A DNA stretch of 64,000 bases. Origin: Syntrophales bacterium. GTDB taxonomy: Bacteria; Desulfobacterota; Syntrophia; Syntrophales; UBA2210. The notes beneath the pieces are model-generated. The model saw nothing but the letters and a program-made list of their open reading frames with translations. It was not told where the DNA came from and ran no database searches. Shown piece after piece: positions 1 through 64,000 of this stretch. Numbering within the stretch: position 1 is the stretch's first letter; every line of letters begins with the position of its first letter. Position numbers and translations under genes: made by a program. Location of the stretch: the NCBI GenBank assembly GCA_963662405.2, contig CAXXKT010000001.1, forward strand, positions 1,216,001-1,280,000, given 5' to 3'.

Positions 1-1200
1 AATACACTTTTGCAGGGTTGCCGCATTCAGAACACCTTCCTGGCTGTCAGCGATGGTAAAGGGGTAGCTGGGATTATTCGGATCACCAATCACCTTGAAC
101 ATCGCCTGGGCCCTGGTCCGTCGATCCGCCAGTTCATTCACAAAGCGTTTCCCCGTCTTCTTGTCGATCATGATACCGAAACGGAAACCGGCCGCAATCT
201 GGTAAGAAGACCCCACACCAAAACCCTTTTCGTTAGGCGATGCCCAGGGACCTGACTGAATCCAGCTCAGGTGCACCGGTGCGGCACCGACCTTGAAGAG
301 GTTCTCCAACACTTCACCCGTGGCGCCTGGTTGATTGGTGCTGTCGAGCTGATTTGTCGGTTTTGCAAGACTGGGATCCTGAATCCCCCGGAAAAAGGGG
401 TCTTGGCTGAATCCGCCGCTTGCCACCACGACACCTTTTCTCGCCTTGTAGAACTTCCTATTTCCCGTCTTGTTGTGGCGATCACCGTCGGTGGCCTTGT
501 AATTGAACCTGTAATCTTCAAGCACCTCGACACCCAAAACGCGTCCGTTCGGTTTGGCGTTCGTGTCCTCGCGGACAAATCCGACAACCTTTGTCTTCTT
601 TTGCAGTTCTCCGTTCAGTTTTTCCAGGTAATAGGTGGTGAGGGGCCTGACGATGCCTGATCCGGAAGAAACCGTAGTCAAATAGGTCCGCGGTACCGAA
701 TGGCCGCCCAGGTGTTCGAGCTTGTCATTCCACTTCACGCCGCGCTCCGTCGTCCACTCCGGCAGATCACGTCCTTCCTTGGCGACAATCTCGATCAACG
801 CCACATGGTTGAGTCCCCGACCCGCCTTCAGGAGATCATGGACATAAAGATCCACCGAGTCCTTGACGCCTTCTTTCTCCTGCAGTTTTGAATTCACTGC
901 CGCCATAAGGCCGCCGTTGATGATGGAGTTGCCGCCGTTTACGGGCATCTTGTCCAGGATAATAACATTCTGCCCGGCTTCCTTGGCCGTGATCCCCGCG
1001 GCGAGTCCTGCGAACCCGCTGCCGATAACGATAATATCGAATTCCTTGTCCCACTTCGCTGGAATCGGCTGCGGCCTGGCATGGGCATCCCCTGCCAGAA
1101 GACTCAGGGCAAATCCGCCCACCGCAACGGCACCTCCCGTTGACTTAAGAAAGGTCCTCCGTGACACATCGTGTGTCGGCGTATTGTTTTTTTCTTTCAT
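1..1200 (-). CDS. Tat-exported flavocytochrome c flavin subunit, paralog 3 (partial, runs off the window start; not in the ORF track)
   Basis: Manual translation from the ATG at 1200 gives 400 codons with no stop: MKEKNNTPTHDVSRRTFLKS (twin-Arg), VIGSGFAGL (FAD), NSIINGG, HLGGHSVPR, STNQPGATGE, WIQSGPWASPNEKG, FVNELADR. Confidence 0.93.
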   Translation of the reverse strand, partial: MKEKNNTPTHDVSRRTFLKSTGGAVAVGGFALSLLAGDAHARPQPIPAKWDKEFDIIVIGSGFAGLAAGITAKEAGQNVIILDKMPVNGGNSIINGGLMAAVNSKLQEKEGVKDSVDLYVHDLLKAGRGLNHVALIEIVAKEGRDLPEWTTERGVKWNDKLEHLGGHSVPRTYLTTVSSGSGIVRPLTTYYLEKLNGELQKKTKVVGFVREDTNAKPNGRVLGVEVLEDYRFNYKATDGDRHNKTGNRKFYKARKGVVVASGGFSQDPFFRGIQDPSLAKPTNQLDSTNQPGATGEVLENLFKVGAAPVHLSWIQSGPWASPNEKGFGVGSSYQIAAGFRFGIMIDKKTGKRFVNELADRRTRAQAMFKVIGDPNNPSYPFTIADSQEGVLNAATLQKCI

Positions 1201-1569
1201 TTTTTCTCTCCTTCCGGACGAAAAGCCTTGGTAAATTGTTTTCCGTGCTGTCTTATCCAGTTCATACCTCCTTTCCGCCGCAATCAAGGACCGGCGTACA
1301 TCCTTCGATTACGGGCAGACTCTAGCATCGAGAAAGATCAGCGCATCTGTCAGTGGTCTTTGGGAAAATCGATCGAGGAGAAGAAAAAAGAGGGCCGCCG
1401 TTCGGTATCACGCACATACTTGCATGACAGGGATATCATCTGGAATTATGAAATTCGAAATTGCCTCAGAAGGGATTTTACACCGTGTCGTATCGATAAA
1501 GAAGAGAACAGCAGAACGTGATCGCTCATGGCTCCTATTGAAAGATCAATCTCTTAACGCTGCACCCTC

Positions 1570-1598
1570 ATACTAGGGACTTTTTACGGTACAGTCAA
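1570..1598 (-). promoter_or_regulatory. sigma70-type promoter for flavoprotein paralog 3
   Basis: Minus strand reads TTGACT-N17-TAGTAT. Confidence 0.55.
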
Positions 1599-1785
1599 GA
1601 CTTTTGGGATTCAAAAACGGGTTTTGGGGAAAGAGTGAAGAGAAGATATGATCGAGGACAGTGGTTGCGGGAATCCTTATGGTCTTTCCCGTGAAATTGA
1701 CTACGGCCAGGATCAGAAGCAGCGTCAGCCGCGCCGAGGCCCCTGTCGAATCTGCCGATGAAAAGCGGTACAAAACCGGGGACAC

Positions 1786-1827
1786 GAAAAAGACAGGCAC
1801 CCGGCGGTTCTGCCGGTTGCCTGTCTT
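1786..1827 (-). terminator. Intrinsic terminator after the multiheme cytochrome gene
   Basis: Minus strand AAGACAGGCA-ACCGGC...GCCGGG-TGCCTGTCTT hairpin followed by a T-run. Confidence 0.7.
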
Positions 1828-1901
1828 CAGTGTTTGTGGTTTCTCCCGACGACTTCCCGTGATCAACTCATCATGGTACCCCGCTCGCCGTCCCGTCTCA
1901 C

Positions 1902-4271
1902 CTAGCAGAGGACCGACCAGAAGATGAGGACCGTCAGGAGGAGGCCGAGGAGGACCGAGGCGATGCCGATAACCGCCGCCACCAACTGGTCAAGAGGACC
2001 CGGCTGCGTTCGCTTCAGTGCCTCAAGGCGATCCTCGGCGATGATCCGTTCATATTCCTCAGGGCGCTCCTTCTTCAGTGCCGATACGCTGTACCGACCC
2101 GTGAAGATGTTCGACTCCATGGGGAACTTGTTCGGTACCAGGTGGTTGTGGAAGAAGTGGACCGTGAAGATAAAGATCGCCGCCAGGAACGCCTCCTCGG
2201 AATGGGCCACCGCGGCGACATTGATCATCCACCCCGGCATGATGTACGAAAACGTTTCAGGGAACCAGAGGACCAGTCCCGAGAGACCGATCACGAACAT
2301 CCCCCAGAAGACGGCGAAGAAGTCAAACTTCTCCCAGTAGGTCCAGCGTTCAAAGCGGGGCATCTCCCCCCGGTCGAAGAACCAGCGGAGCATCCCCTTC
2401 AGATCTGCCCAGTCCTTCAGGTTGAAGAAGAGGGACTCCGGGCCGAAGAGCCGACCCAGCCAGCCCTTTGTCTTGCCGCCGGGGAAGAGGAACCGCAGGC
2501 TCAGCCAGCAGGTGTAGAGGAAGAGCGCCCAGAGGATGATCGCCGCCGCGCGGTGCAGATGCCCCGCCATGGTCACGCCTCCCCAGAGGTTGATCAGGAA
2601 CTCGGCGATCGGTGTTTCGTGATACTTGAGCGGGAACCCCGTCATGACCAGCACGAAGAATGATGCCATCAACAGGAGGTGCATGATGCGGTCACGCCAT
2701 GGAAAACGCTGGACATAGACGTACGTATCCTCCGGAGATGCAGATTCTTCTTCCCCCGGGGTTTTCAGTCGCCACTTGTGCCAGTAGGCCTTTCGCCACC
2801 AGAGGATGGTGTGGACCCAGAAGAAGAGAAAGACGAAGAACAGGAGAGCAAGCATGAAGACGTTGGTCCAGAAGAGGGCCGGATAGCGGGCCCGATCGCT
2901 GTAATCGGGGTGTGCCACATACGCGATGAATCGATGGTGGAATTTTGAGTGGCACTGTTCGCAGTCCTTCACGAGTTCGCTCTCATGAATGGTCGACTGC
3001 GGATCGTCCGGGGGGAGGATGTTGTGGCCGTTATGACAGTCGCCACACCCCGCGATACGCATGGGGTCCCCTTCGAGTGATTCGCAGGCGAGCACCTTGC
3101 CGTGGAAGGTCTCTTCATACCCGGTGGTCACCGAGGGGTTCAGGTCGTTCCGCGCCGCCAGTTCCCTGTCCTCGTGGCAGGTCCTGCAGGCAATGGTGTA
3201 AGATTCGCGTTTCTGCGCCTGTCCCCGCGGGGTATCGGCGTAGGCGGGAATGCCGTGGAGGCCGTGACAGTCCGAACAGGCTGCCGCGTCCTCGTTCCCC
3301 TTCAGAACGGCGTTTCCATGGCCCCGGGAGACATAGGTTTTCTCTTCGTGGCACGCGGTACAGCGTTTGATGACGGCCGTTTTTGAAGACCCCTCGTGTT
3401 TTGTGCGGATGTGCACATCGGTATGGCAGTCCTGACAGGTGATCCTCTCACTCAGAAGATGGACATCAGTATCATACTGTGAAGCGATGTCCTTATGACA
3501 GATGGCGCAGGTGATCAGTCCCGGCTTCATTTCCTGTGCCGCATGAGCCGATATGTCGACGATTCCGGTATGACAGGTGGTGCAGTTCAAGATGCCGTGG
3601 ACCGAGGCAGCGAACTGGTCTCCGTATTCGGGCTGGCCGTGACAGTTCTGGCAGGCCTGTCCCGGCTCGACCGGTTTTTTCCCTTCCGCTCCTGCCGTTT
3701 GTGCGCCGACCGCGACCTTGTCGGGTTCGGCCATCGGCGAGGGGATGACGAACCCGAATTCATGGCACTGATTACAGAAGTTCTCGGACGGGGCATGGGC
3801 ATGGTGACAGACATCACAGTCCAGTTCCGGGCCGTAGTGCGAATTGTGCGGATTTGCCTCCTCGTGCCCTTCCGTCGCCGCCACTATCAGCTCGGTCGTA
3901 TGGCACGACAGACATTGATCGGCCCCCACGAACTCGGGTGGGTCGGCATCGCCGTGGCAGGCGGCGCAGGAGATACCGCCCAGGAGGTGGCTGTGACTCA
4001 GGGGGAGGGTATTGGTCAGCTGTGGGTCATCCTGTCCGTGACACCCCAGGCACTGTTTGAGGCCCATCCCCTTCGTATCCATATGGCTGTCCGGCAGCTT
4101 TGCATCGTCACCATGACAGGCGGCGCAGTCACCGCCTTGAGCCGTCGCGAGACGCTGCGGCTCGGCCGCCGATGCGGGGCTGCCACCGCACAATAAAAAA
4201 GCCAGAGATAAAACGGCTACACCTTTGACCGTTTCTCTTACCCATTTTTTCCAGATATGATGGTCCTTCAT
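1902..4271 (-). CDS. 15-heme cytochrome c fused to a membrane cytochrome b domain (flavocytochrome-type heme module plus CbcL-like quinol oxidoreductase)
   Basis: Signal peptide and 15 CxxCH motifs counted. The C-terminal hydrophobic helices carry His ligands (RIMHLLL, HLHRAA, AHSEEA, TVHFFH) and WTYWEKFDFFAVFWG. Confidence 0.9.
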   Translation of the reverse strand: MKDHHIWKKWVRETVKGVAVLSLAFLLCGGSPASAAEPQRLATAQGGDCAACHGDDAKLPDSHMDTKGMGLKQCLGCHGQDDPQLTNTLPLSHSHLLGGISCAACHGDADPPEFVGADQCLSCHTTELIVAATEGHEEANPHNSHYGPELDCDVCHHAHAPSENFCNQCHEFGFVIPSPMAEPDKVAVGAQTAGAEGKKPVEPGQACQNCHGQPEYGDQFAASVHGILNCTTCHTGIVDISAHAAQEMKPGLITCAICHKDIASQYDTDVHLLSERITCQDCHTDVHIRTKHEGSSKTAVIKRCTACHEEKTYVSRGHGNAVLKGNEDAAACSDCHGLHGIPAYADTPRGQAQKRESYTIACRTCHEDRELAARNDLNPSVTTGYEETFHGKVLACESLEGDPMRIAGCGDCHNGHNILPPDDPQSTIHESELVKDCEQCHSKFHHRFIAYVAHPDYSDRARYPALFWTNVFMLALLFFVFLFFWVHTILWWRKAYWHKWRLKTPGEEESASPEDTYVYVQRFPWRDRIMHLLLMASFFVLVMTGFPLKYHETPIAEFLINLWGGVTMAGHLHRAAAIILWALFLYTCWLSLRFLFPGGKTKGWLGRLFGPESLFFNLKDWADLKGMLRWFFDRGEMPRFERWTYWEKFDFFAVFWGMFVIGLSGLVLWFPETFSYIMPGWMINVAAVAHSEEAFLAAIFIFTVHFFHNHLVPNKFPMESNIFTGRYSVSALKKERPEEYERIIAEDRLEALKRTQPGPLDQLVAAVIGIASVLLGLLLTVLIFWSVLC

Positions 4272-4399
4272 GATTTTCTCCGTGGAGGCTCGCTCTGTTC
4301 CCGGTGTGCGTATCCCGGGAAACCCGCCGGTGGCGGGAAGAGCTAGAGGACCCTTCCCGCCGTTTCATACACCGTACCTCTGGGGAGCGGCCTCTGTCC

Positions 4400-5944
4400 C
4401 TACGCCGCTCCGACATTCTTTCCCGCGATCCGGCCGAAGACCAGGCAGTCTACCACCGCGCAGCTTCCCAGACGGACGGCGCCATGAACACCTCCCGCTA
4501 CCTCGCCTGCGGCATAGAGACCGGCGATCGGGTTGCCGTCCACATCGATGACCTGGGCCTTCTCGTTGATCTGCACCCCGCCCATGGTGTGATGTACCTT
4601 GGGCCAGAGGCGGATGGCATAGAAGGGGGCCGTTTCTATGGGCTTTGCGTCAGGCTGCATGTACCTGCCGAATTCCTTGTCTACCCCCGTCTTCAGATAG
4701 GAATTGTAGTCGTCGACGGTCTTTTTGACGGCCGCGTATGGGATCTTGTAGGTCGCTGCCAGGGCCTCAAAGGTATCGAATTTTTTGACGACGCCCCGTT
4801 CGAGGAGCTTCCCCAGCGCCCCGGGAGGCCCTCCGCACTTCGTGGAACCAAACTCATCAGAGATCCCGATTGCGGCATGGCCGGTCCTGATAATGGCATC
4901 GGCCCGGACCTTCCGGTTTGCGAGCTCACTGACGAATCGTTTTCCCGTCTCGGGGTCTACCATGACACCGTAGCTGAAAACCGGTCCCGTCGCGAAGTGG
5001 GGACCGAGACCGAACCCTTTTTCATCGGGGCTCGCCCAGGGACCGAGCTGGATCCAGGAAGGCTGCACGGGGTTCGCTCCGATCCTGAACAATTCCCTGA
5101 GTCCCTCGCCGGTGGCACCCGGCTGATTCGTGGAGTTGACTTTTGCAATCAGCTTGGGATCCTGTGTCATCCGATACGGGACGTCACGTGAGAATCCGCC
5201 GGTTGCGATGACAAGGCCTTTCGTGGTCTTGACGGTCTTGACCGTTCCGCTGTCTTTCGTCGGGAAACGGTAGTTCTCGCGTATCTGGATACCGGCGACC
5301 TTCCCGTTTCCGTCGGTGAAGATCTTCTCGAGATAGGTCTTGGTCATGATCTGAACGCCCAGTTCCTTGAGCTTTGCAAGTTCCTGCATAACGATGCCGG
5401 AACCGCTGTAGTTGGCGGTGGGGCAGCTGCGGGCGACGGTGTGCCCGCCCATATGGAGGAGCATTCCTCCGAATTTACATCCGAGATGTGCCTTACACCA
5501 CTCGTATGCGCTCTTTGATTGATACGCCACCATCTTCGCCAGATCCGGGTAATTCAGATAGAGTCCCGCCTTCATCATGTCTTCCAGCATCAGGTCGGGG
5601 GAATCCTTGATCCCTTTCGCCTCCTGCATGTCGGATCCGGCCACCGCCATGACGCCGCCGTTGATGATCGAATTTCCGCCGGCGACGCGCATCTTCTCAT
5701 ACACAACCACTGACGCGCCCGCCTCCTTTGCCTCGATCGCCGCTGCCAGGCCGGCGAAGCCGCTCCCAATAACGGCGACATCCACCGCGGAATCCCATTT
5801 CTTGGGGATATCGGCAGCGATCGCCTGCCGGGGTCCGGCAAACAACGTCCCGGCCGCAGCACCGGTCAGCGCCGCCCCTCCCGTGGCTTTCAGAAAATTT
5901 CGTCTCGTCAAGCCCTGATCTTTGGGTGCCTTCTTTTGTGCCAT
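4400..5944 (-). CDS. Tat-exported flavocytochrome c flavin subunit, paralog 2
   Basis: TRRNFLK Tat motif, GSGFAG, IQLGPW, VHHTMGG, GEVAGGVHGAVRLGS. Confidence 0.93.
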   Translation of the reverse strand: MAQKKAPKDQGLTRRNFLKATGGAALTGAAAGTLFAGPRQAIAADIPKKWDSAVDVAVIGSGFAGLAAAIEAKEAGASVVVYEKMRVAGGNSIINGGVMAVAGSDMQEAKGIKDSPDLMLEDMMKAGLYLNYPDLAKMVAYQSKSAYEWCKAHLGCKFGGMLLHMGGHTVARSCPTANYSGSGIVMQELAKLKELGVQIMTKTYLEKIFTDGNGKVAGIQIRENYRFPTKDSGTVKTVKTTKGLVIATGGFSRDVPYRMTQDPKLIAKVNSTNQPGATGEGLRELFRIGANPVQPSWIQLGPWASPDEKGFGLGPHFATGPVFSYGVMVDPETGKRFVSELANRKVRADAIIRTGHAAIGISDEFGSTKCGGPPGALGKLLERGVVKKFDTFEALAATYKIPYAAVKKTVDDYNSYLKTGVDKEFGRYMQPDAKPIETAPFYAIRLWPKVHHTMGGVQINEKAQVIDVDGNPIAGLYAAGEVAGGVHGAVRLGSCAVVDCLVFGRIAGKNVGAA

Positions 5945-6408
5945 GATAATCCTCCTTTCTCACAGTCACAGTGAAAATAGTGTAAAAAACATTTCCCTTT
6001 CTCTACTCAAGACACCATCCGGTGCAGATAGAGGCTTGGGGACAACAAAAAAGCGGATGATTATGAGAAGAAAACAGGGAAGCAACGGTCACCACAAAAC
6101 AAAAACACGCGCCATAGGGTGCAAAGAACTATGGTATACCTTCCCTCTCTTTGCCGACACGGATAAGCCAACCAAGGACTGTAGTGTCAGTGTATAGAAA
6201 TTGTCCTCTAAGTCAAGAATATTTTGTAAGTAATATGAACCCCATACTCGTATGTTGCGGCAGCATGTACGTGTCGCAATGATGCCGGCTTATAGTTTCA
6301 GGAAATCCTGAAGGTGTGAGCGGCGGGGCGAGGCTATCCCCTCGTCCCGCCACCGTCTTGATGCATGTCTTCAGGGCTTGATCGATCGATTGGCCCCTGA
6401 AGCTGTTG

Positions 6409-7935
6409 TTACGCTCCGACCTGCTGCCCCGCGATCCTGCCGAAGACGATACAATCGAGGACGGCACAGCTCCCGAGACGGACCGCGCCATGGACACCTC
6501 CGGCAATTTCGCCCGCGGCATAGAGTCCCGGAATCGGCTCGCGATCCAGCCCGATGACCTGCGCCTTCGTATTGATCTGGATCCCGCCCATGGTATGATG
6601 GACCTTGGGCCAGGCTCGGCAGGCATAGAAAGGCGCCGTTGCAATCGGCTTCGAGTCGGTCTGCATGTACCGGTCGAACTCCTCGTCCTTCCCCTGTTTC
6701 AGATATTTGTTCCAGTTGTCGATCGTCTCCTTCAGCGGTCCGACGGGGATCTTGTACGCGGCCGCCAGATCATCGATGGTATCGAATTTCTTGGCAACAC
6801 CCTTTGCAAGAATCTTTTCGAGAATGGGGACCCGTTTGACTCCTTCGCTGTCTGCAATCGTTACGGCGGGGTGCCCCGTCCTGATAATCGCGTCGGCCCG
6901 GATCTTCCGGTTGGCAAGCTCATTGATGAAACGCTTTCCCGTTTTCGGGTCGACCATCACGCCGTAGATAAAACCGGCCATGGCATTGAAGACATACCCG
7001 ATTCCCATTCCCTTCTCGTCGGGGCTGGTCCAGGGACCAAGCTGTATCCAGGAGATCTGGACAGGCGTCGCGCCGATCTTCAAGGCCTCCATCAGCACCT
7101 CACCCGTCGCCCCCGGCTGATTGGTGGAATCAACATCCGCCGTCAGCTTCGGGTCCTGAAGTGTCCGGAAATAAAGATCCCTGCTGAAACCACCGGAGGC
7201 AAGTACCACGCCCTTCTTCGCCTTCAGGTATTTCTCCTTCCCTGATTTTTCGTCGGGGAACCGGTAGCCGTCCTTGATCTTGAGGCCGGCGACCCGCCCG
7301 CTCTTGTCCTGGATAATCGCCGTGACATAGGCCTTGTTTCTCACCTCGATTCCGAGACCTTTCACCTTCTCCAGCTGTTTGTTGACGATGGCGGACCCGC
7401 TTCCGTTCCATGTGGAATAGCTACGCGGTACCGAATGACCGCCGAGGTGGGTAACACGGTCTTTGTACTTGACACCGAGGGACTCCGTCCACTCCGCCGC
7501 CTCTCGTGATTTCTCGGCGATCATCCCGGCCAGATCGGGGTGATTCATATACAGCCCCGCCTTCATCATATCCTGAAGGAGCAGTTCCGGTGAATCCTTG
7601 ATTCCTTCCGCTTCCTGTTTCGGAGAACCGGCAACGGCGAAGACACCGCCGTTGATGATCGAGTTCCCGCCTGATACCCGCATCTTTTCGAGAATCAGGA
7701 CCGACGCACCTTTCTGCTTCGCCTCGATAGCCGCCGCCAGACCGGCGAAGCCGCTCCCGATGACCACCACATCAAACTCCTCATCCCACTTCTGCGGCAT
7801 ATCGGCGCCGAATGCCTTCCGGGGACCGGCAAACAATGTCCCGGCTGCAACACCAGCCAGCGCCACTTCTCCCGTTGTCTTGAGAAATCCTCTCCGTGTA
7901 AATTCGCCGTGTCTGTCTGTCGTGTCTTTTCCCAT
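6409..7935 (-). CDS. Tat-exported flavocytochrome c flavin subunit, paralog 1
   Basis: TRRGFLK Tat motif and the same FAD and active-site motifs. Start moved to ATG 7935, behind a GAGGAGG SD. Confidence 0.93.
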   Translation of the reverse strand: MGKDTTDRHGEFTRRGFLKTTGEVALAGVAAGTLFAGPRKAFGADMPQKWDEEFDVVVIGSGFAGLAAAIEAKQKGASVLILEKMRVSGGNSIINGGVFAVAGSPKQEAEGIKDSPELLLQDMMKAGLYMNHPDLAGMIAEKSREAAEWTESLGVKYKDRVTHLGGHSVPRSYSTWNGSGSAIVNKQLEKVKGLGIEVRNKAYVTAIIQDKSGRVAGLKIKDGYRFPDEKSGKEKYLKAKKGVVLASGGFSRDLYFRTLQDPKLTADVDSTNQPGATGEVLMEALKIGATPVQISWIQLGPWTSPDEKGMGIGYVFNAMAGFIYGVMVDPKTGKRFINELANRKIRADAIIRTGHPAVTIADSEGVKRVPILEKILAKGVAKKFDTIDDLAAAYKIPVGPLKETIDNWNKYLKQGKDEEFDRYMQTDSKPIATAPFYACRAWPKVHHTMGGIQINTKAQVIGLDREPIPGLYAAGEIAGGVHGAVRLGSCAVLDCIVFGRIAGQQVGA

Positions 7936-8843
7936 GGTGAACCTCCTCATCTTTTAATGAAAAAAATCTCTTTTCCCAAACGCTTCCGCTGAGACTGGTG
8001 ATTGAACAATATCACCGAAACAGGTGGTAAAAAGCCCTCAGGCACGATATCCATGTTCCTCGTGAACATGGCCTAACACGAATCATGCCACCCCGAGATA
8101 ATTCGTTGGTACAACCCATGCCCCATGCAGAGGGAAAATTATGCTTGGGATCATGATGGTTTTCCCCGAAAACACTCAAGATATACCATCCGTAATGCCT
8201 GAACCTCTTGTCGTCAAGGCGGGCAGAGAGTGCTGTGCATGATTTCCCGGAAAAAGCTCCATAATGCCATCTTGGCACAACCACGTCACTATGGCATAAC
8301 ATCCCGCTCCCTGCCGCGATACCCACCAATGCCACCCCTGGTTTCATCTGGAGAAGGGTTCCCCGCGTCAGTCCCGAGAAACAATCGAAATTGCCGATGC
8401 CGCCATATCGGGGATAGAGAGCGGTCTCGAGATACGGGTACAAAAAGGAAAGATGGTGTACCGGAAGATACCAGACAAAGGATTCATTCGCTGCGGTGAA
8501 GCCCGTTCCGGGAATGAAAGGTCCTTCCCGAATGGTGCCCGACGGCGTGGTGCTGATCATACCCATAAGAAATAGTGCCCACTACTAGCCATTGAAAGAT
8601 CACATCAACTAAGCTGATTATTTTCTAAAGCCTTTTTAAACAATAGTCAAGAATAATTCGATTATCTTTGAGGCGAACACCGTGAGGAGGGGAGGGACGA
8701 TTGCCTCGGGACATCGGCTCCGGGATCTTCTCTATCCCCCTCCTTGCAGTTGTCCGGCAAATGGTATATCTGTCGGAACCGTGGTTGAAGAATATGGGCA
8801 GGGTTTTTTATCGATACAACAGACTTACGCTATGGAGGAACGG

Positions 8844-9608
8844 ATGAAGACGGTTGATTTTTCTCTGGAAGGAAAGGTGGCCCTGGTGACTGGGGCAAGC
8901 AGGGGTATCGGCGAGGCGATCGCCATGGCGCTGGCGGAATACGGGGCGCAGGTCATTCTGGTCAGCAGGAAACTGGAAGCACTGAAAGAGGTTGCAGACA
9001 AGATCGCAGAGCAAGGCGGATCGGCGGTACCGATCCCGTGCAACATGGGACAGATTGAGAAGATCGGTGAGCTTTTCTCCGAGGTCAAGGGAAAATTCGG
9101 GCGGCTCGATATCCTCGTTAACAATGCCGCGACGAATCCCTACTTCGGCGAGATGCTGGGGGCCGACGAGGGTGTCTGGGACAAGACCAACGGCGTGAAC
9201 CTGAAAGGACCCTTCTTTATGATCCAGAACGCAGCGCGGTTGATGACCGAGAGCGGCGGCGGCGCGATCGTGAACGTGGCATCGGTCAACGGGATCAGTC
9301 CCGCCCTTTTCCAGGGGATCTATTCCATCACCAAGGCCGCGATGATCAGCATGACAAAGGCCTACGCTCAGGAGCTCGCGGGGGCGAATATCAGGGTCAA
9401 TGCCCTCCTCCCGGGGTTGACCGAGACCAAGTTTGCCTCGGCCCTCTTCACGAATGACGATATCTATAAAACCGTGGTGGAAAAAGTGCCGATGCACCGG
9501 CACGCCGCCCCCATGGAGATGGCGGGAGCGGTGCTCTATCTCGTTTCCGATGCCTCTTCCTACACAACGGGAACCTGTATCACCTGCGATGGCGGCGGGC
9601 TTATCTAA
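8844..9608 (+). CDS. Short-chain dehydrogenase/reductase, probably NADP-dependent
   Basis: TGASRGIG, SRK, NNAA and YSITK (YxxxK). GGAGG SD precedes ATG 8844. Confidence 0.9.
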   Translation: MKTVDFSLEGKVALVTGASRGIGEAIAMALAEYGAQVILVSRKLEALKEVADKIAEQGGSAVPIPCNMGQIEKIGELFSEVKGKFGRLDILVNNAATNPYFGEMLGADEGVWDKTNGVNLKGPFFMIQNAARLMTESGGGAIVNVASVNGISPALFQGIYSITKAAMISMTKAYAQELAGANIRVNALLPGLTETKFASALFTNDDIYKTVVEKVPMHRHAAPMEMAGAVLYLVSDASSYTTGTCITCDGGGLI

Positions 9609-9619
9609 CGATACCACCG

Positions 9620-9652
9620 AACGGGGACGGGCGATCCCGTCCCCGTTTTTTT
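9620..9652 (+). terminator. Intrinsic terminator between the convergent SDR and ABC genes
   Basis: AACGGGGACGGG-cgat-CCCGTCCCCGTT followed by a T-run. Confidence 0.8.
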
Positions 9653-9653
9653 C

Positions 9654-10562
9654 CTATTTGATCAGATTCTTGCTCTTCAGCCACTCCATGGCCACATCAT
9701 GGACCTGCCGGTGGTCCACATCCACGGCCTTATTCAACTGCTGCATCTCTTCGGTGGTCAGGTTGTCGGCAATCGGTTTCAATATGGTTTCGATCTCGGG
9801 ATACGTGTCAAGGACTCCCTTCCTGACGACGGGTACGGGATTGTACACGGGGAAGAAGTACTTGTCGTCTTCAAGATTGACAAAACCGAAGGCGGCGATC
9901 CTGCCATCGGTTGCGAAACCCATTGCGGAATTGACCAGCCCCTTCTGCAACGCCTGGTAGGTAAGACCGACCGACATCTTCTTGACCTGCCTGGCGGGCA
10001 GTTTAAAATGATAGGTTTTCATGATCCCTTTAAATCCGTCAGGGCGTTCCCAGAATTCCGAATCCAAGGCGAATATGAGCTTATCCGGATTTTTCGTGAC
10101 GTAGACGCCCAGATCGGAGATACTCTTGATCCCGAGTTTCTCCGCTTCCGTCTTCCGCATCATCAGGGTATAGGTGTTGTTGAACCGGACGGGATCGAGC
10201 CAGACAAGTCCCTTTTCAGCGTCGGCTGTTTTCACCCAGTCATACACCTTCTCGGGGACGGTCATGGTCTTTGTGTCCTTCTGCTTGTAATACAGGGTGT
10301 ATGCCGTCCCCGTATACTCATAATAGAGATCGACCTGGGCATTTTCCAGTGATTTCCTGGCGATTACCGATCCAACCCCCGTCTTCAGCGAGACGTTGAA
10401 CCCCTCCTGCCCGAGAAGGATGCCGGCAAGCTCCGGAAGCAGGAGCTGTTCCGTAAAGTTCTTGCCGCCAACGATAAGGTTTTTCTCCCCGCCGACGGCA
10501 GCGCCCGAAAGTGAGAATATGGTAACAATAACCAGACAGACAGTATATTTCAATATCCGCAT
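9654..10562 (-). CDS. Glycine betaine/choline/carnitine-family ABC transporter substrate-binding protein (OpuCC/OsmF-like)
   Basis: GGKNFTEQ, YYEYTGT, NNTY and FFPVY motifs with a signal peptide. AGGAGG SD precedes ATG 10562. Confidence 0.9.
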   Translation of the reverse strand: MRILKYTVCLVIVTIFSLSGAAVGGEKNLIVGGKNFTEQLLLPELAGILLGQEGFNVSLKTGVGSVIARKSLENAQVDLYYEYTGTAYTLYYKQKDTKTMTVPEKVYDWVKTADAEKGLVWLDPVRFNNTYTLMMRKTEAEKLGIKSISDLGVYVTKNPDKLIFALDSEFWERPDGFKGIMKTYHFKLPARQVKKMSVGLTYQALQKGLVNSAMGFATDGRIAAFGFVNLEDDKYFFPVYNPVPVVRKGVLDTYPEIETILKPIADNLTTEEMQQLNKAVDVDHRQVHDVAMEWLKSKNLIK

Positions 10563-10617
10563 AATACTACCTCCTTTTTTGACTCTCGGTGCACCGCGGA
10601 GCACCGTGTGTGATGGT

Positions 10618-11349
10618 TCAATCCGAAAGACGGAGCCCTTTCGAAACCAGAAGCAGCCCCATAAGCTCAGAGAGAAAATCCGCAAAAAGTGCCAGCAGCG
10701 TTACCGGAATAGCGCCGGCCAGCAGCTTGTCCGTTTGCATAAGGCTGATTCCCGTAAATATCAGATCTCCCAGGCCTCCGGCCCCGATGACATAAGCGAG
10801 CGCGGCGGTCCCGATATTGATTATCAGGGCCACCCTGAATCCCGTGAGAATCACCGTCATGGCATTCGGTATCTCCACCTCCATCAGAATCCTGATGGGA
10901 GGCATTCCCATGCCTTTCCCGGCGTCGATCAGCTCCGGGGGTACCGCTGTAATCCCGGCAAGGGTATTGCGTGCGATGGGGAGGATGGAATAGATAGTCA
11001 GGGCAAAGATGGCCGGCTTTGTGCCGATACCCAGGAAACTCATTGCCAACGCGAGAACGGCAAGGGAGGGGATGGTTTGTCCCAGTCCGATAGTATACAT
11101 GCATATACCGGCATATCTGCGCAACCGTTTTCTGGTCAGTAAAATACCCGCCGTTACTCCTATGACCGTGGCGATGCTCATACTGACCGTTACTATGTAC
11201 AGATGCTGGACGAACAATTCCATGATAACGGGATATTCGTATGGGTCGGAGAGTAACTCTATAAGCCCGGTCCGTTCGGCAACCACGCCCACGGCAAGAA
11301 TCACAATCGCCAGTATGACCCGATACAATTTTATCAGTAGTCTTATCAT
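10618..11349 (-). CDS. Osmoprotectant ABC transporter permease
   Basis: QTIPSLA, EAA-like loop DAGKGMGM and GAGGLG. Confidence 0.9.
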   Translation of the reverse strand: MIRLLIKLYRVILAIVILAVGVVAERTGLIELLSDPYEYPVIMELFVQHLYIVTVSMSIATVIGVTAGILLTRKRLRRYAGICMYTIGLGQTIPSLAVLALAMSFLGIGTKPAIFALTIYSILPIARNTLAGITAVPPELIDAGKGMGMPPIRILMEVEIPNAMTVILTGFRVALIINIGTAALAYVIGAGGLGDLIFTGISLMQTDKLLAGAIPVTLLALFADFLSELMGLLLVSKGLRLSD

Positions 11350-12014
11350 CGCGCGAGTTTCCTCTGTACCTTGATGCCTTCGGGCGTCGCGAGCCGTTCC
11401 AGCAGGGCCATTCCACCGTCAACGATTATGGCGAGGAGGGAAACCAGTATGGCACCGCTCAGTATCATCTCCGGATACACGCGGGCAATACCCTGCTGGA
11501 TGTATACACCCAGCCCTCCCGCCCCGATATAGGTGGCGATAGCGGCAATGCCGATATTCATGACGGCGGCCGTCCTCAACCCCGCAATGATGACGGGGGT
11601 GGCCAGCGGGATTTCCAATTCTCTCAGGAGTTTCCATTTGCCCATCCCCATACCTCTGCCCGCGTCCACCAGGGAAGGAGGAACATTCTGGATGGCCGTA
11701 TAGGTGTTCCTGATGATAGGGAGCTGACTGTACAGAACCAGGGCTATCACGGCAGGGACCTTGCCCAACCCCATATTGACTATCGCAAGGGCAGGGAGCA
11801 TCAGCCCGAAGAGGGCAATGGAGGGTATCGTCATGAGGATGTTGGCGCCGTTCAAGACCCGGGACGCGAGCTGCTCGCGTTTCGTAATGACGATGCCCAG
11901 AATCACGCCGATGGGTGTGGCTATAAGGAGTGCTACCCCCACAATCCATATATGCTCCCAGGAGAGGTACAGAACCTCGCCAAAGTTATCAGCCATAAAT
12001 CGCAGCGTGCTCAT
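11346..12014 (-). CDS. Osmoprotectant ABC transporter permease
   Basis: TIPSIALFG, DAGRGMGM and IGAGGLG; 4-bp overlaps with both neighbours. Confidence 0.9.
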   Translation of the reverse strand: MSTLRFMADNFGEVLYLSWEHIWIVGVALLIATPIGVILGIVITKREQLASRVLNGANILMTIPSIALFGLMLPALAIVNMGLGKVPAVIALVLYSQLPIIRNTYTAIQNVPPSLVDAGRGMGMGKWKLLRELEIPLATPVIIAGLRTAAVMNIGIAAIATYIGAGGLGVYIQQGIARVYPEMILSGAILVSLLAIIVDGGMALLERLATPEGIKVQRKLAR

Positions 12015-13159
12015 CCCGAGGCCCCATTTTCACCGGCTTCCGCCTCATCGGCGTAACTCTCCCTGACCACCTTCTGTATATCGTTGTACGTGACTGTCCC
12101 CGCAAATCGACCATTCTCGTCCAGGGCGCAGAAGGTGACCTCATCGTGCATCAACATGAAGGAGAGGACATCACGCAGCGAGGTCCTCTCCTTGAGAAAG
12201 AGGGGGTAGTGTTCCACCAGATCCCGCACCGGCCCGTTTTCATACTTGAGGATCTTTGGTGTGACATGCCCGATAGGGCGGTCGTTCTCGATCACGATAC
12301 CGTAACGGAATCCCTTCTCGTCGAGAAAGTGCAGGGCATCCGGGGCATTGTCCCCTCCGCGTATAATATTCTTCGGTCTCCGGTTGATCACGTCGGAAAC
12401 CTGCATGAGCCCGAGGACCTTCAGCGCCCGATCGGCACCGACGAAGTCGGCGACGAACTTGTTTTTGGGCTGTGTCAGGATCACCTCCGGTGTCTCGTAC
12501 TGTATCAGGCGTCCCCGGTCGAAGAGGGCGATACGGTCTCCCATCTTGATCGCCTCGTGGATGTCGTGCGAGACGAAGGCGATCGTCTTCTTCAGTTTTG
12601 CCTGGAGCTTGAGGAATTCGTTCTGGATCTGCTCCCGGTTGATGGGGTCGATGGCACCAAAGGGTTCGTCCATAAGCAGTATGTCGGGGTCCGCGGCAAG
12701 CCCCCGAGCTACCCCCACCCTCTGTTGCTGGCCGCCGGAGAGTTCGGCGGGGTAACGGTCCCTGTACAGCGCAGGTTCCAGGTTAGTCATTTGAAGCAGG
12801 TCATCAATTCGCTGACTGATACGTCCTTTATCCCACCCCAGGAGTTTGGGAACAACGGCGATGTTATCGGCGATGGTTTTATTCGGGAAGAGACCGATGG
12901 CCTGGATGACATACCCCAGCCGCTGCCTGAGTTCCACCACATCCAGGTCCATGATATTCTGATTGTCGATGGTGATGTTTCCCCGCGTGAGGGTCTCCAG
13001 GCGGTTGGTCAGGCGCAGCGTCGTGGTCTTGCCGCACCCCGAGGGTCCGAGAAAAACGACGATTTCTCCCTGTGGTATGGTGAAACTGACATTGTCGAGG
13101 GCCGTGACGGCGTCCCTCCCCGTACCGAATATCTTGGTGACAGATTCGTAGGTAATCAT
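12011..13159 (-). CDS. Osmoprotectant ABC transporter ATPase with C-terminal CBS domains
   Basis: Walker A GPSGCGKT, LSGGQQQR and MDEPFGA. Confidence 0.92.
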   Translation of the reverse strand: MITYESVTKIFGTGRDAVTALDNVSFTIPQGEIVVFLGPSGCGKTTTLRLTNRLETLTRGNITIDNQNIMDLDVVELRQRLGYVIQAIGLFPNKTIADNIAVVPKLLGWDKGRISQRIDDLLQMTNLEPALYRDRYPAELSGGQQQRVGVARGLAADPDILLMDEPFGAIDPINREQIQNEFLKLQAKLKKTIAFVSHDIHEAIKMGDRIALFDRGRLIQYETPEVILTQPKNKFVADFVGADRALKVLGLMQVSDVINRRPKNIIRGGDNAPDALHFLDEKGFRYGIVIENDRPIGHVTPKILKYENGPVRDLVEHYPLFLKERTSLRDVLSFMLMHDEVTFCALDENGRFAGTVTYNDIQKVVRESYADEAEAGENGASG

Positions 13160-13503
13160 GAGACCCCTCTTCGATCTGCAAAACAGTTTCGGAACAACGA
13201 TCTAATAACAATGTATGATGTTTCTTGATTCGTTTCTTCAGTCCCGTAAGGTCGCATAAGAGGGTGAACATGCACGCTTCACCCCACCGGAGACGCAAGC
13301 AGCGGGTTCCGAAACACCTGGGATGGTTTGACCACACAATGTTTGTGTAAAAACATTTTGTAACACATCCGATATTTCCTGTCAAATCAGAGGTGCCGGC
13401 CGGAAGAAAGTACGTTGAGACACGGAGAAGAGGGCGGGGCGTGCCCTTTTCGGGGATATGGGGAGCGGTGAGGGGACGGCATGAAATGGTGCGATCTGGA
13501 AGG

Positions 13504-14240
13504 TCATGCCTCTGAGTTCAATTGTTCCAGGGCCTCGGAAATGCGTTTCCTCACCAGAGTGGCTGTTTCCTCAGGGCGGAACCCCTGAAATGACGCAGAG
13601 GGTATCTCTTCGAGGATTCTGACCGTCATGCGCTGCGTGCCGTGAAAATTCAGGCTGTCTCTCGGAAGGGCGTCTCGTGTGCCGTTGATGGCAATGGGGA
13701 GGATCGGGATCTTGTTGCTGTGGGCCAGGATAAAGACCCCCGGTTTGAACGGTTTGACGGCACCGGTTTTCGATCGCGTCCCTTCGGGAAGAGAAAGACG
13801 GAACTCCCTCCGGCGAGTGCCGTGGTGCAATCCCCCAACATTCTTTGTACGCTCCTCTTGTTTCCCCTGACCAGCTTGATGGAGCGGTTCAGGGTCATAT
13901 TCCATCCCACGAAGGGGATCCGGAATATCTCCACCTTCGATACCCACTTGAAGGGGAAAAATATGCGGAATGTGACAACTATGTCGAGAAGGGACTGATG
14001 GTTGGAAACGATCACATATGTCTTCTACCCAATATATTTTCTCCCCTTGATCGAACCCTTCCACGAGGGCATCACCCAGATATAGATTGATGCCCAGAAG
14101 GAATTGAAATAATGAAGGATGCGGAGACGTTTGTCGAAGAGGACGGTCGTCAGACATATGATCAGGGCCAGCAGGAATAGGACCATGCTGGAGAGTGCGA
14201 TAAATGAGAGAAAGAGGACCGAAATGATACGATTTGTCAT
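13504..14240 (-). pseudogene. plsC: 1-acyl-sn-glycerol-3-phosphate acyltransferase pseudogene (in-frame TAG plus frameshift)
   Basis: In-frame TAG at 14025-14027 (GRKYIG*KTYVIVSNHQSLLD). A 1-nt loss near 13785 splits the FPEGTRS motif across frames. Confidence 0.8.
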
Positions 14241-14612
14241 CTGAGCATACTCCTCAATCGCCGAATGCTTGTACCGCCCGGTGATATGCACCGAAAGAGT
14301 GAAGAAAACAATTCAAGAAGTTCCGGTCTGTGTTATTCTTGCCGGTGTGTATCCGGTCCTCTTCCTGCGGTTTGTCCCCTATACGGAACTCCGTTCATTC
14401 CTGTCAATACAAAGGACAGCAGGGGTGCCCTTTCTCGGTTAACCTCTTATTCCCAGTGCCCCGTCTCTCTGTTGGTGAAGAGAGGTCTGCCCCCGCGTGA
14501 GGTGAAGCCCATAACTAGCTGTTAACGCGGTTTATTTTTTGATTAAGGAGAAGGGGGTCGCCGAGTATCCGTATATGATGAAATATTTTTATTGATAATC
14601 GAGTATGTTTTC

Positions 14613-14639
14613 TAAAGAAAATTGATTATATGCCGATGA
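14613..14639 (+). promoter_or_regulatory. sigma28 (FliA)-type promoter
   Basis: TAAA-N15-GCCGATGA with canonical spacing. Confidence 0.7.
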
Positions 14640-14771
14640 TGCACTTGGAAGGTCATCTGTCTCGGGTGAATGTCACCGCATGCTTTTAGGGGGGAGTAGG
14701 GGGAGAGGTGTGTCGATCCGAACATCTCTCAGTACGGGTTCAGACATACTCACGAAGGAAAGGTGCTGTCA

Positions 14772-16172
14772 ATGGACTCGCCGAAGATATTGATAGTGGA
14801 CGACAGTCCCACGACTCGAACTTCTTTGTCAAGGCGACTCGAGCAACTCGGGAACCGGGTCGTCCAGGCGCAGGACGGGCAACAGGGTCTCGAAAGAGCT
14901 CTCACGGGCAGATTTGATCTAATCATCTCCGATGTGGATATGCCGCATATGGATGGTTTCACCTTCTGCAAAGAGATCAAGAACAATCCTGCCACCAGAA
15001 GCGTTCCGGTTGTTATGTTGAGTTCTTTGGATGACGACCGGAACATTGACAGAGGTTTTCAGTCGGGTGCCTCGGCCTACGTCTCGAAGGCCGAGGCGCA
15101 GGAAGAGCTGTATGCGACCGTTGCGCGGGTTCTCGACCAGTTCAAGTCTCACCACAGACACCTGATCCTCGTTGTCGACGACTCACCGACGATCCGGAGC
15201 CTGGTAGGAGGCGAGCTTGAATCCGCCGGCTTTCGGGTCTCCATTGCCAAAGACGGAAAAGACGCCTTGGCGGCGCTTGAAAAGGAACCCCCGAATCTCA
15301 TCCTCAGCGATATCAATATGCCCGTCATGGACGGGATTGCGTTGTGTAAGACTATCCACGAAAACAATGGCTGGGCCGATATCCCCTTTGTGACGATGAG
15401 CACCAATAGCGACCGGGCAATTATGCGGCGCATGCTGGAATGGGGGGCGTCCGCCTATCTGGTCAAGCCCTTCAATCTTGAGCAGCTGGTTATTACGATC
15501 GAAAAATTGCTTTCGGACCATTTCCTGATTGTTTTCAAGGACAAACAGCGGCTTGAAGCGGAACGGAGAATGATGCTGGCGAGCATTACCAGTCTCGTCG
15601 TGGCCCTTGAGGCACGTGATCACTATACACGGGGACATTCCGAATCCGTGTCTCTCCTCGTCTCCAAAATGGGTGCCCAGATGGGGCTGGCACCGGAGGA
15701 GATCGATTCGCTCGGGATTGCGGGGAGGCTGCATGATATCGGGAAGATCGGCATCCCCGATCACATACTCCTCAAGCCGGGGCGTCTAACCGAAGCCGAA
15801 TTTTCGATTGTCAAGGAGCACCCGTTGACGGGGGTACAGATCCTCGGCTCGATTCCGAGCATGCAGGATATCATGCCGGTGATCAGGCATCATCACGAAC
15901 GGTTTGACGGGACGGGGTATCCTGATGGACTCAAGGGGAACCAGATCCCCTTGTGGGCCCGGATGACGGCTGTTGCGGATACCTATGACGCCCTGATCAG
16001 TGATCGCCCCTACCGGAAGGGGATGTCGCAGGGGAAGGCGTTGAACATCATTGAAGACGTGAGGGGAACCCAGTTGTGCCCGGACTGTGTGGATGTCTTT
16101 ATCAAATTCATTTTCGATTGTGAGGAAGGTGTTTCCTGTGAAGGGGAGAAAATCGTATCCGTTTCCGTCTGA
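14772..16172 (+). CDS. Tandem REC-REC response regulator with HD-GYP phosphodiesterase domain
   Basis: Two receiver domains (IVDDS..SDVDMP; VVDDS..SDINMP), HDIGK and HHERFDGTGYP. Confidence 0.92.
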   Translation: MDSPKILIVDDSPTTRTSLSRRLEQLGNRVVQAQDGQQGLERALTGRFDLIISDVDMPHMDGFTFCKEIKNNPATRSVPVVMLSSLDDDRNIDRGFQSGASAYVSKAEAQEELYATVARVLDQFKSHHRHLILVVDDSPTIRSLVGGELESAGFRVSIAKDGKDALAALEKEPPNLILSDINMPVMDGIALCKTIHENNGWADIPFVTMSTNSDRAIMRRMLEWGASAYLVKPFNLEQLVITIEKLLSDHFLIVFKDKQRLEAERRMMLASITSLVVALEARDHYTRGHSESVSLLVSKMGAQMGLAPEEIDSLGIAGRLHDIGKIGIPDHILLKPGRLTEAEFSIVKEHPLTGVQILGSIPSMQDIMPVIRHHHERFDGTGYPDGLKGNQIPLWARMTAVADTYDALISDRPYRKGMSQGKALNIIEDVRGTQLCPDCVDVFIKFIFDCEEGVSCEGEKIVSVSV

Positions 16173-16213
16173 TCACCTGCTCCATCGCATTTTTGAAAGG
16201 CCTCTCAAATGAA

Positions 16214-17095
16214 TCAGGTCCCTTCTCCGGTCTTACGGAGGAGGAGATGCCAGTCCTCGGTCACCATCTCCTGGATCTGCTCCCGGTCGGCCTCGGTCAG
16301 GTGCCCGAAGCGCCCCTGGAGCTTCAGGTACTCGCTGACCGGAAAACCACGGGGAGTGTGATTGAGGGTGTAGTGCACGCCGTCTGTGACCTCGTAGAGT
16401 GGAAAGATGCAGGTTTCCACGGCCATCCGCGCGATCCTGACCGACATCTCTGAGGGCATTCGCCACCCGGTGGGGCAGGTCGTATAGATGTGGAGGAAGC
16501 GGGAACCTTTTGTCTCCCGTGCCCGCCGGACCTTTTTGACCAGATCTTCGGGGAAGGCGATGCTCGCCGTTGCGGCGTACGGGATGCGGTGGGCGGCGAG
16601 GGCCTCGACGATATTCTTTTTGCGTCCCCGTTTCCACTGGATCCCGGGAGTCGTAGTGGTCCACGCGCCGTACGGGGTGGCGGAGCTGCGCTGGATGCCC
16701 GTGTTCATGTAGGCCTCGTTATCATAGCATACATAGATGAAATCCTCGTTCCGCTCGACGGCCCCGCTCAGGGCCTGGAAGCCGATGTCGAAGGTCCCCC
16801 CGTCGCCGGCCCAGGTGACGACGACCGTTTCTGTGTCCCCTTTCGCGTCCAGGGCCGCGCGGACACCGCTCGCGACGGCTCCCCCCGCTTCGAAGGCGGA
16901 GTGGATGAGGGGGACCTGGAGGGTCGACTGGGGGTAGGGCCCCGCGATGATCGACCAGCAGCAGGCGGGGAGGACTATAATGGTCTTTTCACCCATGGCC
17001 TTGAGAAAGAACTTCATGGCAATGGCGGCGCCGCAGCCGGGACACCCCACGTGTCCGGAGTACATATAATCCTCTTCAGGGATGTTTAAGCGCAT
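16214..17095 (-). CDS. porB: 2-oxoacid:acceptor oxidoreductase beta subunit (TPP-binding)
   Basis: CPGCG and GDGGTFDIG...DNEAYMNTG. Substrate is uncertain. Confidence 0.85.
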   Translation of the reverse strand: MRLNIPEEDYMYSGHVGCPGCGAAIAMKFFLKAMGEKTIIVLPACCWSIIAGPYPQSTLQVPLIHSAFEAGGAVASGVRAALDAKGDTETVVVTWAGDGGTFDIGFQALSGAVERNEDFIYVCYDNEAYMNTGIQRSSATPYGAWTTTTPGIQWKRGRKKNIVEALAAHRIPYAATASIAFPEDLVKKVRRARETKGSRFLHIYTTCPTGWRMPSEMSVRIARMAVETCIFPLYEVTDGVHYTLNHTPRGFPVSEYLKLQGRFGHLTEADREQIQEMVTEDWHLLLRKTGEGT

Positions 17096-18254
17096 CAGGC
17101 ACCTCCTTGAGACCGATCCAGATATCCTCCCGTTCGGGCCGGTCCGCCGCCGCCGTCTGCCGGTAGATCCCCTCTAGGATCTCTTGTGTAACGTCGCGGC
17201 CCCCGATCCCGGCGACAAACCCGAAGACGGGAGGGTGCCCGGGGGTATTGCACAGGGCCGCCCGGATCTCCTGCGCGAAGATACCGCTCGCGCCGAAGGA
17301 GAAATTCCGGTCGATGACGGCCACCTTCCGTGCCGGGGTGAGGACCCGGCGGATCTCTTCCACGGGGAAGGGCCTGAAGAGTTTGACCTTGAGGAGACCC
17401 GCCTTTTCTCCCCGCTCGCGCAGGTCGTCGACCAGCGCGCGACAGGTGCTCGTCATGGTCCCCGATGTGACAAGGATGATCTCCGCGTCGTCACACCGGA
17501 CCGGCTCGACGGCGGTCCAACGGCGACCGCAGATCTCGGCGAACCGCTCTTCCACCGTGGGAAGAACTTCCCGGGCGGCCTCCATCCCCTCGGCGATGCT
17601 GCGGCGCATCTCCATATAGGTATCCGGCGTCACCAGCGACCCGAAGGCGCAGGGATGAGCCGTGTCGAGCTGGAAGTGCGGGGTAAAGGGGGGGAGAAAG
17701 CGATCGATGGTCCCCTGTTCCGGGATATCGACTGGTTCATAGGTGTGGGAAAGGAAGAAGGCGTCCAGGACGACCATGACGGGGAGATTGACCTGCTCCG
17801 CCAGGGAAAAGGCCTGGATGGTCGTATCGAGGGTCTCCTGTCCGTCCTCGCAGTAGAGCTGAATCCAGCCGGTGTCCCTCTGGGCCAGACTGTCCGTCTG
17901 ATCGGTCCAGATGTTCCACCCCGGTCCCAGGGAGCGGTTCACCTCGGCCATGACGATCGGGAGGCGCGCCCCCGATGCCCAGTGCAGAAGCTCATGCATC
18001 AGGGCCAGCCCCTGGGACGAGGTCGCCGTAAAGGTCCGCACGCCGCTGCTCGCCGCCCCGATCAGGGCCGCCAGGGCGGAGTGTTCGCTTTCCACCTTCA
18101 GGAACCGGGCATCCAGGGTCCCGTCGGAGCAAAAGCCGGAGAGGGTCTCGACGATATGCGTCTGGGGGGTGATCGGATAGGCAGAGATGACGCTGACCCG
18201 GGCCAGACGGACCGCTTCCGCCACGGCCTGACTCCCCTCAATCACCTTCTTCAT
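17076..18254 (-). CDS. porA: 2-oxoacid:acceptor oxidoreductase alpha subunit
   Basis: AYPITPQT, ESEHSA and TATSSQGL. Confidence 0.87.
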   Translation of the reverse strand: MKKVIEGSQAVAEAVRLARVSVISAYPITPQTHIVETLSGFCSDGTLDARFLKVESEHSALAALIGAASSGVRTFTATSSQGLALMHELLHWASGARLPIVMAEVNRSLGPGWNIWTDQTDSLAQRDTGWIQLYCEDGQETLDTTIQAFSLAEQVNLPVMVVLDAFFLSHTYEPVDIPEQGTIDRFLPPFTPHFQLDTAHPCAFGSLVTPDTYMEMRRSIAEGMEAAREVLPTVEERFAEICGRRWTAVEPVRCDDAEIILVTSGTMTSTCRALVDDLRERGEKAGLLKVKLFRPFPVEEIRRVLTPARKVAVIDRNFSFGASGIFAQEIRAALCNTPGHPPVFGFVAGIGGRDVTQEILEGIYRQTAAADRPEREDIWIGLKEVPDALKHP

Positions 18255-20001
18255 ATGCCTCCTCCTCCAGGATCAGGGCGTTACGGGGACACTCGACGGC
18301 ACAGACCCCGCACCCCTTGCAGTAGTCGTAATCGATATGCCTCCCCAGGGGGCCGGAGTCCTTCTTCACGGCCAGGTCGGGGCAGAAGAGATAGCAGTTG
18401 TCGCACTGATTGCACAGCCCGCAGTTGAAGCACCGCTCCGCTTCCCTGATGGCGAGGTTCGCCGATATCCTGAGATGCACCTCCCCGAAGGAGCGGACCC
18501 GCTCCTCGCGAAGGAGGCGGGGCTGTCTCAGGCGGGGATCGAACTGGAAATAGGCCGTGTTGATCTCGTCGGCAGTGACGACGTGGGGGCTGCGTTCGCT
18601 GCGGGGGCCCTCCATATAGATCTCCATCGACAGGGCGTCCTCCTGACCGACGCGGCACGTCGCCAGCCGCGGTTCCACCGCATCGCTCCCCTTCGCCAAA
18701 AGGGTGTCGAGGATCATGGCCGCCTCTTTCCCCGATGCGATGGCGTGGGCGACGCTTTTCGTTGTATTGGTCAGGTCGCCGCCGTAGACGACGGGTCCGT
18801 CTGCCTTCTGCTGCAGGACGCAATGGCTGAAACGCAGGACCCCATCCCCCGTATCGGGAGGTTCGTACCACGACTGACCGGCCCGCTCTCCGACGGCCGT
18901 GAAGAGGCGGTCGACCCTGATCTCTTCCGTAACTTTGCTCTCCGGTTCGATGTGGGCCCGTCCGTCGGCATCGGTCCCGGCGACCCGCATCGGTTGCACC
19001 GTCACGATAAGCCCGTCGCCGGTACTCATGATCGATACGGGTGCCAGCAGTTCCCGCAGTCCCACCCCCTCGTCGAGGGCCATGGAGATCTCTTCGCCGA
19101 AGGCGGGCATGTCCCGGCGTCTGCGCCGATAGATGATCAGGGCCTTTCCCCCGAGGCGGATAACGGAGCGGGCCACGTCGACGGCGGTGTTCCCCCCGCC
19201 GATGACAGCCGAGAGACCGTTGCAGGGGGTGTGTGTCCCCTCGCGGATCTCGCGGAGGAAGGTAAGGCCATTCCGCACCCCCGGCAGTTCTTCCCCGGGG
19301 ACACCCAGCGCCGCCGAACGGCCGTGACCGCAGGCGATAACGAGGGCGTCGTATTCCTTGGCGAATCGTTCCCTGTCCTTCGGGGAGATCGGTCTTTTCG
19401 TCTGGATCCTGACACCGAGGTCCTCGATCCGCCGGATCTCGTCCCGCAGGACGGCAAGGGGGAGCCGGTAGAGGGGGATCCCCCACCGGAGGATTCCCCC
19501 GGCCTCGTCCGCCTCCTCGAAGAGCTCGGCCTGGTAGCCGAGGATCGTCAGGAAGTACCCCGCCGACAGGCCGGCGGGACCGGCACCGATGACGGCGATC
19601 TTTTTTTGCTTCGGAGCGAGCCGCCTCACCTCCTGCGTGAATGCATTCCGGCGGGCCGTGTTGGCGAGGAAGCCTTCTATGACGTGGATGGTGATCGCCT
19701 CGTCGAATTGCCCGCGGTTGCAGGCATCCTCACAGGGGTGGAAGCAGACGCGACCACAGATCCCCGGAAGGGGGTTTTCTCGGAGGATGGTATCCCACGC
19801 CTCCTTGAAGAGACCCTGCGTGGTCAGCATCTCGACCTTTCCGATATCTTCGGCGGCGGGACAGGCCTGGCTGCAGGGGGCCGTTTTCTCTTGGAACCGT
19901 GGCCGGAGAAACCGCCATGAACCCGTCTTGTTCCCCTCCGTCGTCAGGTATGAGCGGGGGATGAAGAGGGATACCGCCGCAGTATCGGTGTGCTTACTCA
20001 T
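18238..20001 (-). CDS. GltD/DsrL-like FAD/NAD(P) Fe-S oxidoreductase fused with the oxidoreductase delta (2x[4Fe-4S]) subunit
   Basis: N-terminal KTGSWRFLRP, CGRVCFHPCEDAC, GAGPAG, GGGNTA, YRRRRRDMP. C-terminal CFNCGLCNQCDNC..CP and YCKGCGVCAVECP. Start set to ATG 20001. Confidence 0.85.
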   Translation of the reverse strand: MSKHTDTAAVSLFIPRSYLTTEGNKTGSWRFLRPRFQEKTAPCSQACPAAEDIGKVEMLTTQGLFKEAWDTILRENPLPGICGRVCFHPCEDACNRGQFDEAITIHVIEGFLANTARRNAFTQEVRRLAPKQKKIAVIGAGPAGLSAGYFLTILGYQAELFEEADEAGGILRWGIPLYRLPLAVLRDEIRRIEDLGVRIQTKRPISPKDRERFAKEYDALVIACGHGRSAALGVPGEELPGVRNGLTFLREIREGTHTPCNGLSAVIGGGNTAVDVARSVIRLGGKALIIYRRRRRDMPAFGEEISMALDEGVGLRELLAPVSIMSTGDGLIVTVQPMRVAGTDADGRAHIEPESKVTEEIRVDRLFTAVGERAGQSWYEPPDTGDGVLRFSHCVLQQKADGPVVYGGDLTNTTKSVAHAIASGKEAAMILDTLLAKGSDAVEPRLATCRVGQEDALSMEIYMEGPRSERSPHVVTADEINTAYFQFDPRLRQPRLLREERVRSFGEVHLRISANLAIREAERCFNCGLCNQCDNCYLFCPDLAVKKDSGPLGRHIDYDYCKGCGVCAVECPRNALILEEEAYEEGD

Positions 20002-20569
20002 GGTCGTCCCCTGTCCGTTCCAGCCGCCGGAGTTCCCTGAAGGCGTCTTCGGCGGCCCGTATGTTCGATTCCGTGGCGATCGTGATCTCTTCCCCGATGG
20101 CCTGTGCGACATCATCAAGGGGGGGCATCCCGAGGAGAGAGGCGAAGGCCCCGATCATCGCGGTATTGACGATCGGGTGGGTGCGACTTCCCAACGTGTG
20201 ATTCAGCGCAATCCGGGTCGCGTCGACGGTTGCCACGGGAAAGGGCGCAAAGGCGTCCGTTCCGGTAAAGGATTCGGGGGCGTTGATCAGGATCCATCCA
20301 CCGGGTTTCAACCCCCGGGTGACGTCGATGTTCTGGAGGAGCGTCCGATCCTGGACAACGACATGGTCGGGGGTGTAGACGTTGGTCCTCGCGAGGATCT
20401 TCGTATCGTCCAGCCGGAGGTAGGCCTCCACGGGTGCCCCTCGCCGCTCCACCCCGAAGACGGGAAAGGTCTGGACCTGGAACCCCGCCCGGAAGAATGC
20501 CTTGGCAAGGATAATTGCCCCAACGACCGTCCCCTGTCCCCCGCGGCCGTGAAAGCGGATCTCCGTCAT
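19994..20569 (-). CDS. porC: 2-oxoacid:acceptor oxidoreductase gamma subunit
   Basis: EIRFHGRGGQG, FGVERRGAP and NTAMIGA. Confidence 0.88.
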   Translation of the reverse strand: MTEIRFHGRGGQGTVVGAIILAKAFFRAGFQVQTFPVFGVERRGAPVEAYLRLDDTKILARTNVYTPDHVVVQDRTLLQNIDVTRGLKPGGWILINAPESFTGTDAFAPFPVATVDATRIALNHTLGSRTHPIVNTAMIGAFASLLGMPPLDDVAQAIGEEITIATESNIRAAEDAFRELRRLERTGDDHE

Positions 20570-21186
20570 CGAGCGTTTCCTCTCTGGCCTGGGTGGCTCC
20601 AGACCGTCACCACGGCGGTGGCCGGTTTCCCCTCGAGTCCCCTGAAACTGTGGTTGATCTCCGATTCGAAATAGAGCGAATCGCCGGGATGGAGGATCTC
20701 GATCCGGTCATCCGTCCGGAATTCCAGGGTCCCGTCGAGGATGTAGAGAAACTCCTCGCCGGGGTGGTTGACGAAGACCATCTCTTCCGTTCCCATGGGC
20801 TGAAATTCGACGAAGAGCGGCTCCATATGCTTGTTCGGTTTCTGGGTCTCCAACGATTCGTAGATGTAATCCACCTCGCCTTGGTGATGGTGGGGTCTCC
20901 TCTCGATCCTGACGCGCTCACCGGCACGGGTCACGGAGATCCTCACCTCGCCGGAGAGTTCTTCGAAGAAATAGGCCATGCTGACCCCCAGTGATTGGGC
21001 CAGCTTGATCAGGGTTGCTACCGGGGGGATGACCTCGCCGCTTTCGATCTCTTCCAGAACCGTTCGGTCGATCTCCGTTTTCGTCGCCATATCCTGGAGC
21101 GTATACCGTCTCTTTTCCCTCAGCTCCCGGGCCTTGACGCCGATCTTCAACCCCTCAACGGTATGCGGGTTTTTTCCTGCAGTCAT
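20566..21186 (-). CDS. XRE-family HTH regulator with cupin domain
   Basis: N-terminal HTH (LQDMATKT..IESG..PPVATL) and a cupin HPGEEF...GDSLYF. Confidence 0.88.
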   Translation of the reverse strand: MTAGKNPHTVEGLKIGVKARELREKRRYTLQDMATKTEIDRTVLEEIESGEVIPPVATLIKLAQSLGVSMAYFFEELSGEVRISVTRAGERVRIERRPHHHQGEVDYIYESLETQKPNKHMEPLFVEFQPMGTEEMVFVNHPGEEFLYILDGTLEFRTDDRIEILHPGDSLYFESEINHSFRGLEGKPATAVVTVWSHPGQRGNAR

Positions 21187-21449
21187 GATCGTACCTCTCG
21201 CTGCGAGAATATATGAATGATGGTTTTGATTCTTTTACGGTACCACCCGCGTGGCATGCCCCCTCGGAATGAAGGAGAAACGGAATGATGAGAGATGAAA
21301 TGACGAGTGGGAGCGCCGACTCAACTGGAAGCATGATACCCGGATCTCTTCACACTATGATTGTTACATACATGAGATCGACGATTTTATCAATGGGATC
21401 TTTCCGGAAATGGGTTTTGGATCCGGTGGGGTACGGTCATTGGTCAGGG

Positions 21450-21479
21450 AAACACACCCCCGGTGAGAACGGGGGTGTG
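21450..21479 (-). terminator. Hairpin/terminator after the NMO-like gene
   Basis: CACACCCCCG...CGGGGGTGTG inverted repeat with a short T-run on the minus strand. Confidence 0.55.
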
Positions 21480-21502
21480 CATGCGATGGCGTCAGGCCAT
21501 GA

Positions 21503-22489
21503 TTACGAAAACCGGCCGAGGTTATTTTGTAATATCGCTTCGGCGTCCCGGACGATCCCGTCGAGGAGCTCCCTGCAGGTGAGGACGTTATGGATCAGGC
21601 CGATCGATTGACCGACGGCGATCATCCCCCGGTTCATCTCTCCCTTCTGCCAGATCTCATCCCCCAGCGCACCGGCGATGTGGGGCAGGATTTCCTCCAG
21701 ACCGCCGCCGCGTGCCTCGATCTTCATGACCTCCCGGATTGAATCGTTCATGAGTGCCCGTCCCTGCAGGCCGATCGAGTTTCCGTACAGAACGGTCTCA
21801 TTTTCCTGCCGGCGAATCATCTCTTCATGGACCTTCTCATGGACCGCGCACTCAGCGGTGTTGATGAAGCGGGATGCCATCATGATCCCCTCCGCTCCCA
21901 GACAGAGCGCTGCCGCCAGACCGCGTCCATCCGCCATCCCTCCCGTTGTGACCACCGGGATCGAGAGTTCCTCGGCCATACGCGGAGTCAGGACGGTGGT
22001 GGCGACATTTTCGTTCAGGGGGTGTCCTCCCTCCTCGACACCGGCAGCGAAGACGGCGTCGTACCCCGCCTTCTCGGCCGACTTTCCGTGCCTGACCGAG
22101 CCCACCTTATGAAACAGCTTCACCCCGGCATCCTTCAGTTTCTTGAAGTAGACGCCGTCCTTGAACCGGTTCAGAGGGGTACCGCTGATCTCTGCCGCCG
22201 GGACGTTTTCTTCTGCCATGGTATCGAAATACATGCTGTACCGATCATCCGAAATCCCGATCGAAGGAAGCAGCGTGACATTCACGATGAAGGGCCGGTC
22301 CGTCAGACGCCGGGTCTCAGCAATGGCACTGCGAAACGATTCTTTGTCCTCATACATGCCCGCCGTCAGGTTCCCCAGTCCGCCGGCGTTGGATATGGCC
22401 GCGCACAGGGGGGGATAGGCCAGGCGCATCATGCCGCCGCATGCGATCGGGTATTCAATCCCCATCAACTCCGTCAGTCTCGTCTTCAT
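21503..22489 (-). CDS. Nitronate monooxygenase/FabK-family FMN oxidoreductase
   Basis: GIEYPIACGGM, GVEEGGHP and GGMADGRG. Confidence 0.85.
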   Translation of the reverse strand: MKTRLTELMGIEYPIACGGMMRLAYPPLCAAISNAGGLGNLTAGMYEDKESFRSAIAETRRLTDRPFIVNVTLLPSIGISDDRYSMYFDTMAEENVPAAEISGTPLNRFKDGVYFKKLKDAGVKLFHKVGSVRHGKSAEKAGYDAVFAAGVEEGGHPLNENVATTVLTPRMAEELSIPVVTTGGMADGRGLAAALCLGAEGIMMASRFINTAECAVHEKVHEEMIRRQENETVLYGNSIGLQGRALMNDSIREVMKIEARGGGLEEILPHIAGALGDEIWQKGEMNRGMIAVGQSIGLIHNVLTCRELLDGIVRDAEAILQNNLGRFS

Positions 22490-22527
22490 CTGTTCGTACT
22501 CCTTTTCTCGCGTTCTGGTGTGATGAG

Positions 22528-23499
22528 TTATATGTGGTCCTTCAAGAACGGTATCATCAGGTCGTTGATCTCGAGGGGGCGCTCCTGCTGAATCCAGTGA
22601 CCGGCCGCGGGGATCAGGACCTTCTGCTTGAGGTCGGGGACGGATTCATCCATCCGATCAAAGACGCCGCGACTGAAGGTGATGACGCCGTCCAGTTCCC
22701 CGGCTATGAAGAGGGTTGGTTGCCGGATCTTTGCTTCATTGAGAAAGGGGGTGAGCTCCCAGTTCCGATCGATGTTCCGGTACCAGTTGATCCCGCCGCG
22801 GAAACCTGTCTGCGTGAATGCCTCGGTGAAAAATTCGATATCCCCTTCGGTCAACCAGGGGGGGAGGGTATCGGGGACACAGGAGGTGTCGATAAACCGT
22901 TGACCCTTGGGAAAGACAAACTGCCAGCGTTTCTCGGGAGGCGGGTCACCGGAGGCCGCATAGAGAGAGCCGAGGATGAACGCCCTGACATCCTCTTCAA
23001 GTTCCTTTTCAATCCTGCCCTGCTCCTGAAAGTAGAGGATATAAAATTCGAGGTCCTGGCCACCCAGCAGCTTGCTCATCCCCTCCGTGGGCCTTCGGCT
23101 CTTCCATGAGCGTGAGGCAAAGGGGACGCTCAGCAGGATTACCTGTTTGAAGATGTCCGGTCTCATGAGGGCACAATGCTGGGCAACCGTTGATCCCCAG
23201 TCGTGCCCGACGATAACGGCTTCCTCTTCTCCCAGGGCATGGACCAGGCCGACGATATCCCCGACCAGATGAAAGATATCGTATGCCTCCACCGGGTCGG
23301 GCCGGTCGGTACGGCCGTAACCGCGCTGATCGGGGGCGACGGCGTGAAATCCGGCGGCCGCCAGGGCCGGCAACTGATGCCGCCAAGAGTAGCCCAGTTC
23401 CGGAAATCCGTGGCAGAGAATAACGAGGGGTCCTTCTCCCTGCTCGGTGATGTGCATGGTAATCCCGTTGGTCTCAATCGTACGGTGGCGTTCTTCCAT
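22528..23499 (-). CDS. Alpha/beta-fold epoxide hydrolase
   Basis: HGFPE, GHDWG nucleophile, lid Tyr residues (YILYFQ, NWYRN) and GHWIQQE. Confidence 0.85.
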   Translation of the reverse strand: MEERHRTIETNGITMHITEQGEGPLVILCHGFPELGYSWRHQLPALAAAGFHAVAPDQRGYGRTDRPDPVEAYDIFHLVGDIVGLVHALGEEEAVIVGHDWGSTVAQHCALMRPDIFKQVILLSVPFASRSWKSRRPTEGMSKLLGGQDLEFYILYFQEQGRIEKELEEDVRAFILGSLYAASGDPPPEKRWQFVFPKGQRFIDTSCVPDTLPPWLTEGDIEFFTEAFTQTGFRGGINWYRNIDRNWELTPFLNEAKIRQPTLFIAGELDGVITFSRGVFDRMDESVPDLKQKVLIPAAGHWIQQERPLEINDLMIPFLKDHI

Positions 23500-23534
23500 T
23501 GGATCCTCCTTTTCTGGGTTGTACAAGGCTCGGT

Positions 23535-24392
23535 CTATTCGTTTATATAGGGCACCTCATCCCACCACGGATAAAAGTCCGGCATGTCCCGGCCCGGTTT
23601 CATCGAAAAGGCCGGGGGACGTTTTGCGAGGAAAGCTTTCACCCCTTCCTCCGTATCGGGTGATGACAGCATATACCCGAAGGCCTTCGATTCGATGATG
23701 TGGGTGTTCATGGGGTGCCGTTCACACAGCATCTTCCAGATCATCTGCCGGGCCAGGGCGGTGGATACGGCGGAGGTGTTGTCCGCGATCTCACGCGCGA
23801 TCCGGGTGGCCGTCGGGATCAGTTCTTCCGGGGCGGTCACCCGGCTGAAGAGCCCCAGTTCCAGCCCTTCCCGGGCGTCGAAGAGGCGACCCGTGAGGAT
23901 CAGCTCCGCCGCCGTGCTGACGCCGAGAATCCGCGGGAGAAAGTAGGTACAGCACCCCTCGGGGACGACCCCCCTCCGGTCAAAGACAAACCCGATTTTT
24001 TTGGCGCCCTCGGAGGCGATTCGGATGTCCATGGCCATGGTCATGGTAATCCCGACGCCGACGGCGTTCCCGTTGATCGCCCCGATGACGGGCTTTTTCA
24101 TATTGAAGAGACGCATGGTGACCTGCCCCGCCGAGTCGCGGAAGGGTTTGTTCCCCTCGGGATCGTCGGGATTTTGAAATCCTCCGGCGGCCAGATCCGC
24201 TCCAGCGCAGTACGCCCGCCCGGCCCCGGTGAAGATCACTACCCGGACCGCGTCGTCACGGTCGGCCTCATCCAGCGCCTGCAGGATCTCCTGCATCATG
24301 ACGGGTGTCCAGGCGTTGAGTACCTCCGGTCGGTTGAGTGTAATAGTGGCGATGCGGTCCGCCACGGCATAGGCTATCTGTTCGTACTTCAT
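23535..24392 (-). CDS. Enoyl-CoA hydratase/isomerase (crotonase)
   Basis: LNRPEVLNA, CAGADL, AINGNAVGVG and PEG. GGAGG SD precedes ATG 24392. Confidence 0.9.
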   Translation of the reverse strand: MKYEQIAYAVADRIATITLNRPEVLNAWTPVMMQEILQALDEADRDDAVRVVIFTGAGRAYCAGADLAAGGFQNPDDPEGNKPFRDSAGQVTMRLFNMKKPVIGAINGNAVGVGITMTMAMDIRIASEGAKKIGFVFDRRGVVPEGCCTYFLPRILGVSTAAELILTGRLFDAREGLELGLFSRVTAPEELIPTATRIAREIADNTSAVSTALARQMIWKMLCERHPMNTHIIESKAFGYMLSSPDTEEGVKAFLAKRPPAFSMKPGRDMPDFYPWWDEVPYINE

Positions 24393-24429
24393 GAAATTAT
24401 TCCTCCAAAGCGATATATGGGGATGTCCT

Positions 24430-24446
24430 AGCAGGTTCCGGGCCAA
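24430..24446 (-). promoter_or_regulatory. sigma54 promoter
   Basis: Minus strand TTGGCCCGGAACCTGCT (GG-N10-GC), about 40 nt before the crotonase ATG. Confidence 0.6.
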
Positions 24447-24646
24447 ATGGCAATTCCTTTCAGGAGACCCGGAGGGGGGGCGGAAACGAGGGACAGGACT
24501 TCATGGAAGGGCACATCTCACGGGAAGCAGGGACAGGGAGAGGAGATGCCAAGATCTCCTCCGTCGGGCGGTGCGGCCTTCTCGATACACATATGATCCC
24601 GCATCGCGGGATCGCTGATAATAGCTGAAAAACTCGAGAGATTTCT

Positions 24647-25342
24647 TCAATGCCGCAGGGATGTGATCGTCTGATCTATAATCTCCCTAATCTCCCGGGG
24701 GGTCTCTTGCTTCATCCTGCCGATGAGCCCCGCGTTTTTGTTCAGCGACCGGGCGAAGGCAACGGCCTCGTTCATCAGGTCTTCGGGGGGACAGGCCTTC
24801 TTGATGATGTGGTGTTCCTCGCACTCCTGTGCGGTGAGTCTTCTTCCGGTATACTGCATCTCCTCGAATTTGTACTGGGGGACCGCCCGCCGCGCGATAG
24901 CCGAGAGGACCGGCCCCAGGGTCATATTGATATCCACTTCGGGGAGACAGATCCACCCCTTGTCCGCGCGCATGAACCGGAAATCGAGGGCGAATGCCAG
25001 AAAAGCCCCGCCGGCAAAGGCGTGACCGTTGATGGCTGCGATGGTCGGCATGGGAAAGGTGAGGACACGTTCCAGGAAGCGGTACATCGCGGTGAGAAAT
25101 CGATCCATCATCTCCGGTCCCTCCTCTTCGACGGCGGGAAGGAACCAGTCCAGGTCGATGCCGTTGGACCAGATTTTTGTATCCGCGGAATTGACAACGA
25201 GGGCATTCGCTTCAGTTGCGTGTTCGATCTCGTCGAGGGCACCCAAGAACGTTTCCATAAATGGAAAGTTAAATCGATTTTCACCACCGTTCATCGTTAC
25301 CACGGCAACCCGCTCGTTCAGTTTATATACAACTTTCGACAT
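24647..25342 (-). CDS. Enoyl-CoA delta-isomerase-like crotonase
   Basis: WSNGIDL, AAINGHAFAGG and CLPEVDI. Confidence 0.85.
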   Translation of the reverse strand: MSKVVYKLNERVAVVTMNGGENRFNFPFMETFLGALDEIEHATEANALVVNSADTKIWSNGIDLDWFLPAVEEEGPEMMDRFLTAMYRFLERVLTFPMPTIAAINGHAFAGGAFLAFALDFRFMRADKGWICLPEVDINMTLGPVLSAIARRAVPQYKFEEMQYTGRRLTAQECEEHHIIKKACPPEDLMNEAVAFARSLNKNAGLIGRMKQETPREIREIIDQTITSLRH

Positions 25343-25404
25343 TGTCGATTCCTTTCTCCTGATATCCCGTCTCAGTTTCTTGTGGCACAGAACGACAAAC
25401 GGCG

Positions 25405-26223
25405 TCAGATGTCGTGCAGCTTCTCCGGCGCCAGATCTTCCCTCACGTCGGTGACGCCGGGCACTGCCCTGACGGCATCCAGGAGATCATCCTTCGATTC
25501 CAGGGGGTTGATGAGTCCGGTGAGGATTATGACCCCGGTTTCGGGGACATCGACGTGGATAGTCTTTGCGCTGAGACTTGTCTTTTTGACCGCCGTTGTG
25601 GCCATCTTTTTGAGGCTGTATCGTTCCATGGTCTCCAGGGCCTTGAGGCTGCAGGTGTTGATGATTTCGGACCGGGCAACGGAGAGAATGAGATCGGCGG
25701 CGGCATCGTTCCCCAGCTTGTCCTTGTTGACGATCAGATCGTAGAGCCCCGGGCTGTCCCAGTCCATATCGAAGGAATAACTCATGAACCCTCTCTTGCT
25801 GCTGTCGTCGGCACGGATGATCTTCAGGGCGGCCTCGTGACTGATTCCCTGCGAAGATCGCAGAGCCTCAATGCGGGTTTCCTTCGACGAGTGGATACGG
25901 ACATGGAGGGCACAGCCGAAGTCACGCAGGAGAAATTGAGCGCCGTGTCCAATGATCACTCCCTCTCCCCGGCGTGAGATTTCGTACACGACCGCCTCGA
26001 GAAGCTCGAGGTATGACTGGGGTCTGAACTCAAGGACACGGCTGAAAAACCCCGGCGCCTTTTCGTCAAGACTCCCCAGTTCTTTTGGAGAGAGGCCCAT
26101 AGCGATGGATTCCTCCCTGATTTTTTCATCGTTATACAGCGGCACTGACACCCCGTCAGCCACGCGCCGGGCGATCTCGGGTCCGCCGCACCCAATCCCT
26201 GCTGTGATCGTAATCAATGCCAT
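25405..26223 (-). CDS. Cytidylate kinase-like protein with C-terminal BON domain
   Basis: ITITAGIGCGGPEIA, GVIIGHGAQF and YDLIVN, with a BON-like tail (VILTG..VPGVTDV). Confidence 0.75.
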   Translation of the reverse strand: MALITITAGIGCGGPEIARRVADGVSVPLYNDEKIREESIAMGLSPKELGSLDEKAPGFFSRVLEFRPQSYLELLEAVVYEISRRGEGVIIGHGAQFLLRDFGCALHVRIHSSKETRIEALRSSQGISHEAALKIIRADDSSKRGFMSYSFDMDWDSPGLYDLIVNKDKLGNDAAADLILSVARSEIINTCSLKALETMERYSLKKMATTAVKKTSLSAKTIHVDVPETGVIILTGLINPLESKDDLLDAVRAVPGVTDVREDLAPEKLHDI

Positions 26224-26323
26224 GACGATATCTCCTTTTCTGATGAAGGCCGGCGGTTTCCCGGTTCGAACGGTCTGGAGAGAGGTGCCGGCGATGTTCG
26301 CCCTCGGCGATGGTGAATTACCC

Positions 26324-28117
26324 TTACCCGTAAAGCATATATACAAGAATCACCGCTATGACAAGATAGATGATCGTTAGTACGCCCCCGACACGGATGA
26401 AATCACGGGTCCTGTAACCGCCGGGGGAGATGAGCAGGGCGTTGACCTGGTGTGTGGGGAGGAGGAAGGCGTTGGATGCGCAAACAGCCACCAGGAGCGC
26501 CAGACCACGGGGGTTGATGCCGACCAGATCGGCCATCACCATCGCCAGGGGGACCAGAAGAATCGTGGTGGCCACGTTCGATATGACGAGAGAAAAAAAA
26601 GTGGCGAGGAGTCCAACAACGAACAGTATCATAAGGGGGTGTCCCTCCAGGACCTGCATGATCTGGATGGCTGCGTATCGGGCCGCTCCGGTACGGTCCA
26701 CGGCGATACCGAGGGGGATGAGCCCCGCCAGGAGAAAGACCGTTCGCCAGTCCACGGCGCGATAGGCCTCGTCGATCGGGATGATCCGCAGAATGATCAT
26801 GGCCGCGGCCCCCGTCAGGAGACCGAGGGCGATCGGGAATCCCGAAAGGGTGAGCAGAATTGCCCCGGCCAGACAGGCGAGGGCAATGATCGGTCGAGGC
26901 CGCGGTGCCGTCTCCGTTGCCTCGACGGGGGTAATGAGGACGAAGTTGCTGTTGTCGGCCATTGATCGTATTTGCTGCCACCGCCCGTGGACGATCAGGG
27001 CGGTTCCCGCCTTGAGGGGCTCGTCCGAAAAATTTTCCCGTTCCTCGCGTTCACCGCTGAGGAGCATAATCGGCTCCACGCCATAGGTCTTGCGGAGGGT
27101 TATCTCACGGAGTGTCTTCCCGATGAGAGGCGCCCTGACGGGGATGACCAGTTCGGCAAAACCGGCGTGTCCGGCCGTCTCCAGATCCTCGAAGGGTTTC
27201 GCATCTTCCCGGTACATCAGGTCATAATCGGTGACGAACCGGGTCAGGTCGTTTCGATTGCCCAGGAGGGCCAGCCGCTGCCCCGCTGCAAAGGGTGTGT
27301 GCCGCCAAGGGGCATAGAGGACGTCATCCCCTTCGGCCAGGGCGAGGAGGTTCAGCCGATACTTCGCCCGGAGTCGGACATCTCCCCTGGTTCTGCCCAC
27401 GAGGGGACTCTTTGCCGGGACGATGCAGTGATAAATGGTTGTGGGAAGGTGCCATCGCTCGATCAGTCTGAGCTGCATGCTGACCGGTTTTTGTATTCGC
27501 TCCCTCGTGCCGGGGAGGAGGCGGTGGCCGGAGAAAAGAAAATAGATCACCCCGGCGGCCAGGAGGGAGATCCCCACGGGGGTGACACTGAAAAGACCGA
27601 AGGGGTGGTATCCCCCCTGCCGCAACAGATCGTTCAGGATGAGGAGAGGGGTTGATCCGACCATGCTCAGATTACCCCCCAGGATGACCGCAAACCCCAT
27701 GGGCATCAGGAGACGTGATGCGGGTATCCCCGTGCTCTTGGATATCCGGAGCATGGCCGGCAAAAAGAGGGCGGCGGCACCGATGTTCTGCATGAAGGCG
27801 GAGATGAGACCTACCGTGATGGTAACGAGACCGATCAGCCGTTTCTCGTCGCCCCGGGCGGCAGCGGCGATAGGCTGGACGAGACGGGTGATGGCACCGG
27901 AACGGTCCACACCGTAGCCCAGGATCATGACGGCGATCACCGCAACGACGGCGTTGCTGGCAAGCCCCGAAAAGGCCTCCTCCGGTTCTACCAGTCCCAG
28001 CCAGGGGAGGCTGACCATCACCAGGATCGCCACGATATCAACTCGCAGGACATCGGTGATGAAGAGAATCACCGTCACGCCGAAGATCAGAAAAACAAGG
28101 GCCATCTGAAACGTCAT
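26324..28117 (-). CDS. SLC13/DASS-family di/tricarboxylate permease with TrkA-C domains
   Basis: SAFMQN and ISNVAT motifs, central RCK-C repeats and PGGYR. Confidence 0.87.
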   Translation of the reverse strand: MTFQMALVFLIFGVTVILFITDVLRVDIVAILVMVSLPWLGLVEPEEAFSGLASNAVVAVIAVMILGYGVDRSGAITRLVQPIAAAARGDEKRLIGLVTITVGLISAFMQNIGAAALFLPAMLRISKSTGIPASRLLMPMGFAVILGGNLSMVGSTPLLILNDLLRQGGYHPFGLFSVTPVGISLLAAGVIYFLFSGHRLLPGTRERIQKPVSMQLRLIERWHLPTTIYHCIVPAKSPLVGRTRGDVRLRAKYRLNLLALAEGDDVLYAPWRHTPFAAGQRLALLGNRNDLTRFVTDYDLMYREDAKPFEDLETAGHAGFAELVIPVRAPLIGKTLREITLRKTYGVEPIMLLSGEREERENFSDEPLKAGTALIVHGRWQQIRSMADNSNFVLITPVEATETAPRPRPIIALACLAGAILLTLSGFPIALGLLTGAAAMIILRIIPIDEAYRAVDWRTVFLLAGLIPLGIAVDRTGAARYAAIQIMQVLEGHPLMILFVVGLLATFFSLVISNVATTILLVPLAMVMADLVGINPRGLALLVAVCASNAFLLPTHQVNALLISPGGYRTRDFIRVGGVLTIIYLVIAVILVYMLYG

Positions 28118-28157
28118 GGCTTGCCTCCTTATAAGAGCGGCGGTGCGGCCGTTTTCC

Positions 28158-29936
28158 TTAAAAGGGCCACAGAACCGGCGCCAGAAGGACCGTGGTAACC
28201 CAGAAGATGATATTCAGGGGCAGACCGATACGGGCGAAATCGGAAAAGCGATACCCCCCCGGCGCATACACCATCGTATTCGTCTGATAGCCGATCGGGG
28301 TCGCGAAGCTCGTTGACGCGGCAAAGGTAATCGCCATTAAAAACGGGCGAACGGATATCCCCATCAACTCAGCGACCGAGAAGGCGATCGGCACCAAGAG
28401 AATGGCCGCGGCGTTGTTCGACATCATCGCGGTCAGAACGGCGGTGATGAAATAGAGGCAGGTCAGGACGACGAACGGGCCCATCGCGATCAATGGGTTC
28501 ATAATCGTGTTCGCGAGCCATGCGGCGGTTCCCGTCTGCTCGAGGGCGAGTCCCAGGGGGATAATTCCCCCCAACAGGAAAATCACCTTCCAGTCGATTG
28601 CCTTGTAAGCCTCTTCAATGGTGATGCAGCGGCCGAGGACCATGGCGACGGCGCCGGTCAGGGCGGCCACGAGGAGGGGAAGGACATTGAAGGCGACAAG
28701 GAGGATCATGGAGATAAAGATTGCCAGTGCCGTGAAGGCGCGATCCTTGCGAAGGTGAAGCTGTGTCAGCTCGTTGGTGACGATGAGATCACTGGTCTGG
28801 AGAATGCGGCGCACCGAATCCCTGTCGCACTGCAGGAGGAGGGTGTCTCCGTCGTCGAAATTGATATCGGCGAGTCGCTCCCGGAGGATCTTCCCCCGTC
28901 TTTGGATGGCGAGGACCACGCAGCCGTAGCGCTCTATGTACTCGGCACCGCGCAGGGTCCGCCCGATCAGCCGTGACCGCGGCGGTACCAGCGCCTCGAT
29001 CAACTCGATCTTGTCCGATTCCAGCTCGGTATCTTTGATGACCGCATCCGCTTTTGTCTCGAGACGGTAGTTGCCTTTCATCTTGATCAGCGCTTCCGCG
29101 TTGCCGTGGAGGAGGAGAAAATCATCCTCCCTGATCTTGGTGGCCGATGCCCGCCAGGTCGCCTTGCCGTCCCGGATGATCTTTATGAGATCGATTTCGT
29201 TCAGGTCCTTCTTCTCGATCTCGCGCCACCGCTTACCCGCCAACGAGGATTCGGCGGTTACCCGCATCTCGGAAAAGTAGTCTGCGAGGCGGTACTTGTC
29301 GACCTGTTCTTCCTCACCCTCCCGTTTCGGGATCAGGATCCGTGATGCAAAGGTCAGATAGAGAATGCCGATGACGGCCAGGATAATTCCCATAGGCGCG
29401 AATTCAAAGAGAGAAAAGGGCTTCAGGCCCCCGGCGACGGCCATCGAATTGACCAGGACGTTGGTGGAGGTCCCGATCAGTGTGCAGACGCCCCCGAACT
29501 GGCTCGCGAAGGACAGGGGGATCAGGACGCGTGACGGGGCGACGTTGCGTGTTTTCGCGAGGATGACCGCCACGGGGATCAGGATTGCGACGGTCGCCGT
29601 GTTGACCATGAAGGCCGAAAGGGTGGCCGCAAGGAGGCAGAGGACGCAGATCAGTCGCCGTTGCCCCTTTCCGGCAAACCGGTCGAGGTGGCGGGCCAGC
29701 CACTCGACGAGACCGGTCCGGACCAGTCCCGCACTCAAGACGAACATAGCGGCGACGATGGCCGTGGCGGTGTTCGCGAACCCGTACAGGGCCTGGTCGG
29801 GCCTGATGAGATGCAGGAGGAGGATCGCTACCAGGACGGACAGCGCGGTCACATCAACCCGGAGCGTTTCGGTGATGAAGAGAACGGTGGCGGCAACGAC
29901 GATGACCAGGAGCAATACGGTGTCTATGGGAATCAT
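28158..29936 (-). CDS. SLC13/DASS-family permease with TrkA-C domains
   Basis: SAFMVNT, TLIGTSTN, MSNNAAA and TPIGYQTN. Confidence 0.9.
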   Translation of the reverse strand: MIPIDTVLLLVIVVAATVLFITETLRVDVTALSVLVAILLLHLIRPDQALYGFANTATAIVAAMFVLSAGLVRTGLVEWLARHLDRFAGKGQRRLICVLCLLAATLSAFMVNTATVAILIPVAVILAKTRNVAPSRVLIPLSFASQFGGVCTLIGTSTNVLVNSMAVAGGLKPFSLFEFAPMGIILAVIGILYLTFASRILIPKREGEEEQVDKYRLADYFSEMRVTAESSLAGKRWREIEKKDLNEIDLIKIIRDGKATWRASATKIREDDFLLLHGNAEALIKMKGNYRLETKADAVIKDTELESDKIELIEALVPPRSRLIGRTLRGAEYIERYGCVVLAIQRRGKILRERLADINFDDGDTLLLQCDRDSVRRILQTSDLIVTNELTQLHLRKDRAFTALAIFISMILLVAFNVLPLLVAALTGAVAMVLGRCITIEEAYKAIDWKVIFLLGGIIPLGLALEQTGTAAWLANTIMNPLIAMGPFVVLTCLYFITAVLTAMMSNNAAAILLVPIAFSVAELMGISVRPFLMAITFAASTSFATPIGYQTNTMVYAPGGYRFSDFARIGLPLNIIFWVTTVLLAPVLWPF

Positions 29937-29985
29937 ATAATACGTCCTCTATCAGGAGTCAAAATACGATTACTGCATGATTTTC

Positions 29986-30014
29986 ATTATAATGTCCTGA
30001 CGGGTGGCGGTCAA
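29986..30014 (-). promoter_or_regulatory. sigma70 promoter for the SLC13 genes
   Basis: Minus strand TTGACC-N17-TATAAT. Confidence 0.7.
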
Positions 30015-30065
30015 CGGGAAATGCGGGGGGCGGAGGATGCGACAGAAAGGAGCGGGGTGTGGATA

Positions 30066-31541
30066 TCAAGGATCGGTCTTCCGACGATATTGGCCATAGC
30101 GGACCAGGCGAGCCAGGACCTGGGCGGGGCGGCGCGATGACGGGTAGATCAGGACATTTTTCCGGCGCAGCTCCAGGACCGCCTCGTTGTTGTCTCGATC
30201 GGCCCCGGCGATATATTCCGAAGCGAGGAGGACCGGTTTTTCGTAGGTGGTGATCGTGTCCAGGATGAAGTTCGCCCCCCGGATGTCGGAGTGGAGGGTC
30301 GCATCGATGTAGGAGATATATGCCGGGGTGTCCCTGTCGGGGGCCGATGCGAGGGCCGCGACATTCGCCTGCCCGTATCCGAATCCGAGGGCGATGACGG
30401 CATCGATTCGATCGCACCGGGCTACGATCTCGATGGCCTTGAAGAAGGCCCCCCTGCTCATCCCGGCCACCATGTCCACGGGGTTCTGCCGGTTCCACCA
30501 GGCCGGGAGCCTTTTATCGAGGAGGCGCAGCGTCTCTTCGGGGAGGGGGGCAATCTCCAGCCCTGCCTCGGTGGAGGCGTCGGCGGTGAGGACCGCCCAT
30601 CCGCCGCCGTTTGCCACGATTCCCACGCGGTTCCCGTGGGGGATCGGCTGGGAGAGAAACGCAACCGCCGTATCGATCAGGTCCTCCACATCGGAGACGC
30701 GGGTAATCCCGCACTGTCGGCAGACGGCGTCGAAGACCGTGTCAGAGCCGGCGATGGACCCGGTGTGGGACCGCGCCGCACTGATTCCCTGGTCTGATCT
30801 CCCTCCCTTAATGACAATGAAAGGTTTCTTCCGGGTCAGTCGCTTCGCGACCCTCATGAAGGACTCTCCGTCGTCGATCCCCTCGATGTAGGCGACGACG
30901 ACACGGCTGAGGTCGTCGTCGATCAGGTATTCCAGTATATCCTCGGTCTTCACGAGGGCCTGATTCCCCAGGCTGATGCACCGGCTGACGCCGATATCCT
31001 GCTTCCAGAGCATAAACTGGATCGATCCGGCGATGTTACCGCTCTGCGATACGACGGCGATATGACCGGCGGGAGGGAAGTTGGGCTGCATCATGCAGTA
31101 CAGACTCGCCGGCTCGGTGCTGATGATCCCGGCGCAATTGGGCCCCACCATGGCGACATGGGCCTCCCGGGCGGCCCTCACGATCTCCTCTTCGAGCGCT
31201 TCCCCCCCCTTGCCGAGTTCGGCGAATCCGGCGGTGATGACCACGCAGGCGGAGATGCCGAGGGCTTCGCACTCGGTGATGGCGGCTGCCACCTTCCCGG
31301 GAGGGAGGAGGATGAAGGCAAGATCGACGGGGCCGGGGATCTCCTGCAGGGTCCGGTATGCTCGAAGCCCCAGCATCTCCCCGCCGGCCGGGTTGACCGG
31401 GTATATGACGCCGCGGTACCCCCCCCGGAGGAGGTGGAGGGTGAAGGTGAAGCCCCACTTGCCGATGGTCCGCGACGCCCCGACGATCGCGACCGATCGG
31501 GGATTAAACATCGGTTCCATCTTCCCCTGTATATCCTCCAC
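30066..31541 (-). CDS. Acyl-CoA synthetase (NDP-forming) alpha subunit
   Basis: PRSVAIVGAS, GPNC, SQSG and phospho-His SHTG. No ATP-grasp domain. Confidence 0.87.
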   Translation of the reverse strand: MEDIQGKMEPMFNPRSVAIVGASRTIGKWGFTFTLHLLRGGYRGVIYPVNPAGGEMLGLRAYRTLQEIPGPVDLAFILLPPGKVAAAITECEALGISACVVITAGFAELGKGGEALEEEIVRAAREAHVAMVGPNCAGIISTEPASLYCMMQPNFPPAGHIAVVSQSGNIAGSIQFMLWKQDIGVSRCISLGNQALVKTEDILEYLIDDDLSRVVVAYIEGIDDGESFMRVAKRLTRKKPFIVIKGGRSDQGISAARSHTGSIAGSDTVFDAVCRQCGITRVSDVEDLIDTAVAFLSQPIPHGNRVGIVANGGGWAVLTADASTEAGLEIAPLPEETLRLLDKRLPAWWNRQNPVDMVAGMSRGAFFKAIEIVARCDRIDAVIALGFGYGQANVAALASAPDRDTPAYISYIDATLHSDIRGANFILDTITTYEKPVLLASEYIAGADRDNNEAVLELRRKNVLIYPSSRRPAQVLARLVRYGQYRRKTDP

Positions 31542-31620
31542 GGCTCACTCTCCGGTCCTGTGGAGATCTATACCACAGATGAATTAAAGGGTACAACGGT
31601 TCCGCCGTCTGTCGATACCC

Positions 31621-33141
31621 CTATTTCCCGGACTGGATGGGATCCCAGTCGTACCCCCAGACGGCGCTGTTGGACGGCACCTTGTAGTTTCTCCTTTCCT
31701 GGTAGGAGGGATACCGCCGGGATCCACCCTCTTTCGGCAGCATGGGGACGGGGAAATGGGGGGCGATAAGCCCATGGGCGTGGGCCTCTCGTTCGAGCCA
31801 TTCCCGGTCATCGGGGTGGGCAATGGAGATCAGTGCCGCGGTCCGTTCATAACCGTTGAGGCCACGGAGGTTGACGATCCCGTATTCGGTGCAGACATAG
31901 TGGGCGAACTGGGCCGGGAGATCGACGGACGATCCCTCGGGGAGGAAGGGGACAATGCGCGATTGTCCCTCCTTGTTTCGTGCCGTCATACAGGCGACCC
32001 CTCGGCCACCCCTCGACTGGGAGCAGAAGCACAGGAACTGGAAGTAGCCGCCGGTACTGGAGATGGGGCGTTTTTTGTAGAAACCTGCGCTCTGTTGTCC
32101 CAGGAGGTCGACGGCAATGCAGTTGTTGATGGCGATCATGTTGTCGATCCTGGTCAGGATGTGCAGGTTATTGGTATAATCCACATCATAGACCGCCAGG
32201 TGTTGGTTGCGATGGATCGTATCGTAGTACCACTGCGTGTCGACGGGGAAGGCGAAGGTCCAGACACTCCTCCCCTGGTCCAGGGTTTTATACCGATTGG
32301 TAACCTGGCCCGATTCGATCAGCTTGAGCAGGCCGTAGTTGAGCATCTCCGTGTGGACACCGAGATCCTTCAGCCCTGCATCCGCCATCGCCGCCACGCA
32401 GGCCGACGGGAGCGACCCGATGCCGAGCTGGATAACATCCCGGTCATCCATGATGGAGAGGATATTACGGGCGATCTGTTGCTCCTGCGGGGTGGGGGTC
32501 ATGGCCTTCTCGTCGATCTGGGGCCAGGCATATCGCTCGCAGTCCACCTCAACCCAGTAGTCCACGTCATCGATATGGATGGTGTTGAACCGTCCCCCCT
32601 CGGCCCACGGGTAGTCTTCCCGCACCTCAACGACGACCTTCTTGGAGGACTCTTGGAATATCTTGGCATTGTTCGTCCCGTACGACCAGTTGAAAAAGCC
32701 GTTTTCGTCGACCGGTGTGGCGGCGTTGATCCACCAGTCGATCCCGCGATTCGCGCGGTCTCCGTTGGCGAAACGGTAGTGATGCCACCAACTGCCGATG
32801 GTCCATCCCCACTGTGCCCAGCTGGTTACCCCGTGGGTATCCCGTGCCTGACGGTTCCAGGGGAAGAAGAAATAATCATGGAAACAGTGATATCGCTGGA
32901 GGGGATCAACCTCTTGGAATCGCAGTTGCGGATAAAACTTGCCGTAATTCCAGATCTCGATGTCTCGAAGATCGGACGGACCATCTCCGAGCCTGTTCGC
33001 CAGGGCCTCCATGCATGCCGTCGGGTCGCCGCCGACCGTCCCGTTGGTAATCCACTCTCCCGGCCGAATCATGTCGGCAATCTGGCCGGGAGTTTTTTTT
33101 CTGTCTCGAATCTTCTGCTGAATCGGCGTTGTCATCCCCAT
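31621..33141 (-). CDS. Acetyl-CoA hydrolase/4-hydroxybutyrate CoA-transferase family protein
   Basis: IQLGIGSLP, VHTEM (catalytic Glu), VCTEYGIVNLRG and IAHPD. Confidence 0.85.
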   Translation of the reverse strand: MGMTTPIQQKIRDRKKTPGQIADMIRPGEWITNGTVGGDPTACMEALANRLGDGPSDLRDIEIWNYGKFYPQLRFQEVDPLQRYHCFHDYFFFPWNRQARDTHGVTSWAQWGWTIGSWWHHYRFANGDRANRGIDWWINAATPVDENGFFNWSYGTNNAKIFQESSKKVVVEVREDYPWAEGGRFNTIHIDDVDYWVEVDCERYAWPQIDEKAMTPTPQEQQIARNILSIMDDRDVIQLGIGSLPSACVAAMADAGLKDLGVHTEMLNYGLLKLIESGQVTNRYKTLDQGRSVWTFAFPVDTQWYYDTIHRNQHLAVYDVDYTNNLHILTRIDNMIAINNCIAVDLLGQQSAGFYKKRPISSTGGYFQFLCFCSQSRGGRGVACMTARNKEGQSRIVPFLPEGSSVDLPAQFAHYVCTEYGIVNLRGLNGYERTAALISIAHPDDREWLEREAHAHGLIAPHFPVPMLPKEGGSRRYPSYQERRNYKVPSNSAVWGYDWDPIQSGK

Positions 33142-33309
33142 TCTCTACCTTTCTCATCGTTCTGTTGTCTCGCAATGCATGAGCGTCTGATCATGTCAAA
33201 AAGAGCAGCCCGAGCCCCTTCTCGCCTGGCTGCCCAGTGCAAAAAATTCCAACTTTATAAAGGATCTCGGAACGGTTTGTCAATCCAATTTCTGTTTTCA
33301 TTTTTTTTC

Positions 33310-33355
33310 TTGACATTGGAGGCCATCTTGCTTAAAAAAGTGTGACCCTTGGTCA
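33310..33355 (+). promoter_or_regulatory. sigma70 promoter with an adjacent palindrome (candidate TetR operator)
   Basis: TTGACA-N17-TAAAAA followed by TGACC-ctt-GGTCA at 33343-33355. Confidence 0.5.
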
Positions 33356-33439
33356 TAATCTGACCTTTATCCGCCTCTTTTTACTGTTACAGGATTTAAG
33401 CTGTTGACTTTCAAATACTTTTGAGAAGGAAATTGCGGA

Positions 33440-34099
33440 ATGCCGGGACCCGAAAAGCGTCGGGAGAGAGAAAGAGAACAGAGGAGACAGGTCATTCTCA
33501 AGGCGGCAAAGAAGCTGTTCGTTGAAAACGGTTTCAGATCCGTAACCGTAGCGAATATTGCCGAGAAAGCCGAGCTGAGCAAGGGGGCGATCTATCTTTA
33601 CTTCAGCAGTAAAGAGGAGATATACGCTCAGATTCTTCTGACCGATATTGAAATATTTCATAAAGAGATCTTACAGATATTCGACAATCAAAAAAACACG
33701 ACGGATGTTCTGCTCGATTTCGCCAATGCCTATATCGATATCTTCCTGAAAGAACGCGAACAGTTCAGGATATTGATGAACTTTATGCTCCAGGCGGACA
33801 GTCTCAGCCTCTCAAATGAGACCCGTCGTCAGATCATCCGGGAGATGAACCGGACCATTTCGCTGATCGAAAAGATTCTCCAGCATGGTGTCGAGGCGGG
33901 AAACCTGACACTGAAAAAATCGGATATTCGAAAAATGAGGAATGCCCTGTGGGGACTTCTCAACGGGATCATATCGCTCCACCTCTTTGTCGGGACCGAA
34001 TCGATGCGGGAGGAGAGAATTCGATCCAATGTCAGAGAAGGCATAGAAACCATGATAGAAGGACTAAAGAATAAGCAGGAGGTGGCAGGCAATGAGTAA
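33440..34099 (+). CDS. TetR/AcrR-family regulator
   Basis: ILKAAKKLF..G..VTVANIAEKAELSKGAIYLYFSSKEE. Confidence 0.92.
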   Translation: MPGPEKRREREREQRRQVILKAAKKLFVENGFRSVTVANIAEKAELSKGAIYLYFSSKEEIYAQILLTDIEIFHKEILQIFDNQKNTTDVLLDFANAYIDIFLKEREQFRILMNFMLQADSLSLSNETRRQIIREMNRTISLIEKILQHGVEAGNLTLKKSDIRKMRNALWGLLNGIISLHLFVGTESMREERIRSNVREGIETMIEGLKNKQEVAGNE

Positions 34100-35903
34100 T
34101 TTGTTGGTGAATACGAGGGATCAGAAATTTGTGCTGTACGAACAGATCGGTATCGATAAGCTGTATGGCTTCGAAAAGTATGCCGATTATTCACAGGAAG
34201 TCGTGGACATGGTGCTCAGCGAAGCCGAGAAGATGGCCGTGGAAGTGATCGCTCCGACCCTTGAGGAAGGTGATAAGGAGGGTGCCCAGTTCAAGGACGG
34301 AAAGGCCTACGCCCCCGCCTGCTTGCACGAGTCGTTCAAGACCTTCTGCGAGGCGGGATGGGTGTGCGCTGCCAAAGATCCGGAGGTGGGAGGACAGAAC
34401 CTGCCCCTGTCGGTACACTCGGCGTGCTGGGAACTTTTTGCCGCCGGCCACATGGCCTTCAGCATGTATTCCAGCCTGACCACCGGGGCCGCGGGGCTGA
34501 TCGATGTCCACGGTACCGAGGAACTCAAGAATAAGTATATGTACAGGATGTATGCGGGCGAATGGGGTGGGACGATGTGTCTCACCGAGCCAGGTGCGGG
34601 GAGCGACGTTGGTGCCCTGCGGACGACGGCAAAGCGGCTTCCCGACGGTACCTACAGCATTACGGGTACCAAGTGTTTCATCTCCTCGGGCGACCACGAC
34701 CTGACGGAGAATATCGTCCACCCGGTCCTGGCGAGGATCGAGGGTGATCCAGCCGGGACAAAGGGGATTTCGATCTTTATCGTTCCGAAGATTCGTGTCA
34801 ACGATGACGGGAGTCTGGGAGAACCGAACGATGTTACCACCGGAAATATCGAGCACAAAATGGGAATTCGGGCATCGGCCACGGCGACCCTGAACTTCGG
34901 CGAGAACGGCAACTGTATCGGCGAACTTCTCGGCAATGAGCGGGAAGGGATGAAGATCATGTTCCAGATGATGAATGAGGCCCGACTCGATGTGGGTATC
35001 CAGGGAATGAGCATCGCCTCGGCCGCCTATGAACATGCCGTCCAGTACGCCAAAGAGAGGATCCAGAGTTCATCCGCCTTGGCCGGGAAAGGTGCAGGGG
35101 CGGTTGCCATTATCAATCATCCCCCGGTGAGAAGGATGTTGCTGTGGATGAAGGCATACCTCGAGGGGATCAGGGCACTCAACTACTTCACGGGGTTCTG
35201 CATCGACATGGCCGAGGCATCGGATTCCGAGGAGGAGCGGCAAAAGTATCACGGATATGCGGGGCTCCTCACCCCGATCTGCAAGGCCTTCTCATCCGAT
35301 AGGGGCGTGGATATCTGCTCCAAGGCGATGGATGTTTACGGCGGATACGGTTTCTGCCAGGAGTACCCTGTCGAACAGTATCTCAGGGATTGCAAGATCA
35401 CCCAGATCTATGAGGGGACGAATCAAATCCAGGCCATGGATCTTGTCGGCAGGAAACTGGGGATGAATAACGGGCAGAATGTGATGAACCTGTTCGCTGA
35501 TATTGCCGCGACGATCGAGAAGCTGAAGGGGGTTGAAGATCTGAAGCCCTCAACCGCGAAGCTGGCGGAGGCCTCCGCCGCCGTGATGGAACTTCCTCCC
35601 GTCTTTACCGACTGTTTCAAGTCCGGCAAGGCGGCCGTTCCGATCCAGAACGTTGAGCCCTTCCTGGCGGTCATGGGTGATGTGATCTGTGGGTGGTTTA
35701 TCCTCCAGGGGGCGGGGATCGCCCTCGAAAAACTGGCCTCCCTGGATCCCGGCGATGTCGATGTCCCCTTCTATCAGGGGAAGGTGATGTCGGCACGCTT
35801 TTTCGCCGCCGAGATCCTTCCGACCGTCAAGACCAGGTGTGAGATCATCAAGGAAAACGAGGCGCTTGCCGTCCAAATCGCGGAGGAATCCTTTGCGATA
35901 TAG
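34092..35903 (+). CDS. Acyl-CoA dehydrogenase (about 600-aa type)
   Basis: MCLTEPGAGSD, EHKMG, MNEARL and IYEGTN. Confidence 0.92.
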   Translation: MSNLLVNTRDQKFVLYEQIGIDKLYGFEKYADYSQEVVDMVLSEAEKMAVEVIAPTLEEGDKEGAQFKDGKAYAPACLHESFKTFCEAGWVCAAKDPEVGGQNLPLSVHSACWELFAAGHMAFSMYSSLTTGAAGLIDVHGTEELKNKYMYRMYAGEWGGTMCLTEPGAGSDVGALRTTAKRLPDGTYSITGTKCFISSGDHDLTENIVHPVLARIEGDPAGTKGISIFIVPKIRVNDDGSLGEPNDVTTGNIEHKMGIRASATATLNFGENGNCIGELLGNEREGMKIMFQMMNEARLDVGIQGMSIASAAYEHAVQYAKERIQSSSALAGKGAGAVAIINHPPVRRMLLWMKAYLEGIRALNYFTGFCIDMAEASDSEEERQKYHGYAGLLTPICKAFSSDRGVDICSKAMDVYGGYGFCQEYPVEQYLRDCKITQIYEGTNQIQAMDLVGRKLGMNNGQNVMNLFADIAATIEKLKGVEDLKPSTAKLAEASAAVMELPPVFTDCFKSGKAAVPIQNVEPFLAVMGDVICGWFILQGAGIALEKLASLDPGDVDVPFYQGKVMSARFFAAEILPTVKTRCEIIKENEALAVQIAEESFAI

Positions 35904-36038
35904 ATATCGGTAAGAGGGTATGACCGAAAGGGCACCTGAGGGACCGGGTGCGCTTCCGGCCATAATGGAATGCGGATCAATGAGGGGGGGACCTCATCGT
36001 CTTCTCTCTGCTTCAAAAACTGTGCGGAGGTTGTTACA

Positions 36039-37217
36039 ATGAAAGAATGTGTGGTTATCGATGGTATCAGAAGTGCGAATGCCCGGGCTCACAAGGACAA
36101 GGGGTGGTTTCGGAATGTGCGGCCCGAAGAACTGTTGATCCAGGTGTACCAGGAACTCTTCAAACGGAACCCGCAGGTCAAACCAGAAGACGTGGATTCG
36201 GTCTTCTGCGGTACGGCGAATCAGGCGGGAATGCAGAACGATATCGCCAGGCTGGCCTGGCTGGCCGGTGGTTTTCCCGAATCGGTGGCGGCGAACGGCG
36301 TGGGGCAGCAGTGCTGCTCGGGCATGGCGGCGACCGAACATGCCGCCCGGGCGATCATGTGTGGGGAGGGAGATATCTATATAGCATCGGGTGTCGAAGA
36401 TATGCAAAAGGTCCCCATGTCATTTGCCATGGATTTTCCCCCGAAGATGCTCGAACGGTACAAATTCGAGGATATCCCCATGGGAGCCACCGCCGAGAAG
36501 GTCGCCGAACTCTGGAAGGTGGACCGTGTTGACATGGAAAACATGGCCTACTGGAGCAACAAGAAGGCGGCCGAGGCCCGCGATGCGGGAAAATTCAAGG
36601 GTGAAATCGTTCCCATTGAGGGAGAAGAAGAAGACGGAACGAAGTTCATGGTCGACCGTGACCAGTGGATTCGGGATAATGTCTCGATGGAACAAATGGC
36701 GACCATGAAATCTCCCTTCAAGGAGAACGGTATTGTCACTGCTGCCTTATCGTCTCCTCTGACGTCGGGCGCTGCCGCACTGCTCCTCATGAGCCGCGAA
36801 AAGGCCGATGAACTGGGACTGGACTACCACATTAAATATGTCCACGGTGCCATGGCCGGTTGCGATCCCACCGTGATGGGGATCGGGCCCATTGCCGCCG
36901 CCCGGAAGCTCCTCGACCGGACGGGGTTGACGGTACAGGACATCGGCGTCTGGGAACTGAACGAGGCCTTCGGAAGTCAGTCCCTGGCGGTGGTGCGCGA
37001 TCTGGGTATTGCCGAAAACGCCCCCTTCGATAACGTGAATGTCTGGGGCGGTGCCCTGGCGCTTGGTCACCCCCTGGGGGAGTCCGGCCTCAGGATCATC
37101 GTCACGCTGAACAACGTCATGAAGACGGACTTCGCGGATGCCAAGTACGGCGTTGCCATGCTCTGCGGCGGTTTCGGAAATGCCAATGCATCGCTTTGGG
37201 AGAAGGTGGAGAAATAG
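36039..37217 (+). CDS. Thiolase (acetyl-CoA C-acyltransferase)
   Basis: QQCCSG, NEAF, GHPLG and LCGGFG. GGAGG SD precedes ATG 36039. Confidence 0.9.
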   Translation: MKECVVIDGIRSANARAHKDKGWFRNVRPEELLIQVYQELFKRNPQVKPEDVDSVFCGTANQAGMQNDIARLAWLAGGFPESVAANGVGQQCCSGMAATEHAARAIMCGEGDIYIASGVEDMQKVPMSFAMDFPPKMLERYKFEDIPMGATAEKVAELWKVDRVDMENMAYWSNKKAAEARDAGKFKGEIVPIEGEEEDGTKFMVDRDQWIRDNVSMEQMATMKSPFKENGIVTAALSSPLTSGAAALLLMSREKADELGLDYHIKYVHGAMAGCDPTVMGIGPIAAARKLLDRTGLTVQDIGVWELNEAFGSQSLAVVRDLGIAENAPFDNVNVWGGALALGHPLGESGLRIIVTLNNVMKTDFADAKYGVAMLCGGFGNANASLWEKVEK

Positions 37218-37432
37218 GGGCGCCTGCCGAGGAAGTGGTCAAGCGATAGCCTTTCGGAAGGGTCGTATATGTGCCTGACGATTTCACACGGCGGCGAATA
37301 CAGACAATCATGTAATGGAGTGATGGATGTCCTGCCCTGGGTGGCCAAGCCAGCGCAGGGCAACTGTCGCATGTTCCGGGGGGATGGAGTATCCCCTGAG
37401 CACGGTAACAACACTATTATGAGGAGGGTATT

Positions 37433-39289
37433 ATGAGTAATTCATTGGTGAACACACGTGATCAGCGTTTTGTGCTGTACGAGCAGATCGGTATTGAGAA
37501 CCTCTTTGATTATGAGAAGTATGCCGACTACTCGAAGGATATGGTCGACATGGTCCTGACCGAAGCGGAAAAATTCGCGGTGGAAGAGATCTTGCCCACG
37601 TACGAGATTGCGGACAAAGAGGACCCCGCGGTCTTCAAGGACGGGAATGCTTACGCGCCGAAGTGCTATCACAAGCCCTTCAAGAATCTCCGCGAGGCGG
37701 GGTGGTTCTGTCCCCTCTTCCCGGTCGAGGTAGGCGGGCAGGGGATGCCCAAGGTGATCCATAATTCCATCAGCGAGATGTTCGGTTCCGCCAACTATTC
37801 CTTCATGATGTATGTGGGGCTGACGCTGGGTGCCGCCGGGCTGATCATGGAATACGGGACCGAAGAACAGAAGAACAAATACCTCTACAAGATGTGCGAA
37901 GGCCTCTGGGGCGGGACCATGTGTCTCACCGAGCCCGGAGCCGGGAGTGACGTCGGTGCCTCGCGGACTACGGCCAAACGCCTTCCCGATGGTACCTACA
38001 GCATCACGGGGACCAAGTGTTTCATCTCCTCGGGGGATCATGATCTGACGGAAAACATCATCCATCCCGTTCTGGCGAGGATCGAGGGTGATCCCGCGGG
38101 TACGAAGGGGATATCGATCTTTCTCGTCCCCAAGATCCGCGTCAACGACGACGGGAGCCTCGGAGAGTCGAACGACGTCATCACGGGGAACATCGAGCAC
38201 AAGATGGGGATCAAGGGATCGGCCACGGCGACCCTGAACTTCGGCGAGAACGGCAACTGCATCGGTGAGCTTCTCGGCAACGAGCGGGAAGGGATGAAGA
38301 TCATGTTCCAGATGATGAATGAGGCCCGCCTGGGGACCGGGATGCAGGGACTCGACCACGCCTCTGCCGCCCTGGAACACGCTATCGCGTACGCCAAGGA
38401 GCGTATCCAGAGCCGCGATATGACCTCGCCGTCGCCGGAAGGTGCCCCGATCATCCGACACCCCGATATCCGGCGTTCTCTCCTCTACATCAAGTCACAT
38501 GTCGAGGGGATGCGGTCGATGAACTACTGGATCGGCTACTGCATCGACATGGCGGAGATCGCCGAGACGGAAGAGGAACGGGCGAAGTGGGATGGATACG
38601 TGGAACTGATCACGCCGGTCATCAAGGCCTACTGCTCCGACAAGGGCGTGGAGCTCTGTTCGCTGGCCATGGATATCTACGGCGGCTATGGCTACTGCCA
38701 GGAGTATCCCATCGAGCAGTATATGCGTGACTGTAAGATCGCCCCCATCTACGAGGGGACGAATGCCATCCAGTCCCTCGACCTGGTCTTCCGGAAACTG
38801 GGCCAGCGCAAGGGGCAGAACGCGATGAATCTCCTCACCGACATAGGAGCCACCGTCGAGAAGTGCAAGGCAATCGAAGGGCTGAAGGACTACGCCGGAT
38901 ACCTGGGCGGGGCCTCGGCCGCCTTCGGCGATATGCTGATGCAGTTCGGGACGTGGCTCAAGGGCGGTGAATTTATGGCCCCCCTCATCAACACCCGGCC
39001 CTTCCTGATGGTCATGGGAGATGTCATTACCGGGTGGAGGCTCCTGGATGCGGCGGTCATCGCTTGGGAGAAGCTGGATGCCCTGTTCAAAGAAGCGGGA
39101 GCGGATACACCTGAAGCTCAACGTGAACTTGGTAAAAATAATGGTGAAGTAGCGTTCTATCTGGGAAAGGTTGCCTCGGCGAAATATTTCGCAACGAACA
39201 TTCTGACGACTGTGGAATCTCGGTTCAACGTGATCAAGCTGGCTGATAAGACTCCTGTGGAGATGCTTGAAGAGTCCTTCACGATCTGA
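37433..39289 (+). CDS. Acyl-CoA dehydrogenase, paralog of 34092..35903
   Basis: Same motifs as the paralog, including IYEGTN. Confidence 0.92.
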   Translation: MSNSLVNTRDQRFVLYEQIGIENLFDYEKYADYSKDMVDMVLTEAEKFAVEEILPTYEIADKEDPAVFKDGNAYAPKCYHKPFKNLREAGWFCPLFPVEVGGQGMPKVIHNSISEMFGSANYSFMMYVGLTLGAAGLIMEYGTEEQKNKYLYKMCEGLWGGTMCLTEPGAGSDVGASRTTAKRLPDGTYSITGTKCFISSGDHDLTENIIHPVLARIEGDPAGTKGISIFLVPKIRVNDDGSLGESNDVITGNIEHKMGIKGSATATLNFGENGNCIGELLGNEREGMKIMFQMMNEARLGTGMQGLDHASAALEHAIAYAKERIQSRDMTSPSPEGAPIIRHPDIRRSLLYIKSHVEGMRSMNYWIGYCIDMAEIAETEEERAKWDGYVELITPVIKAYCSDKGVELCSLAMDIYGGYGYCQEYPIEQYMRDCKIAPIYEGTNAIQSLDLVFRKLGQRKGQNAMNLLTDIGATVEKCKAIEGLKDYAGYLGGASAAFGDMLMQFGTWLKGGEFMAPLINTRPFLMVMGDVITGWRLLDAAVIAWEKLDALFKEAGADTPEAQRELGKNNGEVAFYLGKVASAKYFATNILTTVESRFNVIKLADKTPVEMLEESFTI

Positions 39290-39314
39290 TCGTATCGGTT
39301 CCGTTTCTTTGCCG

Positions 39315-39348
39315 GAGGGGGATTCCTGAGGAATCCCCCTCTTTTTTT
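39315..39348 (+). terminator. Intrinsic terminator between convergent ACAD genes
   Basis: GAGGGGGATTCC-tga-GGAATCCCCCTC followed by T7. Confidence 0.8.
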
Positions 39349-39353
39349 GTTCA

Positions 39354-40526
39354 TTACAGGCTCGCGCCGATCAACTGCTGGACCAGTTCATTCGGGCCGA
39401 GGTAGATCTGTACGATCTTGGCATCCCGCATATACTTTTCGACAGGGTACTCACGGGAATATCCGTACGAACCCATCAACTGGACACAGTGTGACGTTAC
39501 CTCCATGGCCGCGTCAGTTGCGAACACCTTGGCCATGTCGGAGTAACGAGCCCGGTGGGGATCGCGCTTTTTGAGCGACCAGGAGGCACGGTAGACGAGG
39601 AGCCGGGCGGCGTCGATCCTGGTTGCCATATCGGCGAACCGAGCCGATATCAGGCTGTGTTCGGTCAGCGGTTTCCCCCCAACGACCCGTGTCTTGCGGT
39701 ACTGGAGGGCATATTCAAAGGCCCCCCGCGCCATCCCGACGGAGATCATTCCCGCACCGAGCCGGTTGTAGGCGACGGTTGTTTGGAGTATCCGCTGTCC
39801 ATCGCCGATTGCCCCCAGCAGATTCTGTTTGGGGACGCGGACATCTTCAAAGATTACCTCCCGGTTCTGGTCTTCCGGCATCCCCATCTTCCGTTCGATC
39901 TTTCCGAAGGAGAGACCCGGTGTTCCGGCCTCGACGACCATGATACAGGATCCCTTCGCCTCCTCTTTCGGGTCAGTCGTGCAGACAACCACATAGTGAG
40001 AGGCGATTCCGGCGTTGCTCGGCCACATCTTGACGCCGTTGATGACGTAGTGATCACCGTCCTCGGTTGCGCTCGTCTTGACCGTTCGGAGATGCATCCG
40101 GGGGTCCTCGATATCCGCCCCCGATGCCGGTTCGGTCATGCAGATACACCCGAGATTGGGTACTTCACGGGAGGCGAGGGGAACGAGAAACCGCCTGCGC
40201 TGCTCCTCGTTTGCCGCAATAACAATCGGTGTCTGGGCAAACCAGGTGTCCCCGATCACACAGGCAACCCCCCCATTGACGGCCGCCAACTCTTCGAGGA
40301 CGACCATCACGGTCATGCCGTCGGCCCCGGAACCGCCGTATTCGGCGGCGACGGGCAGTCCCATGAACCCAAGGGAGGCCGCTTTTTTGAGGACCTGTGA
40401 CATGAGGGTGTGCCTTTCCCAGTCGTCGTCGAATTTATCATTCAGCGGCCTGACCTCCGTTTCGGCGAACCTCCGTGCAATCTTCTGGTACTGCTTTTTC
40501 TCTTCGGAAAGTTCAAAGACATACAT
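39354..40526 (-). CDS. Acyl-CoA dehydrogenase-family protein lacking the canonical catalytic Glu
   Basis: MTEPASGAD, NGVKMW, KMG, GSYGY and RDAKIVQIYLGPNE. Confidence 0.85.
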   Translation of the reverse strand: MYVFELSEEKKQYQKIARRFAETEVRPLNDKFDDDWERHTLMSQVLKKAASLGFMGLPVAAEYGGSGADGMTVMVVLEELAAVNGGVACVIGDTWFAQTPIVIAANEEQRRRFLVPLASREVPNLGCICMTEPASGADIEDPRMHLRTVKTSATEDGDHYVINGVKMWPSNAGIASHYVVVCTTDPKEEAKGSCIMVVEAGTPGLSFGKIERKMGMPEDQNREVIFEDVRVPKQNLLGAIGDGQRILQTTVAYNRLGAGMISVGMARGAFEYALQYRKTRVVGGKPLTEHSLISARFADMATRIDAARLLVYRASWSLKKRDPHRARYSDMAKVFATDAAMEVTSHCVQLMGSYGYSREYPVEKYMRDAKIVQIYLGPNELVQQLIGASL

Positions 40527-40794
40527 GGTGTTCCTCCTTGTTGGTTGTGAGAGAAAAACCCGGATCGAAAAACCCCATCATTACAACAAAATAAGCAATA
40601 ACATGCCCGGCGATTTCGTTGCAAGGAAGAATCGTCGACCGTAACAGAACGTCGGCATTTGGAGTAACGATTTGTCGAAAGTGGGGAGTGAAGCGACAGG
40701 GAGGTACCGTCTGTTGCAATGAAGACTCTTTTAGGGTACACGAAGCGACAGGCAAAAATCTGGACTGAAAGAACCGATCGGAAGGAATCATCCG

Positions 40795-41640
40795 ATGAAC
40801 TGTCTACAAATCTTGAAGGAAACGGAAACACGGTTTGCGGGGGTATCAACGACACCCGCGCTGGACGCTCAGGTCCTCCTCGCATGCTGTATCAGGAGGG
40901 CTCGTCAGTTTCTCTTTGCTCATCCGGAGTACGAACCCTCTCCTGCGGAAGTGGATCGGTTTCGCTCTATGGCAGCGAGGAGAATGCAGGCCGAACCGGT
41001 TGCATACATCACCGGCGAGAAGGAATTCTGGTCCCTCACCTTTGCGGTGACCCCGGACGTCCTGATACCGCGACCCGACACGGAGATCTTGGTCGAGGAG
41101 GTGGTGAGACTCTGCCGAGGTGAGAGAAAGACCCCCCTCAGACTGCTGGAAATCGGGACGGGGAGCGGGGCAATCAGCATTGCCCTCGCCTCTGAACTGA
41201 GCCGGGTTATTATCACGGCCACCGATCTTTCGCCGAAGGCCCTTGCCGTTGCCGCCGGAAACGCCCTGAACAATGGTGTCCATGGAGCAATCTCATTTGT
41301 CTGTGGGGATCTGTTCGACCCCGTTGGTGAGGCATACGATATCATCGTTTCGAATCCCCCCTATATCTCCGAGGAGGAGTATGATCTCCTTGCTGCGGAG
41401 GTCAGGAAATACGAACCCCGCCAGGCCCTGGTTGCCGGTCCGCAAGGGACGGAGGTACATCGGCATATGATAGAGGGAGCACCGCCGTTCATGAATGATA
41501 GGGGATGGCTTGCCCTGGAGTTGGGGGCGGGGCAGCGGGATGCCGTTGAGAAAATGCTGCATGAGAACGATTACTGTGATATGGTCTTCTGCCGGGATTA
41601 TGCCGGGCTGGAGAGGACCGTCTTGGCACGGAAAAGGTAA
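40795..41640 (+). CDS. prmC: Release factor glutamine methyltransferase
   Basis: VLIPRPDTE, EIGTGSG and SNPPYI. Confidence 0.95.
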   Translation: MNCLQILKETETRFAGVSTTPALDAQVLLACCIRRARQFLFAHPEYEPSPAEVDRFRSMAARRMQAEPVAYITGEKEFWSLTFAVTPDVLIPRPDTEILVEEVVRLCRGERKTPLRLLEIGTGSGAISIALASELSRVIITATDLSPKALAVAAGNALNNGVHGAISFVCGDLFDPVGEAYDIIVSNPPYISEEEYDLLAAEVRKYEPRQALVAGPQGTEVHRHMIEGAPPFMNDRGWLALELGAGQRDAVEKMLHENDYCDMVFCRDYAGLERTVLARKR

Positions 41641-41646
41641 CAAAAA

Positions 41647-42903
41647 ATGGATACAATTGTTCTGCAGGGAGGCGGGAGGCTGCGCGGTGATGTCCACATC
41701 AGCGGCGCCAAAAACGCGGCGCTTCCCGTTCTTGTTTCATCACTCCTCACCGGTGGGTGGAATACGTATCATAATGTTCCCGACCTCGCAGATGTTAGGA
41801 CGATCAAAAAACTCCTGGCCGGGTTCGGTGCCGAGATCGATGAAGGTGAAGCGCTCAGGATCAATACGGATACCATTACGAGTCATGAAGCCCCGTACGA
41901 TCTCGTCAGGACGATGCGGGCCTCGATCCTGGTCCTCGGACCGCTCGTGGCACGGACGGGGAGGGCACGGGTATCGCTCCCCGGGGGATGCGCAATCGGG
42001 GCCCGACCGGTTAATCTGCACCTGAAGGCGCTCCGGGCGATGGGAGCCGAGATCAACCTCCAGGAAGGGTATGTCGAAGTTCGTGCCCCTCGACTCAGGG
42101 GGGCCACCGTCTATTTCGATATATCGACGGTGACCGGGACCGAGAATATCCTGATGGCCGCCACGCTGGCCAAGGGAACGACGGTCCTTGAAAATGCGGC
42201 CAGCGAGCCCGAGGTTGTCAATCTTGCCGATACCCTTATTGGTATGGGGGCGAAGATCAGCGGCGCGGGGACCGATGTGATAGAAATCGAAGGGGTGGAT
42301 GCCCTCCGGGCGGTAGAAGCACGGATCATCCCCGACCGGATTGAGGCGGGGACCTATATGATCGCGACGGGGATCACCGGAGGAGATATCACGATCCGGG
42401 GCTGCCGGCCGGACCATCTCGACACCGTGATCGTGAAGCTGCGTGAGGCGGGAGTGAAGATTATTCCCACGGGAGAGGGGCTTCGAGTTATCAGTGACGG
42501 AAACATAACCAGTGTGGATGTTCAGACACTCCCCTACCCAGGTTTCCCGACGGATCTCCAGGCGCAGATGATGGCCCTCATGTGTCTGGGGAGCGGGAGT
42601 AGTATCATCAAGGAGACGGTTTTTGAAAACAGGTTCATGCATGTCAATGAATTGCTCCGGATGGGGGCTGACATCACCGTCGATGGGGGGACTGCCATCG
42701 TCAGAGGGGTTCCCGGTCTGCGTGGTGCCCCGGTGATGGCAACGGACCTGAGGGCATCTGCATCTCTGATCCTTGCAGGTCTGGTGGCCGAAGGGGCCAC
42801 CGAGATTTCCAGGATCTACCACATAGACCGGGGGTATGAACGGATTGAAGAGAAGCTGTCCGCTCTCGGGGCTGCAATCAGGAGGATAAAGGGAAGATCT
42901 TGA
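41647..42903 (+). CDS. murA: UDP-N-acetylglucosamine 1-carboxyvinyltransferase
   Basis: [20 protein letters not shown] and PGFPTDLQ. Confidence 0.97.
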
Positions 42904-44204
42904 AATTGTTCAGAACGCAGGACACGATGTTTGCCGGGGAACTTGACCGCATTGTACACCGGAAAAACCGGACGCCCCGGGAGGTGGTGGATGTTGTTGC
43001 CCGGATCGTAGATGATGTCGAGAAAAGGGGTGACGATGCCCTCTTTACCTACACGCAGCAGCTTGACGGGGTATTGCTCAACGAACGGACGGTCGAGATC
43101 TCTCCGGACGAGGTGGAGGCGGCACTGAAAACAGTCGCTCCCGATGATATCGATATCCTCACGCTGTCCGCGTCGCGGATCAGGGCCTTTCACGAGAGAC
43201 AGCGCACGGAATCGTGGTCGTTCCTCGATGAGGAAGGAATAGAGCTTGGGCAGGTGATACGTCCCCTCTCGCGCGTGGGGATCTACGCACCGGGTGGCCG
43301 GGCAACCTATCCCTCCACGGTACTGATGGCGGCGATTCCTGCCCGGGTTGCGGGCGTCCGAGAGATCATCCTGGCCTCCCCCGCCAAGGAGGGGATCATC
43401 AATCCCCTGCTCCTTGTCGCCGCACACCTTGCCGGTGTCGATCGGATTTTCCGGATCGGGGGTGCCCAGGCCATTGCCGCGCTTGCCTATGGAACAGAGT
43501 CCGTCCCGCGGGTGGACAAGATCGTCGGACCCGGAAACGCCTATGTGGCCACGGCCAAGCGGATGGTCTACGGGACGGTGGGGATCGATATGATCGCGGG
43601 ACCCAGCGAGATCGTGGTTGTCGCCGATGCGACGGCGCAGCCGCCGGTGGTGGCGGCCGATCTGTTATCCCAGGCGGAACATGACCCAATGGCGGGGGCT
43701 ATTCTCCTGACGCCGGAGGGGGATCTTGCACGGCGGGTTTCCTCCGAGGTCGGGATTCAGTTGCGTGCATTGAAGAGTCCGGTTGCCGCGCAAGCCATTG
43801 AGGACTATGGCGCGGCGATTGTCACCGTCGATCTCGATGAAGCGATCGATATTGCGAACCGCCTTGCACCGGAGCATCTTGAACTGATGGTGGCCGATCC
43901 CAAGGCCCTTTTGGAAAAGGTCACGAACGCGGGGGCGGTATTCCTGGGCCCCCATACTCCCGAGGCCCTGGGAGACTATATTGCCGGCCCCAACCATATC
44001 CTCCCCACGGGGGGGACGGCGCGATTTTCCTCCCCCCTCGGGGTCTACGATTTTATCAAGAGGATGAGCGTGCTTTCCTTCTCCGAGGAGGCCCTCGGGA
44101 TTTACGGTTCCCGGACCGTCAGATTTGCCGAAATGGAGGGGCTTGAGGCACACGGGCGGTCCATAACAACCCGATTCCGCGAGGGGAGAGCAAAAAAAAC
44201 TTGA
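42900..44204 (+). CDS. hisD: Histidinol dehydrogenase
   Basis: [26 protein letters not shown] and GPNHILPT. Confidence 0.96.
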
Positions 44205-44251
44205 CAAAAGACGCGCGGTCGCCTAAATCGCGGTGTGTGCTTGATAAGTGA

Positions 44252-44326
44252 GCGGGCGTAATTCAGGGGTAGAATGTCAGCTTCCCAAGCTGAATGTCGT
44301 GGGTTCGAATCCCATCGCCCGCTCCA
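44252..44326 (+). tRNA. tRNA-Gly (anticodon CCC)
   Basis: GCGGGCG acceptor stem, anticodon arm TCAGC-TTCCCAA-GCTGA, GGTTCGAATCC T-arm and a CCA end. TTGACA lies at 44201 upstream. Confidence 0.96.
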
Positions 44327-44373
44327 ATCTTTTCGGTTGCAAAAGAACCTGTGCTATGTTAGTACCGACCAAG

Positions 44374-44397
44374 AAGTGGGCTATGCCCGCTTTTTTT
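44374..44397 (+). terminator. Terminator between the tRNA and rimP
   Basis: AAGTGGGC-tat-GCCCGCTT followed by a T-run. Confidence 0.6.
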
Positions 44398-44415
44398 ATT
44401 TTTTGAGGGTGCGCG

Positions 44416-44880
44416 ATGGGGTATCGGGAACAAATCGTAAGGCTGGTTGAACCGATCGTCGAATCGGAACGGATGGAGCTGGTCGATGTCGAATGTCTCA
44501 GGGGACCGTCCCGCTGGACAATCAGGATATACATTGATAAAGAGGGAGGAATAACTCTTGATGATTGTGCCCTTATAAGCGGTGAGGTCGGAGATCTCCT
44601 CGATATTCACGAAATCCTCCCGGGTCCGTACAACCTGGAGATATCGTCCCCTGGGCTTGACCGCCCACTGGTGAAAGACAAAGATTTCATTCGGTACGAA
44701 GGTCAGATGATCGCTGTCCGTGTTGAGGAAAAGATTGAAGGAAAGAGGAAATTCACGGGCCGGCTAATCGAATTTGTTGAAAACGAAAGTGAAGGAAGCC
44801 TTGTCGTAGAGGTGAATAAGAAGCGGTATACCATACCACGGGGCATGGTGGTCAAGGCACATCTTGTACATGAATTTTGA
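44416..44880 (+). CDS. rimP: Ribosome maturation factor
   Basis: IYIDKEGGITLDDC and YNLEISSPGLDRPL. Confidence 0.95.
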   Translation: MGYREQIVRLVEPIVESERMELVDVECLRGPSRWTIRIYIDKEGGITLDDCALISGEVGDLLDIHEILPGPYNLEISSPGLDRPLVKDKDFIRYEGQMIAVRVEEKIEGKRKFTGRLIEFVENESEGSLVVEVNKKRYTIPRGMVVKAHLVHEF

Positions 44881-44981
44881 TACACTTGCCCGGCTTGGGG
44901 TCGGGTAGTAGCAGGACCCCGATGCAGGGAGAAGGTTGATTGTTTACGAAGTCGTCAATTTGAGTTCGGAGGATCGGTATC

Positions 44982-46250
44982 ATGTCGCCAGATCTGAAAC
45001 GCCTCATTGAGCAGATGGGGAAAGAAAAAGGTATAGATAAACAGATAATCGTGGATGCACTGGAAACAGCCGTCTTGACCGCCGCACGGAAGAAGATGGG
45101 GCTGGACCTGGACATCGAGGTATCGTACAACGAGGAAGCCGGGGAGATGGAAACCTTCCTCTTCAAGACGGTGGTGGAACACGTCATCAATGACGACACG
45201 CAGATCTCTCTGGAAGAGGCGCGTGAGACCATGGATGAAGATGCGGAACTGGGAGACAGCCTCGGGATCAAGGTCGAGACGGATACCTTCGGGAGAATTG
45301 CCGTCCAGACGGCCAAGCAGATCATCATTCAAAAGGTCAAAGACGCCGAGCGGGACAATATTTACGAGGAATACAAGGACCGGAAAGGCGAATTAGTTAA
45401 TGGCTTTGTACAGCGATTCGAGGGGGGGAGTATCATCGTCAGCCTCGGAATCTCCGAAGGAATCATCCTCCCTTCGGAACAGATCAAACGGGAATCGTTC
45501 AGGCGAGGGGAACGAATCCGGGCGTACATCTATGATGTGAAGAGAATATCCAAAGGTCCTCAGATACTCTTGTCTCGAACACACCCGGGATTTGTCAGGG
45601 CGCTCTTTGAAATGGAGGTCCCCGAGATATCCGAGGGGTTGATAGAAATTGTGAATATCGCGAGGGAGCCGGGGAACAGGACCAAGATCTCCGTCCGATC
45701 CGAAGACCGGGATATCGACCCGGTCGGGGCGTGTGTGGGGATGAGGGGGTCCAGGGTCCAGGGGGTTGTGCAGGAACTGAGGGGAGAGAAGATCGATATC
45801 GTTCCCTGTTCCGAGGATCCGGTTCGGTATATATGCAATGCCCTGTCTCCGGCCAAGGTTGACCGGGTGTACATGGATGAAGATGTCCGCACCATGGAAG
45901 TCATCGTCCCGGATGACCAGTTGTCCTTAGCTATCGGGAGGGCCGGTCAGAATGTCAGGCTGGCCGCACGGCTGACCGGTTGGAAGATCGATGTCAAGAG
46001 CGAGACCGGCGTGGAAGAAGCGAAGCATGAAGGGGCTGAATCTCTCATGAAGATTCCCGGCATTGGTGAGCGAACGGCCGAGCTTCTCTATGGGGAAGGA
46101 TTCAAGGGAATCGCGATGATAGCCTCGTCGGATCCCGAAACTCTCGGTTCGGTTAAGGGGATCAGCGAGCAGAAGGCAGCAACCTGGATCGAAGAGGCAA
46201 AGAGGATAATCGATAGTGAAAGTAGCGGGGATCTGTCCGAGAGCAGATAA
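44982..46250 (+). CDS. nusA: Transcription termination factor NusA
   Basis: FGRIAVQTAKQ, AREPG, GACVGMRG and AIGRAGQNVRLA. Confidence 0.97.
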   Translation: MSPDLKRLIEQMGKEKGIDKQIIVDALETAVLTAARKKMGLDLDIEVSYNEEAGEMETFLFKTVVEHVINDDTQISLEEARETMDEDAELGDSLGIKVETDTFGRIAVQTAKQIIIQKVKDAERDNIYEEYKDRKGELVNGFVQRFEGGSIIVSLGISEGIILPSEQIKRESFRRGERIRAYIYDVKRISKGPQILLSRTHPGFVRALFEMEVPEISEGLIEIVNIAREPGNRTKISVRSEDRDIDPVGACVGMRGSRVQGVVQELRGEKIDIVPCSEDPVRYICNALSPAKVDRVYMDEDVRTMEVIVPDDQLSLAIGRAGQNVRLAARLTGWKIDVKSETGVEEAKHEGAESLMKIPGIGERTAELLYGEGFKGIAMIASSDPETLGSVKGISEQKAATWIEEAKRIIDSESSGDLSESR

Positions 46251-46283
46251 ACAGCGCCCGTTTGCTGATCAGGAGTGCCCATC

Positions 46284-48887
46284 ATGTCCAAAATAAGAGT
46301 CTATGAGTTAGCCAAAGAGCTCGGGATAGAGAACAAAGATCTCATTACGCGGCTGGAAAGACTGGGGATCGCTGTCAAGGCGCACTCAAGTTCCCTTGAA
46401 GAGGCCGATGTTGAACGGGTGCGAAAGGAGTTTGCTCTCGGCGAGAAGGACGCGATCGTAGAAAAGAGGGTGAAACGAACGGTCATCAGGAGGAGGGCGG
46501 TTCGCCAGAACGTCCCCGAGGTTGCCGATGAGCCGCCTACGGAGATTTCTCCTGAGCCGGAAGAGGAGCGGATAATACCGACGGAAGAACCGCTGCAGAC
46601 CCCTGAGGAGGGCACACCGGTTGCGGCGGTTCCTGAAAAAGAAGAAATCTCTTCGGCAGAAGCGGTTCCGAGAGCGGAGGAGGCTGCGAAAGCGACTGTG
46701 ACGCAACCGGCGGGCACGGCGGAAAAAGAGATAAAGGAAGAGGAACCGGTTCCGCAGAAAAAACCGCGGAGGACATCCGCCGTTATCGTCCGGGCGGCCG
46801 TCAAAAAGGAAGAAAAAAAGCCCGTGCCGGTGCAGCAGAAAGTCGTCTCCTCACCGGGAGAGGAGGCTCGCAAACCACCCCGGGATAGGGATATTGAACG
46901 AAAGGGCGAAGCAGAAAAGAAGGCCCCGCAGAAGCCGTCCCACAAGATAAAAAAACCGGTCGAAGTACGTGTGGGGGAGAACGATCGACGCAAGAAGACC
47001 TTCTTCAAGCAGCGGTTTGACAAGAAGGGAAAGCGATCCAGGAAAGGGATGTCCGAGGAGGAGCGAAGGAGTTGGAAAGAGGAAAAGGTTATTCCCACCA
47101 CCCGGATCATGGCGACTGAGATTACGACCCCCAAGGCCATCAAGAGGAGGGTAAAGATCGAAGAAGCCATCATGGTCGGTGACCTTGCCAAACGGATGGG
47201 GATCAAGGCCGGTGAACTGATCAGTAAACTGGTTTCTCTGGGCATGATGGTGACGATCAATCAGTCGATCGATATCGATGCCGCGACTCTCGTTGCCGCT
47301 GAATTCGGGTACCAGATCGAATCCGTCGGAGTGGAATATGAGGATATCGTTCACCGAGAGGAATCTCTCCCCGCGAGCCTCAAGCCGCGGGCGCCCGTGG
47401 TGACCGTCATGGGACATGTCGACCACGGGAAGACCTCGCTCCTTGATGTGATACGTGAGACAAACGTCATCGAGGGAGAATCGGGCGGCATTACCCAGGC
47501 CATCGGGGCTTATCATGTCCATATCAAAGGGAAAGACATCGTCTTTCTCGATACGCCGGGACATGAGGCATTCACGGCAATGCGGGCGCGGGGAGCGCAG
47601 GTAACGGATGTAGTCGTCCTCGTGGTTGCCGCCGACGACGGTGTCATGGATCAGACGGTGGAGGCCATTAACCATTCCCGCGCCGCCGGTGTTCCTCTCA
47701 TTATCGCGGTCAATAAGATCGACAAACCGAATGCCGATCCGGAACGAATCAAGCAGCAACTTGCAGAGTATGATCTTGTCCCTGAGGCATGGGGTGGGGA
47801 TACCATATATGCGGAGGTGTCCGCAAAACAGAAGGTCGGGATTGAGGAGCTGATGGAATTGATTCTCCTCCAGGCGGATATCATGGAGCTCAAGGCCGAT
47901 CCTGACCGCCTGGCTCGGGGTATCGTTATTGAAGCGAAACTCGACCGAGGTCGGGGGCCTGTCGCCACGGTCATCGTCCAGGAAGGAACCCTGAAAGAGG
48001 GGGATGCCATTGTCTCGAAAATGGAATACGGCCGGGTGCGCGCCATGATCGATGACAAGGGCCGGAGGGTCGCGGAGGCCGGTCCTTCCATGCCGGTTGA
48101 GGTGGTCGGTTTCTCCGGCGTGCCGCAGGCCGGGATGGATTTTGTGTGTGTGGAGGACGACAAGAAGGCGAGGGTTATCAGTGATCACTGGCTGAGAAAA
48201 GAACGTGAACGGGAGCTCTCACGGACCTCGAAGATCACTCTCGAACAGCTGTATGAGAGGATACAAGAGGGGGTCAAGGAACTGAATGTCATTATAAAAG
48301 CCGACGTGCAGGGATCGGTGGAGGCCCTCTCCGATTCCCTCCTGAAGCTGGGCACCGACGATGTCAAGGTGAAGCTGGTTCATACCTCTGCGGGGGGGAT
48401 CACCGAGACGGATGTGATGCTGGCATCGGCCTCCGATGCGGTTATCATCGGGTTCAAGGTCAGACCCGACGCGCGGGTCTCCGAGATTATCGAGAAGGAG
48501 GGGGTGAGCGTCAAGCTCTACGATGTCATCTACGATGTCATCGCGGATGTCAGGAATGCCATGGAAGGGCTTCTCGAACCAGTGTATGAAGAAACGGTGC
48601 AGGGTCGTGCCGAAGTCCTCCAGGTCTTTAAAGTTTCGAAGGTGGGTACAATTGCAGGGAGCCGCGTGACGGATGGAAAGATAACGAGAAACGCCCGGCT
48701 GAGGCTTCTTCGCGACGGTGTGGTTATCCACGACGGGACGTTCCAGTCGCTCAAGAGGTTCAAGGATGATGCCAAGGAGGTCCTCTCCGGATTCGAATGT
48801 GGTATCGGGGTGGATTCCTTTAACGATATCAGGGAGGGTGACGTCATAGAGACGTATACGCGAGAGGCGGTTGCCCGAAAGCTGTAG
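46284..48887 (+). CDS. infB: Translation initiation factor IF-2
   Basis: [27 protein letters not shown] and NKID. Confidence 0.98.
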
Positions 48888-48938
48888 CAGCGAGGCCCCT
48901 TCTCTTGTTTTCGCAACAGTGTTGAGGGTTGTTTCCTG

Positions 48939-49280
48939 ATGGTTGTCGGGACGGGAATCGTGGATCTCTTTGTCGAAGGCAGCAGATCTTTGAAAGAGAA
49001 GAGATCGGTGCTGCGAAGAATCCTGGGAAGGACCCGGAACGAATTTAATGTTTCCATTGCGGAAGTAGAAGCGTACAATAGCTGGAAGAGGTGTCGGATC
49101 GGATTCAGCGTCGTGGGAAACGAAAAGGGTTTCGTCAATTCAAAGATGGATAAGATCGTGAATTTTATCGAAGGGCTGAATCTGGCGGATGTGGTTGATA
49201 TCAAAATGGAGATTTATTCCGTCTCAGGGACCTGGGGCGTAGGCGGGGGTAATGGAACCGACCAGTTTCAAGAGATCTGA
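48939..49280 (+). CDS. DUF503 (YlxP-like) protein
   Basis: SLKEKRSVL..FNVSIAEV, in its usual position between infB and rbfA. Confidence 0.85.
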   Translation: MVVGTGIVDLFVEGSRSLKEKRSVLRRILGRTRNEFNVSIAEVEAYNSWKRCRIGFSVVGNEKGFVNSKMDKIVNFIEGLNLADVVDIKMEIYSVSGTWGVGGGNGTDQFQEI

Positions 49281-49608
49281 CCGGGTCGCCGATCTGATAA
49301 AGGCGGAGATATCGGATATCCTGCTGCGACAGATCAATGATCCCCAAGTCCGGGGAATCACGGTCACCGGTGTCCGGGTCACGGATGACCTCCGCCAGGC
49401 AAAGGTCTTTTTTGTCCGGATGGGACAGAACATCTGTAGTGACGAGACGATGCAGGGCCTGCGTCGGGCCGCCGGTTTTGTGCGGACGGAACTGGGGAAA
49501 CGGCTGAGGCTTCGCTATGTTCCTGAGATCCGATTTACCTTTGATGAATCGTTCGAGTATGGAGACCGCATCAACCGGCTTTTGGCGGAGATACAGAAAG
49601 ATGTTTGA
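49252..49608 (+). CDS. rbfA: Ribosome-binding factor A
   Basis: RSDRVADLI, DLRQAKVF and LRYVPEIRFTFD. Confidence 0.95.
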   Translation: MEPTSFKRSDRVADLIKAEISDILLRQINDPQVRGITVTGVRVTDDLRQAKVFFVRMGQNICSDETMQGLRRAAGFVRTELGKRLRLRYVPEIRFTFDESFEYGDRINRLLAEIQKDV

Positions 49609-50554
49609 CGAAATTGCCGAGGTGATAGAATCCTGTGCCACCTTTCTCATCACCTCCCATGTGAGGCCGGACGGTGACGCCCTGGGCTCGGAGCTGGCCC
49701 TGTATCTCGTCTTGCGCGGTATGGGGAAGGAAGCCGTTGTCTATAATCAGGACACGACGCCGGCGGTCTATCAGTTTCTTCCCGGTGCGGGTGTGATTAC
49801 GCATATTCTGGGGTCCCTTGGTGGATTCGATGCGGTCTTTGTTCTTGATTGCAGCGATATCTCGCGGGTCGGAGATGAGCAGGATAAGATAGGGTCCATA
49901 CAAAAGATCGTCAATATCGATCATCATGTCTCCACCGGTACCTTTTCAAAGATCCTGCTGACCGATTCCCGCGCGAGTTCCACGGGGGAGATGGTGCACC
50001 GTCTCCTGACCCATATGGGGGTGCCGATCACCGCTGACATTGCGACAAATCTCTACACGGCCATCATTACGGACACCGGCAGTTTTCAGTACTCCAACAC
50101 AGGGAGCGCCACCTTCCGTGTGGCCGCCGATCTGGTGGAGAAAGGTGCGGACTGTCGACATATAGCGCAAAGCATCTACGAGACCAAACCCGCCGTGCAG
50201 ATTCGCCTGATGGGAAAGGTCTTGGATACGCTGCAACTGTACCGGGGAAGGCGAGTGGGGGTTATATCCGTCACGCAGGAGATGCTCCGCACAGAGGGGG
50301 CACTTCCCGAGCATACGGAGGGTCTTGTCGATATGGTCCGATCGATACAGGGTGTCGAGGTCGCCGTCTGCTGTTATGAGGTCTCCGAGGGTCGCTACAA
50401 GATAAGCCTTCGCTCCAAAGGGGACACCGATGTGGCGCGGATTGCAGGGGCTATGGGAGGAGGAGGACACGTCAATGCCTCCGCCTGTCGGATGGAAGGA
50501 AAATTTGAGGCTGTCCGGGATACCGTCCTCGATGCCGTCGCGGTGTCGCTGTAG
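49601..50554 (+). CDS. nrnA: DHH/DHHA1 bifunctional oligoribonuclease/PAP phosphatase
   Basis: HVRPDGD, NIDHH, TDTGSF, SLRS and GGGGH. Confidence 0.9.
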   Translation: MFDEIAEVIESCATFLITSHVRPDGDALGSELALYLVLRGMGKEAVVYNQDTTPAVYQFLPGAGVITHILGSLGGFDAVFVLDCSDISRVGDEQDKIGSIQKIVNIDHHVSTGTFSKILLTDSRASSTGEMVHRLLTHMGVPITADIATNLYTAIITDTGSFQYSNTGSATFRVAADLVEKGADCRHIAQSIYETKPAVQIRLMGKVLDTLQLYRGRRVGVISVTQEMLRTEGALPEHTEGLVDMVRSIQGVEVAVCCYEVSEGRYKISLRSKGDTDVARIAGAMGGGGHVNASACRMEGKFEAVRDTVLDAVAVSL

Positions 50555-50584
50555 CACGGATCTCCCGGTGAAGAATTGTGTGGT

Positions 50585-51529
50585 ATGGATGGCGTATTGA
50601 TCATTGACAAACCGTCAGGGAAGACGTCCCATGATGTTGTCCATGACGTCAAGAAGCTCATGGGTGCAAAAAAGGCCGGTCATGCGGGGACCCTTGATCC
50701 GCTGGCGACGGGAGTCCTTGCCGTTTGCATTAATGAAGCGACGAAACTCACTCGGTTTCTCTTGGAGGACAACAAGGAATACAGCGCCACCATGCTTCTG
50801 GGTGTCAGGACGGACACCCTCGACAGGGAAGGTACGGTGACGGAACGCCGGGAGCCCCGGTTTTCGGAACAAGAGATACGGGAGGCGGTCGCGGGGTTTG
50901 TCGGTCGGATAGAACAGAGGGTCCCGAAGTATGCCGCCGTCAAATTTAAGGGGAAGCCGCTCTATAAGTGGACGCGTCAGGGAGTCGATATCGAGCCGCC
51001 CGTCCGGATGGTCAGTATACGGCAGATCAGCGTGGCTACAATACGGATGCCCTATGTGACCTTCACCGTCTCCTGCTCGAAGGGTACCTATATCCGGTCT
51101 TTGTGTGCCGACATGGGTGATCTCTTGGGGTGTGGGGCCAGTCTTTTCGATCTCAGGCGGACACGAAGCGGGGCTTTCACCCTGGAGGATGCCGTCTCGA
51201 TGGAGGACATGACAGGGGGGAAAAAACGTTCGGTCCTGGAGGAGAAGATGATCCCCCTGACGGAGATGCTTCCCGAGGCGGGCGCGGTGATTGTTGATGA
51301 ATATACTGAGGACAGGATAAGGAAGGGGTATCAGCCCGGGTGCGGTTTTTTGAGGGATGCACAGGCCCCTTTGCCGGAGGGAGGAGATCTGATAAAATTT
51401 GTTGCGAAGGACGGGAGGATTGTCGCCGTTGCCCGGCTGTTGTTCTCGCCGGAGGAGCTTTTTCGGATGGACGACCAATGTCAGGCGGTCAAGATTTTAC
51501 GGGTTCTTAACCATCAAAATACGATATAA
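50585..51529 (+). CDS. truB: tRNA pseudouridine(55) synthase
   Basis: GHAGTLDPLATG and CSKGTYIRSL. Confidence 0.95.
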   Translation: MDGVLIIDKPSGKTSHDVVHDVKKLMGAKKAGHAGTLDPLATGVLAVCINEATKLTRFLLEDNKEYSATMLLGVRTDTLDREGTVTERREPRFSEQEIREAVAGFVGRIEQRVPKYAAVKFKGKPLYKWTRQGVDIEPPVRMVSIRQISVATIRMPYVTFTVSCSKGTYIRSLCADMGDLLGCGASLFDLRRTRSGAFTLEDAVSMEDMTGGKKRSVLEEKMIPLTEMLPEAGAVIVDEYTEDRIRKGYQPGCGFLRDAQAPLPEGGDLIKFVAKDGRIVAVARLLFSPEELFRMDDQCQAVKILRVLNHQNTI

Positions 51530-51553
51530 ACGAATAAGGGAGGATAGGCAGCT

Positions 51554-51820
51554 GTGCTAGATGAAGAAAGGAAAAAAGAGATAATTGCTAATTTCCAGAC
51601 CCATGAGGGAGATACTGGGTCCCCGGAGGTCCAGATTGCCCTTATGAGCGGCAGGATCGAGTATCTGACGGAACATTTCAAGACCCACAAGAAAGACCAT
51701 CATTCCCGAAGGGGACTTCTGAAACTGGTGGGACAGAGGAGGAGTATGCTCGATTACCTCAAGAAGAAGGATATTGAGCGATACCGAGAGCTTATCAAGC
51801 GTCTCGGATTGAGAAGATAA
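51554..51820 (+). CDS. rpsO: 30S ribosomal protein S15
   Basis: [10 protein letters not shown] and [11 protein letters not shown]. Confidence 0.98.
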
Positions 51821-51847
51821 AAAAAATAAAGGAGAAATCCATTCATT

Positions 51848-53956
51848 ATGAGTGAAGTATTTGCAACGACCTTCGCGGGAAGGGACGTGTCTATCAAGAC
51901 AAACTATCTCGCCGGGCAGGCGGACGGATCCGTCTTGGTTTCCTACGGTGACACGCTTGTTCTGGTGACCGCCGTTTCGCTGAAGACCGCGCGTGAGGGG
52001 GTTGACTTTCTGCCTCTAACCGTTGATTACCAAGAAAAGACGTTCGCCGCGGGGAAGATCCCTGGCGGGTTTTTCAAGAGAGAAGGGCGTCTCAACGAGA
52101 AGGAGATCCTGACATCTCGGATCATTGACCGGTCGATCCGTCCCCTTTTCCCCGAGGGATATGTGTATGAGACCCAGATCGTCGCCACCGTTCTGTCGGT
52201 GGACGATGAACATGACTCCGACATCGCGGCCATGCTGGGGACCTCCGCGGCTCTCGGCATGTCTGACATCCCTTTTAAGGGGCCTGTCGCCGGGGTACGG
52301 GTAGGGAAAGTGGGCGATACGCTGGTGTGCAACCCCTCGGACGAGCAGATGGAACAGAGCGATTTGGAGCTTTTCCTCGTGGGGAGGAAGATCCCTTCCC
52401 CCGATTCGGCGACCAGTTTTGATGTTAACCTCGTCATGCTGGAAGGGGGTGCCTCCGAGGTCCCGGAAGACGAGGTTCTTGAAGCCATTACCTTTGGCTT
52501 GGAATCGATGAGGCCGGTTATTGAATTGCAGGACAAGATCTGTCAGGCGGTTGGAAAGACCAAGAGAGAGGTTCAACCCCCTGAGATCAGCGAAGAACTT
52601 CGCAGAAAAGTCAAAGACGTTGCCTATGCCGGCCTCCAGGATGCCTATGCCGAGGGGAAAAAACTGGAACGTTACGCCAAGAGGGCCGAGGTCAAGAGAA
52701 AGATGGTCGAGGCATTGAATGCCGACGAGGCCGGATTCGATCCCAAGGCCGCGGTTGTCTTTGAGGAACTGGAACAGGAGATCATCCGGCAGATGATATT
52801 GGTCGACAAAAAACGGATTGACGGACGATCCAGTACGGACATCCGGCCGATTACGTCCGAGGCCGGTATCCTTCCGAGGGCACATGGCTCCGGCCTCTTT
52901 ACGAGGGGTGAAACGCAGGCCTTGGTCGCCCTTACGCTGGGGACCTCCTCGGATGAACAGAGGTTGGACTTCATCGATGGGGAAGAGATGCGGACTTTTA
53001 TGGTGCACTACAATTTTCCTCCCTTCTCCGTTGCGGAGGCGCGTCCTCTGAGAGGTCCCGGAAGGCGGGAAATCGGTCATGGGGCACTTGCCCGGAGGGC
53101 GCTGCTTCCTGTTTTGCCCCAGCACGAAGACTTTCCCTATACAATCCGGCTCGTTTCCGAAATATTGTCCTCAAACGGATCATCCTCCATGGCGACGGTA
53201 TGTGGCGGAACGCTCTCGTTGATGGATGCCGGCGTTCCGATCAAAGATACCGTCGCAGGCATCGCGATGGGGCTCTTGAAGGAAGGGGATGACGTCGTGA
53301 TCCTTTCCGATATCCTCGGAGATGAAGATCATGCCGGTGACATGGATTTCAAGGTATGCGGCACGAAAAAAGGGATTACAGCCCTCCAGATGGATATCAA
53401 GGTCGATCGGCTGTCGGAGGCGATTTTGAAGGATGCCCTGTATCAGGCGCGGGACGGTCGCGTCTTTATTATCAACAAGCTGTGCGAGACGATGGATGCA
53501 CCCCGCGGAGATCTTTCTCCCTATGCCCCGAGGATTACTACTATCATGGTGAAACAGGAGAAGATTCGAGACGTCATCGGCACCGGAGGGAAGAATATCC
53601 GTCAAATCATCAGCGAAACGGGAGTGTCGATGGATGTGGAGGATGATGGTACGGTAACCATCGCCTCGAATGACGGTGAGTCGGCGGCACGGGCGATTGC
53701 CATGGTCAAGGCGTTGACCGAAGAGCCTGAGATCGGTAGAATCTACGAGGGAACGGTGAAAAAGATCCTCGATTTTGGGGCCTTTGTGGAGATTCTCCCG
53801 GGGACCGACGGCCTGGTACACATATCCCAGCTGGACAATCGCAGAGTAGAGAAGGTGACCGATGTGCTCAGTGAGGGTGATACCGTACGTGTCAAGGTTA
53901 TTGATATCGACCGAGGCGGCAAGATACGACTGAGCAGGAAAGATGCCCTTGCATAA
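51848..53956 (+). CDS. pnp: Polyribonucleotide nucleotidyltransferase
   Basis: [24 protein letters not shown] and GDMDFKV, with KH and S1 domains. Confidence 0.98.
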
Positions 53957-54395
53957 CAGGGTCGCAATTTCCGTTAAGAGGTTACATGGTTTTGACCTCC
54001 CCCTCCCCCGATATATGACGGAGGATTCGGCGGGGATGGATATCTGTGCTGCGGTGGAGGGTGATATCGCCCTCCACCCCGGTGAGAGAATCCTGATCCC
54101 CACAGGGTTCGCCGTTGCTCTCCCACCCGGATACGAGGCCCAGATCCGACCGCGGAGCGGCCTGGCCGTGGAAGCGGGGGTGACTCTCCTCAACGCTCCC
54201 GGTACCATCGACGCCGATTATCGGGGTGAGGTCCGGGTCCTGATAATCAACCATGGCACCGAGGCCTTTGTAGTCAAGCGAGGTGATCGTATCGCCCAGA
54301 TGGTGATCCAACCGGTGTCTCGTGCCGTGTGGGAGGTGAGTGACGATCTTGATCGGACGAGAAGGGGCGAAGGGGGGTTCGGACACACCGGTTGA
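53943..54395 (+). CDS. dut: dUTP diphosphatase
   Basis: [21 protein letters not shown] and [10 protein letters not shown]. Confidence 0.96.
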
Positions 54396-54429
54396 TCCCT
54401 CCGGATGGAACTTCCGATACAAAACAGCC

Positions 54430-54462
54430 ACCCCTGTCCGTCACCGCGGCAGGGGTTTTTTA
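54430..54462 (+). terminator. Intrinsic terminator after dut
   Basis: ACCCCTG...CAGGGGT followed by a T-run. Confidence 0.65.
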
Positions 54463-54523
54463 TTGTTTTATTTACAGATTTGGTGTAATTCGATGTGGCA
54501 TGGGCCAGAGGGGAAGAGAGCGG

Positions 54524-55699
54524 ATGAAAACATATACGGTCAATAAAACCTATCAAGAGATCAACGAGAAGATCAAAAAAGGGAGAGCCGTCGTCGTGAC
54601 CGCGGAAGAGATCATCGGGATCGTCGAGAAAAAGGGGGCGGTTGCGGCGGCCCGAGAAGTCGATGTCGTTACGACCGGGACCTTCAGCCCCATGTGTTCA
54701 TCGGGTGCTTTCCTCAACTTTGGCCATACCTCCCCCAAGATACGGGCTTCGAAGATATCGCTCAATGGTGTTCCCGCCTACGGGGGGCTCGCCGCTGTCG
54801 ATTGCTATATCGGGGCCACCGAGGTGGTCGAAGGGGACCCCCTGAACAGTATCCATCCGGGTGAATTCAACTACGGTGGTGGCCATGTCCTGGAAGACCT
54901 CGTCGCGGGGCGGGTCGTTCGCCTGCACCTCGAATCCTACGGGACCGATTGCTATCCGGCCCGCAGGCACGAAAAGAATATCACCATACACGACCTCAGG
55001 GATGCCATCCTCTTCAATCCCCGGAATGCCTACCAAAATTATAATTGTGCGACAAACCTGTCCGATCGGACGATCTATACCTACATGGGTGTGCTCAGAC
55101 CCGACATGGCCAATGTGACTTATGCCACATCGGGTCAGCTCAGTCCCCTCTTCAATGATCCCTATTTCAAGACCATCGGTGTGGGGACACGGATATTCCT
55201 CTGCGGAGGGCAGGGGTTTGTCGCCGGCCCCGGCACGCAGCACGATCCGCATGTCCTCCGGGGTGAGAACGGCGTCCCGAAGGAAGGGGCGGGAACACTG
55301 GCTGTCACGGGGAATCTGAAGGAGATGGATCCCCGATGGCTGGTGGGAGCGAGTATCCTCGGGTACGGTGTATCGATCTATATCGGCATAGGGATACCCA
55401 TACCGATACTCAACGAAGAGATGGCGCGGTATACGGCTGTTAAAGATGACGATCTCTATGCACAGGTCTACGACTACGGTATTGATTACCCGAACGGTGA
55501 TGCGCAGAGCATCGGGGAGGTCAGCTATCGAGAGCTGAGGAGCGGCAAGGTCAAACTCGCCGGCAGGGTCGTCCCGACCGCTCCCCTGTCCAGTTATTAC
55601 AAGGCACGGGAAATCGCTACCATCCTTAAGGATTGGATTAACAAGGGACAGTTCCTTTTGGGAGAGCCCCAGGATCGTCTCCCGTCCGACGATTCCTGA
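54524..55699 (+). CDS. DUF39 homocysteine biosynthesis protein (aspartate-semialdehyde sulfurtransferase-like)
   Basis: VDVVTTGTFSPMCSSG, YGGGHVLEDL, NPRNAYQNY and FNDPY. Confidence 0.85.
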   Translation: MKTYTVNKTYQEINEKIKKGRAVVVTAEEIIGIVEKKGAVAAAREVDVVTTGTFSPMCSSGAFLNFGHTSPKIRASKISLNGVPAYGGLAAVDCYIGATEVVEGDPLNSIHPGEFNYGGGHVLEDLVAGRVVRLHLESYGTDCYPARRHEKNITIHDLRDAILFNPRNAYQNYNCATNLSDRTIYTYMGVLRPDMANVTYATSGQLSPLFNDPYFKTIGVGTRIFLCGGQGFVAGPGTQHDPHVLRGENGVPKEGAGTLAVTGNLKEMDPRWLVGASILGYGVSIYIGIGIPIPILNEEMARYTAVKDDDLYAQVYDYGIDYPNGDAQSIGEVSYRELRSGKVKLAGRVVPTAPLSSYYKAREIATILKDWINKGQFLLGEPQDRLPSDDS

Positions 55700-55758
55700 C
55701 CCTGTACTGAAGGCGCAACTCGTTCGAATGGTTGGAAAAAGCACTAAAGACACCGGGG

Positions 55759-55782
55759 AAACGGTGAAATAAACCGTTTTTT
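55759..55782 (+). terminator. Terminator after the DUF39 gene
   Basis: AAACGGT-gaaataa-ACCGTTT followed by further Ts. Confidence 0.5.
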
Positions 55783-56005
55783 GTGGGGAAAAGAGGGGAG
55801 AGAACGGGGACGCGATTTCCGTATCCGGGGGGAGGAAGAGAAAGCCTCGGTACGGATGGAGGGTTTCCCCCGAACGGAAAAAATGAGAATGCCTATCATA
55901 TCGAATGTTTAGACGGTAGGTGGCTGACACGTTTTTCTCCGGCGGGTGAAGCGGAGCGGGGATGAGAGGCAATCCGGTACAGTGTAGGAAAGTTGGACGT
56001 CAACA

Positions 56006-56021
56006 TGGCATACTTATTGCT
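56006..56021 (+). promoter_or_regulatory. sigma54 promoter for the ftsB-like/pilMNOPQ operon
   Basis: TGGCATACTTATTGCT, a near-perfect -24/-12 consensus. Confidence 0.75.
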
Positions 56022-56068
56022 TTTTTCACCAAAGGGGCGAATTTCCTGTGCCGGGGAAGGGGAATTGT

Positions 56069-56335
56069 ATGAAGATCGGTAGAGTGCTCGGAGGGCTGTT
56101 TATTATCTTGGTGCTCCTTATCGTCTTCGGAGAGAGGGGGTTCATGGACTATCGCTCCCTCTTGGAAAAACAGGCCTCCCTGGAAGAGATCAATGCCTCT
56201 CTGATCAAAGAAAATAATGAGCTCAAGGGGGAGATAACCTTGCTCAGCAGTGACGCTCGCTACATCGAAACCGTGGCGAGGCGGGAACTCGGCATGGTCA
56301 GGCGAGGAGACAGGGTATATCAATTTATCGATTAG
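56069..56335 (+). CDS. Septum formation initiator (FtsB/DivIC family)
   Basis: One TM helix, FGERG, a coiled coil and YIETVARRELGMVR. Confidence 0.85.
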   Translation: MKIGRVLGGLFIILVLLIVFGERGFMDYRSLLEKQASLEEINASLIKENNELKGEITLLSSDARYIETVARRELGMVRRGDRVYQFID

Positions 56336-56347
56336 GCGTGGGGATTG

Positions 56348-57415
56348 ATGTTTCTACCAAAAAGATTGTTTCCCGGCAGCAGAAGGGTTGCGGGGATCGA
56401 CATCGGGTCAAGCGCTCTCAAGCTTGTTGAGATCAAAGACACGCCGAAAGGGTGGACTCTCCAGCGCCTCGCACAGATACCCATCGAAAGAGGAGTCATT
56501 CAGAACGGTCTGATCAAGGATCCGGACGCATTAGCCAAGCGGATCAAAGACCTGCTCAAGGTGTCCCGATATCGTGGGAAGTATCTTACCACCGCCCTAT
56601 CGGGGCATGTCGTCATGATCAACAAGGCCGGTTTCCGGAAGATGGAAGAGGAAGAATTGCGGGATGTGATTGTCGATGAAGCCGGCGAGTATTTCCCCTT
56701 CGACGATATACGGGATGTCAACTTCGACTTCCATATATGCAGTGAAGAAAGCAGTGATCCCAACCAGATGGACGTGATTATCGCTGCCGTAAAAAAAGAA
56801 ATAACCGAGAGCTATACCGCTGCAATCGAGAAGGCCGGTTCCCGGGTTACGGTTATGGATGTCGATTCCTTCGCTCTGGAAACGGCCTATGAAGAAAATT
56901 ATGATTTTGAGGCCGACGATATCATTGCCCTGGTCAATATCGGAGCGAGCATCACAAACATCAATATCGTCCGAAATGCGGAATCCGTCTTTACACGAAA
57001 TATTATGGTGGGGGGAGACTCCATCACGGAAACCCTCAAGGAGGAACTCGGCCTTTCCTTCGAAGAGGCTGAGATGGTCAAACTTGAAGGTCGCGGCGGA
57101 GACGACGAGACCGGAGTTGCCGTCCTTGATTATCTCACCCCTCTTTTCCTTGAGATAGGGCGGTCTTTCGATTATTTCAGTTCGACGGCGAGTGGATCAC
57201 CTCTGAGCGGTATCCTCCTGAGCGGTGGGTGTGCGGTGATCCCGGGGATAGTAAACGCCATGAAGGATCGTTTCCACTGTGAGGTGGAGATCTTTAATCC
57301 CTTTAAAAATATCCTGTATAATAAAAACGTCTTCAGCGCTTCGTATCTGCGCGAGGTGGGGGCCACCGCTACGGTCGGCGTCGGTCTTGCCCTCAGGAGG
57401 GTGGAGGAATCATGA
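56348..57415 (+). CDS. pilM: Type IV pilus assembly protein PilM
   Basis: GIDIGSSALKLVE, actin-like fold, NIGAS, LSGGCA and VGLALR. Confidence 0.93.
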   Translation: MFLPKRLFPGSRRVAGIDIGSSALKLVEIKDTPKGWTLQRLAQIPIERGVIQNGLIKDPDALAKRIKDLLKVSRYRGKYLTTALSGHVVMINKAGFRKMEEEELRDVIVDEAGEYFPFDDIRDVNFDFHICSEESSDPNQMDVIIAAVKKEITESYTAAIEKAGSRVTVMDVDSFALETAYEENYDFEADDIIALVNIGASITNINIVRNAESVFTRNIMVGGDSITETLKEELGLSFEEAEMVKLEGRGGDDETGVAVLDYLTPLFLEIGRSFDYFSSTASGSPLSGILLSGGCAVIPGIVNAMKDRFHCEVEIFNPFKNILYNKNVFSASYLREVGATATVGVGLALRRVEES

Positions 57416-57957
57416 TACGGATCAACCTCCTCCCCTATCGAGAAGAACAGAAAAAGGCGAATATCCAGCGCCAGGTTATTGTCGGGGTAACCATCGTTGC
57501 CTTGTTTTTCATCATCGTGGTTGTCTTTCATCTTGACATAGGAAGGGACGTCGCGTCGCTCGATGCAGAGGTCAAGTCGGCAAGCGCCAGACTGAATGCC
57601 CTGACGGGGGTGACGGGTAACCTCGAACGATTTCAAAGAGATAAAGAAACCCTGCAAAAAAAGATCGGGGTTATACAGAACCTCGAAAGAGACCGGAACG
57701 ATTCGGTTCATATCATGGACGAGTTGGCTTCCCGGATTTCTCCGCAGACCGAATGGCTTATGACCGTTACCAAGAAGGAGGGAACCATTCGCATACAGGG
57801 CGTGGCATCCAACAATCCGGCGATCGCACAGTTCATGAAGCGGCTTGAAGCTTCTCCGTATATCGAAACGGTCGACCTGGTCTCGTCACGGCAGACAACC
57901 GTGTCGGGGGCAAAGCTGATGGAGTTTGTTCTCCTCTGTACCCAGAAGCGAGGTTAG
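57412..57957 (+). CDS. pilN: Type IV pilus assembly protein PilN
   Basis: MIRINLLP motif followed by a TM helix. Confidence 0.93.
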   Translation: MIRINLLPYREEQKKANIQRQVIVGVTIVALFFIIVVVFHLDIGRDVASLDAEVKSASARLNALTGVTGNLERFQRDKETLQKKIGVIQNLERDRNDSVHIMDELASRISPQTEWLMTVTKKEGTIRIQGVASNNPAIAQFMKRLEASPYIETVDLVSSRQTTVSGAKLMEFVLLCTQKRG

Positions 57958-57960
57958 CAG

Positions 57961-58563
57961 ATGGCCATAGGATTTGAGGACATACAACGCCTATCCGGCG
58001 GGAAAAAGCTCCTGATCCTTTGCGGTGTTCTGCTCCTGATCGGGTATTTCTACTGGTTTTATCTCTTCCAGCCCACCTTCGAGCGGAAAATCCAGCTGAG
58101 AGACACCCTGGAGACTATCAACGGCCAGATAGCGTCACGGCAGCGGGTGGCCGATCAGATCGAGCGGCACAAGAGCGAAATAGCCAAACTCGAAGAGGAT
58201 CTTGCGATCATCCTGGCCAAGCTTCCCGAACAGAAGGAGATCCCCCGTCTGCTCACCGCCGTCTCCGAAGCGGGGAGAGATGCGGGGCTCGAATTCATCC
58301 TCTTCGAGCCCCTAGAACCCGTCTCGAAAAAATTCTATGCCGAGATACCCGTCAAGATGATTGTTACCGGGGGATACCATGATATCGCCGTTTTTGCCGA
58401 CAGCGTGTCACATCTCCCCCGCATTGCCACCATCACGGAGATAACCATCAAAAAGGGGATTGAACAGCGAGGGGGGGGGGATATCCTGCAGGCTGATTGT
58501 CTGATGAAGATATACATGTTTCTCGAAGAGGCGGAGGAAGGAGCAAATGGGAAGAAGGCGTAA
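57961..58563 (+). CDS. pilO: Type IV pilus assembly protein PilO
   Basis: LPEQKEIPRLL, FYAEIPV and GGYHD. Confidence 0.93.
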   Translation: MAIGFEDIQRLSGGKKLLILCGVLLLIGYFYWFYLFQPTFERKIQLRDTLETINGQIASRQRVADQIERHKSEIAKLEEDLAIILAKLPEQKEIPRLLTAVSEAGRDAGLEFILFEPLEPVSKKFYAEIPVKMIVTGGYHDIAVFADSVSHLPRIATITEITIKKGIEQRGGGDILQADCLMKIYMFLEEAEEGANGKKA

Positions 58564-59020
58564 AACTCTCCTTCGATGGACCGCCTTTGGGGTCGCGGTC
58601 TTGTCTCTTATCGCGACAACGGTGACGATCCCGGATGCGCATGCGCAGGGTGCTGATCCCGAAGCCTATCGATACGATTCGGAAGGGAAACCGGACCCCT
58701 TCAAACCCTTTATGACAATCGTGGAAGAGGAAGAAAAAGAAACGGCAACGGTCCCTCTTTCCCCCCTGGAAAGGTTTACCGTGGGCCAATTCCGCCTCAC
58801 GGGCATTGCCTGGACCAGAGCCCAAAAGATTGCTATAGTGAGATCTCCGGAGGGGAAACGACATCTCCTCCACCGGGGCACTCCCATCGGAATCAATGGG
58901 GGAAGGGTAATCGAGATACGCCCCGACAGTGTCGTTATCCTGGAGAAGATCAAGGATTTCTCCGGAAAAATTACGGAGGAACGGGTTGTCCTCGCACTTC
59001 AGAAAAACAGGGGAGATTAA
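58547..59020 (+). CDS. pilP: Type IV pilus assembly protein PilP
   Basis: GKPDPF, PLERF and GTPIGINGG; gene order fits. Confidence 0.88.
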   Translation: MGRRRKTLLRWTAFGVAVLSLIATTVTIPDAHAQGADPEAYRYDSEGKPDPFKPFMTIVEEEEKETATVPLSPLERFTVGQFRLTGIAWTRAQKIAIVRSPEGKRHLLHRGTPIGINGGRVIEIRPDSVVILEKIKDFSGKITEERVVLALQKNRGD

Positions 59021-60669
59021 TGAATTCAATGAGAAGTATAACGTTTTGCGTCCTTGTCACCCTGCTCTGCTTTGCGGTGCTGTCCGGTTGCGCAACCGTC
59101 GGTGATCCCTCTGCGGAGGGGGCGTTAACACAAGGCCCGACCGGAGAACGTGCCGCCGGATCCGAAATCAGGGGTCTGGTGTTCGAACGGCTGGAGGGGA
59201 AAGAGAGAATCTCCATAGATCTTTCCGGGCTCGCCGATTGTCACATATCACGTGAATCGGAAAGGACCCTGCTGATCACCCTCGAGGGGGTCTCGATCCC
59301 GGAGGGGGTACAACGCGAGTACGGTCGGGCTGGACTGCGCAATCTCGAAAGGGTTCTTCTCTATCAGGACAGGGCCGGGGCGAAGAACGAAACCGGTGTT
59401 CGGGTGGTGTTAAAACGGCTGGTCCCGTATCGCTATCGGACGGAGGGTACGACGGTCATGGTCGATTTTGATGTCTCGGTGCTCCCTCCTGCCGCGAAAC
59501 CGGACCGAAGTGCCATCGTGGCAACCGCCCCTGCGGAGGCGGGTGCGGCATCCCCCCAGGCTCCCGCCCTCCAGGAACCGGATCAGAAAAAGATGAGGGC
59601 CTACACTGGTGAAACGGTGTCCCTCGATTTCCAGGATGCCGATATCAAAAGTGTTTTCAGACTCCTGTCGGAGGTGAGCGGGTTGAGTATCGTTGCGGGT
59701 CCGAACGTGAAAGGAGACGTGACGGTTCACATGAAAAATGTCCCCTGGGACCAGGCGCTGGACACCGTTTTGGAGATCAACGGCCTGGGGAAGAAACAGG
59801 CGGGACGAGTGATAACGGTTCTCCCCGTCGCGGTACTCAAGCAGGTTGAAGAGGAACAACAAGAAAAGGCCGTGACCCAGGGGAAACTCAAGCAGGTCTC
59901 CATAGAGGCAAAGATAGTCGAGGTTACGACGAATTTCGCCCGAGAACTGGGGATTAAGTGGGGATACGGGTATACCGGTAACTGGGGCGAACGTGACTAC
60001 GGCGTGATGATAGGAACCGGCGCATCCGGAGCCCTCACCAGTCTTCCCAATGGGATCGGCCTGACCAGCAGCAATGTCGCCGTCAATTTTCCCTCCCTTA
60101 CGTCGGTGACGACACCGGCACTTGGGCTCGTGGTAGGGACGAGTAAATTTATCCTGGATGCGCAACTCTCGGCGCTTGAAAAAAGCGGCGACGGGAAGAT
60201 CATCTCATCCCCCAAGGTGACCACTCTCGACGGAGTAAAGGCCACGATCAAACAGGGGGAAGAGATTCCCTATACCGTCACGAGTGATGAAGGAAAACAA
60301 TCAACGGAATTCAAAGAGGCGACACTCAAGCTGGAGGTAACTCCGACGATCACCCCGGAGGGGAGGATCTCCATAGAAATGAGGGCCAGTAACGATTATG
60401 CGGACTGGGAAATCGATCCCCAGACGGGGTTGCGCGTTGATGAACCCCCCATCAATACCAGTTCGGTGGAATCGACCGTCGTCGTCAGGGATGGGGAGAC
60501 GATCGTCATCGGAGGTGTGTACAAAACAACCGCCAGTGAATCGATATCGGGGGTGCCATGGTTGTCGAAGATCCCTGTCCTTGGCTGGTTGTTCAAGTAT
60601 AAAACGGTGAGTAACGAAAAGCGTGAACTCCTGATATTCGTCACCCCGAAGGTGGTGGCGGAAAGTTGA
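59020..60669 (+). CDS. pilQ: Type IV pilus secretin PilQ (lipoprotein signal, AMIN-like, STN and secretin domains)
   Basis: LSGC lipobox, SLDFQDADI..NVPWDQAL, QVSIEAKIVE and VPWLSKIPVLGWLF..ELLIFVTP. Confidence 0.92.
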   Translation: MNSMRSITFCVLVTLLCFAVLSGCATVGDPSAEGALTQGPTGERAAGSEIRGLVFERLEGKERISIDLSGLADCHISRESERTLLITLEGVSIPEGVQREYGRAGLRNLERVLLYQDRAGAKNETGVRVVLKRLVPYRYRTEGTTVMVDFDVSVLPPAAKPDRSAIVATAPAEAGAASPQAPALQEPDQKKMRAYTGETVSLDFQDADIKSVFRLLSEVSGLSIVAGPNVKGDVTVHMKNVPWDQALDTVLEINGLGKKQAGRVITVLPVAVLKQVEEEQQEKAVTQGKLKQVSIEAKIVEVTTNFARELGIKWGYGYTGNWGERDYGVMIGTGASGALTSLPNGIGLTSSNVAVNFPSLTSVTTPALGLVVGTSKFILDAQLSALEKSGDGKIISSPKVTTLDGVKATIKQGEEIPYTVTSDEGKQSTEFKEATLKLEVTPTITPEGRISIEMRASNDYADWEIDPQTGLRVDEPPINTSSVESTVVVRDGETIVIGGVYKTTASESISGVPWLSKIPVLGWLFKYKTVSNEKRELLIFVTPKVVAES

Positions 60670-60790
60670 CAAGTGTACGGTGCCGATGGTGATCCGGGAT
60701 TTCCACGGAGTGGTATCAGAGAGATAAGAGAGAAGGTCCTCGACATGAAGCCGGGGGCTGGTTGCGCGAAAAGAGCGGAGGAGTGTCAAG

Positions 60791-63700
60791 ATGAGAGAAT
60801 GGTTCCGTGATCGAGGGCTTGTGCTGATAATTTTCTGTATGGGCGTTGCCCTGATCTCGTGCGGAGGCGGGGGAAGTTCGTCGGGCGGTTCCGGAGGCAG
60901 TACGGCGGGTGCCATTACCCTGACCGCCGATCCGGTGGCGGGGATCCCCGCCGATGGGGCAAGCTCGTCCGCGATTACGGCCACCGTGGTGGACAGTGCC
61001 GGAGAGCCGGCAGTGGTAGGAACCTCGGTGACCTTCTCGACGACCCTCGGGTTTTTCCGTAACGGGAACACATCTTTTACGATGTCGATACAGGGCGATG
61101 CGGGTATTGCCGTCGCCTCGCTCTGCTCACTGATAGCGGGAACGGCGCAGGTCACCGTTACCTCCTCGGGGACGTCGCAGCGGATAACCGTCGGCTTTGT
61201 CGTTCCCACCGATATTCCGGCCACCCTCGCCCTCGCGGCGGACAAGACGACCGTCAAATCGGATGACTCCAACAGCGCCGCCATCACCGCCACGGTCCGG
61301 GCGGAGAGCACCGCCGTCATAACAGGGGTCCCCGTCACCTTCACGGCCACGGGGGGAGAGATCTCGGCATCGAGTGCCGAGACGGACGAAAACGGACGAG
61401 CCCAGGTGACCTTCTCGGCGGGCGATGACCGTCAAAACCATACCGTCACCATCACCGCCTCCGTCTCCGGGCTGGAGGACCGTTTCGTGGAGGTCGCCAT
61501 CGTGGGGACGACGGTGCAGATGACCCCGGAGCGGACCAACATCGAGATCGACGCCGCCCCGGTCCCCCTGGTGATTAATGTCAACGATGCGGGAGGGGGA
61601 GGAATTCCCTATGCCGCCGTCACCATCACCGCCGTCTCCACGGCGGGGGCCGGTGTCCCCCTCACCATGGCTGCGCCCACCGGGATGATCGCTCCGTCCA
61701 CCTATTCGGGAGTGACGGACCTGAACGGTGAACTGACCATGCAGCTCTCGGGGACCCGTGACGGTGGGGTGACGGTGACGGCAGAGGCCCTCGGCGCCGC
61801 GGCGAGCAAGGATTTCGTGGTCGGAGCGGCGGGCTTTGTCTTCGGGATCACCAATGTATATTACGAGGACCCCGCAAAATCGCTGGAAGAGGACCCCGTT
61901 CCCCTCTACGTGGGACAGGACCTCACCATCGAGGTCAACGCCCCCGCCCCCGATCAGGATACGATCCTCTTCGTCACCACGGTGGGGACCTTGACGGGCG
62001 ACATCGGTCTCCAGGTGGGACGGGTGATCACGGAACCGGTGGTGGGAAAAGTGGCCACGGCGGTCCTGAATGCCGCCTCCGCGGGGATGGCCACCATCTG
62101 GGTCATGGACGCCGATGATCCCTACACGACCGATTCGTTGAAGGTCGATATCTCACCGCCCGTGAGCGACGCCGCGCAGATCATTCTCCAGGCGACCCCC
62201 ACGACCATCGAGACGAACGCGGGGGACACCAGTACCTCCACCCTGATCGCGACCGTCACGAATGCGGAGGGACAGGTGATACGCGGCGCCCCCGTCGTAT
62301 TCTCGATGGAAGAGACGACCGGCGGAGGGGAGTTCATCTCCCCCGCCATCGCCTACACGAACAGCCTGGGGCAGGCCACCGCGACCTTCACGGCGGGGGC
62401 GCTTCCCTCGGGGGCGAACGGGGTAAGTGCCTGCGCCGCCGTGGTTGACCGGGCGGACATTCCCGACAGTTGTGTCTCCATCATCATCGGGGGGACCGCC
62501 GGTTCAATGGTCATCTCCCGGGGGACCACCATCGAGTCCGTCAATGACGGCACGGTGTACCGCCTCCCCATGACCGTCCTGGTGACCGACGCGACGGGGA
62601 GTCCCGTGAGCGGGGCCGTCGTTTCCCTCAGTGCGTGGCCGAGTCGCTGTGCCACGGGGTATTGGGAGGAAATCGATGACAATGAATGCCAGCCGGTGTA
62701 CGGATGTGTGCTGGCCAATGAAGATGTGAATAGAAACAATAATCTCGACGACGGCGAGGACCGGAACGGTGACCAGGTCCTGACACCCCCCCAGGCGGCG
62801 GCGGGGGGTCTCACCCCCGATTTTGACGCCGGTGTGGAGGGACAGTTCGAAATCACGGTTACTACCGACGGAAACGGTCTGGCCACCTTCGACCTCATCT
62901 ATCCGAAATCGTCGTCGGCCTGGATCGAGGACCGGATCACCGCCACCACCCTCGTCCTTGGAACGGAGACGACATCGACCACCACCTTCTGGCTCCCCTG
63001 GGAGACGACGGAATCGTGCAACCTCCCGAATTCTCCCTACAGCACCAAGTCGCTGTCCCTCTCCGCCTCCCCCTCCACCCTCACGGCGGACGGGTCCAGC
63101 ACCAGCACGATCACTGCGGTGGTGATCGACGCCCTGAACCAGGCGGCCAGCGGTGAGATCGTTCTCTTCGAGGTGACGTCCGGGGCGGGGACGGTCAGCC
63201 CGGCCATTGTCCTCACCTCGGCGGGGATCGCCCAGACGACCTACACGGCCGCCGCCGTCGCCGGGACCGAGACGGTCGAGGCGTGGGTGTCCGGGACGGA
63301 GTGCGCCTTTCATACGGTCCAGATCACCCTGACCGCGGCCGATTCCCCCACGGCGGTAATGGAGTGGACGGACCTGGGGGATCAGCAGCACGTCCTCTTT
63401 GCCGACGTATCCTATCCCTCAATCGAGACCGGTGCCGCCATCGATTCGTGGTACTGGACCTTCCGGCGGGCGAACGGAGCGCTGATCCGGGTGTCCTCCG
63501 CGCAGAATCCCGGACCGATTGCTCTGGGATCTCCGGGGTGGTACGTGGCGCAGCTCACGGTGACCGATGTCCTCGGCGAGACGGACACCGTCCTGGAGGC
63601 GGTGGAGGTAGAGGCGCAGGACCTCTCGGCGACGATGCCGACGGCCTATTTCGATAATACAACCGGCTTGTGGGACCTGGGGGATGGTGAACACTTCCTC

Positions 63701-64000
63701 TTCGCGGATCAATCGTCCGCCGCCAAGGGGACCCGGCTGGCGAGCTGGCTGTGGCAGTTCCGGCAGGCCGACGGTGACCTTATCTCCACCTCCGGCGTCC
63801 AGCACCCGGGGAGCGTCAGCCTCACGGGCTCCGTCGGTGACTATTTTGCCTCCTTGACGGTGACGAACAACCTGGGAGAGTCGGATACGGTGATGAAGGC
63901 GGTCGTATTGGCGGAGCCAGGCGGCGAACCAACAGACCCGACGGCCGAATTCACCTGGGCGGACCTGGGGGACCATGATCACGTCCTCTTTACGGATCTC
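60791..64000 (+). CDS. Large lipoprotein with Big_1/invasin-like Ig repeats and PKD-like repeats (partial, runs off the window end; not in the ORF track)
   Basis: GGAGGAG SD, then MREWFRDRGLVLIIFCMGVALISC (lipobox) and a Gly/Ser linker. Ig repeats (ADGASSSAITATV, TDENGRAQVTF, ADGSSTSTITAVV) are followed by PKD-like PTA.F..DLGD..H.LF.D..SW.W.F repeats. All stretches read were in one frame up to the window edge. Confidence 0.85.
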   Translation, partial: MREWFRDRGLVLIIFCMGVALISCGGGGSSSGGSGGSTAGAITLTADPVAGIPADGASSSAITATVVDSAGEPAVVGTSVTFSTTLGFFRNGNTSFTMSIQGDAGIAVASLCSLIAGTAQVTVTSSGTSQRITVGFVVPTDIPATLALAADKTTVKSDDSNSAAITATVRAESTAVITGVPVTFTATGGEISASSAETDENGRAQVTFSAGDDRQNHTVTITASVSGLEDRFVEVAIVGTTVQMTPERTNIEIDAAPVPLVINVNDAGGGGIPYAAVTITAVSTAGAGVPLTMAAPTGMIAPSTYSGVTDLNGELTMQLSGTRDGGVTVTAEALGAAASKDFVVGAAGFVFGITNVYYEDPAKSLEEDPVPLYVGQDLTIEVNAPAPDQDTILFVTTVGTLTGDIGLQVGRVITEPVVGKVATAVLNAASAGMATIWVMDADDPYTTDSLKVDISPPVSDAAQIILQATPTTIETNAGDTSTSTLIATVTNAEGQVIRGAPVVFSMEETTGGGEFISPAIAYTNSLGQATATFTAGALPSGANGVSACAAVVDRADIPDSCVSIIIGGTAGSMVISRGTTIESVNDGTVYRLPMTVLVTDATGSPVSGAVVSLSAWPSRCATGYWEEIDDNECQPVYGCVLANEDVNRNNNLDDGEDRNGDQVLTPPQAAAGGLTPDFDAGVEGQFEITVTTDGNGLATFDLIYPKSSSAWIEDRITATTLVLGTETTSTTTFWLPWETTESCNLPNSPYSTKSLSLSASPSTLTADGSSTSTITAVVIDALNQAASGEIVLFEVTSGAGTVSPAIVLTSAGIAQTTYTAAAVAGTETVEAWVSGTECAFHTVQITLTAADSPTAVMEWTDLGDQQHVLFADVSYPSIETGAAIDSWYWTFRRANGALIRVSSAQNPGPIALGSPGWYVAQLTVTDVLGETDTVLEAVEVEAQDLSATMPTAYFDNTTGLWDLGDGEHFLFADQSSAAKGTRLASWLWQFRQADGDLISTSGVQHPGSVSLTGSVGDYFASLTVTNNLGESDTVMKAVVLAEPGGEPTDPTAEFTWADLGDHDHVLFTDL

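Follow-up and report, generated by a model that had tools for sequence, protein, structure and literature searches.

The gene at positions 1902 to 4271 on the minus strand of the window (the whole 64,000-nucleotide stretch of Syntrophales DNA that was analysed) encodes a 15-heme protein which is likely a new combination of known parts, an Mcc-like hexaheme being fused to a CbcL-type membrane cytochrome. Judging from its sequence and from characterised analogues, this protein probably acts as a tethered donor, passing electrons from quinol to neighbouring flavoproteins that are predicted reductases of small alpha,beta-unsaturated monocarboxylates. The features, with the evidence for each, are the following:

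6409..7935, minus strand: FP1, Tat-type flavoprotein (TIGR01813 over cut-off; ribosome-binding site; mapped on Fcc3 and UrdA)
4400..5944, minus strand: FP2, Tat-type heme-less flavocytochrome-c flavoprotein (TIGR01813 over cut-off; RRNFLK motif; active-site motifs)
1902..4271, minus strand: 15-heme cytochrome c/di-heme cytochrome b fusion gene (789-aa ORF; full-length homologs)
4167..4271, minus strand: predicted Sec signal peptide, residues 1-35 (hydropathy; stretch 17-36 ending ASAA)
3996..4166, minus strand: N-terminal diheme unit, hemes 1-2 of the hexaheme (conserved ligands)
3738..3995, minus strand: flavocytochrome-c3-type tetraheme, hemes 3-6, predicted flavoprotein docking unit (PF14537; 1qjd/1d4d; alignment with stand-alone copies)
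3654..3737, minus strand: linker, residues 179-206 (variable, likely flexible)
2907..3653, minus strand: CbcL-type nonaheme periplasmic domain, hemes 7-15 (heme spacing; nine invariant distal His)
1905..2906, minus strand: six-helix membrane domain, FdnI/HydC-like di-heme cytochrome b (hydropathy, His residues, fold match)
1..1200, minus strand: FP3, Tat-type flavoprotein, running past the left edge of the window (locus L031)

The product of the fusion gene contains exactly 15 CxxCH motifs, the first eight at residues 49, 74, 102, 120, 152, 166, 207 and 230 and the others at 255, 279, 304, 332, 362, 409 and 437. As only four ORFs of the 3.8-Mb source genome carry at least two CxxCH motifs, the 15 found here are not random. 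The gene is intact and does not stem from an error of assembly or gene calling, because the same Fcc-type module is fused to the same C-terminal part in 33 of the best 120 protein matches; the fused frame is present at 17 distinct loci. It could be argued that the frame results from misassembly or read-through and that two genes are made, the second from an internal start at Met180 (nucleotide 3734), considering that the module ends exactly where stand-alone hexahemes end and that this methionine lies two residues further on. However, Met180 is not preceded by a Shine-Dalgarno-like sequence and was rejected as a start for this reason (the ATG at 4271 has GGAG), and hydropathy revealed no second signal peptide near it. 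The independent genomes that carry the fused frame already largely refute such an artefact, which we regard as extremely improbable.

The hexaheme corresponds to residues 36-178. In its diheme unit the CxxCH pair, His63 and His93 are invariant across stand-alone and fused copies, and this unit is retained in derived forms that lack the tetraheme. The next four hemes are of the flavocytochrome c3 type: residues 95-171 match Pfam PF14537, and the heme domains of Shewanella flavocytochrome c3 (1qjd, 1d4d) are the top PDB sequence match, the E-value being 2e-9 when the single sequence is searched and 9e-14 when a profile over all four hemes is used. The motif count and these matches confirm an earlier note on this DNA, made from the sequence alone, in which the 15 motifs were read as including six N-terminal hemes, the last four flavocytochrome c3-like. 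Its observation that the module ends like a stand-alone subunit was borne out by alignment, the F-x-F-x-x-P terminus of the fused tetraheme falling at the stop point of the stand-alone hexahemes. The tetraheme it described is indeed of the Fcc3 type; the fused unit nevertheless comprises all six hemes (2 + 4), and this hexaheme commonly occurs on its own as an Mcc-like partner.

The linker starts where the hexaheme ends. Among 31 fused proteins the spacing between hemes 6 and 7 ranges from 31 to 78 residues, and residues 160-204 of the predicted structure have a pLDDT below 50. Considering this variable spacing and the low confidence of the modelled linker, the connection between hexaheme and nonaheme is more likely a tether than rigid wiring, and the term "hard-wired" used in the earlier note was an overstatement. 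The heme-free model of the hexaheme module has a mean pLDDT of 68, with values below 51 in its second half, and Foldseek and VIA-align searches with this poor query gave no match.

In the C-terminal half, the nonaheme CxxCH spacing is 23, 25, 24, 25, 28, 30, 47 and 28, and that of CbcL (GSU0274) is 23, 25, 23, 24, 29, 28, 43 and 28, the comparison being made with the motif and helix positions of Table S2. The distal residues His225, 243, 271, 287, 318, 339, 390, 416 and 454 are invariant, from which we infer bis-His ligation of the nine hemes. Hydropathy gives six C-terminal hydrophobic segments, and His531, 573, 690 and 705 of the membrane domain are invariant in 66 sequences; the domain also has His487. 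This domain matches TIGR01583 weakly, and its top Foldseek match is FdnI (1kqf_C, E 1.5e-3, prob 1.00); a PDB search with the nine-heme domain alone gave a single weak match, 28pb_A (E 5e-7). Spacing, conserved histidines and fold match all agree with the CbcL architecture of nine hemes plus a multi-TM cytochrome b that had been proposed for this half.

Gene context was compared at loci selected by similarity to the fusion protein, together with control regions, 40 of which were hand-picked from one list. Of 75 distinct loci with 1 kb or more of upstream sequence, 67 have the stand-alone hexaheme directly behind a same-strand flavocytochrome-c flavoprotein gene, a strong genomic link that upholds the proposed tie between the module and heme-less Tat flavoproteins; in one set of 20 stand-alone loci only L058 departs from this order (19/20). 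Fused genes have a flavoprotein within 3 kb at 12 of 16 loci, or 10 of 16 under a strict 600-bp rule. For the nine-heme relatives the figures are 0/43 directly upstream and 3/43 within 3 kb, a rhodanese gene being directly upstream in 41 of the 43. Within the family of the source genome, TIGR01813 matches with E ≤ 1e-60 occur in 6/6 fusion-bearing versus 6/32 other genomes, which are related and not independent. Genomes with the two parts as separate genes, for which a search had been suggested, were also found, and unfused genomes often cluster both halves with flavoprotein, hexaheme, multiheme, rhodanese, nine-heme, resB and ccsA genes (L045, L048, L050, L053).

This association bears on whether the extra hemes might only relay or store electrons in the periplasm in a general way, as additions to an otherwise ordinary quinol oxidase of the CbcL type, with the flavoprotein neighbourhood as a relic of the capture of the module. 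The heme number of the CbcL family ranges freely from 3 to 23, the tetraheme has been dropped in several derived forms, and at L034 the hexaheme is duplicated, giving 21 hemes. The earlier note had named fusions without flavoproteins as evidence against its proposal, and such cases exist in part. At four of the 16 loci (L041, L074, L086, L133) a flavoprotein gene is lacking within 3 kb, three of these four genomes carrying TIGR01813 genes elsewhere. In G164 (96% complete), which retains a 19-heme fusion, TIGR01813 gave no match at E ≤ 1e-40, and only PF00890 frames of 572-621 residues were found. However, two forms that have lost the tetraheme (L042, L175) are each accompanied by a neighbouring gene for a separate tetraheme, and all seven fused loci with the closest modules (L031-L035, L043, L066) adjoin a flavoprotein gene even where the flavoprotein type has changed. 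Moreover, the source genome has three Tat flavoproteins, and a search for further Fcc-type heme partners with module, heptaheme and tetraheme queries matched the fusion gene only. A mere relay or store is, on this evidence, rather unlikely.

The source genome has three over-cut-off TIGR01813 genes, and all of them flank the fusion gene. FP2 lies 128 bp upstream of it on the same strand; FP1 likely starts at 7935, in an ORF open from 7950; after FP3, beyond the edge of the window, come resB and ccsA of cytochrome c maturation system II (locus L031). A promoter and terminator scan stayed near the shuffle background. The compact two-component reductase envisaged in the earlier note is to be modified in that the fusion protein likely serves an interchangeable set of flavoproteins instead of one fixed partner. 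FP1-FP3 have twin-arginine motifs and no CxxCH, and Shewanella flavocytochrome c3 is the top PDB sequence match for the flavoproteins too. All three retain the Arg that donates the proton, the histidine in HHTMGG and the Arg that binds the carboxylate (Arg348, His452 and Arg491 in FP1). Gly replaces the His of the second carboxylate, and an aromatic residue is found close to where Thr would be (Gly305 and approximately Phe321 in FP1, the latter in a gapped stretch), as reported for the acrylate reductase ArdA. By these residues the active sites resemble those of acrylate reductases rather than fumarate reductase. A fumarate reductase function was rejected, since the residues that bind the second carboxylate of fumarate are replaced. 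The substrate class is not fixed by this, because the flavoproteins adjoining the closest fused relatives, L032 and L033, lack Fcc-type catalytic residues; in the literature, sequence is described as a poor predictor of substrate in this superfamily. A complex prediction with FP1 residues 48-513, the hexaheme alignment and FAD gave a score of 0.11 (mark 0.32), which weighs neither for nor against docking.

The membrane domain, being FdnI-like, also raises the opposite direction of flow, in which the flavoproteins would be periplasmic dehydrogenases of an organic substrate and the fusion protein would act as their quinone reductase, the role that FdnI plays in the case of formate dehydrogenase. 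A bidirectional CbcL/MtrH/MtoC family is inferred in a 2018 survey (family references PMC6295460, PMC9129911), and the neighbour flavoproteins of some relatives have no reductase residues. Against this, FP1-FP3 retain the three catalytic residues of Fcc3/Mrd-type reductases, the characterised two-subunit relatives Mrd/Mcc and ArdAB are reductases, and CbcL itself is an outward electron donor. We consider the reverse direction unlikely.

For the donor function, quinol would be oxidised at the di-heme cytochrome b and the electrons would enter the nine bis-His hemes, by analogy with CbcL, before crossing the flexible linker to the hexaheme, probably at its N-terminal diheme. The tetraheme may then dock the Tat-exported flavoprotein, as judged from flavocytochrome c3 and Mrd/Mcc, and docking would recreate in trans, between two proteins, the heme-FAD arrangement found in cis in the single chain of Fcc3, for which an edge distance of 0.47 nm is listed. 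The active-site residues suggest that an enoate of the acrylate, methacrylate, crotonate or cinnamate kind would be reduced, and not fumarate, and several interchangeable flavoproteins could share the one wire. Since a flavoprotein-associated module is fused to the CbcL half, electrons likely flow from the quinone pool to the three flanking flavoproteins. The NapC/CymA-type oxidase that the earlier note gave as the normal route was not found at full length in the source genome, PF03264 giving a weak partial match inside another cytochrome. Two formate dehydrogenases and a [NiFe] hydrogenase with cytochrome b subunits are encoded. Quinone as the donor, via salvage or an unrecognised route, is only inferred, because genes for menaquinone ring synthesis were not found in this genome (100% complete): PF02621 and a strong TIGR00423 match are absent, and MenB and MenD stay below cut-off, as do MenA-like proteins, with MenG over it. 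PF02621 is also absent from 5/5 fusion-bearing relatives.

By sequence comparison, the fusion is not unique and is an inherited trait of a Syntrophales-centred clade. In a maximum-likelihood tree of 42 rows the extended forms make up a single clade (SH-aLRT 99) that lies within the nine-heme proteins, and the fused modules cluster together with a support of 94 in the module tree, a quick tree of 140 columns that cannot alone count fusion events and in which L071, labelled fused, is a contig-cut six-heme frame. A FastTree of 110 rows left two fused clades unresolved. The system likely arose once, when a nine-heme CbcL left the rhodanese-multiheme context in which it is usually found and was captured by an operon of flavoprotein and hexaheme.

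With regard to novelty, the earlier note did not recognise the architecture as characterised, and no characterisation was found in the literature searched. The 2018 table, which lists 3 to 23 hemes for the CbcL/MtrH/MtoC family, does, however, include 19-heme Syntrophus proteins with the spacing of the hexaheme module (PMC6295460, PMC9129911). A 15-heme row was not found in that table, and the text of the survey never mentions flavoproteins and does not recognise the module. One 19-heme member (P0016) bears the name of a cultured species, Syntrophus gentianae, so that tests are feasible.

CbcL-type cytochromes are known from metal and electrode reduction. More tentatively, and as a possibility short of an even chance, the fusion may be a Rosetta stone that points to CbcL-type cytochromes as the missing quinol oxidase of Mrd/Mcc-type enoate reductases; Syntrophales would then dump electrons on unsaturated organic acids through one tethered wire with swappable flavoproteins, independently of methanogens and possibly with salvaged quinone. 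The natural Mcc-like/CbcL-like fusion makes a direct, testable prediction for the gap in the carrier between menaquinone and Mcc. It would take CbcL-type proteins beyond extracellular electron transfer and suggest a use for some of the extra hemes of their family that have lacked an explanation. If the donor function holds, syntroph-type bacteria would have an unrecognised route for reducing small unsaturated acids, and such a periplasmic chain would be a partner-free electron sink for syntrophic degraders of fatty acids and aromatics, with bearing on the cultivation of syntrophs and on carbon flow in digesters.

Compared with known systems, residues 207-789 repeat the heme and helix spacing of CbcL, with six helices at matching offsets, nine CxxCH motifs, nine conserved distal histidines and an FdnI-like di-heme b domain. 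The fusion protein differs in that a hexaheme derived from flavocytochromes is added at its N-terminus through a variable linker, and in its location amid Tat flavoprotein genes. The tested partner of CbcL in Geobacter sulfurreducens is the soluble triheme PpcA, in extracellular electron transfer (PMC6295460, PMC9129911); with only four multiheme ORFs, the source genome gives no sign of a Geobacter-like outward network.

The closest likeness on the flavoprotein side is to Mrd/Mcc, the methacrylate reductase of G. sulfurreducens AM-1 (PMC4427408), and ArdAB, the acrylate reductase of Shewanella woodyi (bioRxiv 10.1101/2024.02.11.579808). Both pair a Tat-exported heme-less flavoprotein with a Sec-exported multiheme cytochrome bearing an Fcc3-type tetraheme, in the gene order flavoprotein then cytochrome, and both have lost the second-carboxylate His. 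FP1-FP3 likewise keep the catalytic Arg/His/Arg, with the second-carboxylate His and Thr replaced. ArdA has Gly at the His site, as they do (bioRxiv 10.1101/2024.02.11.579808), whereas Mrd has Trp, according to published descriptions. Mcc (7 CxxCH) and ArdB (4) are free periplasmic proteins; here six hemes are fused to a membrane quinol-interacting module, and no separate copy of a soluble cytochrome partner was found in the genome. How Mcc is linked to menaquinone is described as unknown, and the candidates named include a membrane cytochrome c of 67.6 kDa (PMC4427408). In Fcc3 (FccA; 1qjd, 1d4d), which is fed by CymA, the tetraheme is fused to the flavin domain, whereas here it lies on the quinol side, the flavoproteins are heme-less, and the fumarate-specific His and Thr/Glu/Arg residues are replaced in FP1-FP3.

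The 15-heme fusion feature is real, and the earlier note had described the open reading frame (ORF) correctly: 15 CxxCH motifs, a tetraheme of the flavocytochrome c3 (Fcc) type, nine CbcL-like hemes and a multi-TM part. The fusion gene, the flavoprotein genes around it (FP1 to FP3) and related genes of this genome (G000) are as follows.

7935-6409, minus strand: FP1, first of the series
5944-4400, minus strand: FP2, between FP1 and the cytochrome
1902-4271, minus strand: 15-heme fusion ORF, 789 residues
from 1200, off the window's left edge, minus strand: FP3, after the cytochrome
outside the window, after FP3 in the same-strand series: resB and ccsA
G000:C1:1083963-1088163, outside the window: unfused nine-heme CbcL-like paralog, behind a heptaheme gene and a rhodanese-like gene

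The protein exhibits a signal-peptide-like N-terminus and six hydrophobic segments in its C-terminal part. PF14537 matches residues 95-171, and the tetraheme region finds its top PDB sequence matches in the heme domains of Shewanella flavocytochrome c3. Spacings between the last nine hemes are 23, 25, 24, 25, 28, 30, 47 and 28 residues, compared to 23, 25, 23, 24, 29, 28, 43 and 28 in Geobacter CbcL, and the six helices lie at offsets matching those of that protein. In an alignment of 66 proteins, the nine distal histidines of the nonaheme part and His487, His531, His573, His690 and His705 of the membrane part are invariant. By fold, the predicted model matches FdnI of formate dehydrogenase N best (E 1.5e-3, probability 1.00). 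Only four ORFs with at least two CxxCH motifs are present in the 3.8-Mb genome (100% complete). In a 735-residue protein encoded outside the window (G000:C1:1553095-1555302), a C-terminal octaheme domain is joined to a membrane region and an N-terminal CxxCH; one stretch of it resembles a cytochrome b5-type domain.

The distance between heme 6 and heme 7 ranges from 31 to 78 residues among 31 fused proteins and the linker is of low confidence in the structure model, so the join of the hexaheme module (residues 36-178) to the nonaheme is likely a tether. Of the four hemes of Fcc3, the last lies closest to FAD. As this heme adjoins the linker in the fusion protein, an electron path following the hemes in simple sequence order is unlikely.

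The two halves also occur as separate genes. The 143-residue module was matched in 90 of the 301 genomes of the order (E <= 1e-6), mostly as short stand-alone genes, which stop at F-x-F-x-x-P, the exact start of the linker in fused copies. Among 1.8 billion representatives, 131 of the 150 best profile matches have at most 300 residues, with mainly six, four or seven hemes, and two carry the fused nonaheme. Identical sequences were removed, as were loci with less than 1 kb upstream (6 stand-alone, 1 fused and 1 nine-heme). Of the remainder, 67/75 stand-alone hexahemes, 10/16 fused genes and 0/43 nine-heme relatives directly follow a flavoprotein gene; because kin are not independent, all such counts are descriptive. 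Within 3 kb, a flavoprotein is found at 12 of the 16 fused genes versus 3 of the 43 nine-heme relatives, and 41 of these 43 are preceded by a rhodanese-like gene; the control regions comprised 40 hand-picked places and those inside other loci. Several unfused genomes (L045, L048, L050, L053) hold both halves in one cluster, in the order flavoprotein, hexaheme, decaheme, octaheme, rhodanese, nine-heme, resB, ccsA.

The best 120 protein matches, whose named homologs are from Syntrophales, Syntrophaceae and Syntrophus, comprise 33 with the Fcc-type module and 70 with nine hemes only; that the fusion is an artefact is hardly credible. The heme layouts include 2+4(Fcc)+9, 2+4(Fcc)+4+9 (19 hemes) and a 21-heme form (L034:7996-11013, behind two flavoproteins) in which the whole hexaheme module is tandemly duplicated. 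Some variants keep the diheme without the Fcc tetraheme, and a separate tetraheme gene adjoins two of these (L042, L175). A maximum-likelihood tree was built from the C-terminal part of 42 of the 110 rows, hand-chosen to span clades; it unites the 20 extended proteins (SH-aLRT 99) in a single clade, nested among the nine-heme ones. In the 110-row FastTree the two fused subclades stay in a polytomy, and forms without the tetraheme lie within the 19-heme clade. The module tree groups every fused copy with six stand-alone genes (support 94). One ancestral fusion, remodelled later, would be the simplest reading of these trees.

The 15-heme fusion also occurs in two loci labelled Pelobacter sp. (L066) and Bacteriovoracaceae (L074), outside Syntrophales, by either horizontal transfer or mis-binning. 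A heptaheme protein related to the module (2+1+4 hemes; L037:13912-14631 and relatives) adjoins a 19-heme fusion and is paired with a different flavoprotein type; it has 292 homologs at E <= 1e-15.

FP1, FP2 and FP3 all carry twin-arginine motifs and no heme, and they are the only TIGR01813 matches over cut-off in G000; a fourth, weaker match elsewhere lacks the catalytic motifs. In the bacterial family to which the window belongs, 6/6 fusion-bearing genomes have a TIGR01813 match at E <= 1e-60 versus 6/32 others. No other heme partner was found in G000 with module, heptaheme and tetraheme queries (the latter two from relatives), which matched the fusion gene only, and the NapC/NirT family PF03264 was matched once, weakly and partially, within a different cytochrome. 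A glycine betaine/osmoprotectant-type ABC transporter (OpuAC binding protein, a CBS-containing ATPase and two permease-like genes) lies a short way upstream of the cluster, at 9654-13159. A dense beta-oxidation region at 23535-40526 comprises enoyl-CoA hydratases, three acyl-CoA dehydrogenases, a thiolase, a CoA transferase, two CitMHS/TrkA-C transporters and a gene resembling acyl-CoA ligases.

By alignment to Fcc3 and urocanate reductase, FP1 retains the proton donor Arg348, His452 of HHTMGG and the carboxylate-binding Arg491. The His binding the other carboxylate of fumarate is replaced by Gly305, and close to the Thr position stands an aromatic residue. FP2 and FP3 share this pattern but differ in their specificity loops. 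At these His/Thr sites, S. woodyi acrylate reductase ArdA has Gly and Tyr (bioRxiv 10.1101/2024.02.11.579808) and the Geobacter methacrylate reductase flavoprotein Mrd has Trp and Val (PMC4427408). The active-site pattern thus makes fumarate an unlikely substrate and a monocarboxylic enoate the likely predicted class, in a superfamily where substrate is reported to be poorly predicted by sequence.

In the two closest fused loci (L032, L033), the membrane part is 82% and 77% identical to that of G000, and the neighbouring flavoproteins are only 39% identical to FP1 and of a different active-site type, which suggests that the fusion protein may accept interchangeable flavoenzymes. Tat flavoproteins without the Fcc-type His/Arg catalytic residues adjoin the fusion at L032:7693-9204, L033:7219-8817, L035:6405-7913 and L043:886-2646; in some of them, Tyr occupies the site of the carboxylate-binding Arg. 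Counting against a link to flavoproteins, four of the 16 fused loci lack such a gene within 3 kb; TIGR01813 genes occur elsewhere in three of these four genomes, but none was found genome-wide in the fourth, G164 (96% complete). That the fusion protein is a general relay is unlikely; it is probably the membrane-bound electron donor of a predicted enoate reductase system similar to Mrd and its cytochrome Mcc.

Also counting against this reading, the searches of G000 recovered no genes for synthesis of the menaquinone ring: PF02621 gave no match, TIGR00423 (linked to MqnC) matched only weakly and MenB/MenD stayed below cut-off. PF02621, the only family searched there, was likewise not found in five of five fusion-bearing relatives (G103, G172, G206, G219, G059). 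G000 has MenG and, below cut-off, MenA-like proteins. A quinone pool is implied by its two formate dehydrogenases and its hydrogenase, which have cytochrome b subunits, so the quinone would probably come from naphthoate salvage or an unrecognised route. The quinol site of FdnI is on the cytoplasmic side; with such a site, outward transfer would draw on proton-motive force instead of adding to it, making the system less an energy-conserving loop than an electron sink. Electron flow in the reverse direction is quite improbable, and donation to the flavoproteins remains our preferred reading.

The CbcL family spans 3-23 hemes (Zhong and Shi 2018, PMC6295460), and the first six hemes of two 925-residue Syntrophus proteins in Table S2 of that paper (50, 75, 103, 121, 154, 168) have the spacing of the module; the main text does not contain 'flavo' and no 15-heme row was seen in the table. 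No description of a CbcL-flavocytochrome module fusion was found in the literature on CbcL/flavocytochrome, Syntrophales multihemes and flavocytochrome fusions, where subscription papers were thinly covered. The CbcL periplasmic domain is bis-His, has a potential of about -194 mV and reduces PpcA (PMC9129911, PMC13591261). The operon of a Tat flavoprotein and a Sec cytochrome was described by Arkhipova et al. 2015 (PMC4427408), who stated that the carrier between menaquinone and Mcc was unknown. By all features testable here, the fusion protein belongs to the CbcL family. Its fused cytochrome partner sets it apart from canonical members of the Mrd/Mcc-like enoate reductases.
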